From Guillardia theta CCMP2712 (lineage: Eukaryota > Protista > Cryptophyta): a DNA stretch of 64,000 bases. Location: contig NW_005434617.1 of the NCBI RefSeq assembly GCF_000315625.1, positions 280,632 through 344,631 of the forward strand, written 5' to 3'. This document shows, in pieces, positions 1 to 64,000 of this stretch. A program made the position numbers and the translations under genes. Numbering within the stretch: position 1 is the stretch's first letter; every line of letters starts with the position of its first letter. The notes below the pieces were generated by a model. That model saw only the letters and a program-made list of their open reading frames with translations, did not search any database and was not told the DNA's origin.

Positions 1-358
1 GGATCCACCTGCAGTCGATGAGGAGAGAAGCTCTGTTCACGTCATCCCCAGCTACCACCCGAACTGTGTACGCCTGCTCCTGCTGCGTGACGAACGTCCC
101 AGCTGGCCGGGCTCGTCACACGCAGCCACGTCATCACTTTCTTAGCTCACCGAGCTGGCTGGAGCAGCAGTCCATGTCGTGCTTGCAGCAGATCTCATGG
201 GAGTCGAAGACCTGAGGGAAGTCAGACACGGCGAGACCGAGGGGATCAGGAGTGCTAGTGTCGATCCACACGCTCAGGAGAAACAGCCGCAGATATGAGG
301 AGACTGACGGATGAGGGGCAGGAGCGGGAGCGGGAGCGGGAGCGGGAGCAGGAGCAGG

Positions 359-423
<65 letters not shown>

Positions 424-424
424 T

Positions 425-466
<42 letters not shown>

Positions 467-2670
467 GGGAGCGGGAGCAGGAGCAGGGATAGGGGTAAGT
501 GCAGGAAGCAGGAGGCGGGAAAAGGATGATTCTCACGGTCTTGGAGAACTCCTTCGCTCGCTCGCCGTCTGGCGTTGCGAAGATTTTGATCCCTGCGGGT
601 AACGATGAGGAGGAATGGAATCAACGAGGCGGACGCTGCAGACCCGACTCTGTCTGATCAGGAATCCCGACTGGAGAAGCAAACATGTCAAAACTCAACC
701 CCAACCGCCTGCACCTCAACAAGTCACCGATAAGGAAAGACGATCCCAATGAAAGAGAGGCTCCAAAGCGTCTCCCCTGCCATTGGCATCAGCACCTCGA
801 CGTCAAGAGCTTCATGCTGCTCTGCCAAGGGAAATAGGCAGCCTTCCTGCTGCTCACCGAATACTTCTTGTCGTCAAACAAGACGTTGATCAGGTTCCAC
901 TTAATGTCCAGCCCTTCCTTGGCGCTGCGAATGATAGATCAGAGGAGGAGGACGAGGACGAGGAGGGGGAGGAGGAGATGGTGGTGGTCGTGAACGAGTA
1001 CGAGGAGAACAGAAACATAGTGGGAAAGGAGTAGCAAAAACGGGCGAGGACAAGGAAAACAAGTGTGAGGAATCAGGAGGCAGGACAAGAGATCGCAAGG
1101 ACCATTCTGAGGAGTCCACAAGAGCATCTCAGACGACCGACCTTGTCTCTTGCTTGTACACCAACACCGACTGATTCCCTGGATGCCCTATCGCAAGGAA
1201 CTGACCATGGAGAGCGAGGGAGGAGCCAAACCCAGTGGACCAGCAGCTTTCAGCTGTGACGCGTCAGCAGCCGACACTCTCGTCCTCTCCCTCGCTACCA
1301 TCTTGCGATCGTAGGCAGCTTTCCTCTTGCTCTAGACATTCCTGGGTCTCACACGTGATGATTTCAGCCTGTAGGACGCCTCCGTTAGCCCTCCGTACTC
1401 CAACGAGACTCCTTCACCTCGATCCACTCGGTCGGTGAAATGCTCAAGTAGATCAGCACAGCCTGCCAGACAAGTCACTCTCCTCATACTCCTGCTCCTC
1501 TTCCTCTCCATTATTCATGTACAATCATCCATCATCATCTCCACCAGGTTCCATACCGGCACAGGTTTGAGGGAGGAGTCCAGGAGCGTGGCGGACACTG
1601 CGACCTCTCCCTCTCCCATCGCGACCTGAAGAGCATGAGGGAGCATGAGTAGAAGGTACAGGAGAGGACCTGCTTCCCGAAGGAGGAGGAGAGGAGAGTA
1701 CGGTCTCCCGTAAGCCATGACGGCTTGCTGCAGTCAAGGGTCAGCCAGGCGGCAGCTGGTCAAGGGGAAGCTCACTGTCTGAAGGGATCTGCGGAGAGGG
1801 ATCGAGGGAGGGACTGGAGATGCTTCCAGGAAAGATCGTCTTGAAGAACTACGAGCTCCACACATCCCCCTGTGTTGTGATCACCTGAATGGAGCAAAAG
1901 GGGTGGCAGAGAGGGGGAGCAGGACAGCGTTCTCAGGGCTACCTCCAGCGAAAGCCACTATGGACTCGTACGTGGATATCTTTGCTTCTGATTGGCAGAT
2001 GTCAGAAGGACAAGAAGAAGGCAGAACAGGCACAAGACCTTTGAGGTGAAACCCGACCTTGCTCCTGGGACAGCTTTGGTTGTTCACAAATCAGAATGGA
2101 GTAGTCAACATTGTATGACATCAAGGCACCTAGGAGCGATGTGGACTTTGCCGTCACCCTCAAGTTTTCTGAGCACTGTGGGTGAAAAGTTGATTGACGT
2201 GGTTGAATTTCCATCAAACTGCATTCGAAAAGATGTTCATCCCGTACCAACACACCTTGCTCAACCCCGTCTTACCTGAACCACGGGCGCCTGACAATTT
2301 TTTGTCCCCACACACCTTGCGATTGCAATGCCTCCAGTACCACTCATGGCGTGAACTCTGTCTGTTGAAGACATGGAGGCGCCCAGCCCGCGAACTCCAA
2401 ACTGTCGCAGGTTTGTCACGAGCAAGGTTTGTGTTGGTTTCATCAGCTCACATCAGGCAAGCAGCTGCTGAAAACGATATCTGACACTTTCCCATGGAGA
2501 TGAACTGCATGATCGCTCTTCGCTCGTCCTTGAAGGCTTCCCATAGCCAATCCGACAGATGCCAACAGGCACAGTCGTTGCACCACCATTGGTACCTGCA
2601 AAGACAGAGGGCTCAAACATGTATGACACGCTCAGCAACATGAACGAAGCTGGATATCCATCATCTCCAT
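1..2670 (-). CDS. Hypothetical multi-exon gene(s), running off the left edge; boundaries approximate
   Basis: Minus-strand coding-like segments bounded by cag/gtgag-type splice signals (AKEGLDIKWNLINVLFDDKKYS ~860-925, GIKIFATPDGERAKEFSKT ~535-590, VAMGEGEVAVSATLLDSSLKPVPVWNLVEM ~1525-1625). No family recognised. Confidence 0.4.
319..488. repeat. (GAGCAG)n/(GAGCGG)n hexamer microsatellite, probably intronic
   Basis: Directly visible; the same compound repeat recurs at ~40229-40278. Confidence 0.95.
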
Positions 2671-4045
2671 CACCACACGGTCCTTCTCATCGCACTCTAG
2701 TTGCTCCCTTCCCCCATCTCCTCCCTGCTCTCCACTCCTCTCCCTGCTGTGTCTACGACAAAAAGCATTTCACAGTGAATGGCGATAAACTACCCCACAG
2801 AATCATTCCAAAGGGTGGGTAGTCTACACCACCCCTGCTATTTCCGCACAGTCCAAGGGAGGGTCCAGTAACAAATTCACTTTGAATCACCGGTACTTTG
2901 TAGGATAAATAGGGGGTGATATACCCCACCCCCTGACCCCCTAACTTGTAGCTTGTTCAAGCTGGGGCCAGAGCAAAGATGCAGGAGCGATATGCCGAAT
3001 GACGGTGAGCGGGGGCAATGAGAATGCGAAGAAGATGAAGCATTGAAGAGAGAACATCTAGATCATGTGAAATATGCAGACCATGTGAATGCAGTTGTAT
3101 GATTGCCAATATTCCACATGAAGAGGATGTCAAAAGGGGAAGAGGAGTAGACAATATGTATGCATATCTGTGTTTTAGATGATAAGGGTCTTAGGAAATG
3201 ACCATTACAAGAGAGGCAAAAGTGGATTGTCAAACAGACTACCCAAAGGTCTGCGAGAGCTCCAAAGGTATTCAGTGAATGAGAAGAAGTTATCATCGAG
3301 AGAATACAATGTCAAGGGACCAGAAATGTGCTAGAGCATAAAAACAGATTGTTTGCGTAAATTTTGAGAACTCCAGAGTCAGATTGTTTGTCTGAAATTT
3401 GAAAACTTGTGAGACTGTGCCTTTATCATCTGCACAGCAAGAGAGCCATTGGTCGAGATAAATATCTGTGCTGGAACATCATGCTCCAGAAAGCTGATGA
3501 GTCGCATGCCCGGCCTCGGAACGTGGCGAAGAGTGGGTCGTAGGACATACCCCCGAAAATAAGAGAGGAGGGAGCAGAGGGAAGCGAGGAGTGCGATGAT
3601 TCAACACAGAAGCACAGTTGAGGGAGATGGTTGAACTTTGGAGATGAGGAAACAAATCTCAAAGTCAAGTATTGTATCAAGGTCTACCCAATCAATAAAC
3701 AAGCAAAGTGAACTACGCGACGACCGAACCAACGGGTTAGAAGCTTGAATGCTGTATTGAACTACTAAACCGAGATATCCAAAGTGGACGAGAACAGAGC
3801 AATAATCATATGGCATACTCTTGCAGTAATTCAGTATCAGGTAGCCTCTGCAGAGGATACAATCCACAAAATAGTGATGAGACGTGTAATGTGAACACAA
3901 AAGCGCTGCCACAGGCAATCTATGCATATGATGTGCACTGACTTAGTTGACAATATCCAAGAATGAGGTGGGTTCACATTCAGCATAACATATTGATCAG
4001 AGGTTCTTCGGTTTACTCTCCTCTACAGTCTACCGCAACAATAAT

Positions 4046-4231
4046 TTACGAGCGGTTGTAGAAGTAGTCCCAGTGGTTGCGAGCGCGAACCCAGTCATCG
4101 TAGGCAGCGGCATCGTTGGCCTTGTAGTAGGTGTCAGCAGAGGCGTTGTAGAGCTGACGGGCCTGGGCGTTCTGGCCAGCGGCCTTGGCGTAGAGAGCAG
4201 CAGCAGTCTGACCGTAGAGAACAGAGAACAT
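4046..4231 (-). CDS. 61-aa Ala/Tyr-rich microprotein (MFSVLYGQTAAALYAKAAGQNAQARQLY...NRS)
   Basis: Strong C/G-ending codon bias (GCC, TAC, AAC, GAC) in AT-richer surroundings. The ATG directly follows a pyrimidine-rich acceptor (cttttcag|aATG). Confidence 0.75.
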   Translation of the reverse strand: MFSVLYGQTAAALYAKAAGQNAQARQLYNASADTYYKANDAAAYDDWVRARNHWDYFYNRS

Positions 4232-4640
4232 TCTGAAAAGAAGAGCGTCAATAATTTGCTTGCAGAACTTGGTTAACAACACATTAATTCATCTAGCCAC
4301 AATCATGGAACAAGTTCCTTCAATCACAGTGTATTTCCCATATTCATGTGCAAAATATTCAGATGGACAATTAATTCGGCAACAAACTTTATGCGCAACA
4401 ATCAAGAAATGAAAGAAGGCGCATGGGGACAAGCATGAACGTGGAGAACACAAATACGAGAAAATCAAGGTGTGGAACCCAACGCCACGATGGAAACATC
4501 CAATGATGGTAAGAAAAGAAAGTCAAACAATTCAAGCATCGAGAAATAATTCATAAGACATGTACAAAGTCGCAAATTTGAAAGCATCACAGGACAGCAG
4601 CACAACAGAATTGCATGAACATGAGGTCAGGTTGTTCGAG

Positions 4641-4690
4641 CCATACCCGGTGTGTGAAGAGCCACCTGTCGTGACCCTTCTTATATACAA
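4641..4690 (-). promoter_or_regulatory. TATA box (TATATAAG) and short non-coding first exon ending in a GTATGG donor; 5'-UTR intron ~4646-4233
   Basis: Minus strand reads ttgTATATAAgaagggtcacgacaggtggctcttcacacaccgg|GTATGG; matching acceptor at 4233. Confidence 0.6.
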
Positions 4691-6100
4691 GCTCTGAATC
4701 GGGGGTGGGGTATGTGTACCACCCGTCATGTTCACCCCACCCTTCCTGCTAAGCTTCAGTTTTTCTCCAGTACCTACTCATCACGTATCCCTGCCACCCG
4801 TACTCGACTACCCCAGGTGGCTGGAAACTATCAGAGGCTAGTACGAAGGGGTACTCTATCAAATCAGTGGGTGGTAGGCCACTGTGTCCCAAGGGTTGTC
4901 AAGGCAGGAATGGGGTGTGAGTCAAGCCGGGGTTATACCATACCTATACTATAGCCAATAATTTCATATATAAAGTAGGGGTGATGGTAGGTACCCCTCC
5001 AGTTTTCACGGTTCCCTCCACCTCGCCACACTTAGCGAAGGGACAGACGTGTCTCTTCTAAAATAACGGCATTTGTAACCACCCTTGAACAAATGAAACG
5101 TACTGTAACGACTTATCATGAGGGCGATGACTAGATGGCTCGATAAGGCCGTTCGTTGACGTAAACTACCCCCAATACCATTGTACCCACCCCTCCTGAA
5201 AAAACTACCTACCTGGGTGCTGGGATCCCCACTTGTGAAGTGCTACACCAAGCACCGTATGTTTATTGATAAAGACTACACATTTTCTAAGTGAATCAAT
5301 AATTGAAATGCAATATCATAAGAGCCTTGCCCTTTTGCCTCCCTACCCCCTACGGTACCGTCATTCCCACAACACCCCCTGTATTGACCTACCCCTAACA
5401 CTTACTACCCCTATCTTCTGAACCACCTTGACCGTCCAACGTCACTGAAGCCCTTATTCTATACCCCACCCCTTAATAGATACATCCCATCTCTGCAAGT
5501 ACCGGTACTGATTTCTTTATTACCGGTACTTTCAATATAAAAATTGCCGGTACTCTGGAAGAATGACCTACCCCTTGACTCATTCGATATTCACTACCCC
5601 CCATTTAGGGCCCCCTAACGCCAATTCTTCCTGAATCACCCACACCCGCATCGTGTACCCCTCCATCCAGATGACCACCTGGAGATCTGAAATGTACCCA
5701 CCCTTTTGACCGAAAATTTCCTATCGAAGAACCAGTACTTGAAAACAAGTACCCGTACATTTCATACAAAAATGCGTATGGGTGGGTGCCCCTACCCCAT
5801 GTCTCTCGACTATAACAACCAACGCTCCAACTGAGTTCATCCTTGCTACCGCACGAAGTTCGCATCCTGGCTACAACCTCCTCCTCCCTCCCTCCCCTCC
5901 TCATCCTCTGTCTTGCCCATCTCTTCTATCCCTGACAGAGACTAGTAGAGATCTCTACTAGTCTTCCTCTCGCATCTCCTCCAAATTGCCTCGAAGATAC
6001 TAGTTCGACGGGGTTTCGAAAACTCAGTCCGTTGGCAACAAACAGCACGACACGTCGCCTTTCTGCCCTTTGATGAAAAGAAAGTTGATAGCCTTGTGAA

Positions 6101-8305
6101 ATGACTACAAGATATCGCATCCCCTCCTCGGCCTACCCGGTCCCCCCTGCCTCTATCCATTCCACAAATCCTCTCCATCCGCCATCTGACAAGCCGAACA
6201 ATATCATCGAGCACACCAAGAAAGATGCAACTGGCAGGGTCTCCGTCAAGAAGTATCTCAAGGGAGCTCTCCTGGGGAAGGGAGGCTTCGCAAAATGCTT
6301 CCAAGTGACCGACCTGGACACGAAGGAGGACTGGGCTTGCAAGATCATCCAAAAGTCCTCGCTGACCAAGCAGAGACACAAGCAGAAGTTGCAGTCGGAG
6401 ATCAAGATCCACAAGTCCCTCAGCCACAAGAACATCGTTAGGTTCCATGATGTGTTCGAGGACAAGGAGAATGTCTACATCGTCATGGAACTGTGCCCTA
6501 ACCAGACGATGCTCGAGCACGTGAAGCGCAGGAAGCGGCTGTCAGAATCTGACACCAGACGGTTCATGCTTCAGATCCTGGACGCTGTTCGCTTCATGCA
6601 CCAGTACAGAGTGATCCATCGAGACCTGAAGTTGGGGAACTTCTTCCTGGGCAAGAACAATGAGGTCAAGATCGGGGACTTCGGGCTCGCCTGCAAGCTG
6701 CAGTTTGACGGGGAGAGAAAGAAGACTCTGTGCGGCACCCCCAACTACATCGCACCTGAGGTGCTGGACGGGAAGGACGGCCACAGCTACGAGGTTGACA
6801 TCTGGAGCATTGGCGTCATCCTGTACACCTGCCTGGTGGGCAAGCCTCCCTTCGAGACGGCTGACGTGAAGTCGACATACAAGCTGATCCAGTCAAACAC
6901 GTACTCGTTCCCTCCTCGGCTGGAGATCAGCGAGTCAGCCAAGGCGCTTGTGAGGTCGATCCTGCAGTCGAGGCCAGAGAAGAGGCCGTCGATCGAGGAC
7001 ATCATGAGGGACGACTTCTTCCTCGGGCAGGGGATCGCGCTGCTGCAGGGCAGGGACGACCCGCTGAACACAAGCGGGAACAACAGCGGGAACCGAGGGA
7101 AGCTCAAGGACGCCCTGATCTTCTCCAGCTCGTCCAACACTGCTCCAACCGATGCCCGCGCGCCCCTCCAGCCCGTGCAGGAGGTGAAGAACGTGGAGCA
7201 GGACAAGAACAAGAAGGTCAGGGCGGACGGAGCCCCGTTGGGCCTGGCATCCTGCAACATAGAGAGGAAGCCGATGACTATCCTGTCTGGCCTGTCGTCG
7301 GTTGGGAACATCTATCGGCCGATGCTGCAACAGCAGGTTGCCGGGGAGGATATGCAGAGGAACAGCGACAGGGACTCGGAGTCGTCACCCACCAAGAAAG
7401 TGACGAAGCAGATGGGAGCGCTGGATGTCAAGGACAAGACCAACTTTCTCCTCCCGACTTCCTCCTCCTCCTCCTCCTCCGATCCAGCCACTACCATTCA
7501 ACGGAAGGCCTCCGACTGCGGGTCGGACGCGGCATCCTCTGCATCCACAGCCAGCGCGCCTGTCTCGGCGAGGTCGGACAAGGATGTCCCGGTGGCATCG
7601 GCCGCCGTTGAGGACGAGCATGCGATGAGGAACATGCACAACAACATCACTGCAGCCCTGAGCTCGGCGGTCAAGGGGTCGTCGTCGTACGTGGGGACCC
7701 TGCCGCTGCCCCAGGTGTGGGTGAGCAGCTGGGTGGACTACTCGAAGAAGTATGGGCTGGGGTACAAGCTGAGCAACGATCAGTACGGAGTGTTTTTTAA
7801 CGACTCGACCAAGATCCTGCTGCAGTTGGACGGGAGCTCGTTCGAGTACATGGAGAGGCAAAGAATGGACGGGAACAACGTCAAGTTTGACAAGCGATCG
7901 AGCTACACGATGGGTGAGCGGCCTGCAGAGCTGAACAAGAAGGTGACGCTGCTGGGGCACTTCAAGAACTACCTCAACGACTCGAGCAAGGTAGAAGGAG
8001 GAGACAAGGGGAAGGAGGCCTTCGACCGGAGCAACGTGGCGAAGGAGACAGAGGATGGAATCTACGTGAGGAAGTGGATGAGGACGAGGCACTCGGTCAT
8101 CTTCCGCCTCAGCAACAACTGCTTCCAGATCTCCTTCAACGACGACTCTGAAGTCTTCCTGTGGGCCTCCAGGAGGTGGGTCACGTACCGGAGTAGGACG
8201 AAGCCGCTGCGCACGATGGACCTCAAGGATGCGGCATGCGATGCCGACATTGCCAAGAGGCTCAAGTACGCGGATGACATCCTGGTGCAGCTGCTGGCGG
8301 CCTGA
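6101..8305 (+). CDS. PLK1: Polo-like kinase, 734 aa, intronless
   Basis: Kinase motifs GKGGFAKC, HRDLKLGN, DFGLA, LCGTPNYIAPE; C-terminal polo boxes WVDYSKKYGLGY..FNDSTK and KWMRTRHSVIFRLSN..QISFND. Confidence 0.95.
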   Translation: MTTRYRIPSSAYPVPPASIHSTNPLHPPSDKPNNIIEHTKKDATGRVSVKKYLKGALLGKGGFAKCFQVTDLDTKEDWACKIIQKSSLTKQRHKQKLQSEIKIHKSLSHKNIVRFHDVFEDKENVYIVMELCPNQTMLEHVKRRKRLSESDTRRFMLQILDAVRFMHQYRVIHRDLKLGNFFLGKNNEVKIGDFGLACKLQFDGERKKTLCGTPNYIAPEVLDGKDGHSYEVDIWSIGVILYTCLVGKPPFETADVKSTYKLIQSNTYSFPPRLEISESAKALVRSILQSRPEKRPSIEDIMRDDFFLGQGIALLQGRDDPLNTSGNNSGNRGKLKDALIFSSSSNTAPTDARAPLQPVQEVKNVEQDKNKKVRADGAPLGLASCNIERKPMTILSGLSSVGNIYRPMLQQQVAGEDMQRNSDRDSESSPTKKVTKQMGALDVKDKTNFLLPTSSSSSSSDPATTIQRKASDCGSDAASSASTASAPVSARSDKDVPVASAAVEDEHAMRNMHNNITAALSSAVKGSSSYVGTLPLPQVWVSSWVDYSKKYGLGYKLSNDQYGVFFNDSTKILLQLDGSSFEYMERQRMDGNNVKFDKRSSYTMGERPAELNKKVTLLGHFKNYLNDSSKVEGGDKGKEAFDRSNVAKETEDGIYVRKWMRTRHSVIFRLSNNCFQISFNDDSEVFLWASRRWVTYRSRTKPLRTMDLKDAACDADIAKRLKYADDILVQLLAA

Positions 8306-8532
8306 GGTTGAGCTGGAGACATTTGGCTGTTTTTTTTCCATCTTTTCGGTTATTCTTTGATACGCTTAATAAGAAATTGTTTGTGAAACTTACTCACCTC
8401 CTCTCCTTTCTTGTGTCTTCTTTCCGAACCTCATTCCTCGTCTTCCGTCCGCTTCTATCCTTACTCCCCCATCATCATCATCATCATCATCATCATACAC
8501 TGGCTCTCTCCTCTCATACTCTCCGTGAGAGT

Positions 8533-9559
8533 TCAGGAGATGCTGAGAAGTTCTACTTCAAAGATGAGAGTGCTGTTAGGAGGGATCTCAGGAGGCGATC
8601 CTCGTTTGCCGTAACCCAACCTGCCATGACGTATCAAGCCCACATCCCTGCTCTCCCCTCCTCCTCAACCCCTCCCGCATGTCTTCCCCTCCTCCCTCCT
8701 ATCCTCCCCCTCGCCTTCCTCCACTCCTCTCGCCTCCTCCTCCTCCCTGCCCTCCTCCTCCTCCTCTCCTCCCATGCACCAACTTTGGAGGGATGGTGAG
8801 CTTGCGTTTGCCCCCTTTCTTCATGCCCTTCACGCCTCGGTCCCATCCCTTGATCACTTCCCCGGCATCGATCGTGAACTTGAACCGGCTCGACGCGTCA
8901 AACTGTGTCCCGTCCTCCAACCTCCCCACGTACTTCATCGTTACCGTGTCCTGCGACTCTGCAGTCTTTCCTTCCCCCACCTTCATGTCCTCCACCACCA
9001 TCTTCTCTTCCTCAGGCTCCTCATACTCCTCCCCAGGAATACTGTAGCTGCTCTTGTTCTGCACGAGCTTCCCGTTTGCCACGGCCTTCTTCAGCACCTT
9101 GAGGACAAGAGTGTTGTTGTCCACTCCTGTGCTTGCTTTCACAAACTTCTTGATGTACACGAGGCTGCTGCCGCTGCCGATTGGAAGTCAACTCAAAAGA
9201 AGATCTGCTCCGGATATGGCACTCCCATTTCCATCATCAAAACCATCATCACCATCATCACCATCATCACCATCATCACCATCATCACCATCATCACCAT
9301 CATCACCATCATCACCATCATCACCCTCTCAATCTCAATCTCAATGTACATCTCCATCTACATCTCCATCTACACATACTTCTACATCTACATCTACATC
9401 TACATCTACATCTACATCTACATCTACATCTGCATCTACATCTACATCTACATCTACATCTACATCTACATCTACATCTACATCTACATCATCTCACCTC
9501 TTCTTCTTCTCTTCTCTGATCGCTCGCTTGATCGTTTCCAGCAAATCCTCCTTAGCCAT
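8533..9559 (-). CDS. Linker-histone H15-like domain fused to an FKBP-type peptidyl-prolyl isomerase; 3 exons (9559-9498, 9173-8784, 8620-8533)
   Basis: Spliced product [32 protein letters not shown]...[17 protein letters not shown] (H15 pattern) followed by [12 protein letters not shown]...[50 protein letters not shown] (FKBP). GT-AG junctions keep the frame. Confidence 0.85.
9230..9492. repeat. Intronic (CATCAC)n and (CATCTA)n microsatellites
   Basis: Directly visible in intron 1 of the FKBP gene. Confidence 0.95.
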
Positions 9560-9950
9560 TATCCCGACGACCTCAGCCAACCCCACCCCTACCCCCTCTT
9601 TTTCCTTCAGACACCACCCACATTTATACTTCAAACTCACCCCCCAAGAACAGCCCAAGGACCCACCCCACAGAGATAAGGCCTTGCAAGGACCTTTTAT
9701 CAGCATGCAGATAGCAAGGGAACAGATGGGAACAAGTGCGAGAGAGGAGGAGGAGAGGAGGAGAGGAGGAAGAAGAAGGGGACAAGAGAAGGAAGAGGAC
9801 AAGGAGGAGGAGGAGGAGATGAGGAGGAGGAGGAGGAGAGGAGAAGCAGGAGAAGCAGGGGGGGGCGGGGGAGGAGAGGAGAAGAGGAGGACGAAGACCA
9901 GGAGGGGAGCAGAGGAGGACGAGGACGAGGACGAGGACGAGGAGGACGAG

Positions 9951-9986
<36 letters not shown>

Positions 9987-10183
9987 GATGAGGACGAGGG
10001 GTGCTTGAAAGGAAGGCGAGCTTCCTTGTGGAGTACCAAAGATTGGGAAGGAGGAAAGGAGAGATCGTCCTGCCGCAGACACCCTTGAACGGATCCCCTG
10101 ACTTGACATGCTTGTCTCTCACCCCAATATGCAGGAGGAGGAGGGAGAGAGAGGAGAGGAAGCAGAGAAAGCGCGAACCTACA

Positions 10184-12430
10184 TCATGAACATTGTGGAC
10201 GATTTTCTCACTTGGGGGGGAGGTACTGCCCTGACCCACCAGCTTCTAACTGACTCGATCATGATGAAAGACTTGCTGTTCAAGTTCCGTCCAGACTTCC
10301 CCTTCGAACGTCCCACAAGGTCAGCACGCGTCCCGTCGTTGCACTCATGACAGCGATCTCCCAGCTCTATCCCAGCCTCTTGGTACATCAGCCCCAAGCA
10401 GACTTTCGGGGAACTGGTTGTGTGGAATCTCTTCTTCTGGACGCTGACTTACGTGATCTTCATGGTGAGTTGACAAGCCTCGCCATGCTCGTCTCACGCG
10501 CATTGGCTGCAGAGATGCGACTTTAGGAGGAGGCTCGGCCTTCCGAAACATGGCGTGAGGAAAGTGACGTATGGAGACGTGTTCTTGGGGTGAGGAGCGA
10601 GGGAGAGTGACCGGAGGGAGGGGGGAGGAAAGGAAAGCAAGTGGAAGAGTGTGTGGGAGGGAGGGAGGGGGGAGGGAGCAGAGGGGAGGAGGGAGGGGGG
10701 AGGGAGGGGGAGTATGCGCAGATGGTTCACCAGGTACTTTCAGGACACAGGTATTGGCGAGCTTGCTGTGGGTACTCTACTATAAGTACCTCACCAACAC
10801 GGTCGTCTACATCCTCCAGCCCTGCCACCTCGTCTCCATGTGAGATGGGACCGGTCCTGCTTCCTTGCCGCTGCTGATGACTGGAGGTAGCATGCTAGTC
10901 TATCTCTTCTGGTGCAGGGACATCGCGCACGGTGTGAAGAGGGAGAAGACTGAAGTCAGCGCCTGACATCCTCCTTCTCCTCCTCTCCTCCTCCTCCTCT
11001 CCTCCTCTCCTCCTCCTCCTCTCCTCCTCTCCTCCTCTTTCCTCCTCCTCTTCTCCTCCTCCTCGCAGGCTCGCTAATCTTCTCCATGTTCACGCACATG
11101 AATGTTGGGACGCTCCTCGCCCTCGGTGTGTTCAGCTCCTTCTGTCNNNNNNNNNNNNNNNNNNNNNNNNNNNNNNNNNNNNNNNNNNNNNNNNNNNNNN
11201 NNNNNNNNNNNNNNNNNNNNNNNNNNNNNNNNNNNNNNNNNNNNNNATTCAATTTCTTCGTCCTCCACGTCCTCCTTGCTGTTGCTCCTCTGCACTTCGA
11301 GTGGCAGGAGGTGCTGCCTCCCTCCTCTTATCTCTCTCTCTCCTCCTCCTCTCTTCCCTCCTCCTTCCTCGCCCGGCTTCTGACTCATTTTCTCCCCGCT
11401 TCCCCTCCCTGCTCTCCCTTCCCCCTCCTCTACCTGCTCTTGTTCTCCTCCTTTCTCGTCCTGTTCCACTTGCTGGCTGAATGGCTCCTTGCAGTCGTTC
11501 CCCTTCAAGAAGGGACTGTTTGCTGTCACGGTGAGAAGCGAGTCGAGAGAAGAGAGGAGGAAGCAAGCGGAGAGAGGAAGGAGGGGCGAGCAGTGAGTTT
11601 GAGGGGGGGAGGAGGGGGGGAGACAAGGGAAAATTACTTATGACAATGGGAGGAAATGATGGAGCAGGAGCAGAGAGAGGTGAAGGAGACGGAAATTCAA
11701 AGAAGGGGCAGCAGCAGCAGCAGAGGCAGCAAAGGCGGCGGCAGCGGCAGCGGCAGCGGCAGCAGCAGCAGCAGCAGCAGAGGCAGCAGTAGCAGTAGCA
11801 GCAGCAGCAGCAGCAGCAATGTTTTCGTTTTCATCCTCACGAGGGAGTAGATGGGTTTTGCTCTCCTCGGCATCTTGCACTGGACCATCCTCCTTCCAGG
11901 TGACAATAGTCTCCTCCTGCCCACCACCGCCCTCCCCCCATTCCCTCCTCCTCCTCCTCCTTCTCCTCCTCCTCCTCTGCCTATTCGTCCACATTCGTGA
12001 CGAATGAGGCTCAGTGTCCATCCTCGTCGGCAACAACATCAACTACATGATGAGTCCTCCCAAGGGGCCCCTGCTCTGGTTTGGTAAGGAGGGCGAGGAG
12101 GACGAGAGGGAAAGTTTTCTCATGTGTCGAGCAGGCGATCACTACAGATCAATCCAAACGTTCGGAACCTACCTCCTCCTCCTCCTTCCCGGTGAGACGT
12201 TTTACATCAGCCCCCACCATCTTCGTCATTTGTATCCTCCTCGTCTCCTCCGCTCACTCCAGCTCAGGGCTGCTGTTCCCTGCCATGGTGGACTTGGCAA
12301 AGAGGATGTCGGGGAAGGTGAGGGAGAGGGTGGGAGTTGGGGAGGGTGATGTTTGCCCAGTGGAGAAGACAGAAGTCAGCGTGAGAGAGGATGGGAAGAA
12401 AGACGGAAAGCACAAGATGAAGTATGTGAA
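10184..12430 (+). CDS. TMEM164: TMEM164-like multi-pass membrane protein, multi-exon, interrupted by a 100-N gap; ends approximate
   Basis: Hydrophobic exons with YYKYLTNTVVYILQPCHL (TMEM164 LxPCH motif), VSILVGNNINYMMSPP and DHYR. Confidence 0.6.
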
Positions 12431-12444
12431 GCAACCCAAGGACT

Positions 12445-12592
12445 CTCCTCCTCCTCCTCCTCCTCCTCCTCCTCCTCCTCCTCCTCCTCCTCCTCCTCCT
12501 CACTCACTCACTCACTCACTCACTCAATCACTCACTCACTCACTCACTCACTCAATCACTCACTCACTCACTCAATCACTCACTCACTCACT
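12445..12592. repeat. (CCT)n followed by (TCAC)n microsatellite
   Basis: Directly visible. Confidence 0.95.
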
Positions 12593-12671
12593 TCTCGTCC
12601 CAACATGCATCTTCTCCCTCTTCATCTTCGTCATATCAAGGGAAGGTCGTGTTTCATTCCATAACATCCTG

Positions 12672-13387
12672 TCATGTCAACTTCTGTGCCAACTTCGCCT
12701 CCAACGTGCTCTTGGGCACTGCTCCGATGATTGTATCCAGCTTCTCTCCATCCTTGAACAGCATCAGCGTTGGGATACTTCTGATCCCATACTCCGTTGC
12801 CGTCTCCTGGTTCTCGTCCGTGTTGATCTGAACCAACTTCAGCTTCCCCTTGTAGTCTGCCGCGATCTCGTCCAGGACGGGCTTGATCATCCGGCACGGC
12901 CCGCACCATGGCGCCCAGAAGGAGACCAGGGTCGGCACTGCGGATTCCCAGTGAGACACAGCAGCTGGGGTAGCAGGAGGAGGAGAAGACGGGGAGAGGG
13001 GGTGGAGCAAGGCTGAGGGGTTGAAGGGAAAGGAGAGGGGTAGAAGGGAAGCGACTTGGAGGCGAGACGTCGTGGAAGGAATGCGGAGGTCGAGGACGTG
13101 AACGAGGAGGGGTGGGAGCGAGAGAGAGGGAGGGAGAGGTAAGGGGTAGAGGGAGGGGGGGTGGTACCTTCAGAGTCAAGCACGAGGTCCTTGAATGAAG
13201 CGTCTGTCGCGTCCGTGCATGACATGCGAAGGGAGAAGGGAGCCGTCCTGACCGTCTCCTGCTGCGATCTGCACACTTGCTGCGTCGCATGCGGCACTTG
13301 AAACGGGGCGCGAAAACTCGTACGGAAGGCGGTGGACTGATTTAGAGTTAACGCTAGCACTGCTAGCAGGAGGCTGAGACGCAGCAT
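12672..13387 (-). CDS. TRXM: Plastid-targeted thioredoxin, m-type; 2 exons (13387-13168, 12937-12672)
   Basis: [14 protein letters not shown] active site, [16 protein letters not shown]; N-terminal signal peptide ending STA|F followed by a Ser/Arg-rich transit peptide. Confidence 0.9.
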
Positions 13388-14199
13388 CTGCAACCTGGTG
13401 AGCAAGAGATGAGAGGAGGAGAGAGTCTGGTGCTGGTTTCGATTGCTACATGCTCTCTACAGGCATTGGCTCTCCAGAGTCAAGTGCCCAACCAGAAGCC
13501 ACGTTAAGTTCTTAGTTGCTGACCAAGGTTTCTCGTCTAGTCTCCTCTTCAAGTATTTTCTCGTCTCTGATCTCATGGCTTTCATTCTCAGTCCACGTTT
13601 TCCTGAATGCTTCAACCCATCTCGTGCATTCTCGGCATCTGCGCTTATTGTCCACCTGCGCACTCATCGCCTTCTCCCTCTTCGCACACTTCGTTTCCTC
13701 AACCTGACCCTCCCTCATCTAATCCCGGCACTCGTCCTTGTCCTCTCCTCCCGATCGTCCTGCTCCTCCTGTCACTCATCCTCTCGTCGTCTTCAAGTAA
13801 TCATCATTACTCTCCTCCTCCTCCTCCTCCGCCTCCTCCTCCTCCTCCTCCTCCTCCTCCTCCTCCTCCTCCTCCTGCGTGGGCTTCTCGATTCATTACA
13901 TCATCTTCCACCCCATTCGCTTACCCCACCCCACCTTGGTGCCATCACAACTTTCATAACCCTATCATTCACATACCGGACCCCTTCTCAGACTACCTCC
14001 ACCCACTAAGTTTGAATAATACCCCTCAGAATTACTCATATTTCCCTGCCATTACCCATACATATTGATGATTCCCCGCAATATGACCCTGCCTGTCAAG
14101 TAGTGACCCCCCATACTTCAAAAGTACCCCTGCTTTCAGCGAAATAACCCCCATTCCCAGATTCCTTACAGCCTAGCCTCGATAGTTGAGTGGGGATGA

Positions 14200-14870
14200 G
14201 GCTTCCACGGAAGCCTCCGGACCGTTCAACACGGTTGTGAAACCGGGCCGGGCCGAGTACGGTAGTACGGCGGTCGGTGACCGTGGCACTCAGTCAGTTG
14301 GGCCGGGCCCGGGGGCCGGTCACGCCGTCGGCCGGTCCGGGCTCAGTCACCCCGGCGTCCGGCGGTGCGTGCGGGGCCCGGCCCAGACGGCCGCATCATC
14401 CGGCGGATTCGATTGATCCAATTGCAGCGAAAGGTGACTCTGTGACCGTTCGAGTCGCGGCACAGCCTGGGCTTGCCAACTGAAAGTTGTGAGCCCGCCG
14501 TCAGGGCCCTGCCCGGGCTGGCGACCGTACCGTGGCACGGACCGTCCGAGGCACTCGGAGTGCCAGTGGCACCGGGCCGCCGCCTCAGGGCCTCGCGGCG
14601 CCGCACTGTGCGATACTATGATAGGCACTGTCACAGTGACGCCCCGGCGCCGCTGAGAGAACTCAGGCTGCATCACTGTCATGTACTCAGGCTAGGGGGC
14701 GCGGCTGTCACCGTGTGTACTACCTGTGACAGTTGTAAAGTCGATGTCTGAGTCTCCGACGCGCCGGGATCGGATCGAATGATACTACTGATCGGAGCCT
14801 CGGAGCCCGGCGGCCGGGCCGCAAGTCAGTAGCCTGGAGTCCGGCGGCGCCCGGCTACTGATAGTACTCA
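14200..14870. other. GC-rich intergenic island 1, between divergent genes
   Basis: Dense CCGG, GGGCCGGGCC, CTCAGT, GTCAC/GTGAC and CCGTAC words; no coding signal. Confidence 0.8.
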
Positions 14871-14951
14871 AAACGGTTTCTTGACGGTTACATTTCATAG
14901 GAGGTCTTAGAAGGATATACGGGCGTATGACCTGATACAAGACGAAGAGCC

Positions 14952-16127
14952 ATGCAGTTTGCTAGCCCAACAGCGGCAAAGCTGGCGGCGTGTGCGGGGG
15001 TTCCGATCCTCCTCCTCCTCCTCCTCCTCCTCGACCGTACTCCCTCCCCCAGTCTCCTCCTTGCGAGGTCGCATGCTTCACTTCGCTCTCCCTTCATGGC
15101 GAGACGGGCGGTCGGTGGTGCTAGGATGCAGTCGCTTCTGCTTCCATGGTACGAGACCGTGTCGGTGGGAGATGGCACAGGGCCGGAGAGCACGAGCTAC
15201 TGGAAGGTCCCACCGCAGACCTCACTTCGAGGAGGGTTCCCGGCTCCCCCCAACAACTTCCAGGTGAGCTGAGTAGCGGTGCGAGGGCAGCAGTCCGTCT
15301 GACCCCTGGCAGGATCCCACCATCTGGAATGCCGACAGCGTGTTGAACGGTGGGAACAAGGAATGGTCAGAGGAGGATGCAGCTCTGCATGCCTACAACA
15401 TGGTAAGAAGATTCGCGGCTGATCCGCTCGTTGCCCCCTGATGGCGTCATGCAGCAACGGTGGAGGAACAAGATCCTGGACGAGCAGGTCGAGAAGCAGG
15501 AGAATATGTGGAACCTCATGAACCGAGCGGACTTTTGCGACAGATACTGTGGGGGGGACAGAGGTAGAGGCTGCTGCAGATGCTGCTTGCTTGTCGCCCG
15601 CTCACCTGCTCTTGTAGACTGGGGTAACATGTGCTATCGCTGCCACGGATGGAACGAACTCAGGTCCGACCACCGGACTGCCACGTTGAACCATGCGGAG
15701 AAGGTGAGGAGTCGGAGGGGGCAGCGATTGATGATGATAACGTGGCTTGTGATGAACCGATGAGGATGTAGAGGTTGGGATGAACATGATGAAGGTGTGA
15801 AAGCAGTTGTCTGAAATTGAGATGATACAAAAATCGATCCGATAGACAGACAGACAGACAGACAGGATGAGGAGGAGTCAACGATTGCTCTAGTACTGAT
15901 GTAAGTATCTTCAGCAGGGTGCCAAGGGTGACAAGGGGAGCGACAAGCAGAGCAGCAAGAGCAAGAGCAAGGAGGAGCTTGCCAAGAACCTCAGGAAGCT
16001 CGCGGACGATGCCATCAAGGCCCTGGCCGACCTCGACGCTCCTCGCACGGAGGCTGGGAAGGAGCTGGAGGAGAAGACGGCGGACAAGATGCAGAAGATC
16101 CTCCAGTCGATCAAGAAGGAGAGCTAA
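14952..16127 (+). CDS. Hypothetical secreted or membrane-anchored protein, multi-exon
   Basis: N-terminal hydrophobic stretch; exons joined at NFQ|DPTIW, GGDR|DWGNMCYRCHGW and AEK|GAKGDK; ends KMQKILQSIKKES*. Confidence 0.65.
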
Positions 16128-16245
16128 GGGAGGGCACTAGGGAGCCATGGGTACTGAAACATCTTGTTTGAGTCGTTTTCTTTTGCTGTGTGTATTCTTA
16201 CATTACATAATTTACATCTTTGGAGCTGCTGCTTCGCTGTTGCTG

Positions 16246-19200
16246 CTACTCTGTGCGAGGACGCTTCTCTCCCCTCTCCTCCTTTCCCTCCTCTTCTCGC
16301 TCCCTTCCCTTGCCAGACGAGCCTTCATCGCACTGCTTCGTACCTTCCTCGCCAGTCGCTGTACTGCATGCAGCACACGCGTCTCTTCTTCCTTCCTGTC
16401 CCTTCGCTCCCCTCGTCTCCTCAGAAGCTGCTTCAACCATTTTCTCATCCTCCTCTTCCTCCTTCCTTCGCAACTTCTTTTCAGTCTGCCCTCCATCCTC
16501 CTGCTCGTGCGCTGCTTGCTCAATTTCCTCCTGCTCTGTTGCGTCCACTTTGGCTGCCATGTTCGTGTCCAGGCTCGTCCCTGTTGTGCTGGGCTCTTGT
16601 CGCTCGTCCATGGCCTCCTTCTCCTCTACCTCCTTCGTCCTCACCGTCTTCTGCACTTCCTCACCCCGTTCATACTCGGCCGCACCTTCCGGGCGTGTCT
16701 CCACCATGGGATCTCTGGAAGTCGTGCAAGGATCGTGCCGGTCCTCTGGCAGAGAGTGCTGTGCTCCAGAGCTCGATGGCTCCTCCTCTTTCCCTTGTTT
16801 CTTCTCTTTCTCTTCAGCCCCGGCGCGCGGCATCGAAGCTCCCGGATCCCCAGCAGGCACTTGGCCAGATGAAGTGACTGCAGCAACGGGCACGTCATCC
16901 TCCATATCATTCTCCTTGGTAATCGTTAGAGCTTTCGCGTTCTCGTCCTTCGCCTTCTCCTCTTCCTCCTCCGTCTTGGGCTTGTCAAGAACTGCAGTTT
17001 TCGCGTCTTCAGTCTTCTCCGTTGCCTCCTGCTGCTCTCCTGGACCCTCAGCTGTCTTTCCTTCTTGCAAGTCCTTGAGGGTTGGCGACTCCTTCGCGCT
17101 CTCCTCCTCTCCCTCCTTCCGCATTCGCTCAGCCCCTTCCTTGGAGATTTCCGTACCATCCTTAGACTTGCACGCGCCAGTCTCATCGCTGGCGCCTTGA
17201 ACTCTCCCGTCCTCCTCCATCGGATTCGCCCGACTCTCTCCCCTGCAGTCATCCCCCGAAACTGTTCCTTGCTCCGAGGCGCTTGGAGGCGAGATGATCT
17301 CATCGATCCTTCCAGTGTGAGCAACGGGCGGGACAGCAGGAGAGGCTGACGAGCTGCACCAGGCAGTCAAGAAGCAGGCGGCCTCGTTCCATCCACTACC
17401 TGACTCCCTCCTGCATCAGCAGCTCCACGCGCCCCCCCTCGAGGTCCGACGAGGACGATTCCTGCATGTCTGTCAAACTTCACAGCCTGATCATCAAGGC
17501 ACATCTTTCTCTTCTCCTCCTCTCCCATCCCTCTATCGTTTCAGCTCTCACTATCGTCCTTCATAGACCCGCATCGAAGGACCCCACGCACATCAACTCA
17601 AACTTCACACGTCTTACCTTGACAACGCTGTCGGTCCCCTTCACCAGCCATGCTGCGTGTTCCCTGCCATTTCCTATGGCTTGTTTGACTCCTCCCTCAA
17701 CTGAGAACATCTGCCCAGCGGACACACTCTCCTCTCCCATCTGCACAGGCTGGGGACCGTCGGAGCTCTCGGCGAGCTCAACGGGAGGGAGGAGGGGAGC
17801 TACTCTTAGGGATGCCACAGCAACCTCGTCCATCCCCTTCACAGCTTCTCTAAGCATCGGTTGACCAAACACCCTCCATCTCACCTGCGATTCATTCTCC
17901 AGCTCCATCCCCTGCAGCTCCCCCAGCTGGCCGTTGACAGGCGTGCCCCTCATCTTCAGCTTCTCGATTAGGACAGCTCGCTTCTCCGGCTTGCCGTCCT
18001 CTGCCAGCCAACTTTCATCTCCTTTCCTCCCAGTCCTCGTCCCTACCTGCCCGGCCGTTTGCGCCGTCAGCACCTTCGCCCTCCGCAATCTTGAAGGTGC
18101 AGACGTGCCCTTTCTTGATCTGACCGCACCTCCCGCACCTGTACGCATTCCTGTCGCCCCAGTTCAGCACAGCAGCTTTGACAATTGACGCATTCTGCCT
18201 GTTTGCAGCAGCCCGAGACTCCTCGTCCGAGCTCGGCGTCCAGGTGTTACGCGCAAGCAGCGGGTCATCCACAAGAAGACCCTCCAGCTGAGACCGAGGG
18301 AGTTGACTCGAGGCCTGAGCTGCCAACTCTCCGAGGCAACCAGAGCTCCTGACAAAGTTGGTTGGCATCGCTTGGCTGGAAGCTGCAGGTCATGACAGGA
18401 TGCGTCAGAGGAGGGCGGACCTTGACGACGATGCTTGGTAGGCCTGCAATGCTGAGCTGAGCTGATTCCCGTCGGTAAGACCCTGAGACTGCAACGAGCT
18501 CGTGTCTGTGGAGTTGCCCGTCGCTGCCTTGTCTTGGAAACTCTCGTCCTGACCACTCGTTATGCTCGGGGTAGGAACGCAGCTGGCGGCTCACAGAGAT
18601 CTTGAAAGGCTGAGCTGGATTTGACGGATTTTGGGAATGTGATTTGGAAGAATGCCATCTAAGGGGAGGTGAGAGAAGCAATACATAGAGATACGATGTC
18701 TTACTTCGGCGTGTCCGACGCAGATTTGGACTTCTCCCCATCGTTGACATGTTTCTGAACAGAGTTGTCTTTCCCTTCACTGGAAACATTGCCTTCCTGT
18801 TTCGTGCCAGCATGAGGAATGATGGTATGGAGTGGAGTAATCAACACAATCTACCGCTGCAGCCTGATCGGCGTTCGGTTGTTTCCCTGACTTCCTCTTG
18901 TTCTTCCTGCGAGAACCAGCTCGTTATACACAAACAACACCATCCATGTGAAAGCTTGCTCACCTGTTCGGAGCCCCTTGCGCTTGTTGCTGATGATTGT
19001 TGGGATGACCAACAGGTCCAGCTACGAAACGGAACAATGAGGAGACAGCCGCATGGACATGTTCAAGGTATCACCTCCAGCATTGTTTGGATTGTTTGCA
19101 GGAGCTGTGTATGCTCTTGAGGAGATACCAACCGTCAGGCTCACAACAGGACTGAGACTCGAACATACTTGAGGCTCACTCCGAAGAGCTGAGCGCGCTT

Positions 19201-20300
19201 CATCGGCTCTAGCTGCATGTACGGAGGGAAGTCATCCTTCGAGACTATATCAGTAACGCCGTTGCTTTCCTTCTGCTTGTGCTCTCTGAAACACCCATCA
19301 GCACGTGTGCAGGTGTGAAAATCCGTCACCTCAGGAAGCGAAGGTCAGAATGGATCTCCCGATATCGGATCTCTATGTGCTCCTGTGCGAACGTTGTACG
19401 GAACCATGGCTTGTACCTGATGAAAGAACGCAACAGCAGTCAAATATGTGCAAGAGCAGTCTGAAGAAGACGATTCGTTACCCTCTGATGCCAATCAGTC
19501 TCTTGCGCAACGACAAGTTTGCATGCTCGTCTCGTTCGGAGGCCAACGCTTCCTCAACTTCCCTCTCGTCCATGAGTAAACTGGCGCCAACACGAACATC
19601 AGCCAACGGTCATGGCAGGAAGATGGCCTTGCACGAGAGCGGGTCTAGAGTTACAAGTTGCTCACCTTAGCGCCTCGTCAGTCTCTTTGCGCATTTTGCT
19701 CGTCGAAACGGGGGAATCTGAGTAGGAAGCGCGACCTCTCAGCTGTAAATGAATCTGTATACCAGAGGCTGTCAGTCTCAAACCTCGCCAGGGATCAGAG
19801 GCGTACCGAGTCCGGCTCCACCCTTTCCGATACATGACAGAACCAACGATCTCGCGACCCATCCCAGTACATCTTTGAGAACCCTTTCCCCGGCATCGTC
19901 GTGCTATCTTCATCGTCGACTCCTCGCAGCTTGCAAGTGGTATCTTGGGGGTTGGAGTACAGCCACGGCATGTTTGGACGAGAGACTTTTCAAGACTCAG
20001 GCTACAATCAGCATCCTATCGCAATCGCGCATCCCTGGCTCTCGAGTATTTGCACGATCGAGCGAGAACTTGCCACGTGATTTTGGGAGGGGCTGCGATG
20101 AGGAAGACACCGCACAGCACGCCAGACCACCGAAGCTCAGAGGGATGGAAGCGATCCAACCATTGCCATCGAAACCTGATGCGCCTGTCACAACGAAACA
20201 ACTTTTCAACCGCAGCGTGGAGTTCGTTCAAGATTTCCTTCGGGTGCCGTCCACTCTCACGCGCAGGCACCGATATCTTGCTCCTTCCCTCATCCATGTG
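16246..20300 (-). CDS. Large hypothetical multi-exon protein with a YRCGRCGQIKKGHVC zinc-knuckle-like motif and an acidic disordered C-terminus; start uncertain
   Basis: Long last exon 16246-~17370; motif at ~18100-18145; further coding-like minus-strand segments up to ~20300. Confidence 0.55.
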
Positions 20301-21129
20301 CACTCAGTGAAGATTCTTTTCGCTTCTTTGACTGTGCCTAGACTCGCTGCTTCCGATTTCTGTTGTGCTGCTCTTCCCTTGCCTCCGTCATTCCACACTT
20401 CCAATCAACTCAGCTGAAGCTCCACTCTGGTCTCCAAACCCTCAATCCTCTACCGTGATATATTTCCTTCATCTCTCATCAATCAAACAATCCTCTCTCT
20501 TCTATCTATCTATCTCTCTCTCTCTCTCTCTGCGTCATTACATCGTTCTCTCCTCTCCCTTCTCTCCCTCCCTCGTTCCCTCTCCCTCCCTCCCTCGTTG
20601 GCTCCATCTCCTCTCCCTTCTCTCCTCTATGTTCCTTATCAAATCTCTTTTCTCTACGGCATCTTCTCTAACAACACCATTTCTCCCAATCCCTCCTCTC
20701 TGCCTCCCCTCCGCTCCCGTCCCCCTCTCTCCTCTCTCTCCCTCTCCCCGTCTCCCTCCCCCTCTCTCCTCTCTCTTAACCTCTCCTCTTCGCTCTCTTG
20801 CCCTCTTTCTCTCCGTTCTCCCTTGCCCCTCCCCTCCCCGCGCCCGCCTGGCTGCACTGCATCCTCGCAGTCTCCCACTACCCACCCTCTCCCTTAACCA
20901 CCCTGCCTCCATCCATTTTCACCCCTACCCTCCATCACCCAGGACTGATGCAATATAATCTCTATCAAAAAGGAAACGAAACCCTAGTACCCACCCCCAT
21001 AAAAATTAATTCCCCTGACCCCCTACCCCATTTTCTCAATACCATAGGACATCTATAGATCTTACTAGGACCTAAACATGGCTCTCCTTGTCTGGCGGTT
21101 GAAAATTACGACGAAGAAATGTAACCGAC

Positions 21130-21920
21130 ATTCTGGCCGCGCCGCCGCCGGCCGGCGCGCGGCGGGGCCCGGGCGGCAGTGCGGGCCGGGCCTGAAGCTG
21201 GCCGCCAAGTCGGGACCGTACGGCGGCGTTACCACCGGGCTGACTCCGAGCCTCAGTCACTGGCATCGGCCCTCAGTGATGCCGGGACCCGGAGTCCGGC
21301 GAGACTTGGCCCGTCCGCGGCAGGGTAACGCCGGCTGACGGTCGCCGTCACGGTCGTGCCACCGGGGTGACCCGTCACCCGCGCGGCCTCACGAGTCACT
21401 CGGCGCCGGAGTCAGCCTGGTGGCCCCGGCGGGAGTCTAGCAGGCTTAAGCCTTTACATGGCAAAGTGTAGTTTAATCCCGCCGGTGGCAATCGGCCCTG
21501 AGCCGCCGGGCCGGCCCGGGCCGGCCGGGCCGCCCCGCCCCGCGGGCCGGCGGCCCGCCGCGCACCGTCGGCCGCAGCGCCGAGCCTGGAGTCTGCCAGG
21601 CTCTGCTACGGACCGTGCGGTGCCACCGTCGATGGCCGCGGCACAGTGCCGGGGGCCAGGCCGCAGAGCCTCCGCTACGGTGCCGGCCCCCGGCGGCCCG
21701 GAGCCTCCCGGCGCCGCGCCCAGCCGCGGCCCTCACTGCGGCCGGGCTGATCATCGGATCGCTCCGCCGGGCCGGCGCCGGGAGCGGGCAGGCCGCTGTT
21801 CCGAAGTACGGTCACGGGCCGACCGTACGGTCAGCCTCACCGAGTCACTGAGTCGGCCCCGGCGGGGACTCAGTTGAACTTCGGAGCCCGGCCCGGTGAC
21901 TCAGTATCCGGGCCTCACAC
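21130..21920. other. GC-rich intergenic island 2
   Basis: Same vocabulary (GAGTCACTGAGTC, CCGTACGG, GGCCCGG); ACCCC tract on its left. Confidence 0.8.
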
Positions 21921-22250
21921 TGAGTGTCCTCATCAATCTGAGCGAACCTGCGCCTTGTCATCTCAGCGGCTACTCGCGCCTAACTTCGTTATGAAATCAC
22001 TGACCAAGTAGGACGAAGAAGCCGCCGAGATCGTTCAGAAGCGCCTTGTAGTCCACAGCACTCAAAACTGACGTTCACACATGGTTACTTGCTAGCCTCG
22101 TAGGATAGGGCAGGCAAGTCAAACTCACCTAATGTGTTGTGATAGCATGACAGGAGAAGTGCTAGAGGTGCTATCGCAAACAACCAGGTCGCCTTTTCAA
22201 GCATGCGAGCGATCGTGCTTAGGTACAGAAAGAAGACTGCAAAAGAAAGG

Positions 22251-23107
22251 TCAGATTAGAGGGATGAAGACTGATAAAGTCGGAGGACAACATAGAGGAG
22301 TTGGAGGAGGGAGTGGAAGAAAAGGTATGGCCCTGGGAGATGCAACACGCGGCTGCAGAGGAAGCACAGGAGGCACAGGAGGAAGAAAAACATCACGAGA
22401 AATCCTCAGAGCACTGGACATTTGATCACCACAAGACGTTGCGATGACCCCTGGAACAACGTACAGGACAAGACCGGACGAGCAGTAGCATAGCGTTATC
22501 ACCACTGCCGGTCTGTCAGGCTGCAAGAGTAGAAAGTGGATAAGGGACCTGCTGCAAACAGAAACATTGACAGCCAAAACGTCCTGCTGCTCTCTGCCTG
22601 CGAGGTACGGCTGGCGCAAGGGACATCCGCGATGGCCTCTGCTGCCTCCTCACTCGTGATGTTTCGCACATCCGTCGCCGTGTGGTTCATCTGCTCTGTC
22701 GGCGATGTTGTCCTCGCGCTCTCCCTGAGGATATCTCTCGGTGCCGTCGCTTCCTCGGGCCGTCGAGTAGCTGCATCGCCAAGCTCTTGCTGTAGAGATC
22801 CTCGTGCAGGGCCATGGTTTCCTTGCTCTTCCTTTTTCGTCCTCACCGTCGACATGGCTCTCGGGGGTTTCTTGCAACTGAAGTGCTCGTCGATGGTCAA
22901 CTTGGAGGGGCGAAGAGGAGAAGGAAACAAGGCGCGTGCTGTCTTCTCATAATCGTCTCTTGCCCTCTCATCCTCTCCTGCATCGACATCCCTTGCTGGC
23001 GACGACTTGAGTGTCTTCCTTCGCCTCCCCTCTTCTGTCGAGACAATCTTCCGTTTGCGAAGATCGTGCACAACAACTGTCTCCGGTGTTGGATCACCCT
23101 CCGTCAT
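22251..23107 (-). CDS. Hypothetical protein with a C-terminal hydrophobic segment; probably one intron near 22510-22550
   Basis: 202-aa ATG-initiated ORF with natural composition, continuing into a hydrophobic/Pro-rich frame. Confidence 0.5.
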
Positions 23108-23429
23108 CCTGCTAATGGCATCATTCTAGTGCTCAAACTACGAAAAGGCAATATTCAAGCATCCAAAAATGATGCGAAAATGATGCAAGGTATCGAATCA
23201 TTTTCATCTTCTCCCTGCCCCCCTGGCCCTCGAAGCCATCTTTCTTCCTCCCTTCCTTCTGGACCTCATCCTTCCTTCTTACTCTCCCACTGTTATGTGT
23301 CTCAATCTTCACTCTTTCTCCTCGCCCTTTATCTTCTCCTCGCCAAGTTTATCCTCTCGTCTTCAGCCTGATACCTCCTTTTTCCTTTTTCCCGTCTGCT
23401 CCCGCCGCTACCCTGCCTTCAGTGCAACA

Positions 23430-23680
23430 AACTCCCGGCGTCGCCGGCGTCGGACTGCTGGGCCGCGACTGCACGGTGCCGGGCCCGGGTCGCGGCCCGG
23501 ACCCGGAACTTCGGAACGGTCCGACGGCTTGACTCTCAGTGCGGCCGTACGGTCACACGCCGGGCCCGGGGCCCGGGGTCTGACGGTAACCGGGTGAGGG
23601 CCCAGGCCGACCGTCACTGTAGCCGGAGGCTCACTGCCCTCAGAACTCACGGTTTACGGGTAGTACGGTTCAAGGGCCGG
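23430..23680. other. GC-rich intergenic island 3
   Basis: GGGCCCGGG, CCGTACGG, GTCACTG and TGACTCTCAGTG words. Confidence 0.75.
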
Positions 23681-24616
23681 CAGTGACCAACTTGATGTCA
23701 AGGCTCGGAACTTCCTGGCAGCGGCCAGCAAATTCATCCAGCCTGGAAGTTAAGGAACAGCGGTTTGTGAGAGATAACTCAAGACAAAAGCATAGAGCTT
23801 TCTTTCTCAAGCTGATGCTCTTCCTTGCTAAGAATGATTATTCCGGCGACCATGTCAAGCATCATTTACAAAGACGAGGATATTGAAGGAGGTGGAGAGC
23901 AAGGGCATCACGCTCACGGTTCAACGGTTACTCCGAGGCTCTCTGGACCTCGAAAGGGCTATTGTGGAGATAAAGAACCGCGTCAACACAGGGCAGATTT
24001 CTACGCCAGGCTCTTCGTCTTCTCGCCACTTGCGCTCTGCCTCGAAGGGTGGACAGAGGCTAAGGTATGATGAGAGCAGGTGAAAATTCTGTGGATGATG
24101 TATTGAGAGGTGACATAGACACAGCGATTGAATGTTGGCATGGAGAGAGAATATAAATGGTTGGCATGATCCCTAGCATAATCCTCCGTAATGGAGGGTT
24201 GAAAATTGAATTCAGGACATCAAAAATTATTTTGGGAAAGCAAAATCAAACCCTCCATGCTCCATACCCGCCATGGGTGCTGAAATAGCACCGGCAGAAC
24301 AGGGAGAAGGACATCCAACTATGTTGGGTGTCGGCAGACATGCTAAGATTCATCAATGATGAATAGTTTTCTTTTAATTTTAAGCTGAAAATAAGGGGCA
24401 AGTTGAGTCACGAACGAAAATATCATATCAATGAAAGCCTGACGAGGATGATAAGGGAAGTAAGAGTGAGTGTTTGAAAAAAGTGTCATGTGGTCAAATC
24501 AATAGAACGTAAGCATAATCACGAAGGAAATGTCATGTGACCAAAATCACACAACACAATTATGTCAAATAAGTCAAATTGTTGTATTCTGGACTCATCA
24601 TACCGGACGCCCCTTG

Positions 24617-25005
24617 TGATGCGGGTATAGTCCAGCAACTGAGCGATAGTGCACTTAGGAGTAGAACAGATGAACAATGAAGCTAGATTTGTTTATGTAC
24701 AGCAGTAAGAGAACACACGTCAATGTTCGTGCAATCCCATTCCGATGACGTGGCCAACGTCTAAGATGGGTTGCTTATATGTCGAGGTCAGGCTTAACCC
24801 GTAATACAGCAATGAGTAAACATGTGTATCGGTTTATACCAGCCTCATGCTTTCATCATACCAATGTGTTGTACGTACGTCTACGTCCAGTACACATCTT
24901 CGATTCTAGCATTATACACCTCGCCAGCGTACGTAGCCTCTTGCGACTACTCGCATGATGCTGCCATGTCCGTTACTGACGTAACGTCATGCGGGTGCAA
25001 CATCA
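24617..25005 (-). repeat. 3' LTR
   Basis: Matches 32396-32784 with no difference seen by eye; preceded on the minus strand by the PPT (25006-25018). Confidence 0.95.
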
Positions 25006-25873
25006 CTCCCCCTTGCTCGAAACTCAGTGTCGTCACTGCGTGAGAGCATTGATTTATGCAACACCGGGACCGACCCAACGATTCTGGTGCTGTATGAGGG
25101 TCTCCCTTTGTCTCTTCGCGAACTAACCAACAAAATGCGAAAATGGCAGAAAGCCAAAATGCAAATGTGGCCCAGGACGGTGAGTTCCCAGTACGTTTCA
25201 GCAAATGACATAGGTTCCAAAGTCATACATGCATTCATATGCCTTTCAGTGAGCATAACACGTCGTTTCCACATGCTTTTACGTTTCCTTCGTAGCATTT
25301 TGTGGATGCACGTGAGGAATTGCGTGTAGCATTTTTGAGGTAACGAGACGTTGGATTGCCTTTCACACACTGCTGATTGTGTGGGGTAAGCAATTCCAAA
25401 CCCTGATGTAGCTTTTCGCATCATCAACTAGCTTCAATGGAAGTTTAGAGCAGCTATGCAGCATTTTGCTACACGCCGGTTACCCACGTAGTGAGTTAAC
25501 GAAGAGTACGTTTCCATGTTTCAAAAGAAATCATGTTACGCGCCATCGCCCTGATTAGCAATCATGTTTCCATGTCACCATATCAGCCCATGCACTATGG
25601 GGAAGCTGTGCTATGAAACTCTTACTCCTTTCTCCCATGTCCATTTGCGTTTGCAAGCAACTATCACTACCCACTGAAGTCGCAATGCCCCAGGGATGCT
25701 CAAGTTGTGCCACATGCTTATGGTTTCGCTTGTACTATGCTACTCCCTGGTACTAGAACAGTCCAGAGGCGCTCAGCACTTCGCGTATGTGTCTTTGTCC
25801 TTCGAAGGATCTTAGACAAGTTTGAGAAAAGTTTATTCATTTTGAAAATTACCAAAGGTAATCATCGTATGAA

Positions 25874-26955
25874 TTACTTTTTTGTTTTCCTTTGATAGCG
25901 TATTGCTTCAGGGAGGTTCAACAATTGGTCTCTTAGATAGAGAAACTGATCAGCGGGCAGCGGTTTTGTGAATATATCAGCAACTTGCTCGCTTGTATGA
26001 ATTGCTTCCAAGGTAATCTCCTTGTTGGCAACGCATTGTCGTATGAAATGGTGTCTTCTCTTGATGTGTTTCGATCTGCTCTTGCTGACGGGATTCTCGC
26101 TGAGCTTGATGCAGGCGGCGTTGTCTTGATAGCATATCGTCGTAGGTTGCTTGTATCCCATGAACTCGAGCGTCTCTCGTAAGTACAAAATCTCGATAGC
26201 TGTAAGCGTGCTTTGGATGTATTCGCTTTCCATGGTAGACAGTGAGACAGTGTTGTGTCTTGCTGATTTCCATGAGATTGGTGTCCCATTGAGGAAAATG
26301 ACGTATCCACCGGTTGATCTGCTTGTGAGCTTGCAATCGGCGTCTGAGCTATCGCAGAATGCGACTAGTTCCATTTTCTTGTGTCCGTTGTCATCGTTGT
26401 CGGTGTATCTGATTCCTAGTGTCTTGGTGTTCTTGAGATAAGCGTATACTCTGTGCACTGCCATTAACAGTTTCTTCGTAGGACTTGTGAGATATCTTGA
26501 TAGCAATGATACTGCATAGCTGATTTCTGGTCTTGACCATGTTGCTATGTATATCAGACTTGCTACTTGGCTTCTGTAGATTTTGACTAAGTCTTCAGGC
26601 GCGTGCGGATCAACGTCTTCTGGTTCGATCACGAACTTGGGATCCATTGGCGTGGTGAATTTCCCTGTAGGGTCGATCCCCTCAAGGTTAAATCTTTTCA
26701 AACATTTTTCGATGTACGCTTGCTGGTTGCTGATGAAGTCTCCAGCTTCGTCCCTCTTGTACGCGACTCCCAGATAGAAGCTAAGATCGTTGTCAGTTGT
26801 TACGCTGTATCCTTTTGTGTTCATCATGAAGTCGTCGAACTTTGCAAATAGTGCTTGGCTGTTGCTAGCTTGGATGATGTCGTCGACTACTAATGCGATG
26901 ATGATCTCTCCCCCTTGCTCGTCATGATATAGAAACAAACAATCATCTGACGTGC
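25874..26955 (-). CDS. Copia pol, reverse transcriptase C-terminal part and RNase H (5' part lies in the N gap)
   Basis: DDCLF, LVVDDII, YLGV, YRSQVASLIY..SRPEISYAVSLLSRY, AFCDS, SLSTMESEY, YQDNAAC, SKHIKRRHHFIR, QVADIFTKPL. Confidence 0.93.
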
Positions 26956-27782
26956 NNNNNNNNNNNNNNNNNNNNNNNNNNNNNNNNNNNNNNNNNNNNN
27001 NNNNNNNNNNNNNNNNNNNNNNNNNNNNNNNNNNNNNNNNNNNNNNNNNNNNNNNNNNNNNNNNNNNNNNNNNNNNNNNNNNNNNNNNNNNNNNNNNNNN
27101 NNNNNNNNNNNNNNNNNNNNNNNNNNNNNNNNNNNNNNNNNNNNNNNNNNNNNNNNNNNNNNNNNNNNNNNNNNNNNNNNNNNNNNNNNNNNNNNNNNNN
27201 NNNNNNNNNNNNNNNNNNNNNNNNNNNNNNNNNNNNNNNNNNNNNNNNNNNNNNNNNNNNNNNNNNNNNNNNNNNNNNNNNNNNNNNNNNNNNNNNNNNN
27301 NNNNNNNNNNNNNNNNNNNNNNNNNNNNNNNNNNNNNNNNNNNNNNNNNNNNNNNNNNNNNNNNNNNNNNNNNNNNNNNNNNNNNNNNNNNNNNNNNNNN
27401 NNNNNNNNNNNNNNNNNNNNNNNNNNNNNNNNNNNNNNNNNNNNNNNNNNNNNNNNNNNNNNNNNNNNNNNNNNNNNNNNNNNNNNNNNNNNNNNNNNNN
27501 NNNNNNNNNNNNNNNNNNNNNNNNNNNNNNNNNNNNNNNNNNNNNNNNNNNNNNNNNNNNNNNNNNNNNNNNNNNNNNNNNNNNNNNNNNNNNNNNNNNN
27601 NNNNNNNNNNNNNNNNNNNNNNNNNNNNNNNNNNNNNNNNNNNNNNNNNNNNNNNNNNNNNNNNNNNNNNNNNNNNNNNNNNNNNNNNNNNNNNNNNNNN
27701 NNNNNNNNNNNNNNNNNNNNNNNNNNNNNNNNNNNNNNNNNNNNNNNNNNNNNNNNNNNNNNNNNNNNNNNNNNNNTTCGTT

Positions 27783-29400
27783 CTACCCTGACCAGCTGGC
27801 GGGTCGAACCTCCTCATTGTCAAACGCGATATGGCTGGTTGCCGACAACATGCCTGTGTAGAATAGTTGAGCTTTTTGTATCCTTGATTCTCTTCTTTCA
27901 TCTTTCTTGCATCCTTGAAGAAAAGACATCAAGCTGTCGATTTCTTCGTTGTAATGATTTTCGTTGTACATGTTTCGTTGTGGTGGCCCGTGTGACCATG
28001 TCATGATTTTCTCTTCCAGGTTATTGTATGTGTCGACAAGTACTCCACAGTATTGTCGCTTCGTTAAGGTGCGATCTTGATAAGGGATGCCAAGGTTCGT
28101 AAGGAACTCTAGTGTGCTTCCTGATGGAAGTAGTGTCGCATTGATGAAGTCTTGATTGTCGAACTCTTCAATTCCTGTTGGAAGATCATTGTCTTCGTGG
28201 TCTGAATCACTTGTCGGTGTGTCCACATTCGTCTTCTGTACAATTCGTCCTGACCTCAGTTGATGTTCAGGTATTTGGGTGAGTTTATCCCACTCAAAAT
28301 CCTTTTCACCACTGTTGTAGGTTTCGACTTGAAGACTGGCTAGTTCACGGTTCATGTGCCCTCTTTCTGATAGTCCTGGATCCACCGCTACTTGTTCGTC
28401 TTGTGTGATATCACTCTCTCTTACAACTGATGTCTCAGAACAGGTTCTCGTGAGATGGTTGTCAACTTCAACAGCTTGTTGCCTCACTTGGATCACCATG
28501 GGATCATTGTGTGCTATGCCATGTTGTTGATCTGCAAACGGTCGTCGATTTCTCTCTTCAGGTTGGGCGCTGGAGTTTCCACCGGCATCTTCAGATTCTG
28601 AATCTGATGCGTCTGATGTATCTGACATTTCGATCAATCGTTCACCGGCTCTTTTGAGCACAATGACGTTGTCGTCGCCAAAATCATCAGTTCCGCCGTA
28701 TGGTATTTTCCAAGATCTGTCCTCCGGGTGAGAAAATCTGTAGGGGAATACTTCTTCGTTGAAACTTATATTGTTCTGTGTGACGTACAGTTGTTTCCCA
28801 TTCAGTGCTGCTGCCAAATAACCTTTCATTCCTAGGTGGTGGGCGAAGCCAAGAAACACGCAAACTTCTGCTGTTGGCTCGAGTTTTTTGTCTTTCTTTT
28901 GATCTAATCTTCTGTCCTTTAGGATATGAACGTAGCAGAGGCAACCGAATGGATGGAAGTGTTCTGCGTTTGGTGATGTACCTGTAAACGCTTGGTAGCA
29001 ACTGATGTTTGAGTTTCTGCTGGTAGGAAGGAATGCATTCTCGATCTCTGCGTTGTAATATATAGCGCTGAGCCAGAGATTTTTCGGAACGTTTGAGTGT
29101 ACGATTGCCAATCTAGTCCTTGTATCTAACGAGTAGATTCCAGATTCAGCTCTTCCATTTTGCCAATGTTCATATGGTGCGCTTCTTTCTAGGTGGATGT
29201 TGTGCTTCTCGTACATCTTCAGTGATTTCTTTGAAACCATTTCGCTCCCATTGTCAACTCGAATCACTTTGGGGTAGACCCCATTGTTGAATCTCGTGAC
29301 AACAAGTCGTAACGATTTCCTGTAACCTTTCTTGCTCGCTAAACCTACAGGCATCTTGAATCCTGAGAAGTCGTCTTTCCAGAGTTGGAGGTACCGTTTG
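27783..29400 (-). CDS. Copia integrase core and linker (second frame after a frameshift)
   Basis: RYLQLWKDDFSG, IRVDNGSE, SAPYEHWQNGRAE, HPFGCLCY, KLEPTAEVCVFLGF. Confidence 0.9.
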
Positions 29401-32365
29401 CTCCTTCGATCGAGCGGACTCGATAGGAGCTCATATCCCCATGCAGCCTGTGAAATCTGACATCGGATCTTTTGTGTCTGAATTTTGGTAATGGAGCTGC
29501 CTTGGTTTTCGCTCTGCGGCATGTGTGACATGTCGGCAGGGGTGTTTTTGGATTGATTCTCTTCAATTCCTCCATGCCTTCGATGTTTTCTGCCAGTTGG
29601 AAAAGGTATTTCTTGCCGATGTGGTTGGTTCTTACGTGCCACTTGAGCAGAATCGCTGATGCTCTTGTTCCTTTGATGCGTTCTCCCGTTGAATATAGGT
29701 AAATATTCTTGAGATCTGATTTGTCATTCTTCAATTGTTCTTCGTATTCCTTGTCGTTTTCGTCAAGTTCTTCGATCGTTGTGTTTGTAAAGTCGTCAAA
29801 ATCTGTAAATGATCTTGGATCGTTGAGATACTCCTTGGTTTGCTGTTGAATCTCTTCCGTCGTGAATTGTCTTGCAGATTCTAATGGAGTGTTGTCAGTA
29901 GTCATCAGCTCGTCATCGGAGCTGCTGCAACTGTCCAAGGTCTCTCCATTTTCACTGTCTGACTCTTCTGACGTGTCTAATTCAGGTCGTACATCTCGCA
30001 TGCTGATAGGAAAGGTCTTCATGTGCGTGGGCTTGAAAGCTGTTGCCGAAGTTGTGCTCTCCCCCTGCATCGCAGCTTGGTAGATGTGGATGCTTCCCCC
30101 CCAACGAGGTACGCTCTCCAGTCTTGCGCCGTGGATGATCAGGTGGATTCTGCGTTTTGATGTACTTTGTGTATTTGTCGTTTGTGTTGACTCCTTGATT
30201 GTTGCCGTGAGTGGTATTTCGCCTTCTTGAATTTCTCTGAGAATTGTGTCTTTATCCCAGATGGTTTTTGCTGATAGCTTGGAGATTATCTTATTTGTCT
30301 TCCTGTTGGGTCTTTGGATTTCGACGTACCATAGGTAGGTGCTTGGGCAGAAGTAGAAAGGTATAAATTCATTGTTGAGTGTAATGATTCCGTGTAGTCC
30401 TCCTTCTGGTTTACCTTTGTGGATTATTGTGTGTCCACTATTTGTAATTCGCCAGATGGATAACAGGTTGATTTTAGCATTTTCGTCGCTGATTACTGTT
30501 GCTATAGTTGCAAATGCAAAACGTTTTCCTTCGATTGATGCTATCGTTCCTGCTAGAATTCCTCCGAGCGATGTATTGATCTTGCTGCCCCCCACGCCGG
30601 TGATCTCAGTTTTGTGTGTAAACGATCTCTGTAACCAACTTGGATTGCAGAGTACGCTTACCGTTGCACCTGAGTCGACAATAGCGTACAGGGACTCTTG
30701 TTGTTCTTTCGCTTTTAACGCGTGTAGGAAAACTTGATACCGATCAGTGTTCCTGATCAGTAGTCTGGGTATATGAAAGATGTATTCAAGGTACCATGGT
30801 TTTGAAACTTTTGAGAACAGAGCTGCATCAAGCTTGTGCAGTTGGATCTCGTCAGTTTTCGACCTGGTATCACTTTGATATACAACATAATTTTTAGAAC
30901 AGGGATACTCCTTGGGAGATTTATTCTTTCTAGAACTGCGTCCTAGTGTGCCTCGGAACGTCTCTTTTACGACTTCTTTCAGTCGTTTCGGAGGTGTTCG
31001 AGATGAGGACGGTTCATCGGATTCGTCTTCATCACTGCTAGGTGATTCTTGAACGGATTCTTGGGTTTCGGTTTGGTCGGTAGAGGTGGCTTCTTGCAGT
31101 GCTTTTGTGAGGTTCACGAGGACCTTCTTGTCGATGCTGACTGTTTGCTTGTATTTTGACTTCGGGTATTGTCCGCTCTCCTCGTTTGAACGGTTTGGGT
31201 TCGACGAGCGATGACTCTTGGCGGTAAATTTTGCGGATCTTCCTGCCCTTGTCTGAAAACCGGTTGAAATGCTTCCTGTGATCCTCTTCATGGTTGGCGC
31301 TGTTTTATTGCCAGTGGCTCTTTCTCCGATCCTAGATGCGTCATGCTCGTTGGTAGCGTGACTGAGAGAAATCCTTGCTGGAAGTCGTTTTTCTTTGCAG
31401 ATTTTGCATCCAGTAAAGTTTTCTTGTTGTTGTCTCCTGATTTTCTGTGGTGTATTGTTTTGTTTGACGGAGGCTGAAAACACGGCGTTCGCCTTTCGTT
31501 TTTGACCTGAATGATGTGCTTCTGTTGATTTCTTGCCAGAGCTTTCTTGTCCTGCTTGAAGGATAGGTATTGGGTGTTTCGTGCCTCTGGTAGTGAAGTT
31601 CATCATATGTTGATGGAATTTCAAAAAATCTTCTATCTGGGGTTCTCCCTCGTAGAAGAAGTTTTCTTCCGTTGCGTTGCGATGGATTTGAGATGTTATC
31701 CAACTGCCTAGTTCTGCTTGAACGCCCGTTTCGTCGATTGCTCTGAGGTTGTCGATAACGTCTTTGAAAGCACGGGTGTAGATGAAAGTGCAGTCTTTGC
31801 CTTGTGAAGCAAATTTCTTCAAGGTCCTAACCACATTGGGGATGTAGTCTCCGTTGTAGATTACTGCTTGCTCTAGTTCTTTGAGATTGGCAAGGGTCTG
31901 TTCAGCTTTTGTTGCTTCGGTTGGCTTGTCTAGTCTTTTAAAGTCTGTCCATGCCTTGATCCCAGCTAAGCAAAGCTTTGTAGGCGTCTCGGGGGATTTG
32001 TGTTCTTCTTCCATGTGGGCTTTCAGAATCTGAATCCTGCCAGGGCATTGCATGTAAACAGTGTGGAGGATTTGCGTCAAAGCAGCATCTGCTTCTCGTA
32101 CAAATTCTCTCCTTTTCTGTCTCATGTTTTCCTGTAATTCTTCTGATTGAGTATCTCTGATGGGAAAATGACAGTCGAAGTAGGCTCTCATGTTTTCTGG
32201 ATTCCCTTCAGAGTTGAGGTATGCATAGTATTGCCCTATCAACTCGAACTGTATAAAGTTCTCGATATCTGGGGCAAGTCTTTGCATATTCTCGGGTGTT
32301 ACTGCTGTAATCATCGAGTCCTGAGGCTGATTGATTGGCGGCCATTGTAGACGGTATGGCGACAT
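29345..32365 (-). CDS. Copia gag-protease-integrase N-terminus
   Basis: 1006-aa ORF; protease IVDSGAT and NLLSI; HHCC zinc domain WHVRTNH...CHTC; LHGD first catalytic Asp. Confidence 0.9.
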   Translation of the reverse strand: MSPYRLQWPPINQPQDSMITAVTPENMQRLAPDIENFIQFELIGQYYAYLNSEGNPENMRAYFDCHFPIRDTQSEELQENMRQKRREFVREADAALTQILHTVYMQCPGRIQILKAHMEEEHKSPETPTKLCLAGIKAWTDFKRLDKPTEATKAEQTLANLKELEQAVIYNGDYIPNVVRTLKKFASQGKDCTFIYTRAFKDVIDNLRAIDETGVQAELGSWITSQIHRNATEENFFYEGEPQIEDFLKFHQHMMNFTTRGTKHPIPILQAGQESSGKKSTEAHHSGQKRKANAVFSASVKQNNTPQKIRRQQQENFTGCKICKEKRLPARISLSHATNEHDASRIGERATGNKTAPTMKRITGSISTGFQTRAGRSAKFTAKSHRSSNPNRSNEESGQYPKSKYKQTVSIDKKVLVNLTKALQEATSTDQTETQESVQESPSSDEDESDEPSSSRTPPKRLKEVVKETFRGTLGRSSRKNKSPKEYPCSKNYVVYQSDTRSKTDEIQLHKLDAALFSKVSKPWYLEYIFHIPRLLIRNTDRYQVFLHALKAKEQQESLYAIVDSGATVSVLCNPSWLQRSFTHKTEITGVGGSKINTSLGGILAGTIASIEGKRFAFATIATVISDENAKINLLSIWRITNSGHTIIHKGKPEGGLHGIITLNNEFIPFYFCPSTYLWYVEIQRPNRKTNKIISKLSAKTIWDKDTILREIQEGEIPLTATIKESTQTTNTQSTSKRRIHLIIHGARLESVPRWGGSIHIYQAAMQGESTTSATAFKPTHMKTFPISMRDVRPELDTSEESDSENGETLDSCSSSDDELMTTDNTPLESARQFTTEEIQQQTKEYLNDPRSFTDFDDFTNTTIEELDENDKEYEEQLKNDKSDLKNIYLYSTGERIKGTRASAILLKWHVRTNHIGKKYLFQLAENIEGMEELKRINPKTPLPTCHTCRRAKTKAAPLPKFRHKRSDVRFHRLHGDMSSYRVRSIEGANGTSNSGKTTSQDSRCL

Positions 32366-32395
32366 CTGTTCCTTTAACGCGAGGCTTTTATAACC

Positions 32396-32784
32396 TGATG
32401 CGGGTATAGTCCAGCAACTGAGCGATAGTGCACTTAGGAGTAGAACAGATGAACAATGAAGCTAGATTTGTTTATGTACAGCAGTAAGAGAACACACGTC
32501 AATGTTCGTGCAATCCCATTCCGATGACGTGGCCAACGTCTAAGATGGGTTGCTTATATGTCGAGGTCAGGCTTAACCCGTAATACAGCAATGAGTAAAC
32601 ATGTGTATCGGTTTATACCAGCCTCATGCTTTCATCATACCAATGTGTTGTACGTACGTCTACGTCCAGTACACATCTTCGATTCTAGCATTATACACCT
32701 CGCCAGCGTACGTAGCCTCTTGCGACTACTCGCATGATGCTGCCATGTCCGTTACTGACGTAACGTCATGCGGGTGCAACATCA
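32396..32784 (-). repeat. 5' LTR
   Basis: Direct repeat of 24617-25005; followed on the minus strand by a GGTTAT-type primer-binding site and the gag ATG. Confidence 0.95.
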
Positions 32785-32919
32785 CCTTGGGCGTAGCGTA
32801 GGAAAATAGGATGACCGACGATCATCGGATGCAGATCCCTGCAGTGGTGCTGCTGATCTGATGAGAGTGTGTGCTTAATAAACAGTGATCCTAAGATCAT
32901 CTGAGCTCAAGGTCTTACA

Positions 32920-33160
32920 GCGGTCCGACTCCGCCAGGGGCGGCCGCCGGGGGCCGGCCGCAGCCGCGCGGCCGGCCCTCAGCGGCGTTCGAGCCTGGAG
33001 CGGCGGCCTGCGGCCCGGCCAGGCAGGGGCCGTCGCCGTAGGCGGCTTTCCGGGCCACACTACTGGGCCCGGCCGCGCCGCCAGCCTCTGACCGTACGGT
33101 CCGTCCGACTCCTGCGGGAAGCCGGGCGGACCGTCGGAATCGCAGGCGGCGCGGCAGTAG
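32920..33160. other. GC-rich intergenic island 4
   Basis: GGCCGGCC, CCGTACGG and CCGACTCC words; followed by a ~1.8-kb GGGGT-rich tract. Confidence 0.75.
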
Positions 33161-35400
33161 TAACGTAATCCAGGGCGAGTCTCTCCCTATTGATCACCTA
33201 TGCGAGTTGGTACGACTCAAAGTTAAATCTGCAGTGGTAGGTGCGTAGGAAATCAATGAGTTGAGCGATTTCCTAAAGTTGATATCTGGCAGATAACGTA
33301 CCAAAGTGTCAACACGGTGTCAAACTGCTCTTCTAGTACGGGTACTTCTGAGCTTCGAAGTGCATGTGTTCATGAGGTGGGGTCATTAAACCGGGGCAAA
33401 CCACCTACCCCTACTCATCCGTGTGACCTCAATCCGTATCAGGGGAATGCAAAGTAGTAAAGCGGGGTCGGAAGAGTGGGTAGGGTGGTGCCGGAATCGG
33501 CGGTGTCAAATGAGGACCAGGGTTATGATCCTCCAGGGGGTGGGTGTACGGAGTTTTGTCACAGCGGGGATGAGGGTACAGATCAAAGATGAACGGCGAG
33601 GCAATCGGTGGGGTGGACAGTTGCTCGGTTGAAGGGTAGGAGGGTGCCAAGATTTGAAGGGGAGGAACAAGAGAAACAGTGTACATGGAGTGGGGTGGTG
33701 GAACATTCCAGCGTGCCGTTTGGTCATTGCAGGGATGCCCAAGAGCTCGGAACGTGACAAGTGAATGGGCTGGAAACAAGCAGCTTTTGGCGAGGAGTCG
33801 TATGGTTGTTTTGTCCTTGTGGTATGGGTGGGGTGGTCCGAGAGGAGCAGGTGTAGTAGCAAAGTGGTGCCCGTGTGCATGGGAGGGGGGCGATCTCAGT
33901 ACAAGATATATGTGGGGGCCGACTGGATGGTAGTAGGGTATGGAAACCACAAGTGTACCAGGAATGGGGGGTAGGGGTTCACTGGAGTTGATGAAATTGG
34001 GAAGGTGGTGGGGTTAAGGCTAGTACAGAAAATGTGTGACCTGTGATGAAGAGATCAGTTGTATAATACATTTATAAAGTGTACACTTTACTACGAAGAT
34101 TACCCACCCCACCTCCGACCCTCCTTCATTGATCGATCTGCAGATACCTCTTGGGCTAGGTACTAATCTGCAGTTGAGCGCTGCTCACCTCGGCTTCCGC
34201 TACCGAACTGAAAGGTTTAGTCAAACTCTGTTGTGTAATATTTTTGTACAAAAATGTGCACAAAAGTTGAGCAAGTTAAATTTCCTAGGACCCTCTGATG
34301 GTGGGGAACAAGGGGGTGGTGCCTGTACTGGCACGGAACAATTATTTGACCCCCCCGTGGCTGGTGTCAGTACCCCATTTGGTGGTGCTATATGATAGGG
34401 TCTCTCGACTGGTTGACATGACTCGACATTTATGTAATCAAGGGGGTGATATGACACAGCAGAGGACGAAGGAGTAGGGGCGGGTGGGGGGAGGGGTGGG
34501 GTCAGGGTGGGGGTGGCATGTGGAGGGGGTGCTCAACTGTTTGGATGTTAACTGGCACGACTACCGTCATGTCATACCAACGTTGGGGGAGTGGGGGTCA
34601 GGAGATCTCCGGAAACAGGTTAACATCCTGTGAGAGAGCCCGCTTTGAAGTGTTTGGGGTGGGGGTGTGAGGAGAAAATTCCGGGGGTGGGGTTGGAGTC
34701 GCAATCGGGGACGATATTGTGAAAGTGGATCGCAGGAGGGTGGGTTGAACGACTATAACGATTTTAATATTTTTTTTGTAAGGTTCATTTTAACAGAAAT
34801 TTGGTGGGTGGGTAGGTCGCGAGGATTACCTCGGTGGTCGGATGGGAGAGGTGGGGAGAGGTGGGGTGGGTACTGGTACAGAGATGGCTTCGGTAGCAAG
34901 ATTGGTATTCCGGGAGGGAGGGTCACTACCCCACGGCTTTGCTTTGTTAAAATGTACCGGTTGTGAGAGGGTGAGGTGGTACCAGACAGGTTGTGTTCCA
35001 GGAGGGGTGGTTGGACAAATGACCAAGAGATTGGAAGGGGGTGAGGGTTTGTGAAAGTGAAGATCTGCTGTATATGAGGGGGTATACGAAAGTAAAATTG
35101 GGGGTACACCAAGGTTTTAATCATGAGGGGTGGGTAGGGGGTGGGTGGGGCAAAGGTTGCATATCAACAAACATTCCTCCTCGGGGAACTTTCAAGAGGA
35201 AGGCTCGGATATCCTGCTCACCTGTCGTGTACCTCTCCTACCTCTCTCCTCCTTTCAGCGCTCTTCTGTACATCCCGCTTCCTCTACCTACAACCTTGCT
35301 CTACAAGCTCGCTTCTCCAACCTCCCTTTGTTTCCTTATTCTTGTACTTTAACACACCGCGATCAAGCAGAAGCCACTTGAAAAAAAGATCCACGACGAA

Positions 35401-36392
35401 ATGACGCGTGAAAACTCCGATAGAGATTCTTCCTCAATCGAGGAGGTACAGTGGACTGCTTGCCATGGCAAGAAGAGAAAGTCGGTGTCGGAAGAACTCG
35501 ATCAGAAGCGGAAGCGTCCCTGCCGAAATGAGCTACGAACGCTGGTCGAGGACGGGTCCAGGGATTATCGGTCATTCAGATCTTACCTCGTCGACCGCTA
35601 TGTAATGACCGGTATTGCGGGTGGTCCATTGACCAAGACGCGATTCTTAGGGATCCGGGATATCTATGAGGTATTTCAAGTTTTTCTGTGATGGATGGAA
35701 TGCTGACGCAAATCCTGCAGTTGATGTGCATGTATCAAGTTCCTATCTCGAGCGATACCACGGCCTACGCTGTGCGCTACTACGACATCTGTCTTGTCAG
35801 TGACGAGCTGAAGGACGAGGCAAAGGTGTCTCCAGAGCTGGCTCTCTCTTGCGGCTTGCTGGCGATGAAGTACATGGAGGTCTCGATCCCACTGGTAAAG
35901 GACGTGTGCAATGTGTTCACCCAAGTCGATGCAGCAAAAATCAGTGCAATGGAAGCGACTATCCTTGCGGCACTGGATTTTGACATCTCTTTCGTTACTG
36001 TATCTCAGATCCTGGGCTCCCTCGTCGAGACCTTGTCTCTCAACCATCAGGCTTTGGTTTCGGCGATGGTTTCAGATTATCTGGAAGTCAGTCACCTTTC
36101 CATGTGTGCAACCTCTCCTGTCACCATGGCTATTGCAATCCTTCACATGGTCCAATCCCGTCTGCTGTTGGCTGCTGAGTCCGATTGGTCAGACTTTTAT
36201 GTTCCCACTCTTCGAGTCATCAAGGATGAAATAGCGCTCATGTGCAAAGAGGAACTTGGCCGTCCTGCGCAGGCCAACAAGCTTTCAGAGTCTTTGCGCT
36301 TTTATTTTGATCAGTTCTCGATCGAAGAAGTTGGAGATGACGGAGTCTCTCGCCTTGTGCTAGCTCCCAACTGGTGGCAAGCCATTTGCTGA
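35401..36392 (+). CDS. Divergent cyclin; 2 exons (35401-35670, 35721-36392)
   Basis: Cyclin-box pattern TTAYAVRYYD...LALSCGLLAMKYME...ISAMEATILAALDFDI; a 50-nt GT-AG intron keeps the frame. Confidence 0.8.
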
Positions 36393-37420
36393 ACAACTTC
36401 AGAAGGTTCTGGTGATTGCATTTTTAGACGTATTTTTTCTCTCGGTATTTTTTCTAGCTTTCTTTCAGTTTTCCCTGTTATTTGTTTTCACTGAAGTGAT
36501 AAATCCTGTGACATAATTGCCTGCTGGGCTCTTGTGAAAAACTTCACATCTTCTACTAGCTGAGGATGATACAACCCATTGATGTTGCGAACCCTCACCC
36601 AGAAAAAAAAAAAACTTCACCTAGCCATGCAGCTAGCAGCAGTCCTATTTTCTCTGGTCTGGAAACATTCTGGTTACCCCACCACTCCGGTCAACCATCA
36701 TCCCGATGTTTGTGCTCCCTCCCTCCTTCCTCTACCTTCCGCCCCTTGCTCCAGCCCTTGCTCTGCCCCCTGCTTCTGCCCTTCCTTCCTCCTCCTTCAC
36801 TTAAGTATCCTCCATTTTCACTCCACTGTTGAACTACCTCGTCTCTGCTGTCTCCACTGTTGAACTACCTCATCTCTGCTGTGCCTTGAACATTATCTAT
36901 GGCGCCCTATGTTTCACCCGGCCTTGCGAACGGAAGGAATGTGGAGCGTGGGCAAGAGTTCAACATGCAATGAGGTGGATCGGGGAGATGGAATGAGAAT
37001 GATAGACAAGAGATGGTCCAGAGCAGGACAGAAGAGGTGGACTGAGCTAGGAACAAGTTGATGGCCCACCAGATGGTGAAGAGCTTGAAGGAAAGGTTGA
37101 ATGCACGAGTAGCGCAGGGAAAGGAGGAGCGTACACGGCAGTAGAGACAGGAGTAGGAGGAAGTAGACTATGTCAGATCAAGCTTAATCTTCGTGCCACC
37201 TACTTCCTCTGTCCCCTCGTGAACCTAGTTGCTGTTTGCATGTCACCACAGTGATTGACGGGGAGGCAGGGGCAGGGACTGACAATGGGGCGAGGATCGG
37301 AGTGAGCTACAGTTACTCTCGTACGTCAGCAGGTAAGCTCTCCTGGTTGCTCCTATCCTGTCGGGAATGCGGTGAGATTCTGAGGTTGTTTTTCTCTGAG
37401 TGAATAACAGGGCGAGGACC

Positions 37421-40245
37421 ATGCATTTGATTCGCAAGGCTGCATTGCTTTCAGGTATCAGACACGTTGTCGTCTTCAATCGTGCTGTCCTACTACAACC
37501 ATCTAGAAAGCGAGTTGGCGTACAGGGGAACGCTGCTAGATATCTCCATCAGTCACGATGGGCCTGTTTCTCAGCCACGGGCGATCATGATGATGTTCGG
37601 AAGGTGGAGATTGGAGATGTTCAGATGAATGTCGGGGTTCCTATCAACCCCCACCTTGTCCCTGTCAACTTTGGGAAAGCAGAGGAGGAGGACGAAGAGA
37701 CGCTACATCATCTCCGATGGATGCTGCAGAAGTTTCAGCTCGGACAGGTAGGTGTTCCCTCCCACAGCTCCTTACCTGACGGCTGTTGTCCAGGACATGT
37801 TCCTCATCGGAGGCCCGGGGCCCCGGCGACGCCGCCTAGCCCTTCACTTCTGCGAGGTAGTGGGGATGGAAGCAGAGTTCTTGAGGATCACAAGGGACAC
37901 GACGGAATCAGATCTCAAGACCCGCCGGGAGATCTCAGGAGGGACAGCGAGCTGGCACGATCAAGCTCCAGTTCGGGCAGCGATCCATGGCCGCGTGCTG
38001 ATCCTCGACGGCATTGAACGAGCAGAGAGGAATGTCCTGCCAACCCTCAACAACCTGCTGGAGAACCGAGAGATGAGCCTGGACGACGGCAGGTTCTTGA
38101 TGCGAGCTGCACGCTACGACGCCTTGAAGGAGGAGGGGGCTGACCTGGCGGGGTCGAAGATGATTCGAGTCCACCCAAGATTCTGCGTGATAGCCCTGGG
38201 GCTTCCCATCCCCAGATACCGTGGGTACCCGCTGGATCCTCCCCTCCGCAGCCGCTTCCAGGCACGAGCGATCGACCCGTTCTCGGTGGAGGGAGTAGTG
38301 GAAGGAGTGGAGCTGCGGGGGGCGGGGGATGCGGCGGTGATGCAGAAGCGGGTCAATGCTCTGCTGTCATTTGCGCAGACCGTCAATCTCCTCCGGGCCG
38401 AGGACGCGGACGTGACGCAACTTGAGCTCAACGAGGCCTCGCTGAGCGCCATCGTGAAGCACATGGTGAAGTTTCAGGGGAGCGACGTGGGCAATGTCGT
38501 GAGGAGGTACCTGCCCTACATTTTGGCGCGGACGACGGCGGGGAGGAGGAGCGGGAAGTCGGAGGAGGAGGGAGAGATGGAGCCGAGCAAGTACAGGATC
38601 AGCAAACTGCTCAAGGAGTTCAAACTGTCGGGGGAGGCGGCGGGGACGTCGACGTTTGGATCCTATGTGGTGAAAGGGATTGCTCCGTGTGCTGAGGACA
38701 AGATTATTGTCTCTTTTGCCAACACGCAGGCAGGCAAGAACGAGGTGGTCGAGATAGAGACATGGGGAGCCCCACACTGTAGTCCCTCTTCTCTCTCCTC
38801 CTCCTCCTCCTCCTCCTCCTCCCAGCCTCTGTTGAGCGAGAAGAAAGTTTTCATCGAGACGGAGGCGACCAGGAGGATCTTTGCGGACGTCTTGCAGGAC
38901 TTGGCGCTGGGAGCGAATCCTTGCGTCGTCGGAGAGAAGGGGACGGGGAAGAGCGCGCTTGTTCTGCGGGTCAGCAACGCCATGGGCTACGGGGACAGGA
39001 GGAAGATCATTCACCTGTACAAGGACATGAGCGCTCGAGACCTCCTTGTTCGCAGAAGCACCAACTCCAAGGGCGACACGAGCTGGGAGCTGGCTCCCCT
39101 CCTGCAGGCGGCCCAGCAGGGGGAGATGGCGATCCTCGACGGGGTCCACCGGATACCTCCTGAGACGCTAGCGGTGCTGGAGCCCCTGATGCAGGACCGG
39201 ATGATCTCCCTGCCCAACGGCTGGCAGCTGCTGAGGAGCGACCGATGGGAGGCGATCATGGAGGAGCAGGGGCTGGGTGAGGACGAGATGCATGCCCTTG
39301 GCCTCCTTCGCGTTCATCCCTCCTTCCGTGTCGTTGCCATCGCGGCCCCCCCGTCAGCCGAGCACGACTGGCTCACGACGGAGAACGCGTCCATGTTCTC
39401 CTTCCACCGTCTGGAGCCGCTGGAGGAGGAGGTGAACGAAGCGGTTTTGCGTGAGATGTTCCCCGATGCTGCTCCCGAGCTCGTTCACGCAGCCGCTGCC
39501 ATGGCGAGGGAGTTTGAAAAGCTCAAGGGGGAGCCTGTGCTCGAGGGCAGCTCCATCTCTCTCTCCCTCCGCCAGCTCATTCGCATCGTCCGCCGCTCGA
39601 GCTCGTACCCTCAAGACTTCGTTCCTGCGCTGGAGAGGAGCATGATGATGCCGTTTCTCCCGCACTCAATCCAAGAGTCTGTCCTGCGCGTTATCTCCAA
39701 GGTCACTTCCTCCGTCCCGCTCCTGAGCCCGCAGAGCTCGGGAGGAGGAGGAGGAGGAGACTTCGAGCTGCAGGTGGGTGAGGAGAGGGTGAAGATCGGC
39801 GAGGTGGAGATGGAGCGAGGAGAGCCGAGGACTAGGTCGCTGGTGCCGGACGTTGTCTTCCACGACATCCCCCAGCACAGGAGGATCCTGCAGGACCTGA
39901 TGAAGGATCTGATCAGCGGGGAGAAGCACATCCTGCTCATCGGGAACCAGGGGTGGGGAAGAACAAGATCGTGGACAGGCTGCTGGGTCTACTTCGGCTT
40001 GAGGTGTGGAGGAAGGAGGAGGGGGAGAGGAATGGGACAGGAAGAGGGGGAGGAAGAGGACGAGGACGAGAGCTGGAAGGAAAGGTGTAAGGTGCCAGGT
40101 GAAAGAGTGCGAGGAAGGGAGAAACAAGATAGAGGTGGCTGATGAACGGGAGAGGAAGAGGGGGATATGAATGAGATGCTGAGCGAGCAGAGTAGAGAAG
40201 GACGTAACGGGGGTAGGAAGAGTGGGTGGAGCGGGAGCGGGAGCG

Positions 40246-40278
<33 letters not shown>

Positions 40279-43200
40279 CATGGGACAGAGAGAGGAGGAG
40301 GAGACGCTGACAGTGGGAGCAGAGGGAGTACATCCAACTACATCGAGACACGACAGTCCAGTCGCTGACTGTCTCCATCTCGCTGGAGGGAGGGATCATC
40401 ACTCACGGAGACGCTCCCCTTGTCCGGGCATGCAGGTCAGCTGAGGCGCTACTGGACACATTGATAGGCTATTGCTCCTCCTCTTTGTTGTGCTGCTCAT
40501 GCTGCATCTTCCTCACTGTCATCGTCCTGTTGATGTTGCGATGGATAGCTTTTGTTTGGATTCTTCATCATCATCATCAACAACAACATCAATCATCATC
40601 ATCAATCATCACCAATCAACATCACCATCATCATAACAATCATCACAACCAACAACAACATCATCAACAACTTCAACTTCAACAACTCACATCTTGCCCC
40701 CCCCCCCGCAGGGAAGGTCGCGTCATCATGATCGACGAGGCCGACAAGGCTCCCCTCGAAGTCGTCTGCATCCTCAAGGGTCTCCTGGAGGACGGCAGCA
40801 TGATCCTCAGTGACGGGAGGAGGCTGGAGCGCAACGGGGGGAGGGAGCGGGAGGGGAATGGGGGAGGAGCGGGAGGGGTTGTCATACCCATCCATCCCAA
40901 CTTTCGCGCCATCGTCCTCGCTAACAGGCCAGGCTTTCCTTTCCTAGGCAACGATTTCTTTCATGAGTGCGGGGATATCTTCTCCTGCCACGTGAGGCCG
41001 CTCCCGCCTCCCCGCTCCTGCTCTTTGAATGCTGTCTCCTCCTGCTCCTCTACCTCTACCTCTACCTCTACCTCTACCTCTACCTCTACCTCTTCCTCCT
41101 CCTCCTCCTCCTCCTCCTCCTCCTCCTCCTCCTTTGCATTCCCTCCACAACTTCCTTTCCCCCTCTCCTCATCTCCCTCGTCTTCTCTCCGTCTCTCCTC
41201 CTCTCCCTTCCTCACTCTCCTTACCCAGGTGATCGACAACCCGGACCGAGACTCCGAGCTTGCTCTGCTCCGACACTACGGGCCTGACGTCGACGAGGTT
41301 CTCCTCCGCAAGCTCGTCTCCATCTTCAGCGATCTCAGGCGCGCCATCGAGGAGGGCAAGCTCTCCTACCCCTACAGCACCCGCGAACTTGTTAACCTCG
41401 TCGTCCACCTCCAGCGCTACCCCGATGACCCTGTCAACTCCGTGCTTGACAACGTGCTCTCGTTTGACAAGCATGACAAGCTGGCCCTCCTCGCCGTCAA
41501 GAGGATCATCGAGAGCCATGGCATACCCGTCAGTGCAGCTGGGGACAAGGCGGTTAGGCTCGGGGAGGAGCGGCCGCTTCCAGAGCTCCGGCCGCTAGCG
41601 AGTTGGCATGCAGAGGGGAAGGCGATCAGCAGCAGCGTGCGAGCCAAGTCGATGGACTTGCATGACTTCTCTGTAGTCAGGGATCAGCTCTCCTCCTCCA
41701 CCACCACAGCCCACGAGCGGCTCACTAGCTTCTCGGAGAGGCTTTGGACCTGGTCCCTTCCCTCCAAGGCCGGCAGCGCGTTTGCTGTCTGCTCCTCCTC
41801 CGATGGGGCCGTCCATGTGCTCTGCGCGCCGCTGGTGATCTACACATTCCTTCCTCCTGACTTCGTCTCCTTCTACCGCTTCGACCTCTCCGACTTCATC
41901 AGCCTCCTCAGCTCGCTCGGCTCCAGCATGCGCATGTATCCCCTCCCTGCCCTCGGGTCTGTGGCCCTTCTGAACCTCCGCGGTGACCTCGTCCTCCTCC
42001 TCGACCACAAGACTCCCAAGGTGATGGTTTGCAAGATCCCCAAGGTCAAGGGTCCCTCCTCCTCGTCCTCCTCCTCGGAGCAGGAAGACCAGGTGAGCTG
42101 GTCCAACTTCTTTGAGGGCAAGAGGGGGGGCGACGGGAAGCAGAGCAAGACGGTCTGCAAGGTGGTACCTGGGGGACACTCGCTCCTCCTATACACGGTT
42201 GGCAGCGACTCGTTCCTCGTCCTCGACTTCCAGGAAAGGACGAGCTTCTCAGTCCAGCTGCCCTCGGGTATGAGGATCAATGAGCTGTTCCCCATGCAGA
42301 GCAGCCACTGGATCCTGCGGGACGACAATGGGAACGTCTTGTACGGTGATCTCAGCGGCCTGACGGGCAAGGAGCGGCAGGGCGAGCTGCTGTGGATGCC
42401 GATCGTGGAAGAGGCGGAAGGGGAGAAGGAAGTTCAGACCAGCGGGGTAGCAAAATCCATCAGGTCCGCTGAGTCGTGCCAGAGGAAGGTGGGGGAGGAG
42501 GAGCAGAACAGGCTCGTGCTCGCATGCGACAGGTCCTTTGCGACGATCTCGGATCGCCCGCTCTCCTCCGTCGACTTCCACACTCCCTCCTTGGGGTTCA
42601 TCGGGGTTGGTGGCGACCACAGCATGCAGCTGCTGTCCTCTCCTCGTGAGGACGGCTCGCAGCCGCAGCAGGAGCTGGGCCCGCTGGTGATCCTCAGCAA
42701 CGGCAACATCGTGTCCTACAGGGAGGACCCCAAGGTCGGGGCGCACCTGGAGGTGGTGGATGCGTTCAGGAGAAGGGTAAAGACAATTCGTCTGCAGCCC
42801 AGCTCGCAGGAGGAGGAAGGGAAGGAGAGGAGGAAGGAGGTGGTGGAGCTAATATCGAGGATGGAGGGGGAGGGAGACCTTGTGACGGTGGGAACAGTGA
42901 CGGAGGGACGAAGGTCGGAGCAGCGGGTTACCATCTGGAAGGTCTCTGCAGAGGAGCTGCAGCTCGAGCTGGCGCAGTGGCGCAAGCTGATGGGGCTGGG
43001 CAGAAGAGGAGAGGGGGAGGGAGGAGGAAAGATCCGGCTCACCAGGAACTGGGACAAAAAGCAGCAGGCGTCGGGCCCCAAGCACGGGAAGGCGCCGGAC
43101 GGGAAGAGACATGCGGGGGGTAACACCTGGGCAGGAGGGACAGGAGGGCGGGATACGGCTGGCCTGGGAGGGAAGGGAGGACCGTACCGGCTGGACCTCG

Positions 43201-45218
43201 ACGACGGGAACGAAATCATGCAGATCTCGGACGAGGAGAAGCAGAACATCAGCGAGGAGGCGAAGGAGGCGGCGAGGAAGATGGGGCAGGAGGAGCTGCA
43301 GAAGACGCTGAAGCAGATCGGGATGAGCGAATTCGAATCGGCAGCCTACGACAAGTTCCTCCAGCCGGTGGAGCATGACATCCGCCACATGCGCCTCCTC
43401 CTCGAGCGCGTGGAGGCTCGTCAGAAGGAGCGGGAGTGGCTGAAGCTGCAGCCCTTTGGCGAGCTCGACGACTCCCGGCTCATCGACGGAGTGGTAGGGG
43501 AGAGGCTGGTTTACCGGAGGAGGGGGGACAAGGCCCCCGAGCCCGGCTCCCCCCAGAAGCTCCCGAAGCGCTTCATGTTCGTGCTCGACGTAAGCGCGAG
43601 CATGTACAGGTTCAACTCCTGGGACCGCCGGCTCGAGCGCTGCTGCCAGATGGTGACGATGCTGATGGAGGCCCTGCACGGCTTCCAGCACAAGATCAGC
43701 TGGAGTGTAGTCGGTCACTCGGGGGACGGGCCCGACCACCGGCTGATCGAGTTTGACGAGCCTCCCACGGACAAGGCGCAACGGCTGAGGATCGTCCAGA
43801 CCATGTGGGCCCACGCGCAGTACTGCTACACGGGGGATCACACGCTTGCAGCGACTCAGATGGCAATGGAGGAGGTGAAGGAGCAGGGGAGGGGGGTGGG
43901 GGGGAGGGGCTGGAGGGGCAACGAAAGAGATAGAGAAAGCCAAGGTGGAAGGGGAGGAGGAGAAGGAGGAGGAAGAGGAGGAGGAGCATTTGGAGGTCAT
44001 GGTGGTGCAGGAGGAGGAGGAGGAGAAGGAGGAGGAAGAGGAGGAGGAGGAGGAGGAGGAGGAGGAGGAGGAGGAAGATCATGTTTTCGTGACTTGGTTC
44101 GNNNNNNNNNNNNNNNNNNNNNNNNNNNNNNNNNNNNNNNNNNNNNNNNNNNNNNNNNNNNNNNNNNNNNNNNNNNNNNNNNNNNNNNNNNNNNNNNNNN
44201 NNNNNNNNNNNNNNNNNNNNNNNNNNNNNNNNNNNNNNNNNNNNNNNNNNNNNNNNNNNNNNNNNNNNNNNNNNNNNNNNNNNNNNNNNNNNNNNNNNNN
44301 NNNNNNNNNNNNNNNNNNNNNNNNNNNNNNNNNNNNNNNNNNNNNNNNNNNNNNNNNNNNNNNNNNNNNNNNNNNNNNNNNNNNNNNNNNNNNNNNNNNN
44401 NNNNNNNNNNNNNNNNNNNNNNNNNNNNNNNNNNNNNNNNNNNNNNNNNNNNNNNNNNNNNNNNNNNNNNNNNNNNNNNNNNNNNNNNNNNNNNNNNNNN
44501 NNNNNNNNNNNNNNNNNNNNNNNNNNNNNNNNNNNNNNNNNNNNNNNNNNNNNNNNNNNNNNNNNNNNNNNNNNNNNNNNNNNNNNNNNNNNNNNNNNNN
44601 NNNNNNNNNNNNNNNNNNNNNNNNNNNNNNNNNNNNNNNNNNNNNNNNNNNNNNNNNNNNNNNNNNNNNNNNNNNNNNNNNNNNNNNNNNNNNNNNNNNN
44701 NNNNNNNNNNNNNNNNNNNNNNNNNNNNNNNNNNNNNNNNNNNNNNNNNNNNNNNNNNNNNNNNNNNNNNNNNNNNNNNNNNNNNNNNNNNNNNNNNNNN
44801 NNNNNNNNNNNNNNNNNNNNNNNNNNNNNNNNNNNNNNNNNNNNNNNNNNNNNNNNNNNNNNNNNNNNNNNNNNNNNNNNNNNNNNNNNNNNNNNNNNNN
44901 NNNNNNNNNNNNNNNNNNNNNNNNNNGTGCCTTCGGTCCACGTCCTCCACGTCCCCCTCCCTCCTCCTCCTCCTCCTCCTCCTCCTCCTCCTCCTCCTCC
45001 TCCTCCTCCTTCTCCTCAGGTGGGGATGAAGCTCTTCGCATTGCCGAGGCGCTTCCTTTCGGACGAGGTCACGTGTGTACAGACACAGCAGAGCTCCCAG
45101 GTATCCTCGCTCGTCGCGTCCTCGTCCTCTCCACTGACCGTCACCCGGCATCGTTCCGCCCCTGCCAGGAGTGCTCAAGGAGATTTTCACCTCCGTCTCT
45201 GTGAAGAAATCTGACTGA
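37421..45218 (+). CDS. VWA8: VWA8 (KIAA0564) AAA+ ATPase with C-terminal vWA domain, multi-exon; apparent 1-nt frameshift at ~39951 and an N gap
   Basis: LRWMLQKFQLGQDMFLIG, TRDTTESDLK, LDGIERAERNVLPTLNNLLENREM, GEKGTGKS, DEADKAP, YPYSTRE, GGNTWAGGTGGRDTAGLGGKGGPYRLD, DVSASMYRFN; Arg-rich N-terminus compatible with mitochondrial targeting. Confidence 0.93.
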
Positions 45219-45299
45219 GGGTACTGTCAAGAGTACGTTAGCTATCGAGGACTGAGTTGAGGTCGAACTTGAAACGAATCATGGCGTTTGGAGGAGCCG

Positions 45300-45510
45300 A
45301 ATCACACGGTAAAACCCGAGCGGTCGGCGATCCCCTAGTCGGACTTCGTTGCGCCTGAGCCGCCAGCCGATCGGACTGTACTGAGTCCGGGGAGTCACTA
45401 GCGCTCAGTCACTAGTAGGTCTGAGTCTCCCTCAGCCGCAGCGCCGGGCCGCCGCAGCGCCGGGCCGCTGTCCGGCCCGGCGGGAAGTAGTAGGTGAGCA
45501 CGGTAACTGA
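45300..45510. other. GC-rich intergenic island 5, upstream of RWP-RK copy 1
   Basis: ACTGAGTCCGG, GAGTCACT, CTCAGTCACT and a 16-nt tandem duplication CCGCAGCGCCGGGCCG. Confidence 0.7.
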
Positions 45511-45529
45511 CTCCCATGCTACGCCGCTT

Positions 45530-45775
45530 GCTTCGGGGCAAGCGGGTTAAAATTTGCATATGCTAGGTATGCAAATGTGTAGTAAAGCCACAACTTGATA
45601 TAGGGCTGACCTACCCTTGATCTAGAAAAACCCTAAAACCTTTATTGACTGAAAAAGAAACGCAAACCGGAGCAAACATTTAAACAAAGGAGGAGGAGGA
45701 TAAAGCCTACAAAACCTACCCGAATTGTTTAGCTGAAAATCTTTTCCCTTCTCCAAATTTTAATTGCCCCGCAGC
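45530..45775. mobile_element. Possible MITE-like element with imperfect terminal inverted repeats
   Basis: Left end GCTTCGGGGCAA[GCGGG]TTAAAATTTG; right end CAAATTTTAATTGCCCCGCAGC; AT-rich interior; no clear target duplication. Confidence 0.35.
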
Positions 45776-45999
45776 TTCGCTCGGAGGCTCGAGACTGCAA
45801 CATGATACCACCCACCCACCCCATCAGTTCCCACTGGTCACTGCGGATAAAAGATCAAGGGGGGCGGGGGGGGGTTAGTACGGTGGGGGGTGGGGGTATG
45901 ATCAATGTATCACAGGGAAGGCAGCAGGGCAGGGATAAGGAGGGGTGGTTAGGCGCAGAATTTGCGAACTCTTCATTGCCTAGCACATCAGCCCTCCCC

Positions 46000-46473
46000 A
46001 TGGCCTCCCCGCCCCCATCCCGCTGTCCCTCTCCTCCTCAGCCCAGCACCAAGGTCTTCCTCTTCCCCCGAAGCAAGTCTGGCCGCAAGCTCCTCCCTCA
46101 CAAGGGAAGGAGACCCCAGGCCTTCGACCTCCCTGCCCTCCAGAGTCACTTCCACCTCCCCCTCCTCCAGGCCAGCGCCGCCCTTGGCATCTCCGTCACG
46201 GCCCTCAAGAAGCTCAGCCGCAGGCTGGGCATCCAGCGGTGGCCGTATGAGAGGAGGGACAAGCCTCGACGTAGTCCCTCGAGTAGGCGAGGCAGGAAAC
46301 AGCAGCGCTCCTCCCCTTCTGTCGCTCGAGGAGGCAGGAGTGCCGCTGTCGAGGGAAGAGGAGCCGGAGGAGGAGGAAGAGAGGTTGGCTGGGAGCCCAT
46401 CAGCCGGGCATGGATCGAGTGGTACCTAGGCTGCGAGGACGGCATCGAGGAGAGGAATATCACAGGAGTGTAA
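46000..46473 (+). CDS. RWP-RK domain transcription factor, copy 1 (157 aa)
   Basis: LQSHFHLPLLQASAALGISVTALKKLSRRLGIQRWPY; ATG position conserved in all three copies. Confidence 0.85.
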   Translation: MASPPPSRCPSPPQPSTKVFLFPRSKSGRKLLPHKGRRPQAFDLPALQSHFHLPLLQASAALGISVTALKKLSRRLGIQRWPYERRDKPRRSPSSRRGRKQQRSSPSVARGGRSAAVEGRGAGGGGREVGWEPISRAWIEWYLGCEDGIEERNITGV

Positions 46474-47004
46474 TGTGAGGGGGGATGGCAGAGGAGTCTT
46501 TAGATGGTCACATAGGGAATACTTCAGTGTGTCTGCTATCCTGATCGTACCCTGACGTGTTTTGAGGAGTTATAATGAAATGCAAACGTAATCCTTCATC
46601 TATTTTTCTTCAGCACATTGACATGTACATACACTGATTGCACGCGGCCGCGCAGGCGCGCAAGTAGGTAAGGGAGAGATGTGAGGCCGGTGTGTGGGAA
46701 GCCGCCTGAGAGGAGGAGGAGGAGGGTTGGGATCCGAGAGCAGCCTTCAGAAGTCAGCCGGTCAACGGCTGTTCTGACTCCGATGCCATCCGATTCTTCC
46801 GAGGCTCCGAGGGACCGCCGGCAACAAGATCTCAAGGACAAGCGCACTGACAACGTTCAGTGTGAAAGTTGCACTGCCAACGGTTGGCGTGACTGCAGGC
46901 GGGAGAGGAGAGTACTAGGGAAGGAAGAGGCATGCCACGTAGAAGAAGCAATGATGCGCGAATCATGGAGTATGGGACAGCACTGTCTTTACTCAAAGTT
47001 AAGC

Positions 47005-47520
47005 CCTGTCAGTCGGACGGTCGGGACAGTCCGGCGCCCCGTACGGTCACTGTCATACCGTACGAGTCACTGAGTGGTGGCCGGTCCCGTGCCCTACCTT
47101 ACGGTACGGTAGTTCAACTCCGAGTGTTGCCAGGCTGAGCCGGGCAGCGAACTGAGTTGAACTTGGACCGGCCGCCCGATCGGACTCCGGCGCCGCGGTT
47201 ACGGGTGGGCCCGCCGGCCGGGCGCCGGGGCGCCGCGGGCTCCACCGGGCCCGGGGTGTAGTCGTCTACTGAAGGTTAAGTTAAAAAGCAGTACGAGGAC
47301 CGACAATCAGGAGTCACCATTTACTCAAAGTGAAGTTAAAATCAGTACGAGGACAATCAGGAGAGTCGAGGAGGCTTGACCCTGACAGGAGAGTCTTCTT
47401 TACTCAAAGTTAAGTTAAAAATCAGTACGAGTCATGTCCGATCCGATCTCCTCGAATCCCGGCCGTGTGGGACTCAGTGACTCGTGATCGGAGTCCGGGA
47501 ATCGGCGTAGCCCCGGTACT
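47005..47520. other. GC-rich island 6 plus locally reiterated TTTACTCAAAGTTAAGTTAAA..CAGTACGAG unit, upstream of RWP-RK copy 2
   Basis: Collinear but indel-riddled paralogue of 49170-49720. Confidence 0.8.
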
Positions 47521-47701
47521 AGGACCTCTAAGGCGGATCAGAAGAGCAAATGGGGGGTAGGGGTGGATCAAAGCGCATACTAGCCTCAATAGCTCTTTTA
47601 AAAGGTTAACTTGACTACCCCTACTCTGCCCTACCGCCTCCCTGTAGACTGATACGTGCTTGCGACACCTTCCCCCTTGCCCAGCTCACCAGCCCTCCCC
47701 C

Positions 47702-48175
47702 ATGGCCTCCCCGCCCCCATCCCGCTGTCCCCCTCCTCCTCAGCCCAGCACCAAGGTCTTCCTCTTCCCCCGAAGCAAGTCTGGCCGCAAGCTCCTCCCT
47801 CACAAGGGAAGGAGACCCCAGGCCTTCGACCTCCCTGCCCTCCAGAGTCACTTCCACCTCCCCCTCCTCCAGGCCAGCGCCGCCCTTGGCATCTCCGTCA
47901 CGGCCCTCAAGAAGCTCAGCCGCAGGCTGGGCATCCAGCGGTGGCCGTATGAGAGGAGGGACAAGCCTCGACGTAGTCCCTCGAGTAGGCGAGGCAGGAA
48001 ACAGCAGCGCTCCTCCCCTTCTGTCGCTCGAGGAGGCAGGAGTGCCGCTGTCGAGGGAAGAGAAGCCGGAGGAGGAGGAAGAGAGGTTGGCTGGGAGCCC
48101 ATCAGCCGGGCATGGATCGAGTGGTACCTGGGCTGCGAGGACGGCATCGAGGAGAGGAATATCACAGGAGTGTAA
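47702..48175 (+). CDS. RWP-RK domain transcription factor, copy 2 (157 aa)
   Basis: Differs from copy 1 by only a few substitutions. Confidence 0.85.
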   Translation: MASPPPSRCPPPPQPSTKVFLFPRSKSGRKLLPHKGRRPQAFDLPALQSHFHLPLLQASAALGISVTALKKLSRRLGIQRWPYERRDKPRRSPSSRRGRKQQRSSPSVARGGRSAAVEGREAGGGGREVGWEPISRAWIEWYLGCEDGIEERNITGV

Positions 48176-49169
48176 TGTGAGGGGGGGTGGCAGATGAGGA
48201 GTCTTTAGATGGTCACATAGGGAATACTTCAGTGTGTCTGCTATCCTGATCGTACCCTGACGTGTTTTGATTAGTTATAATGAAATGCAAACGTAATCCT
48301 TCATCTGTTTTTCTGCAGCTATCAGAGCTCATAGGATAGCGAGCCCAACACAGGAGTGGTCAACACTCGAAATGTGGACAGCACACAAGGATAGCCTCTA
48401 CAACTATCCAGACGAAAGACAGTGATTCTCTAACGGCTACTTTGGTTCAGAAGTCGGACCCCTCCGGGACGGCTTCCCTATCAAGCACCGGTGGAGCTCT
48501 CCTTTCTGGTAGAAACAAGAACAGGAGCAGCGCATGGACCAAAGGGGCCATAGCGACGGCACGAGGCAGGAAGACTCGTGCAAGCGAGGACCACTACCCC
48601 TGGGACTTCCACAGGGCTATAAAAGGATCAAGATCTTCATCTCTAGGTGGTCTGTCTTCCCTCCCTCTGTGTACCACGCATTTCCCTGTGTTGGTGTGGT
48701 TGCTGCAATAAAGCTTGATAATACTGTCTAGCACCTTCTGTGTGATCCAGCGGAGGTTCATTGAGCATTCGCTTGGCTTGTGTACAACCCGTAAAGCTTC
48801 GGGGTGTAACAGCAGCACATTGACATGTACATACATTGATTGCATGCGGCCGCGCAGGCGCGCAAGTAGGTAAGGGAGAGATGTGAGGCCGGTGTGTGGG
48901 AAGCCGCCTGAGAGGAGGAGGAGGAGGGTGGGGATCCGAGAGCAGCCTTCAGAAGTCAGCCGGTCAACGGCTGTTCTGACTCCGATGCCATCCGATTCTT
49001 CCGAGGCTCCGGAGGGACCGCCGGCAACAAGATCTCAAGGACAAGCGCACTGACAACGTTCAGTGTGAAAGTTGCACTGCCAACGGTTGACTGCAGGCGG
49101 GAGAGGAGAGTACTAGGGAAGGAAGAGGCATGGTAGAAGAAGCATGAGACGAACTTCCGAATCATGGAG

Positions 49170-49540
49170 TACTACGGTATGAGACACTGTCCGATCAGTC
49201 CGATCCGCCGGAGAGTCCTGGACTGACTCACGGTCCGGCGCCCCGTCGGGCCGCCGCAGTGCTTCGGTGGCAGGCTTCAAGTCACCCGGCGACTCGCCAT
49301 CAGTGCTTCCTCAGGCTCAGGTCTGGGCCGCGGCTGAGCGGAGCCTGGCTAGCCGGATACGAGTGGTGCCCGGCCCGGCCCCGTGCCCTACACGGTACCG
49401 TGCCAGGGTAGCGTTCAACGGTTGCGCCGCAGGAGGCTGAGCCGGGCAGCGAAGTTGACTGAAGGGCCGGGATCGGACTCCGGCGGTGGCTCCACGGTGT
49501 CACAGTGTAGGCCCATGTCTCCTCGGATCCCGGCGACCGG
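49170..49540. other. GC-rich island 7, upstream of RWP-RK copy 3
   Basis: Same vocabulary; paralogous to island 6. Confidence 0.8.
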
Positions 49541-49836
49541 ATGCTTTTTTTTTTAATTGTTATTATTATTATTATTATTATTAGATGCTCAGTATCCAAT
49601 GCTTTACTCAAAGTTAAGTTAAAGATCAGTACGAGGACAATCACGAGAGTCGAGGAGGCTTGATGCTTTTAACAATAATATACGTCGGAATCGGCGTAGC
49701 CTCGGTACTAGGACCTCTAAGGAAGAGCTCTTAAGGTTGACACGGACTACCCCTACTCTGCCCTACCGCCTCCCTGTGTTACTATGTTATCCTAGACTGA
49801 TACCGTTCCCCCTTGCCCAGCTCACCAGCCCTCCCC

Positions 49837-50319
49837 ATGGCCTCCCCGCCCCCATCCCGCTGTCCCCCTCCTCCTCAGCCCAGCACCAAGGTCTTCCTCT
49901 TCCCCCGAAGCAAGTCTGGCCGCAAGCTCCTCCCTCACAAGGGAAGGAGACCCCAGGCCTTCGACCTCCCTGCCCTCCAGCGTCACTTCCACCTCCCCCT
50001 CCTCCAGGCCAGCGCCGCCCTTGGCATCTCCGTCACGGCCCTCAAGAAGCTCAGCCGCAGGCTGGGCATCCAGCGGTGGCCGTATGAGAGGAGGGACAAG
50101 CCTCGACGTAGTCCCTCGAGTAGGCGAGGCAGGAAACAGCAGCGCTCCTCCCCTTCTGTCGCTCGAGGAGGCAGGAGTGCCGCTGTCGAGGGAAGAGAAG
50201 CCGGAGGAGGAGGAAGAGAGGTTGGCTGGGAGCCCATCAGCCGGGCATGGATCGAGTGGTACCTGGGCTGCGAGGACGACATCGAGGAGAGGGATTGCGG
50301 GAAGGAACTCTTATGTTGA
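49837..50319 (+). CDS. RWP-RK domain transcription factor, copy 3 (160 aa, different C-terminus)
   Basis: Near-identical to copies 1 and 2 until ...IEER, then DCGKELLC*. Confidence 0.85.
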   Translation: MASPPPSRCPPPPQPSTKVFLFPRSKSGRKLLPHKGRRPQAFDLPALQRHFHLPLLQASAALGISVTALKKLSRRLGIQRWPYERRDKPRRSPSSRRGRKQQRSSPSVARGGRSAAVEGREAGGGGREVGWEPISRAWIEWYLGCEDDIEERDCGKELLC

Positions 50320-50644
50320 GCATGTTTCACATGCGTGGACAGCAAGAGCAGCTATGAAAGACATCGATTCTCCTGTACTGGTAAGATTGGCAATACTCGA
50401 GGAAAAGTCAACGCACGAGGGAGGTTGGTTGTTTGCCTGGCCTATAGAAGAATCTGAGGCAACTCCTTGAGTTGGTATGTGCCACAAAGCTGTTTTATGT
50501 TTATGATGCTTCTCGAATAAACTTCATATTGCTTCATATTGACTACTCTTCACCATTGTGTCACAGTGTAATCCGGCTGAGGTGCTTTGAGCACTCGTAA
50601 AGCTTCGGGGTGCGACACAATCAACGGAAGTGTTTCTTCAGCAC

Positions 50645-51240
50645 AGCCTCCGTGACGATCATGTGACAGCACTCAGTGACTCCCGTGGATCATCCGGCCG
50701 GACTCCGGGATCACATCCGCGCAAGCGCACGGGGACTGAATGAGCCTCTGGCAGCCTCCGAGGCTCCGAGAGGCCCGGCAGGCTCAAGTGCCAGGCTCAG
50801 CTCGGGGGATGCCAGTGACGGCTCGGACCGTCGGGGCCCGGGCCGTCGCCGTCACTTGAATGCCAGTGAGCCCCTGGCGCCGGCCCGGGCCCGCCGTGAG
50901 GGCCCGCCGGGCGCCCGTCCGGAAACCGTCCGGTATTCCCGGAGTTCAACGCCCGGCCGCCCGGAACTTCCGAAGTTGGTGGGCCGCCGGGCCCCGCCGG
51001 CCCGGGGGAGCCCGGGCCTTGAGATCACGGTTGACTCACTGTTCACCCGTCTTTTCTGATCACTGTCACTGTCAGTTTCCGGGCCGCGACGGTGCCAACT
51101 GCAAGCCCAGTTGCTTGCCAGTGACTGCGAAACTCGGAAGCCGCGCCACGAAGGTCCCGGGCCGGGGCCGACTCGGCCTCCGGTACGCCGGATTCAATCA
51201 GTCACTGAGTGATTTCAAGTGACATTACCCGCACAGCCTG
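50645..51240. other. GC-rich intergenic island 8
   Basis: ACTCAGTGACTC, GGGCCCGG and GTCACTGAGT words; retains relic anchors of the spacer at 46610-46900. Confidence 0.8.
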
Positions 51241-52242
51241 CCGCACCGAAGGGCTCGCCGCGTCAAAGATGAGGCTGAGAAGTTCGACGCCGCGATAGAT
51301 TTCGGCAACCTGAGCACCGAGGACGAATCCGACAAGAATTGAGCGATTCTCTAATCGATTCAGTCAATAAAGGTCCAAACGGTTTGAATGATTGTCCGCC
51401 ATATGTTTCTCATTACTATGATGTATTCTAGTGACGAGGTGATATCGTGTAGATGGGGTATGATATCCTCTAAAAGCCTATCTAGAAACATGCGCTGAAG
51501 GCGGGTGAGGGTGGCATCGTTCCCGAGGGGCATAAGGATGTTGGCCGCCCGGCGGCGTTTTATCTGCCTGTGTGTCAAGGGACTCGGACCCGGAGTCGGA
51601 CCACGGTACGCGAGGCCCTCCTCGTTCGTGAGCCAGGAGGATGTCCAGCTGCTGGTTATCCTTGCCGATCATGCTGATCACCTCCCACCTCAGCCTGTCC
51701 GTCCGCTCCAGATAATCCAACCCGTCCGAGTCGAGCCGCCTGAGTCAGTGAGGTTGAGGGCGATGATTCTTTTTTCCTGCTGCCTGAAAGGGAGGGGTGT
51801 GAAGTAGGGGGAATATGGCGGTGGTCAGGGGGTGGTACGGTCTTAGTTCTTGGGCGGGAAACCATCAAAAGTTTGTGGCCGTAATGCTGGGGCGATCTGA
51901 GGGCATCGATGAAGAATAGGCAGAGCGAGTAGAAGGCGACAGGATGCAGCAAGGGAAGGGCGGGCAAGCGGCATAAGAGGGGATAGGGATTTGTGTATAG
52001 TCTGTCCAGTCTTGATTCCTTCTGTCATAATCCTAAATGTTTGTGACATTGCTGTCTGTATCCAGCTTTGAATGTGTGATGCATTTCTGAAGAAGTTTCT
52101 GGATTGATATCGATTTTGTTCATTCGAAATCGAGCTCGAAGTGCTGTAATCATGAGCATTGAAAAAGATGTGTCTGTTATGATCTGACCTGGGAAACTAG
52201 GAAAACTCATTACGAGGAACCATCTACCAAATCGAAAAGACA

Positions 52243-53570
52243 ATGTGGAGCCCCAAGACTACAGCGACATGGAGTTTTGGACCCAAATATCGTGCTTGGC
52301 AGCCCAGGGGTCAACAAAATATGTATGAAGATGATGCTGAAAACTTTGAGCAAGGAAAACCAAATTTTTTCTCATTCTCACCGTGTGGTCAAGATGATTT
52401 GATCAAAGGAAGCCCACAACTCCCAACGAATGAAGATTCCAATTCATTTCTAATGACTTCAACACAATCGTATAGTTGGACTGAAAATGATCAGGGACAA
52501 GAGCATCATTCAGTATGGAATCCTTGGCAATCCACCCATGATTTGAATCCGGAGCTTGCAATTCTGAAAATAGACGAGGTCACCTCGTTGACGCAGTCTT
52601 GCATACCTCATCCTATTCTACAAAACATTCATGTTCAAACTCAAAATCCAACAAACCCTTTCCTTCCATTGAACAGAACTTGGCATGGTGGATTGTCGAG
52701 TCCTTTGCGAACCCCTGAAGAGACAGGAGGCAGAGTTTTGCATGAAATTCAACCTGCGGCAATAACCTCAAATCCTTCTACTCCTGTAAAAGCTAGTTTT
52801 GATGTTTGTCTTGCTGTAATTGACTTGAGGACAGAAATTTCCTTTCAAAACATCTATCCAAAATTCCTTATATTTTGAACAAGGCCATCGTAACATAACC
52901 GAATTTCAGACAATGCTTGATCAGTCGGGTAAAAATCTGGAGCAGAGTTCAGTATCGATAGATATAATCATACTATGCATACAGATGAAATGGACTTGTT
53001 TGCGGGCATCAATTCATTGTGTTTGAATCAAAACGATTCGTCACCGTCACCGATGCCTCCCAAGGTAAACGATCTGTGATATGGCGAATGCTCGCTGTCC
53101 TGAATTTGTTCGCATGTTACAGCCCAAGGTCCTTCAGAATACTGACAGTATGAGAACCCGGACCTCAGAAGAAGAAAAATTTGTACAAATGTGTGATGCA
53201 ATAGTCGTGCGTGCTATTGTTAGCATCGTGAATTCGTTTGGACATGGACCTTTGGAGCAGGGCCGGTTTGTTTGCCCTTTGAAATATACGAATGACACGT
53301 GACATATCATGCTGATAGAATTGGGAATGCGCTCAGCAAAGAAGAGCTCATCAGAAATTATATCAAAGAACAACATGGATCTCTTGTAAACTTTTTGCTA
53401 TCAGGTACTATTTTTGAGAGACAACGAGGTATAACTTAGTATACTCAATAGAGCAAGGCAGAAAGGTTTTCAAAGTATCAGCTGGGATGAACGGGTTGTA
53501 TACTATGAGCCATCTACCAACAATACTGATAGATTTTGGGCAGATGCTATTTCGTGTCTCTTCTTTAACT
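52243..53570 (+). CDS. Hypothetical AT-richer multi-exon protein; end approximate
   Basis: 211-aa ATG ORF followed by further coding-like segments with GT-AG signals; no family recognised. Confidence 0.4.
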
Positions 53571-53854
53571 TGAAGATTTCTCGGCGATGCATTCTTCCTT
53601 GTTTCCGATTGCTGCCTCCGGAATACCCAAGATTTTCCTATGTTTGTAACATGCATTAATCATCTGACATTACAATCAATACAATCATGCGATGTGTACT
53701 GGAGACTTGACTGTTCATGTTACATATCTACATTACTTGAACAGTGTCATACTCTTGCCAGGGCAAGGAGCTCTAGGACTGGTAGGGAGTGGCTGAAAAC
53801 TAGCAAGCTGGGCAGGCACGCATGCGGATCGCGAACTTCATAGATTTATTAAGT

Positions 53855-56800
53855 TCATACTTGCATGTCCATACTGACAAGATTCTCTTCTCCTTTCTCC
53901 CAAGCTGCTGCACAATCAAGACGGACACACAGCAACACAGCAGGTAAGCTCTTACCGTCGGACCATAAATCCTGCCCTCTCGACAGGACGTGAACGATGT
54001 CTGTACGATTCGCCTCTCCTACGGCACCGTTAGGTCGAAGGTCGATCCAGCCACGCAAGTCAAAGGGTGAGAGAGTGAGGAGCAAAATCTCACCCTTCAT
54101 CGAGGACGTGTCGGGGCAAGGGGAGTCGTTGATCTCCGAGTTTAGCTGCTTCACTTGCTTGCGCAGGAGGAGGACTTCTTCCTGGATGGAGACCGAAACC
54201 TTCTCCATCCTCCTCATCTCCTCCATGCTGCTATTGTGCTTTGCATGCAGGCCATCGACAACCGCCTGCCATGAGTTTAGCGAGCACAAGCTTGCAACAA
54301 GGAGGGGGATGGGGAAGAGCAAGACGAAGGGAAGCGAAAGGAAGAGAAGGCATCACCTTCTTTGCTTCGACACGATCTTGAATCTCTCGCAAAGACGCGT
54401 TTCGCCGGCTCAGATCTTGCAACAGCAGCATGCGCTGCTCCACTTTGCTCTGACGCTCTCGGGACAGAGGGATGAAACTCTCTGTGATGTTCTGCCTCTC
54501 TGCCGCAAGCTGCTCCAGCTCTTCCTTGGCAGTTCCAATGTCAAGCTGGAGCAGTCGGATTCCCTCCTCCTCGTCCTCCACTCTGGATCGCAGCTGGTCT
54601 GCCTCATCGAGCAGGGACTGGAAGTCTAGACGCTCGATCTTCTGGAGCAGCTCCTGCTTTTCTGCCTCCACCTTCCTCATGTACGCCTCCTGCTTCCTCA
54701 GATCTTTCTCCACTTCCTGGCAGCGAGCTTCAAGCTCCGAAGTCCGTGCAAGCTCGTCCGCCAGTTCCTCCCTCGAGATCTTAAGCACGTCTCGCTCGGC
54801 TAGCAGTGCCGTCCTCAGCTGGAGGAGGAGGGTGTTGCTCTGGACGTAGGTCTTGTTGTGCTCCTCCTCTGTCCTCTTGGTCGCTTCGTGCTTCTCCTCA
54901 CATATGAACCTGTCAAACTTGACGCACTGGATCTGTGCTGTCCTTTTTCTGAGCTCCTCTCTTGAGTGCAGAATCTTTTTGATCATTGCCGCCTGCTCAG
55001 ACGTGAACTTGGCCTTGTGTTCCCTCAGCTCCTGCGCATCCTCTTCCAAGCGGCTGAGGGTGGGGAGGAGGCTTGCGATGACCCTCTCGTTCAGCTCGGT
55101 CAAGTTCTTCTTCGCCTCAACCTGCATGGCGTTGATGTACAGCTCTCGCTCGAGGTCCTCTTCCAGCAAGTCCCTCTGATCCCGTAGCTGCTGGACGTAC
55201 GTCTCAAGTGACTCCTTCTCCTCCTCCGTCGGCTTCAGGCCCGAGCTGAAGAGCTCGGACAGATCCTTGTTCCGCGTCACCTCCCTGTCGCAGACTTCGA
55301 GGAGGTTCTCCATGCTCTGATTCGCAGCCTTGATCTTCCCATCAACTTCCAGCTCCTCCCTTCTCAACACCCCGAGCGTCTTGTTGAGGGAGTCCTGGCG
55401 ATGCTGTTGATCGTGGACTTCACCCTGCTTCTCCTTCCTCTCCTTCTTGATCTTCTCCAACTCTCGGAGGCTCGAGGCGACCTGCTCCTCTAGCTCTTCC
55501 AACGATTGCTTCCCTTCCTGCACTTCGCGCGTCATATTTACATTATTTACAGAGAGGAGGTGTAGGGAGTTGGTGATCTTCTCCTCCAACGCCTCCAGTT
55601 GCTCCAGCTGGGAGAGTAGAGGAGCCCAGCTGCCCTCCGGCAGCTTGCTTGTTGAGTTGTACAGTTCGTCCCTCGTGCGGGTGAGGAGCGACACGAGGGA
55701 GAGGGAGAGCTGGTTGTGGAACGAAATGTTCTGGTACTTCTGCACGCACTTCCTCATCCTCGCCTCCATCTCCAAGATCCTCTCCTTCATGCCCGTCTGG
55801 CGGTTCCTGTGGAAGGAGGCCTTCTTCGCTGCTATGCCGTCCAGCTTCTGCTTGAGATCGTTCATGATGGAGGAGGCATGCAGCCCAGCCATCGAGTTCT
55901 TCATCGCGATGACTTTCTTCTTGCTCCTCTCGTACTCTCCCTCCAGCTTCTTCAAGCTCTTCGATGTTTCCTCCCCTGCCTTCTCCATGTCCTTCACGGC
56001 GTTGTGGAGAGGATCTCGCTGGGCTCGCATCCTCTCCAGCTCCTTCTCCTTGAACCGAAGACACTCCACTAGGCCCGTGCGGGCTGCTTGCGCCGCGCTC
56101 AGCTCACTTTCTTGCTCCTTGCGAGTCTCCTGCTGCATGTCGTGGAGGTGCAGGAGGAGCTTCTCGGTCTCTTTCTCCTTCATGATCCCTTCCTGGTGTA
56201 TGGCGAGCAGACGATCCTGCAGGCTCCTCTCCCTCGCCTTCATCATCGCCTGCTCTTCCTCCGCCCGCCGGAGGCCCTCCTCGTACTCCTCCTGCCTCTT
56301 CTTCAGCTCATCCAGCTGCTCCTTGAGTGTCTTCACGAGGCGCGACCCCTGCTCAAGTCTTCTGCTCATCGTTTCCTGCGTGTGGCTCGCAACCTCCTGC
56401 GCGCTTTGCAGCTCCGCCCTCAGCTCTGCGAGACGCCCTTCGAGTTCCCTCTTCCTGCTTCCACATTCAGCACAACCCTCTCCTCTCCTCTCCTCTCCTC
56501 TCTTCCTCCCGGACCTGTCTTGAAGCTTCTCGAGGACTTTCCTAGCTCGCATCTTTGAAGTCTCGTAGAGGGAAGCGCGGTTCTTGACTCTCTCCAGCAT
56601 CTCGGTGCTCTCCTTCGCCTGCTTGTGAACTTCCTTCCTTGCCTCCTCCAGGTGCTGCAGCTTCTCCTGCACCTTCGCCAGCGCTTCCAGCGCGCTGTCC
56701 TTGGACGAGTAGCTTCTCTTCCCCTTGATCAGGTGCACCTCGGCATTGCACTTCCTCAGCGCCTGCTGCAACTCCGTCCTCTTCTGCAGGAGGTCGAAGT

Positions 56801-58713
56801 TCCTGGCCTGTACTACCTTGAGAGCAGAGGAGAGCTCCCCTGCCGTCGAGAACTGCGAGTAGGGCAGCGGCCTCGCTCCCTCACTCGCCCTCCCCTTCGT
56901 CCCTACAGGAGGATGCGGCGCTGCTGCTTCCTCGGGCATGCGGACGTAGGTGACTTGCCTCTGGACCTGGTTGAACCGACCGTCGTTGATGAAGGTGTCC
57001 GACCCCTCCAGCACGAGCTCACGGTCTGGGATCCTGTCCTCCCACTTGTACACGTCACCAGACACCTTGATCACGTACTTGTACAGTGCCTTCCCTTCGC
57101 TCGCGCTGCGCAGCCGGGCCCGACCGGTCCACGTCGGGTAGGTGTCCTTGGTAGTGGTCAGTTGGATGCCCATTGAAGGGATCCAGGAGCCCAGGGCAGG
57201 GTCGCTGCCGCAGACGAAGACCTCCTCGCCGTAGTTAGTGTTGACCGTCACCTGGAAGGTAACCAGGTGCTTCGCCTCCTCCTCCTCCTCGCTCGACTCC
57301 TGCTGTTTCCGCGTCGCTCGTGGGGGATTGCTCACTTTCTCACTCCGGACAGTCTCCTCCGCCGTCTACCGTGAGGTGTGAGGGAGGGAGGAGGAAGAGG
57401 GCAGGGAGGCAACGAGGTGGAAGTCAAGGAGGTTCAGAAGTTCGTCTCACCTTGTGCCCATGAAGGGGAAGTGTGCTCGAAACCTCCTTCTCCTGCAGGT
57501 TGAACTTCCCGTCTTCGCAGACAAACTCGATGACGTCGTTCTTCGAGTTCTCTGCGAGCCAGTCAGGCAAGCGGGCAAGACTACGGCCTTGACTCACCGA
57601 CTGCATCCTGAATATTCCGATAAAGCTGATGCGGAAGTTTCCTGATAGCTCGCCGTCAAAGAACTTTCACAAGGCAGCTCCTTCGTCACCTGTCGATGAC
57701 CTTCTCTTCCCACTTGAGCCTGGACCCATCGCGCGAGATCGCCACATACTTGTAGAAGATCGGATTGACGTCGTCCAACACGACCTGTACCAGTGTCGAC
57801 ATCAAACAGGCGCCACCGAGCCTTTCACACAACCTCCACGGTGCCGAGCCAGTTAGGGAACAGAGAGGCTGTTGTCTTCAGCTGCAGCAGCGTCATCTCC
57901 CCCACCTCTCTCCCTCAATTCATGTGCGCATGACGTACCTGCAGCCCATTCTGCGGGATCCAACTCCCCAAGGCCGGATGATTCCCAGAGATCCAGAGGG
58001 TCTCCCCAAAGTCTGACAGGTACCAGATCTTGAAGCTCAGCCGGACCTTCACTCCCTTCTTTGCCTCGTACAGGCCAGGAAGAGGGGCAGCGTCTGCAGC
58101 CGACCCTCCAGCTCCGAGATACTTGCTAAGCTCGATGACGCCTATCAAGTTCTCAGCGTCTGAAGGAATTTCACCCGAACGCTGTGGTGCACTCACCCGG
58201 GCTCGAGTTGTCAAGGCTGACTTGAAAGTTCTTCATCTCCTGCAAGAAACCCTGTTGAGAGGGTAAGGGAGTTGAGAGCAAGAGAGTACATCAACCTTGA
58301 CGGAGATGTTGGGAGCGTTGAGCCCGAGCCTTAGCAACCCATCAGCAAATACACACGCGTGCACAATCTCATTACTCAGCAGTGTGCATTCCATTCTGCA
58401 AGGAATGGCCCAGGAGAGAGAAGGAAGGCTTCAGGTTCACGCCATCCAAATGATTCTCCTGCCCTGCTGCCTGTCTTGTTGCCCAGCTCGCTCCCTTCCC
58501 GCCTCGATGATGAAACGGCTCAGCCCCTGTCCTGTTTTGAACGATGCCGTCCGACTTTCCCCCTCGCAAGGAGCCGATGGCCGGCAGGCACCTGTGGGAT
58601 CGGAGCGTCGAGCATGGCCACTTAGGAAATGATTGTTCGCCTCCAGAAAGCACAAAGACGTCCGTCCAGCACGAGAGGAGGAGGAGCGCCACCAGGAATC
58701 GCCCCGCAGACAT
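53855..58713 (-). CDS. Signal-peptide protein with two CBM20 starch-binding domains and a very long coiled coil, multi-exon
   Basis: N-terminus MSAGRFLVALLLLSCW..SLRGG; CBM20-1 FGETLWISGNHPALGSW..FPNW..FYKYV..KWE (~57710-58050); CBM20-2 YGEEVFVCGSDPALGSW..YPTW..LYKYV..KWEDRIPDR (~56975-57270); then more than 800 aa of Glu/Lys/Leu/Gln heptad-rich sequence. Confidence 0.85.
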
Positions 58714-59724
58714 GGTAGGATGTGAAGAGATCAGGTCGTGATGGCTTCATGCTTCTCCAGGTCAAAGCTCGCACGGCAGAGAGGGATCGGCATGCTCTCC
58801 ATTCATGTTCACGCCTCACCACATGGAACCCCCTCCTTCCAGCCCCCCACAGCAGCTAGCCTCTTACCATGCCGTGTCTCTGAGGAACCTAGTGCCAGGA
58901 CTTGCGGGTCTCAGAGGGGATCAAGGGGGATCGAACTCTCTTGCGCGGGATTAGATCCACGCAGGATCGGAAGAGAGAGGGGCCTGGAATGCAAATCACC
59001 ACACGGAACCATCCCACAAGCCGTCCTCCTATCACGCTACATCTCAGGGCTTCAACCTCGTCCTCGTCCTCGACTCTCGCGCCCTTCACTGTGCTCATCC
59101 CACTATGTCTTCTGGGTCGTCTCATCCACCTACAGCCCTCTGAGCTCTTTCAAGAGGTTCCCCGACGTTCCTCCTCTCACACCATCACCCTCCTGAACTT
59201 TGAAACTAGCCACTGCCCCACCTCCCTACCCGCCTCCTCGTCCCGCCAGTCCCGCAATGTCCATGCTAACAGCGCTGATAATCCAACAGCTACTTGGGTA
59301 AGAGCTTCCCCTCCTCGTCCTCCCCCNNNNNNNNNNNNNNNNNNNNNNNNNNNNNNNNNNNNNNNNNNNNNNNNNNNNNNNNNNNNNNNNNNNNNNNNNN
59401 NNNNNNNNNNNNNNNNNNNNNNNNNNTCCCCCTCCCCACCCTCCCTCCCTCCTAACCCCCCCTCCTCCCCCTCCCCGTCCTCCTCCGCCTCCCCCCTCCC
59501 CCTCCCCCTCCCTCCCCCTCCCGTCCCCTCCCCCTTCCCACTCCCTCCCTCCCTCCCCCTCCCCCTCCCTCCCCCCCTTCCACCCGCCCCCCCCCCCTCC
59601 TCCTCTCCGCTCCCTCCCTCCCACCCTCCCTCCTTCACCCCTGCATCCCTGCCCCTGCATGTGACGCCTCTCAGCCGCCGCCGTCCCCCCATCCCCGCGC
59701 ACCCCTACATCCCCTCATACACCA

Positions 59725-60250
59725 CACGGGGCGGCCCCGGCGCGGCCGCGGCGCCGGGCGGCCGCGACTCCGTGGCACTTGCGCGAGTCACTGGCAAGGC
59801 TCGGCCGGGCCGCCGTCTCAGTCGGGCCGGGCCGCGGCGTCTCAGCTGAGCCGGCGCGCTCCCGGCCCGGAGTCTGAGTCACTGCTGGGAAGGCTGCAGC
59901 CAGGGCCAGCCGGACACGTCACGGCGTGCTGCCTGGCGGCCACCCGGCCCGGCCGGGCACTGCGTGGCCGCGCCGTTATGTGCCATTCAGGGCCCGGGCC
60001 TGGCAAGTTGGCTGAACCAGACCGTACCGGCGCACGGTCCCGGGCCCGACATCATCACTGCCACTGCCACTGAGTCATGCCATCACGGCGTAGTACGGTC
60101 TGATTTCCGGTTGGCGGCCCCGGGCAAGTTCAAGCCGCGGCCGCCCCGGCCAGTTCCGAGTTCCGATGCCATGCTTCAACTTGACCGTACAGTGGACCCG
60201 GTGACCCCGGGCGGGCCCGGCCCGGCCCGGGACACGGCGGTATGAGGGTC
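59725..60250. other. GC-rich intergenic island 9, between divergent genes
   Basis: GAGTCACTG, CTCAGTC, GGCCCGGCC and CCGTAC words; C-rich tract to the left. Confidence 0.8.
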
Positions 60251-60852
60251 GCAGCAGTGCGGTCTGGATCTTCGATACCCCTACCTCATAGTGTTGATTT
60301 GGGGGTCCTAGTTATGTTGAGGGTAGTTTTTTTTGAAACTTTGATCAACATATTGACCCCAGTACCCACCAGCCCAAACTACCACCGGTCATTTACTGAG
60401 CATTGGAAGGTCACAATAACGGGGTACTAAAGAGAATGAGTGGTACCACTACCCCGTAGGAGATCCTGATGAAGTTGCTCAATGGTGGCATATGGAGGAA
60501 ATCTAGCCAGTGGACGGCGCTGTGGAAGTAGAGGAGAAGAGGAGGAAGATGAGAGGAGGAAGATGAGAGGAGGAAGATGAGAGGAGGAAGATATGGTGAA
60601 GAAGAACCTTCAGAGAGGCAGTAAGGCAAGATGAGTGCGTGAGAAGATGAATCAAAAGTTTGATGCAGGAAAATACGATCAGTGCAACTGACACTAAAGT
60701 CCTCCGCAAGTTGTTTGGAGCCTTCTCCCAATCCTTATAATATCAATCATTCTTCCTTCGGCTAACTTGTTTGTGAGATTGTAGATGCATCTTCCTCTGT
60801 CGTAATTCCACAGCTCCATCTTCAATTTTGAAATTCGAACTTGAATGGGGGC

Positions 60853-63800
60853 ATGAGCGGTTTGGGGACCCTTTCCGGTAACATGCTGGCGTCTTGACCC
60901 TCCAAACCTTTCAACCCAGTCAGCTGAGAAGATGGTTTGACAGGAGCTCCGACTTTGAATGCAAGTCGTCCGAGCGGCAATGCCGCATCGAAGTCGCTAA
61001 CAGGAGGGCTAGGTGAGCTGCTGTAGCGCGAGTGACAAGCGTCAGGTGCTGATGAGGTTGATGGAAACAGTTCCCTTAGGATCTCAGACGAAGGCGGTGG
61101 GAGACAGCAAAGGTGCTCGTCCTGTCATGCGATGGCAGGGGCGATGACGGAGGGGTCGCAGAGCTTGACGACTTGCTGAATTTAATTGACGACGATGATT
61201 CCGCCCTGTCAAAGTCGCAGAAGAAGTCGTTACTTCTTGCTTGTTGCATGTGTGCGTTGAGAACAGGCAGTGACTCAGCCCGTTTGTCAGATCTTCACGC
61301 AAGGGCAAGCACAGCAAAGACTCTTCGGAGGTGTTGGTAGGCGACTGATCGGGTGCTGGCTAAACGGGTCGCTCAGGGAAAGACAAAGGGGAAGAGCAAG
61401 AAATCATCGTCATCGAAGGTGTTTGCATCAGTCATATCGGAGATGTTTTGCTACAGGCTGACTGATCTCCTCTTGCAGTCTTCCAAGAAGTCAGACGCGA
61501 GCTCCTCGCTCAAGGGTGGGAGGACTTCAACGCAAGGTCTTCTCGCGCTGCTGCCCCTGCAGAGAATCTCACCCGCTACCTCAGTGAAGACAGCGACGAC
61601 GACGTTCCTTCCAAAGTGAAGAGGGAGGTGAACTCCCTCTTGCTGCTGCTGCTTCATTCCTTCTGCTCTTCTTGCTGCACCTGCTCCTCCTCCTCGTGCC
61701 TCATTCTCCTGCCTATTCGCTTCTTCCTGCTCCTGCTCCTCCTATTTGCTGCACGGCTCCGATTCTTTCCCTCTTTCCGACTGGCCTTTCTGCAGGCTCC
61801 TTCAAAACTCCCCGTTTTCCAGTGGAAGGAAGAGGAGGAGGAGGAGGACGAGGACGAGGACGAGGACGAGAAGCAAGCGGGCAAGAAGGCTGAGAAGTCG
61901 CCCGAGCGGGTCTTCATGCTGAGGATGGAAGGATGCGGCAGCTGACGGGTATGGCAGGCCCCTTCCACCGAAGGATCGCCGGATGTGACTTGATGAAGGA
62001 GCTGCTGCCGCCTCTTGACCTCCTGCTGCAGGTGCTCAGCATCTTCAAGGAGAGCAGGAAGGGGAAGGAGGAGGGGCCGGGCGAGGTACGACCTCCTCCT
62101 CGTCTCACTCCCCGTGCTTCCTTCCTTGAGCATGGCTCCCGGCAGGACGCGGACCTGAGTGACATCTTGGGGATCAACTTGAAGCCGAAGGCGGCCACGT
62201 CGAGCAGGAGGAGAGCGCAGACCATGGTGAGGGAGGAGGAGGAGCAGGAGGAGCAGGAGGAGCAGGAGGAGCAGGAGGAGCAGGAGGAGGAGGAGAAAAG
62301 GGGAGAAGAAGGGAGGAGGGACGGAGAGGGAAGGAGAGGAGCGAGGAAGGGGCCGAGGGTCGGAGGGAACGGAGGAAGAGGGAGCGGGTGGACCTAAATT
62401 GGCTGTGTTGCTGCTCACGTTCTGGAGCAGTTGGGGGGTCAAAGTTTGTTCGGCAGCTTGAAGGTATGAATGTTCCACGTTCAATATCGAAGAGGTCTTG
62501 TTGTCAGTGTTGATCGAAGAGGTCTTGTTGTCAGTGTTGATCGAAGAGGTCTTGTTGTCAGTGTTGATCGAAGAGGTCTTGTTGTCAGTGTTGATCGAAG
62601 AGGTCTTGTTGTCAGTGTTGGCAATCGTTTCAATTGCATTCTTGGTGAACGTAGTAAGGGATATCCCTGTGAGATGTGTGAGAGCTCATGCGAGCTGAGA
62701 AGTTGTCTGGTTGTTATGGTTGATGAAGTTGTCGATCCACTGGTGTTGTTCGCTGTGACATGCAACGATGTGCCGATGAATTGCAACGAGTGTTTTTTGC
62801 CGTTAGTTTGTTCCGCTGACGAATCGTCGTTCCTCTCCTCTCCTCTCCTCTCCTCCCCTCTCTCCTCTCCTCTCTCTCCCCCTCTCTCCTCTCCTCTCCT
62901 CTCCTCTCTTCTCCCCTCCCGTCCTCTCCTGCATGTCTTGGATGCTTTCTCATTTGGACTTGCTGCTTCTTTCTTTGCCCTCCTTCAACAGACTTCGGCC
63001 GATCAAGAAGATCAGCTCGACTCTGAGATTTCCAAACCCTCAGCTCTCTCGTTCATGTCCAAGGACAAAGGAAAGGAGAAGGACGAGGAGGAGGCGAGGA
63101 GGAACCAGGAAGCGGAGAGGGAGAGGGAGAGGGAGGAGGAGAGGGAGAGGGAGAGGGAGATGGCGAAGAAACAAGCCGAGGAAAAGGAACGGCTGGTGAA
63201 GCAGCCGAATGAGGTGGCATCAGGGCGCACGGACAGCGAGGGAGCGCAGGTGGTGAGTTGGTTCTTGTTGCCTGCTGGATGATGACATCGCACTTGAGTT
63301 GGTTCTTGTTGCCTGCTGGATGATGACATCGCACTTGAGTTGGTTCTTGTTGCCTGCTGGATGATGACATCGCACTTGAGTTGGTTCTTGTTGCCTGCTG
63401 GATGATGACATCGCACTTGATTGCAGGAAAAGCCTGAGGCCGAACAAGAGAAAAGTAAACAGCGACCTGCTTCCTCGGTCTGTCTTGTTCTCCTCCCTCC
63501 TCCCGCTCCCTCCTCTCGCTCCCTCGTCCCTTCCTTCCCGCCCTCTCTCTAACTCTTTCTGTCTTCCAATCGCTCTTCCTTCTCTTCCTCCTTCTGCATA
63601 TGATTTTGCTTCTTCCTTCCCTCCTCCTCCTCCTCCTCCTTGTTTTTCTATTTCACCCCCTCGTCCTCCTCTCCTCTGACTTGTGTAGCTCTCGATAAGA
63701 GAAAGTATAAGCGACGAGGAGGTGGAAGAGAAGATTGGACACAGGTTCAGCACAGAATCTCCTCCTCTCCCCTCTCCCCCCCCCTCCTCCCCTCTCCTCC

Positions 63801-64000
63801 CCTCTCCTCTCTTCTTCTCTCCCTCCTGACTTGACCTCATGCTCACTCCCTCCAGCTCCTTCACGGAAGATTCTCCTCTTCCCGCTAGAAGTAGACACGA
63901 AGGAGACGCCTCCAATCCTCTTCGAAACCCAGGTCAGAGGAAGAGGATGCGGAGAGACGAGCAAGCAAAGAACGAGGAGGGAAATGGGAACCAGGACGAT
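60853..64000 (+). CDS. Hypothetical low-complexity multi-exon protein continuing past the window; start approximate
   Basis: Short exons flanked by GT-AG signals (GDDGGVAELDDLLNLIDDDD, APSKLPVFQWKEEEE, DADLSDILGINLKPK, QEDQLDSEISKPSALSFM). Confidence 0.5.
62486..62619. repeat. 27-bp minisatellite, about 5 copies (ATCGAAGAGGTCTTGTTGTCAGTGTTG)
   Basis: Head-to-tail identical units with no spacers. Confidence 0.95.
63254..63420. repeat. 41-bp intronic minisatellite, 4 copies (TGAGTTGGTTCTTGTTGCCTGCTGGATGATGACATCGCACT)
   Basis: Head-to-tail identical units between a GT donor and a TTGCAG acceptor. Confidence 0.95.

Follow-up and report, generated by a model that had tools for sequence, protein, structure and literature searches.

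Two GC-rich islands lying between tandem copies of a small gene in Guillardia theta are, as judged from their collinear anchors, homologous DNA in which numerous short insertions and deletions account for most of the change; they do not behave as conserved cis-elements, in agreement with an earlier note on this DNA. Islands 1 and 2 are members of a genome-wide class, dense in palindromes and micro-repeats, which occurs at about eight islands per 64 kb, the length of the window (the whole stretch of DNA that was analysed). The explanation that we favour, and to which we give about an even chance, is that the islands are intrinsically unstable DNA, whose turnover comes from short templated insertions and deletions together with targeted insertion of a LINE-like element. 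The earlier note had seen in them a candidate localized DNA-rewriting system; nothing points to a dedicated system of that sort, and the same kind of island is found all over the genome.

Three tandem units with near-identical flanks

Three copies of the small gene stand in tandem at this locus, arranged as follows.

45976-46475, forward strand: unit 1, short upstream stretch and coding block (open reading frame with an RWPY motif); 97.7% identity to 47677-48319 and 98.1% to 49813-50295
46476-46960, forward strand: unit 1, 3' region and spacer, the near-identical non-coding flank that served as control; divergence from unit 2: 2.0% (substitutions), 0.98 per 100 bp (gap events)
47613-47645, forward strand: conserved TACCCC-type element of 33 nt, lying 55-90 bp ahead of the unit 2 coding block; 33/33 identical at 49745-49777
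47677-48319, forward strand: unit 2, coding block and start of the 3' region, from sequence comparison
48320-48812, no strand: unit 2-specific insertion of 493 bp, a dispersed repeat (~13 copies) with GCAGC at its flanks; missing from unit 1; depth 881 against ~66
48813-49159, forward strand: unit 2, spacer; 94% identity (gaps counted) to 46611-46972
49813-50319, forward strand: unit 3, coding block; homology stops at ~50295

The coding block and 3' spacer of two tandem units share 98-99% identity, and the coding parts of units 1 and 2 differ by three substitutions. A genome-wide DNA search confined the spacer to the present locus. With ~1-2% substitutions in coding block and non-coding spacer alike, the gene duplication is probably recent. 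A simple tree accounts for the three coding copies, with no mosaic pattern or conversion tract found among them. As for the gene product, the RWPY motif is visible by eye, but the RWP-RK label that had been attached to the open reading frame was not borne out, the domain being without a Pfam call. Exact-pattern scans of JGI metagenome contigs, made with one spacer pattern and one coding-block pattern, gave no match.

Islands 1 and 2 and their divergence

The array and its surroundings contain these GC-rich islands, for which no strand is assigned.

45274-45552: GC island upstream of unit 1; shared vocabulary, a perfect 16-nt tandem duplication, chain scores 52-84
46961-47261: GC island 1, core; GC 0.66, CpG observed/expected 1.1, 13 collinear anchors with island 2; X1 and X2 contigs identical
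47432-47497: GC island 1, tail; aligns with its homologue in island 2, 49513-49545, once the LINE cluster is taken out
49160-49548: GC island 2; GC 0.67, anchors with island 1; X1 contig 49103-49630 identical
50640-51333: GC island downstream of unit 3; 10-nt insertion after 50797 in an X6 contig

Each of the three coding blocks has an island 300-450 bp upstream, and the CpG observed/expected ratio of the islands (0.94-1.1, against 0.73 for the window) is CpG-island-like. As promoters the islands are candidates, but in the sampled 6% of run X21 no RNA reads were found on them; RNA reads were found on the 493-bp dispersed-repeat insertion.

The anchors which the earlier note had listed between the two islands are all present, in the same order and at their coordinates (e.g. 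47029/49233 and 47132/49434). Collinearity was scored by chaining, in collinear order, exact matches of at least 6 nt between 46961-47262 and 49160-49530; the best chain came to 128 nt in 13 anchors, against 49.7 +/- 8.2 (maximum 72) in 300 dinucleotide shuffles. The same score for ten unrelated GC islands in the window, taken on both strands, was 52-98, and a chain restricted to words of at least 8 nt gave 89 against 15 +/- 7.5. Judged by these matches, islands 1 and 2 are homologous. The islands upstream of unit 1 and downstream of unit 3 were also considered as homologues of the pair and were rejected, their chain scores being no better than those of unrelated islands. DNA searches of the genome with either island returned the self-match and one 65-nt match, and nothing else.

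Regional divergence was taken from a global alignment of units 1 and 2; the paralogue comparison covers one island pair. In this alignment the coding block carries 0.2 gap events per 100 bp and 1.2% substitutions, and the spacer (46476-46885) 0.98 gap events per 100 bp and 2.0% substitutions. Gap events then rise to 4.0 per 100 bp at the spacer edge (46886-46960) and 6.95 in the GC island, and stand at 4.0 in the AT-rich/repeat part (47263-47587) and 4.5 in the final 90 bp ahead of the next gene. Indel density therefore climbs on approach to the island, as had been claimed, but it remains high up to the next coding block; change is not limited to the GC core, and the variable zone is the entire 700-800 bp to the next gene. 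After removal of the LINE pieces there are 36 gap events in ~612 bp of this zone against 4 in the 410-bp spacer, a sixfold rate (p = 3e-5). Clean ungapped blocks of the zone show 4 differences in 155 nt (2.6%), near the 2.0% of the spacer. The aligner's mismatch counts place the zone at ~4x the substitution divergence of the spacer (8% vs 2%), and the indel:substitution ratio, 36:34 in the zone against 4:8 in the spacer, does not differ significantly (p = 0.2).

A LINE-like element in and near the islands

Part of the copy-specific DNA belongs to a retroelement.

46988-47010, reverse strand: LINE-like 3' end of 16 nt, plus 2 extra nt and a second copy of the 5-bp target-site duplication CTGTC; 18-19 nt exact matches to many element copies, CTGTC on both sides
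47262-47431, reverse strand: island 1 interrupted by three clustered, truncated LINE-like 3' ends (47265-47300, 47320-47387, 47399-47431); 86-100% matches to element copies, depth ~1,200x single-copy
49549-49670, reverse strand: unit 2-specific retro-insertion made of a T run, (ATT)n, ~20 nt unique and a 62-nt LINE-like 3' end (LINE match 49601-49663), flanked by the 8-bp duplication ATGCTTTT

These five truncated 3' ends make up ~315 nt of copy-specific DNA in the two units. The statement that the islands are not transposon copies stands insofar as no whole copies are present, but ~315 nt of the sequence that differs came in through ordinary retro-insertion of the high-copy LINE-like element. 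Target-site duplications, CTGTC and ATGCTTTT, accompany two of the five window insertions, and the empty site of the insertion at 46988-47010 is preserved in unit 2 as a single CTGTC at 49187-49191.

Across the genome, the TTTACTCAAAG... pieces have a constant 3' end and a variable 5' truncation (33 copies, with an inward extent from 18 to >780 nt), and 7 of the 33 copies have target-site duplications of 5-9 bp, compared with 1 of 33 controls. In about half of the copies the joined end is preceded by TC. Upstream of the 3' UTR, on the matching strand, are two open reading frames (193 and 184 aa); they gave no family in Pfam, PDB sequences or Atlas, and no reverse transcriptase or endonuclease domain was found in the available 1.3 kb of coding sequence. 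A few inverted pairs of LINE-like ends exist and fit head-to-head insertions. The 21-nt end of the element has 1,890 matches in the genome (0 for a control), and the inner 3' UTR is present in at least 513 copies, the best-scored 40 of which are 96-100% identical. On these counts and identities, the putative LINE family is young and numbers ~1,900 copies. A reading as a TIR transposon or MITE was rejected, given that most copies are one-ended, the element runs >780 bp with open reading frames and the duplications vary in length.

The association with GC-rich DNA is strong both locally and genome-wide. Five LINE ends lie in 1,190 bp where 0.026 would be expected, and of the outer flanks of LINE ends in the genome, 33% have a GC content of at least 0.65, whereas among background windows 4% do (p = 4e-4). 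The islands are preferred landing sites of the LINE-like element.

Palindromes, local repeats and a second population

Palindromes with arms of at least 5 nt are enriched in the islands of the window, with 41 against 9.2 +/- 3.5 expected at spacer 1 (4.5-fold) and 25 against 8.2 at spacer 0 (3-fold), whereas the coding and other non-island DNA gives ratios of ~1. The skew between odd and even palindromes (41 vs 25) is not significant (p = 0.08), and C/G centres are slightly above composition (p = 0.014). Local direct repeats are enriched as well, and perfect 8-nt and 16-nt tandem duplications are present within islands. All four palindromes of this arm length in islands 1 and 2 are unit-specific. 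Moreover, 66% and 50% of the copy-specific bases are part of 7-mers found again within 100 nt, where shuffled sequence gives 23-24%; the copy-specific segments are largely assembled from locally repeated words, direct or inverted. In a literature search of incomplete coverage we found no account of GC-rich palindromic islands, whether for Guillardia or for cryptophytes.

Contigs of a second population (X6) allowed the same DNA to be compared between populations. Guillardia theta is reported to be haploid (PMC4007541). The X6 contigs show four indels and one substitution in three islands, but one indel against 15 substitutions in the remaining pieces (Fisher p = 0.004), numbers that come from single contigs at depth 3-5 and five island events. 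At this low depth the differences within islands are mostly indels. Three of the four island indels are flanked by repeats of 3-4 nt or copy the adjacent word. One is the 10-nt insertion after 50797, in which the adjoining 7 nt are copied in inverted orientation so that a palindrome with 7-bp arms is completed, and another adds CG at the exact centre of the palindrome CGTACG.

Unstable DNA and alternative explanations

Under the explanation that we favour, the islands, dense in short palindromes and local repeats, would be inherently unstable, short pieces being gained and lost through slippage and as neighbouring sequence is copied, direct or inverted. Such copying might proceed via replication template switching or via templated repair of breaks. 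Every event would make new repeats or palindromes and so feed later events, and at least five heavily 5'-truncated LINE-like 3' ends would have entered the two units after the duplication. Instability, and not selection, would be the cause of the divergence. At the 31 gaps between the paralogues, mean junction microhomology is 0.90 against 0.79 at random placement; this is no excess, and for the older events simple slippage and microhomology-mediated joining are at most candidates.

A related explanation, which we regard as possible but improbable, takes the islands as recurrent break sites that are mended by fold-back or templated end joining of the polymerase theta type, writing direct and inverted copies; breaks and not slippage would drive the indels. 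Candidate causes of the breaks are promoter-associated meiotic or topoisomerase breaks, structure-specific hairpin nicking and the endonuclease of the LINE-like element. The crowding of LINE 3' ends in and beside the islands would fit nicking by the element or its capture at existing breaks, and the local templating of copy-specific DNA (50-66% vs 23-24%), the polymorphic inverted copy of the adjoining 7 nt and the insertion at a palindrome centre also argue for it. Short inverted templated insertions at breaks are reported from yeast (PMC11724301). Yet replication template switching yields the same sequence outcomes (PMC7954356), and the paralogue gap junctions lack a microhomology excess. 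Joining of the polymerase theta type, which the earlier note had put forward, finds agreement in the local templating but not in the microhomology (0.90 vs 0.79) at the paralogue gaps; three of the four polymorphic indels have flanking repeats of 3-4 nt. Another proposal of the earlier note, untemplated addition by a TdT-like or X-family enzyme, is not supported, the inserts consisting largely of local words. A survey of the genome for polymerase expansions gave family-A polymerase domains at five loci, at best candidates for polymerase theta and a point in favour of recurrent breakage; for PolX there is a single palm-domain locus and hence no expansion, a point against it. Hairpin-opening footprints, also suggested in the earlier note, would be even palindromes without a spacer; spacer-0 palindromes are enriched 3-fold, but spacer-1 palindromes 4.5-fold, and one polymorphic CG lies at the CGTACG centre. 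In its widest form, the islands would be broken repeatedly, perhaps in connection with gene starts or a LINE-like nuclease, and fold-back or templated mending would keep writing palindromes upstream of genes genome-wide, with similarity lost within ~2% divergence and the proximal promoter motif fixed; this we hold to be doubtful.

Gene conversion of the flanks, offered in the earlier note as an alternative, would make the duplication older than the flanks imply: conversion between the tandem copies would homogenise coding block and spacer, and the island and intergenic DNA would escape and show the true divergence. Tandem arrays commonly undergo conversion. Identity shifts sharply at ~46886-46960 and again at the start of the coding block, mismatches in aligned columns, 2% in the spacer, reach 15-18% across the variable zone and stand at 6.8% for the last 90 bp, and the LINE fragment 47265-47300 is only 85-91% like other copies. 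Given the ~4x substitution divergence of the variable zone and the non-significant indel:substitution ratio, an older, unconverted segment also fits. Against this, clean blocks within the variable zone keep 95-100% identity, much as the spacer does, the three coding copies form a simple tree without mosaic, and the LINE family found in unit-specific insertions is of very recent origin, its copies being 96-100% alike. Conversion would also leave unexplained the indel-rich, substitution-poor island differences of the second population. Overall, gene conversion is not needed, and we consider it unlikely.

That the differences are an artefact of draft assembly in repetitive, GC-rich DNA has practically no probability: gaps lie nearby (44102-44926) and the units themselves are repeats, but two independent read sets reproduce the islands exactly, at single-copy depth, with zero differences in 46905-47349 in the X1 (2021) and X2 (2011) contigs, in 49103-49630 in the X1 contig and in 49103-49366 in the X2 contig.

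Significance and comparison with known systems

If the pattern holds genome-wide, thousands of gene-proximal islands would evolve mainly by short templated indels, rather than by substitutions, and draw in a young retroelement, which would bear on the turnover of regulatory DNA in the cryptophyte lineage and on the origin of nuclear GC-rich palindromic DNA. Homologous islands would become unalignable almost at once, affecting alignment-based comparative genomics of cryptophyte-like genomes, and the islands would offer a natural system for studies of template switching and templated break repair. Should the pattern prove not to be general, what we describe is simply a young tandem duplication whose spacer is untidy and has been hit by transposons.

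Several known systems resemble the islands in part. Concerted evolution of tandem arrays leaves near-identical gene blocks and far more variable spacers, and the present locus likewise has near-identical gene blocks parted by variable DNA; it differs in that no conversion tract or mosaic is seen and clean spacer blocks diverge as the conserved flank does. Minisatellite-type GC-rich repeat DNA gains and loses short units far faster than it accumulates substitutions. The islands, too, are GC-rich non-coding DNA and hold perfect tandem duplications, but they are not single-unit arrays, each being unique and built from common short words and palindromes.

The retroelement resembles non-LTR (LINE-type) elements that move by target-primed reverse transcription in its constant 3' end, its 5' truncation down to 16 nt, its variable-length duplications, the open reading frame ahead of a ~165-nt 3' UTR, the very high copy number and the clustering of insertions. 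Unlike these, it usually lacks a poly(A) tail and is strongly tied to GC islands; its insertion covers only ~315 nt of the differences and leaves many small indels.

The palindromic GC clusters reported from yeast and algal organelles (for example PMC4478555 and PMC4524435) are similar in being dispersed short GC-rich palindromic words in non-coding DNA that are linked to length variation, but there they are organellar, discrete mobile units with recognisable copies. The islands described here are nuclear, 300-850 bp long and mutually unalignable. Finally, short-range template switching and fold-back templated insertion are reported to produce short insertions that copy neighbouring sequence, direct or inverted (PMC7954356, PMC11724301), and these are matched here by neighbour-copying insertions and by small palindromes created or completed. 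What sets the islands apart is that the events seem concentrated in one sequence class, at a density that erases alignability within ~2% substitution divergence.

Two homologous islands in a tandem array

The nuclear genome of Guillardia theta is reported as haploid and of 87.2 Mb (PMC4007541), and genome-wide counts below refer to an assembly of 87.1 Mb in 669 contigs, with the window lying within contig 57. The array under study consists of the following parts:

45976-46475, 47677-48175 and 49813-50319: tandem triplicate of a small ORF (units 1 to 3)
46476-46960 and 48176-49159: 3' region and spacer common to units 1 and 2
48320-48812: dispersed repeat of 493 bp, in unit 2 only, interrupting the 3' region and spacer and flanked by GCAGC
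46961-47497 and 49160-49548: GC islands 1 and 2

The triplicated ORF (45996-46475, 47700-48175, 49838-50319) encodes about 160 aa with the motif LGIQRWPYERR. An RWPY motif can be made out by eye, but the product has no match to the Pfam RWP-RK domain even at E = 10; its RNA coverage is almost nil. The insertion at 48320-48812 has a read depth of about 13 times single copy, that is, it is a repeat of roughly 13 copies, and it carries RNA reads. A solo LTR or a different small dispersed repeat is the likely identity of this insertion, and its final 25 nt are similar to a stretch beyond unit 3, on its downstream side (50593-50617).

Islands 1 and 2 are truly homologous. The short collinear anchors previously noticed between them are all present, in that order and at those places, and chaining collinear exact words of at least 6 nt gave a best chain of 128 nt in 13 anchors, against 49.7 ± 8.2 (maximum 72) in dinucleotide shuffles and 52-98 between unrelated GC islands of the window. 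Since these unrelated islands also share words above chance, a common vocabulary is indicated. The anchor of 20 nt at 47132/49434 is found nowhere else in the genome, and the one of 15 nt, GATCGGACTCCGGCG, has ten exact occurrences genome-wide (64 against 14 sites when one mismatch is allowed).

Divergence between units 1 and 2 by region (substitutions; gap events per 100 bp)
Coding block: 1.2%; 0.2
Spacer: 2.0%; 0.98
Spacer edge: gap events 4.0
GC island: 18% mismatches in aligned columns; 6.95
AT-rich part: gap events 4.0
Last 90 bp before the next gene: gap events 4.5

These regional values bear out the contrast drawn in the earlier note between near-identical flanks and rewritten islands, but not its restriction to the GC core, as the variable zone runs from the spacer to the next coding block. 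An assembly artefact is excluded, both islands being free of differences, at single-copy depth, in contigs from the 2021 and 2011 read sets.

A LINE-like retroelement in the variable zone

With two mismatches at most, a recurrent 21-nt word of the variable zone occurs 1,890 times genome-wide and its reversed control not once; reads cover the word at about 1,200 times single-copy depth. The copies to which it belongs have one constant end in common, and their inner ends lie anywhere from 16 to more than 780 nt away from it. The inner part has at least 513 candidate copies, the best-scored 40 of which are 96-100% identical; two ORFs on the opposite strand terminate about 165 nt short of the constant end, and direct duplications of 5-9 bp flank 7 of 33 copies against 1 of 33 controls. 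Together these features give the anatomy of a LINE-type retroelement with 5'-truncated copies. Searches of its coding part against Pfam, PDB sequences and Atlas assigned no family.

Units 1 and 2 contain five of its 3' ends, every one unit-specific, in 1,190 bp where 0.026 would be expected. Part of the difference between the units is thus due to the retroelement, including these pieces:

Inside island 1: an 18-nt LINE-like piece with CTGTC on both sides; unit 2 keeps the unfilled site
47262-47431: a cluster of three LINE-like pieces that splits island 1

Without the cluster, the tail of island 1 (47432-47497) aligns to 49513-49545. The fifth 3' end belongs to a 122-nt block of unit 2 with ATGCTTTT on both sides, which also holds a T run and (ATT)n. 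Among 18 independent loci elsewhere in the genome, 33% have a GC content of at least 0.65 in the flank beyond the constant end, compared with 4% of background windows (p = 4e-4); GC islands and their immediate surroundings are thus preferred landing sites of the element.

At three sampled loci the 3' ends form head-to-head, MITE-like inverted pairs 90-190 bp apart (L027 1315-1707, L029 1410-1543, L023 1331-1521), and at L027 the symmetry continues into the flanks. Six reads of the RNA run X21, antisense to the element, continue from CAGTACGAG into GACA and then an A run (window 47399-47431 and 49603-49639, and loci L018-L048), so polyadenylation of some transcripts may take place within antisense copies of its 3' end.

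Residual indels and copy-specific DNA

With the retroelement pieces removed, 36 gap events of 1-74 nt are left in about 610 bp, a rate 6 times that of the neighbouring spacer (p = 3e-5). Copy-specific segments do not consist of random GC-rich filler, as 66% of their bases in island 1 and 50% in island 2 lie in 7-mers that recur, directly or inverted, within 100 nt (23-24% in shuffles). All four palindromes with arms of at least 5 nt in the two islands are unit-specific, hence gained or lost since the duplication. The aligner-placed gap junctions between units 1 and 2 show no excess of microhomology, which may be an effect of overlapping events but counts as a negative finding.

Contigs from a freshwater metagenome (X6), a second population, closely match the locus. 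At a depth of only 3-5, where single contigs can be wrong, they differ from the reference by four indels and one substitution in three islands, against one in-frame 3-nt indel and 15 substitutions in the spacer, coding blocks and dispersed repeat (Fisher p = 0.004). The island indels are:

CG gained at the centre of CGTACG
8 nt missing between two GAGT words, 7 of the 8 copying a word located 20 nt upstream
5-nt difference between repeated TGA(C) words
10-nt insertion completing a palindrome whose 7-bp arms flank a central C

Because unit 2 also lacks the same 8 nt, the reference allele is the derived one. We consider read errors an unlikely source of the indels of 8-10 nt.

A genome-wide class of islands

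About eight non-coding islands, 280-850 bp long and with GC 0.64-0.76, occur in the window; their CpG observed/expected ratio is near 1 (window, 0.73), and they are mutually unalignable but have words in common. Compared with dinucleotide shuffles, perfect palindromes with arms of at least 5 nt are enriched in them 3-fold without a spacer and 4.5-fold with a 1-nt spacer, while ratios are near 1 in 16 kb of coding and other DNA; local direct repeats are likewise enriched. One island 12-mer has 75 sites genome-wide against 14, and a second over-represented word has 227 against 95 for its reversed control, a poor control since it is nearly the same word.

An island lies 300-450 bp upstream of each coding block, and a 33-nt TACCCC-type element near the start codon shows no difference between units. 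Stretches rich in GGGGTA/TACCCC are found between GC islands and the next ORF at 47540-47650, 45860-45900, 20990-21030 and 60270-60330, with 47613-47645 recurring unchanged in the next unit; this may be a proximal promoter motif of the genome. The islands themselves are plausible putative promoters; no RNA reads fell on them in the small share (6%) of the X21 run that was read. Not every gene has an island: none is present within 6 kb upstream of an intronless-looking Polo-like kinase ORF (6101-8305; kinase domain and two POLO boxes).

Islands also lie on either side (23375-23641 and 32874-33214) of a young LTR retrotransposon at 24617-32785, which has a pair of identical 390-bp LTRs (24617-25006 and 32396-32785) and whose ORF encodes integrase-core and retroviral SH3-like domains. 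The assembly gap at 44102-44926 (window 43990-45020) has (GGA)n to its left and (CCT)n to its right, complementary microsatellites in inverted arrangement, and a long fold-back may have broken the assembly there.

Origin of the divergence

The pattern is real and statistically solid. Its simplest account gives the whole unit one age: island DNA would be intrinsically unstable, turning over by short, locally templated insertions and deletions, to which repeated LINE insertion would add. If every mismatch column of the aligner is counted as it stands, the variable zone has about 4 times more substitutions and its indel-to-substitution ratio is not significantly different from that of the spacer, a pattern that would fit gene conversion of the flanks; however, clean blocks of the zone differ by 2.6% only, and no mosaic is seen among the three coding copies. 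Replication template switching and templated break repair leave identical sequence outcomes (PMC7954356, PMC11724301). Owing to this and to the apparent substitution excess, our confidence in the one-age instability account is moderate.

As for the rewriting system proposed earlier, the one-age instability account is partly in line with repeated insert events but at odds with a dedicated system, and the suggested PolQ/PolX expansion left no sign in the genome, which has five family-A DNA polymerase loci and one PolX locus, a palm domain (assembly contigs 61, 7, 91, 21, 120 and 27). The divergence is best explained by known mutational processes, unusually intense, acting on palindrome-dense GC islands found genome-wide, together with targeted retroelement insertion.
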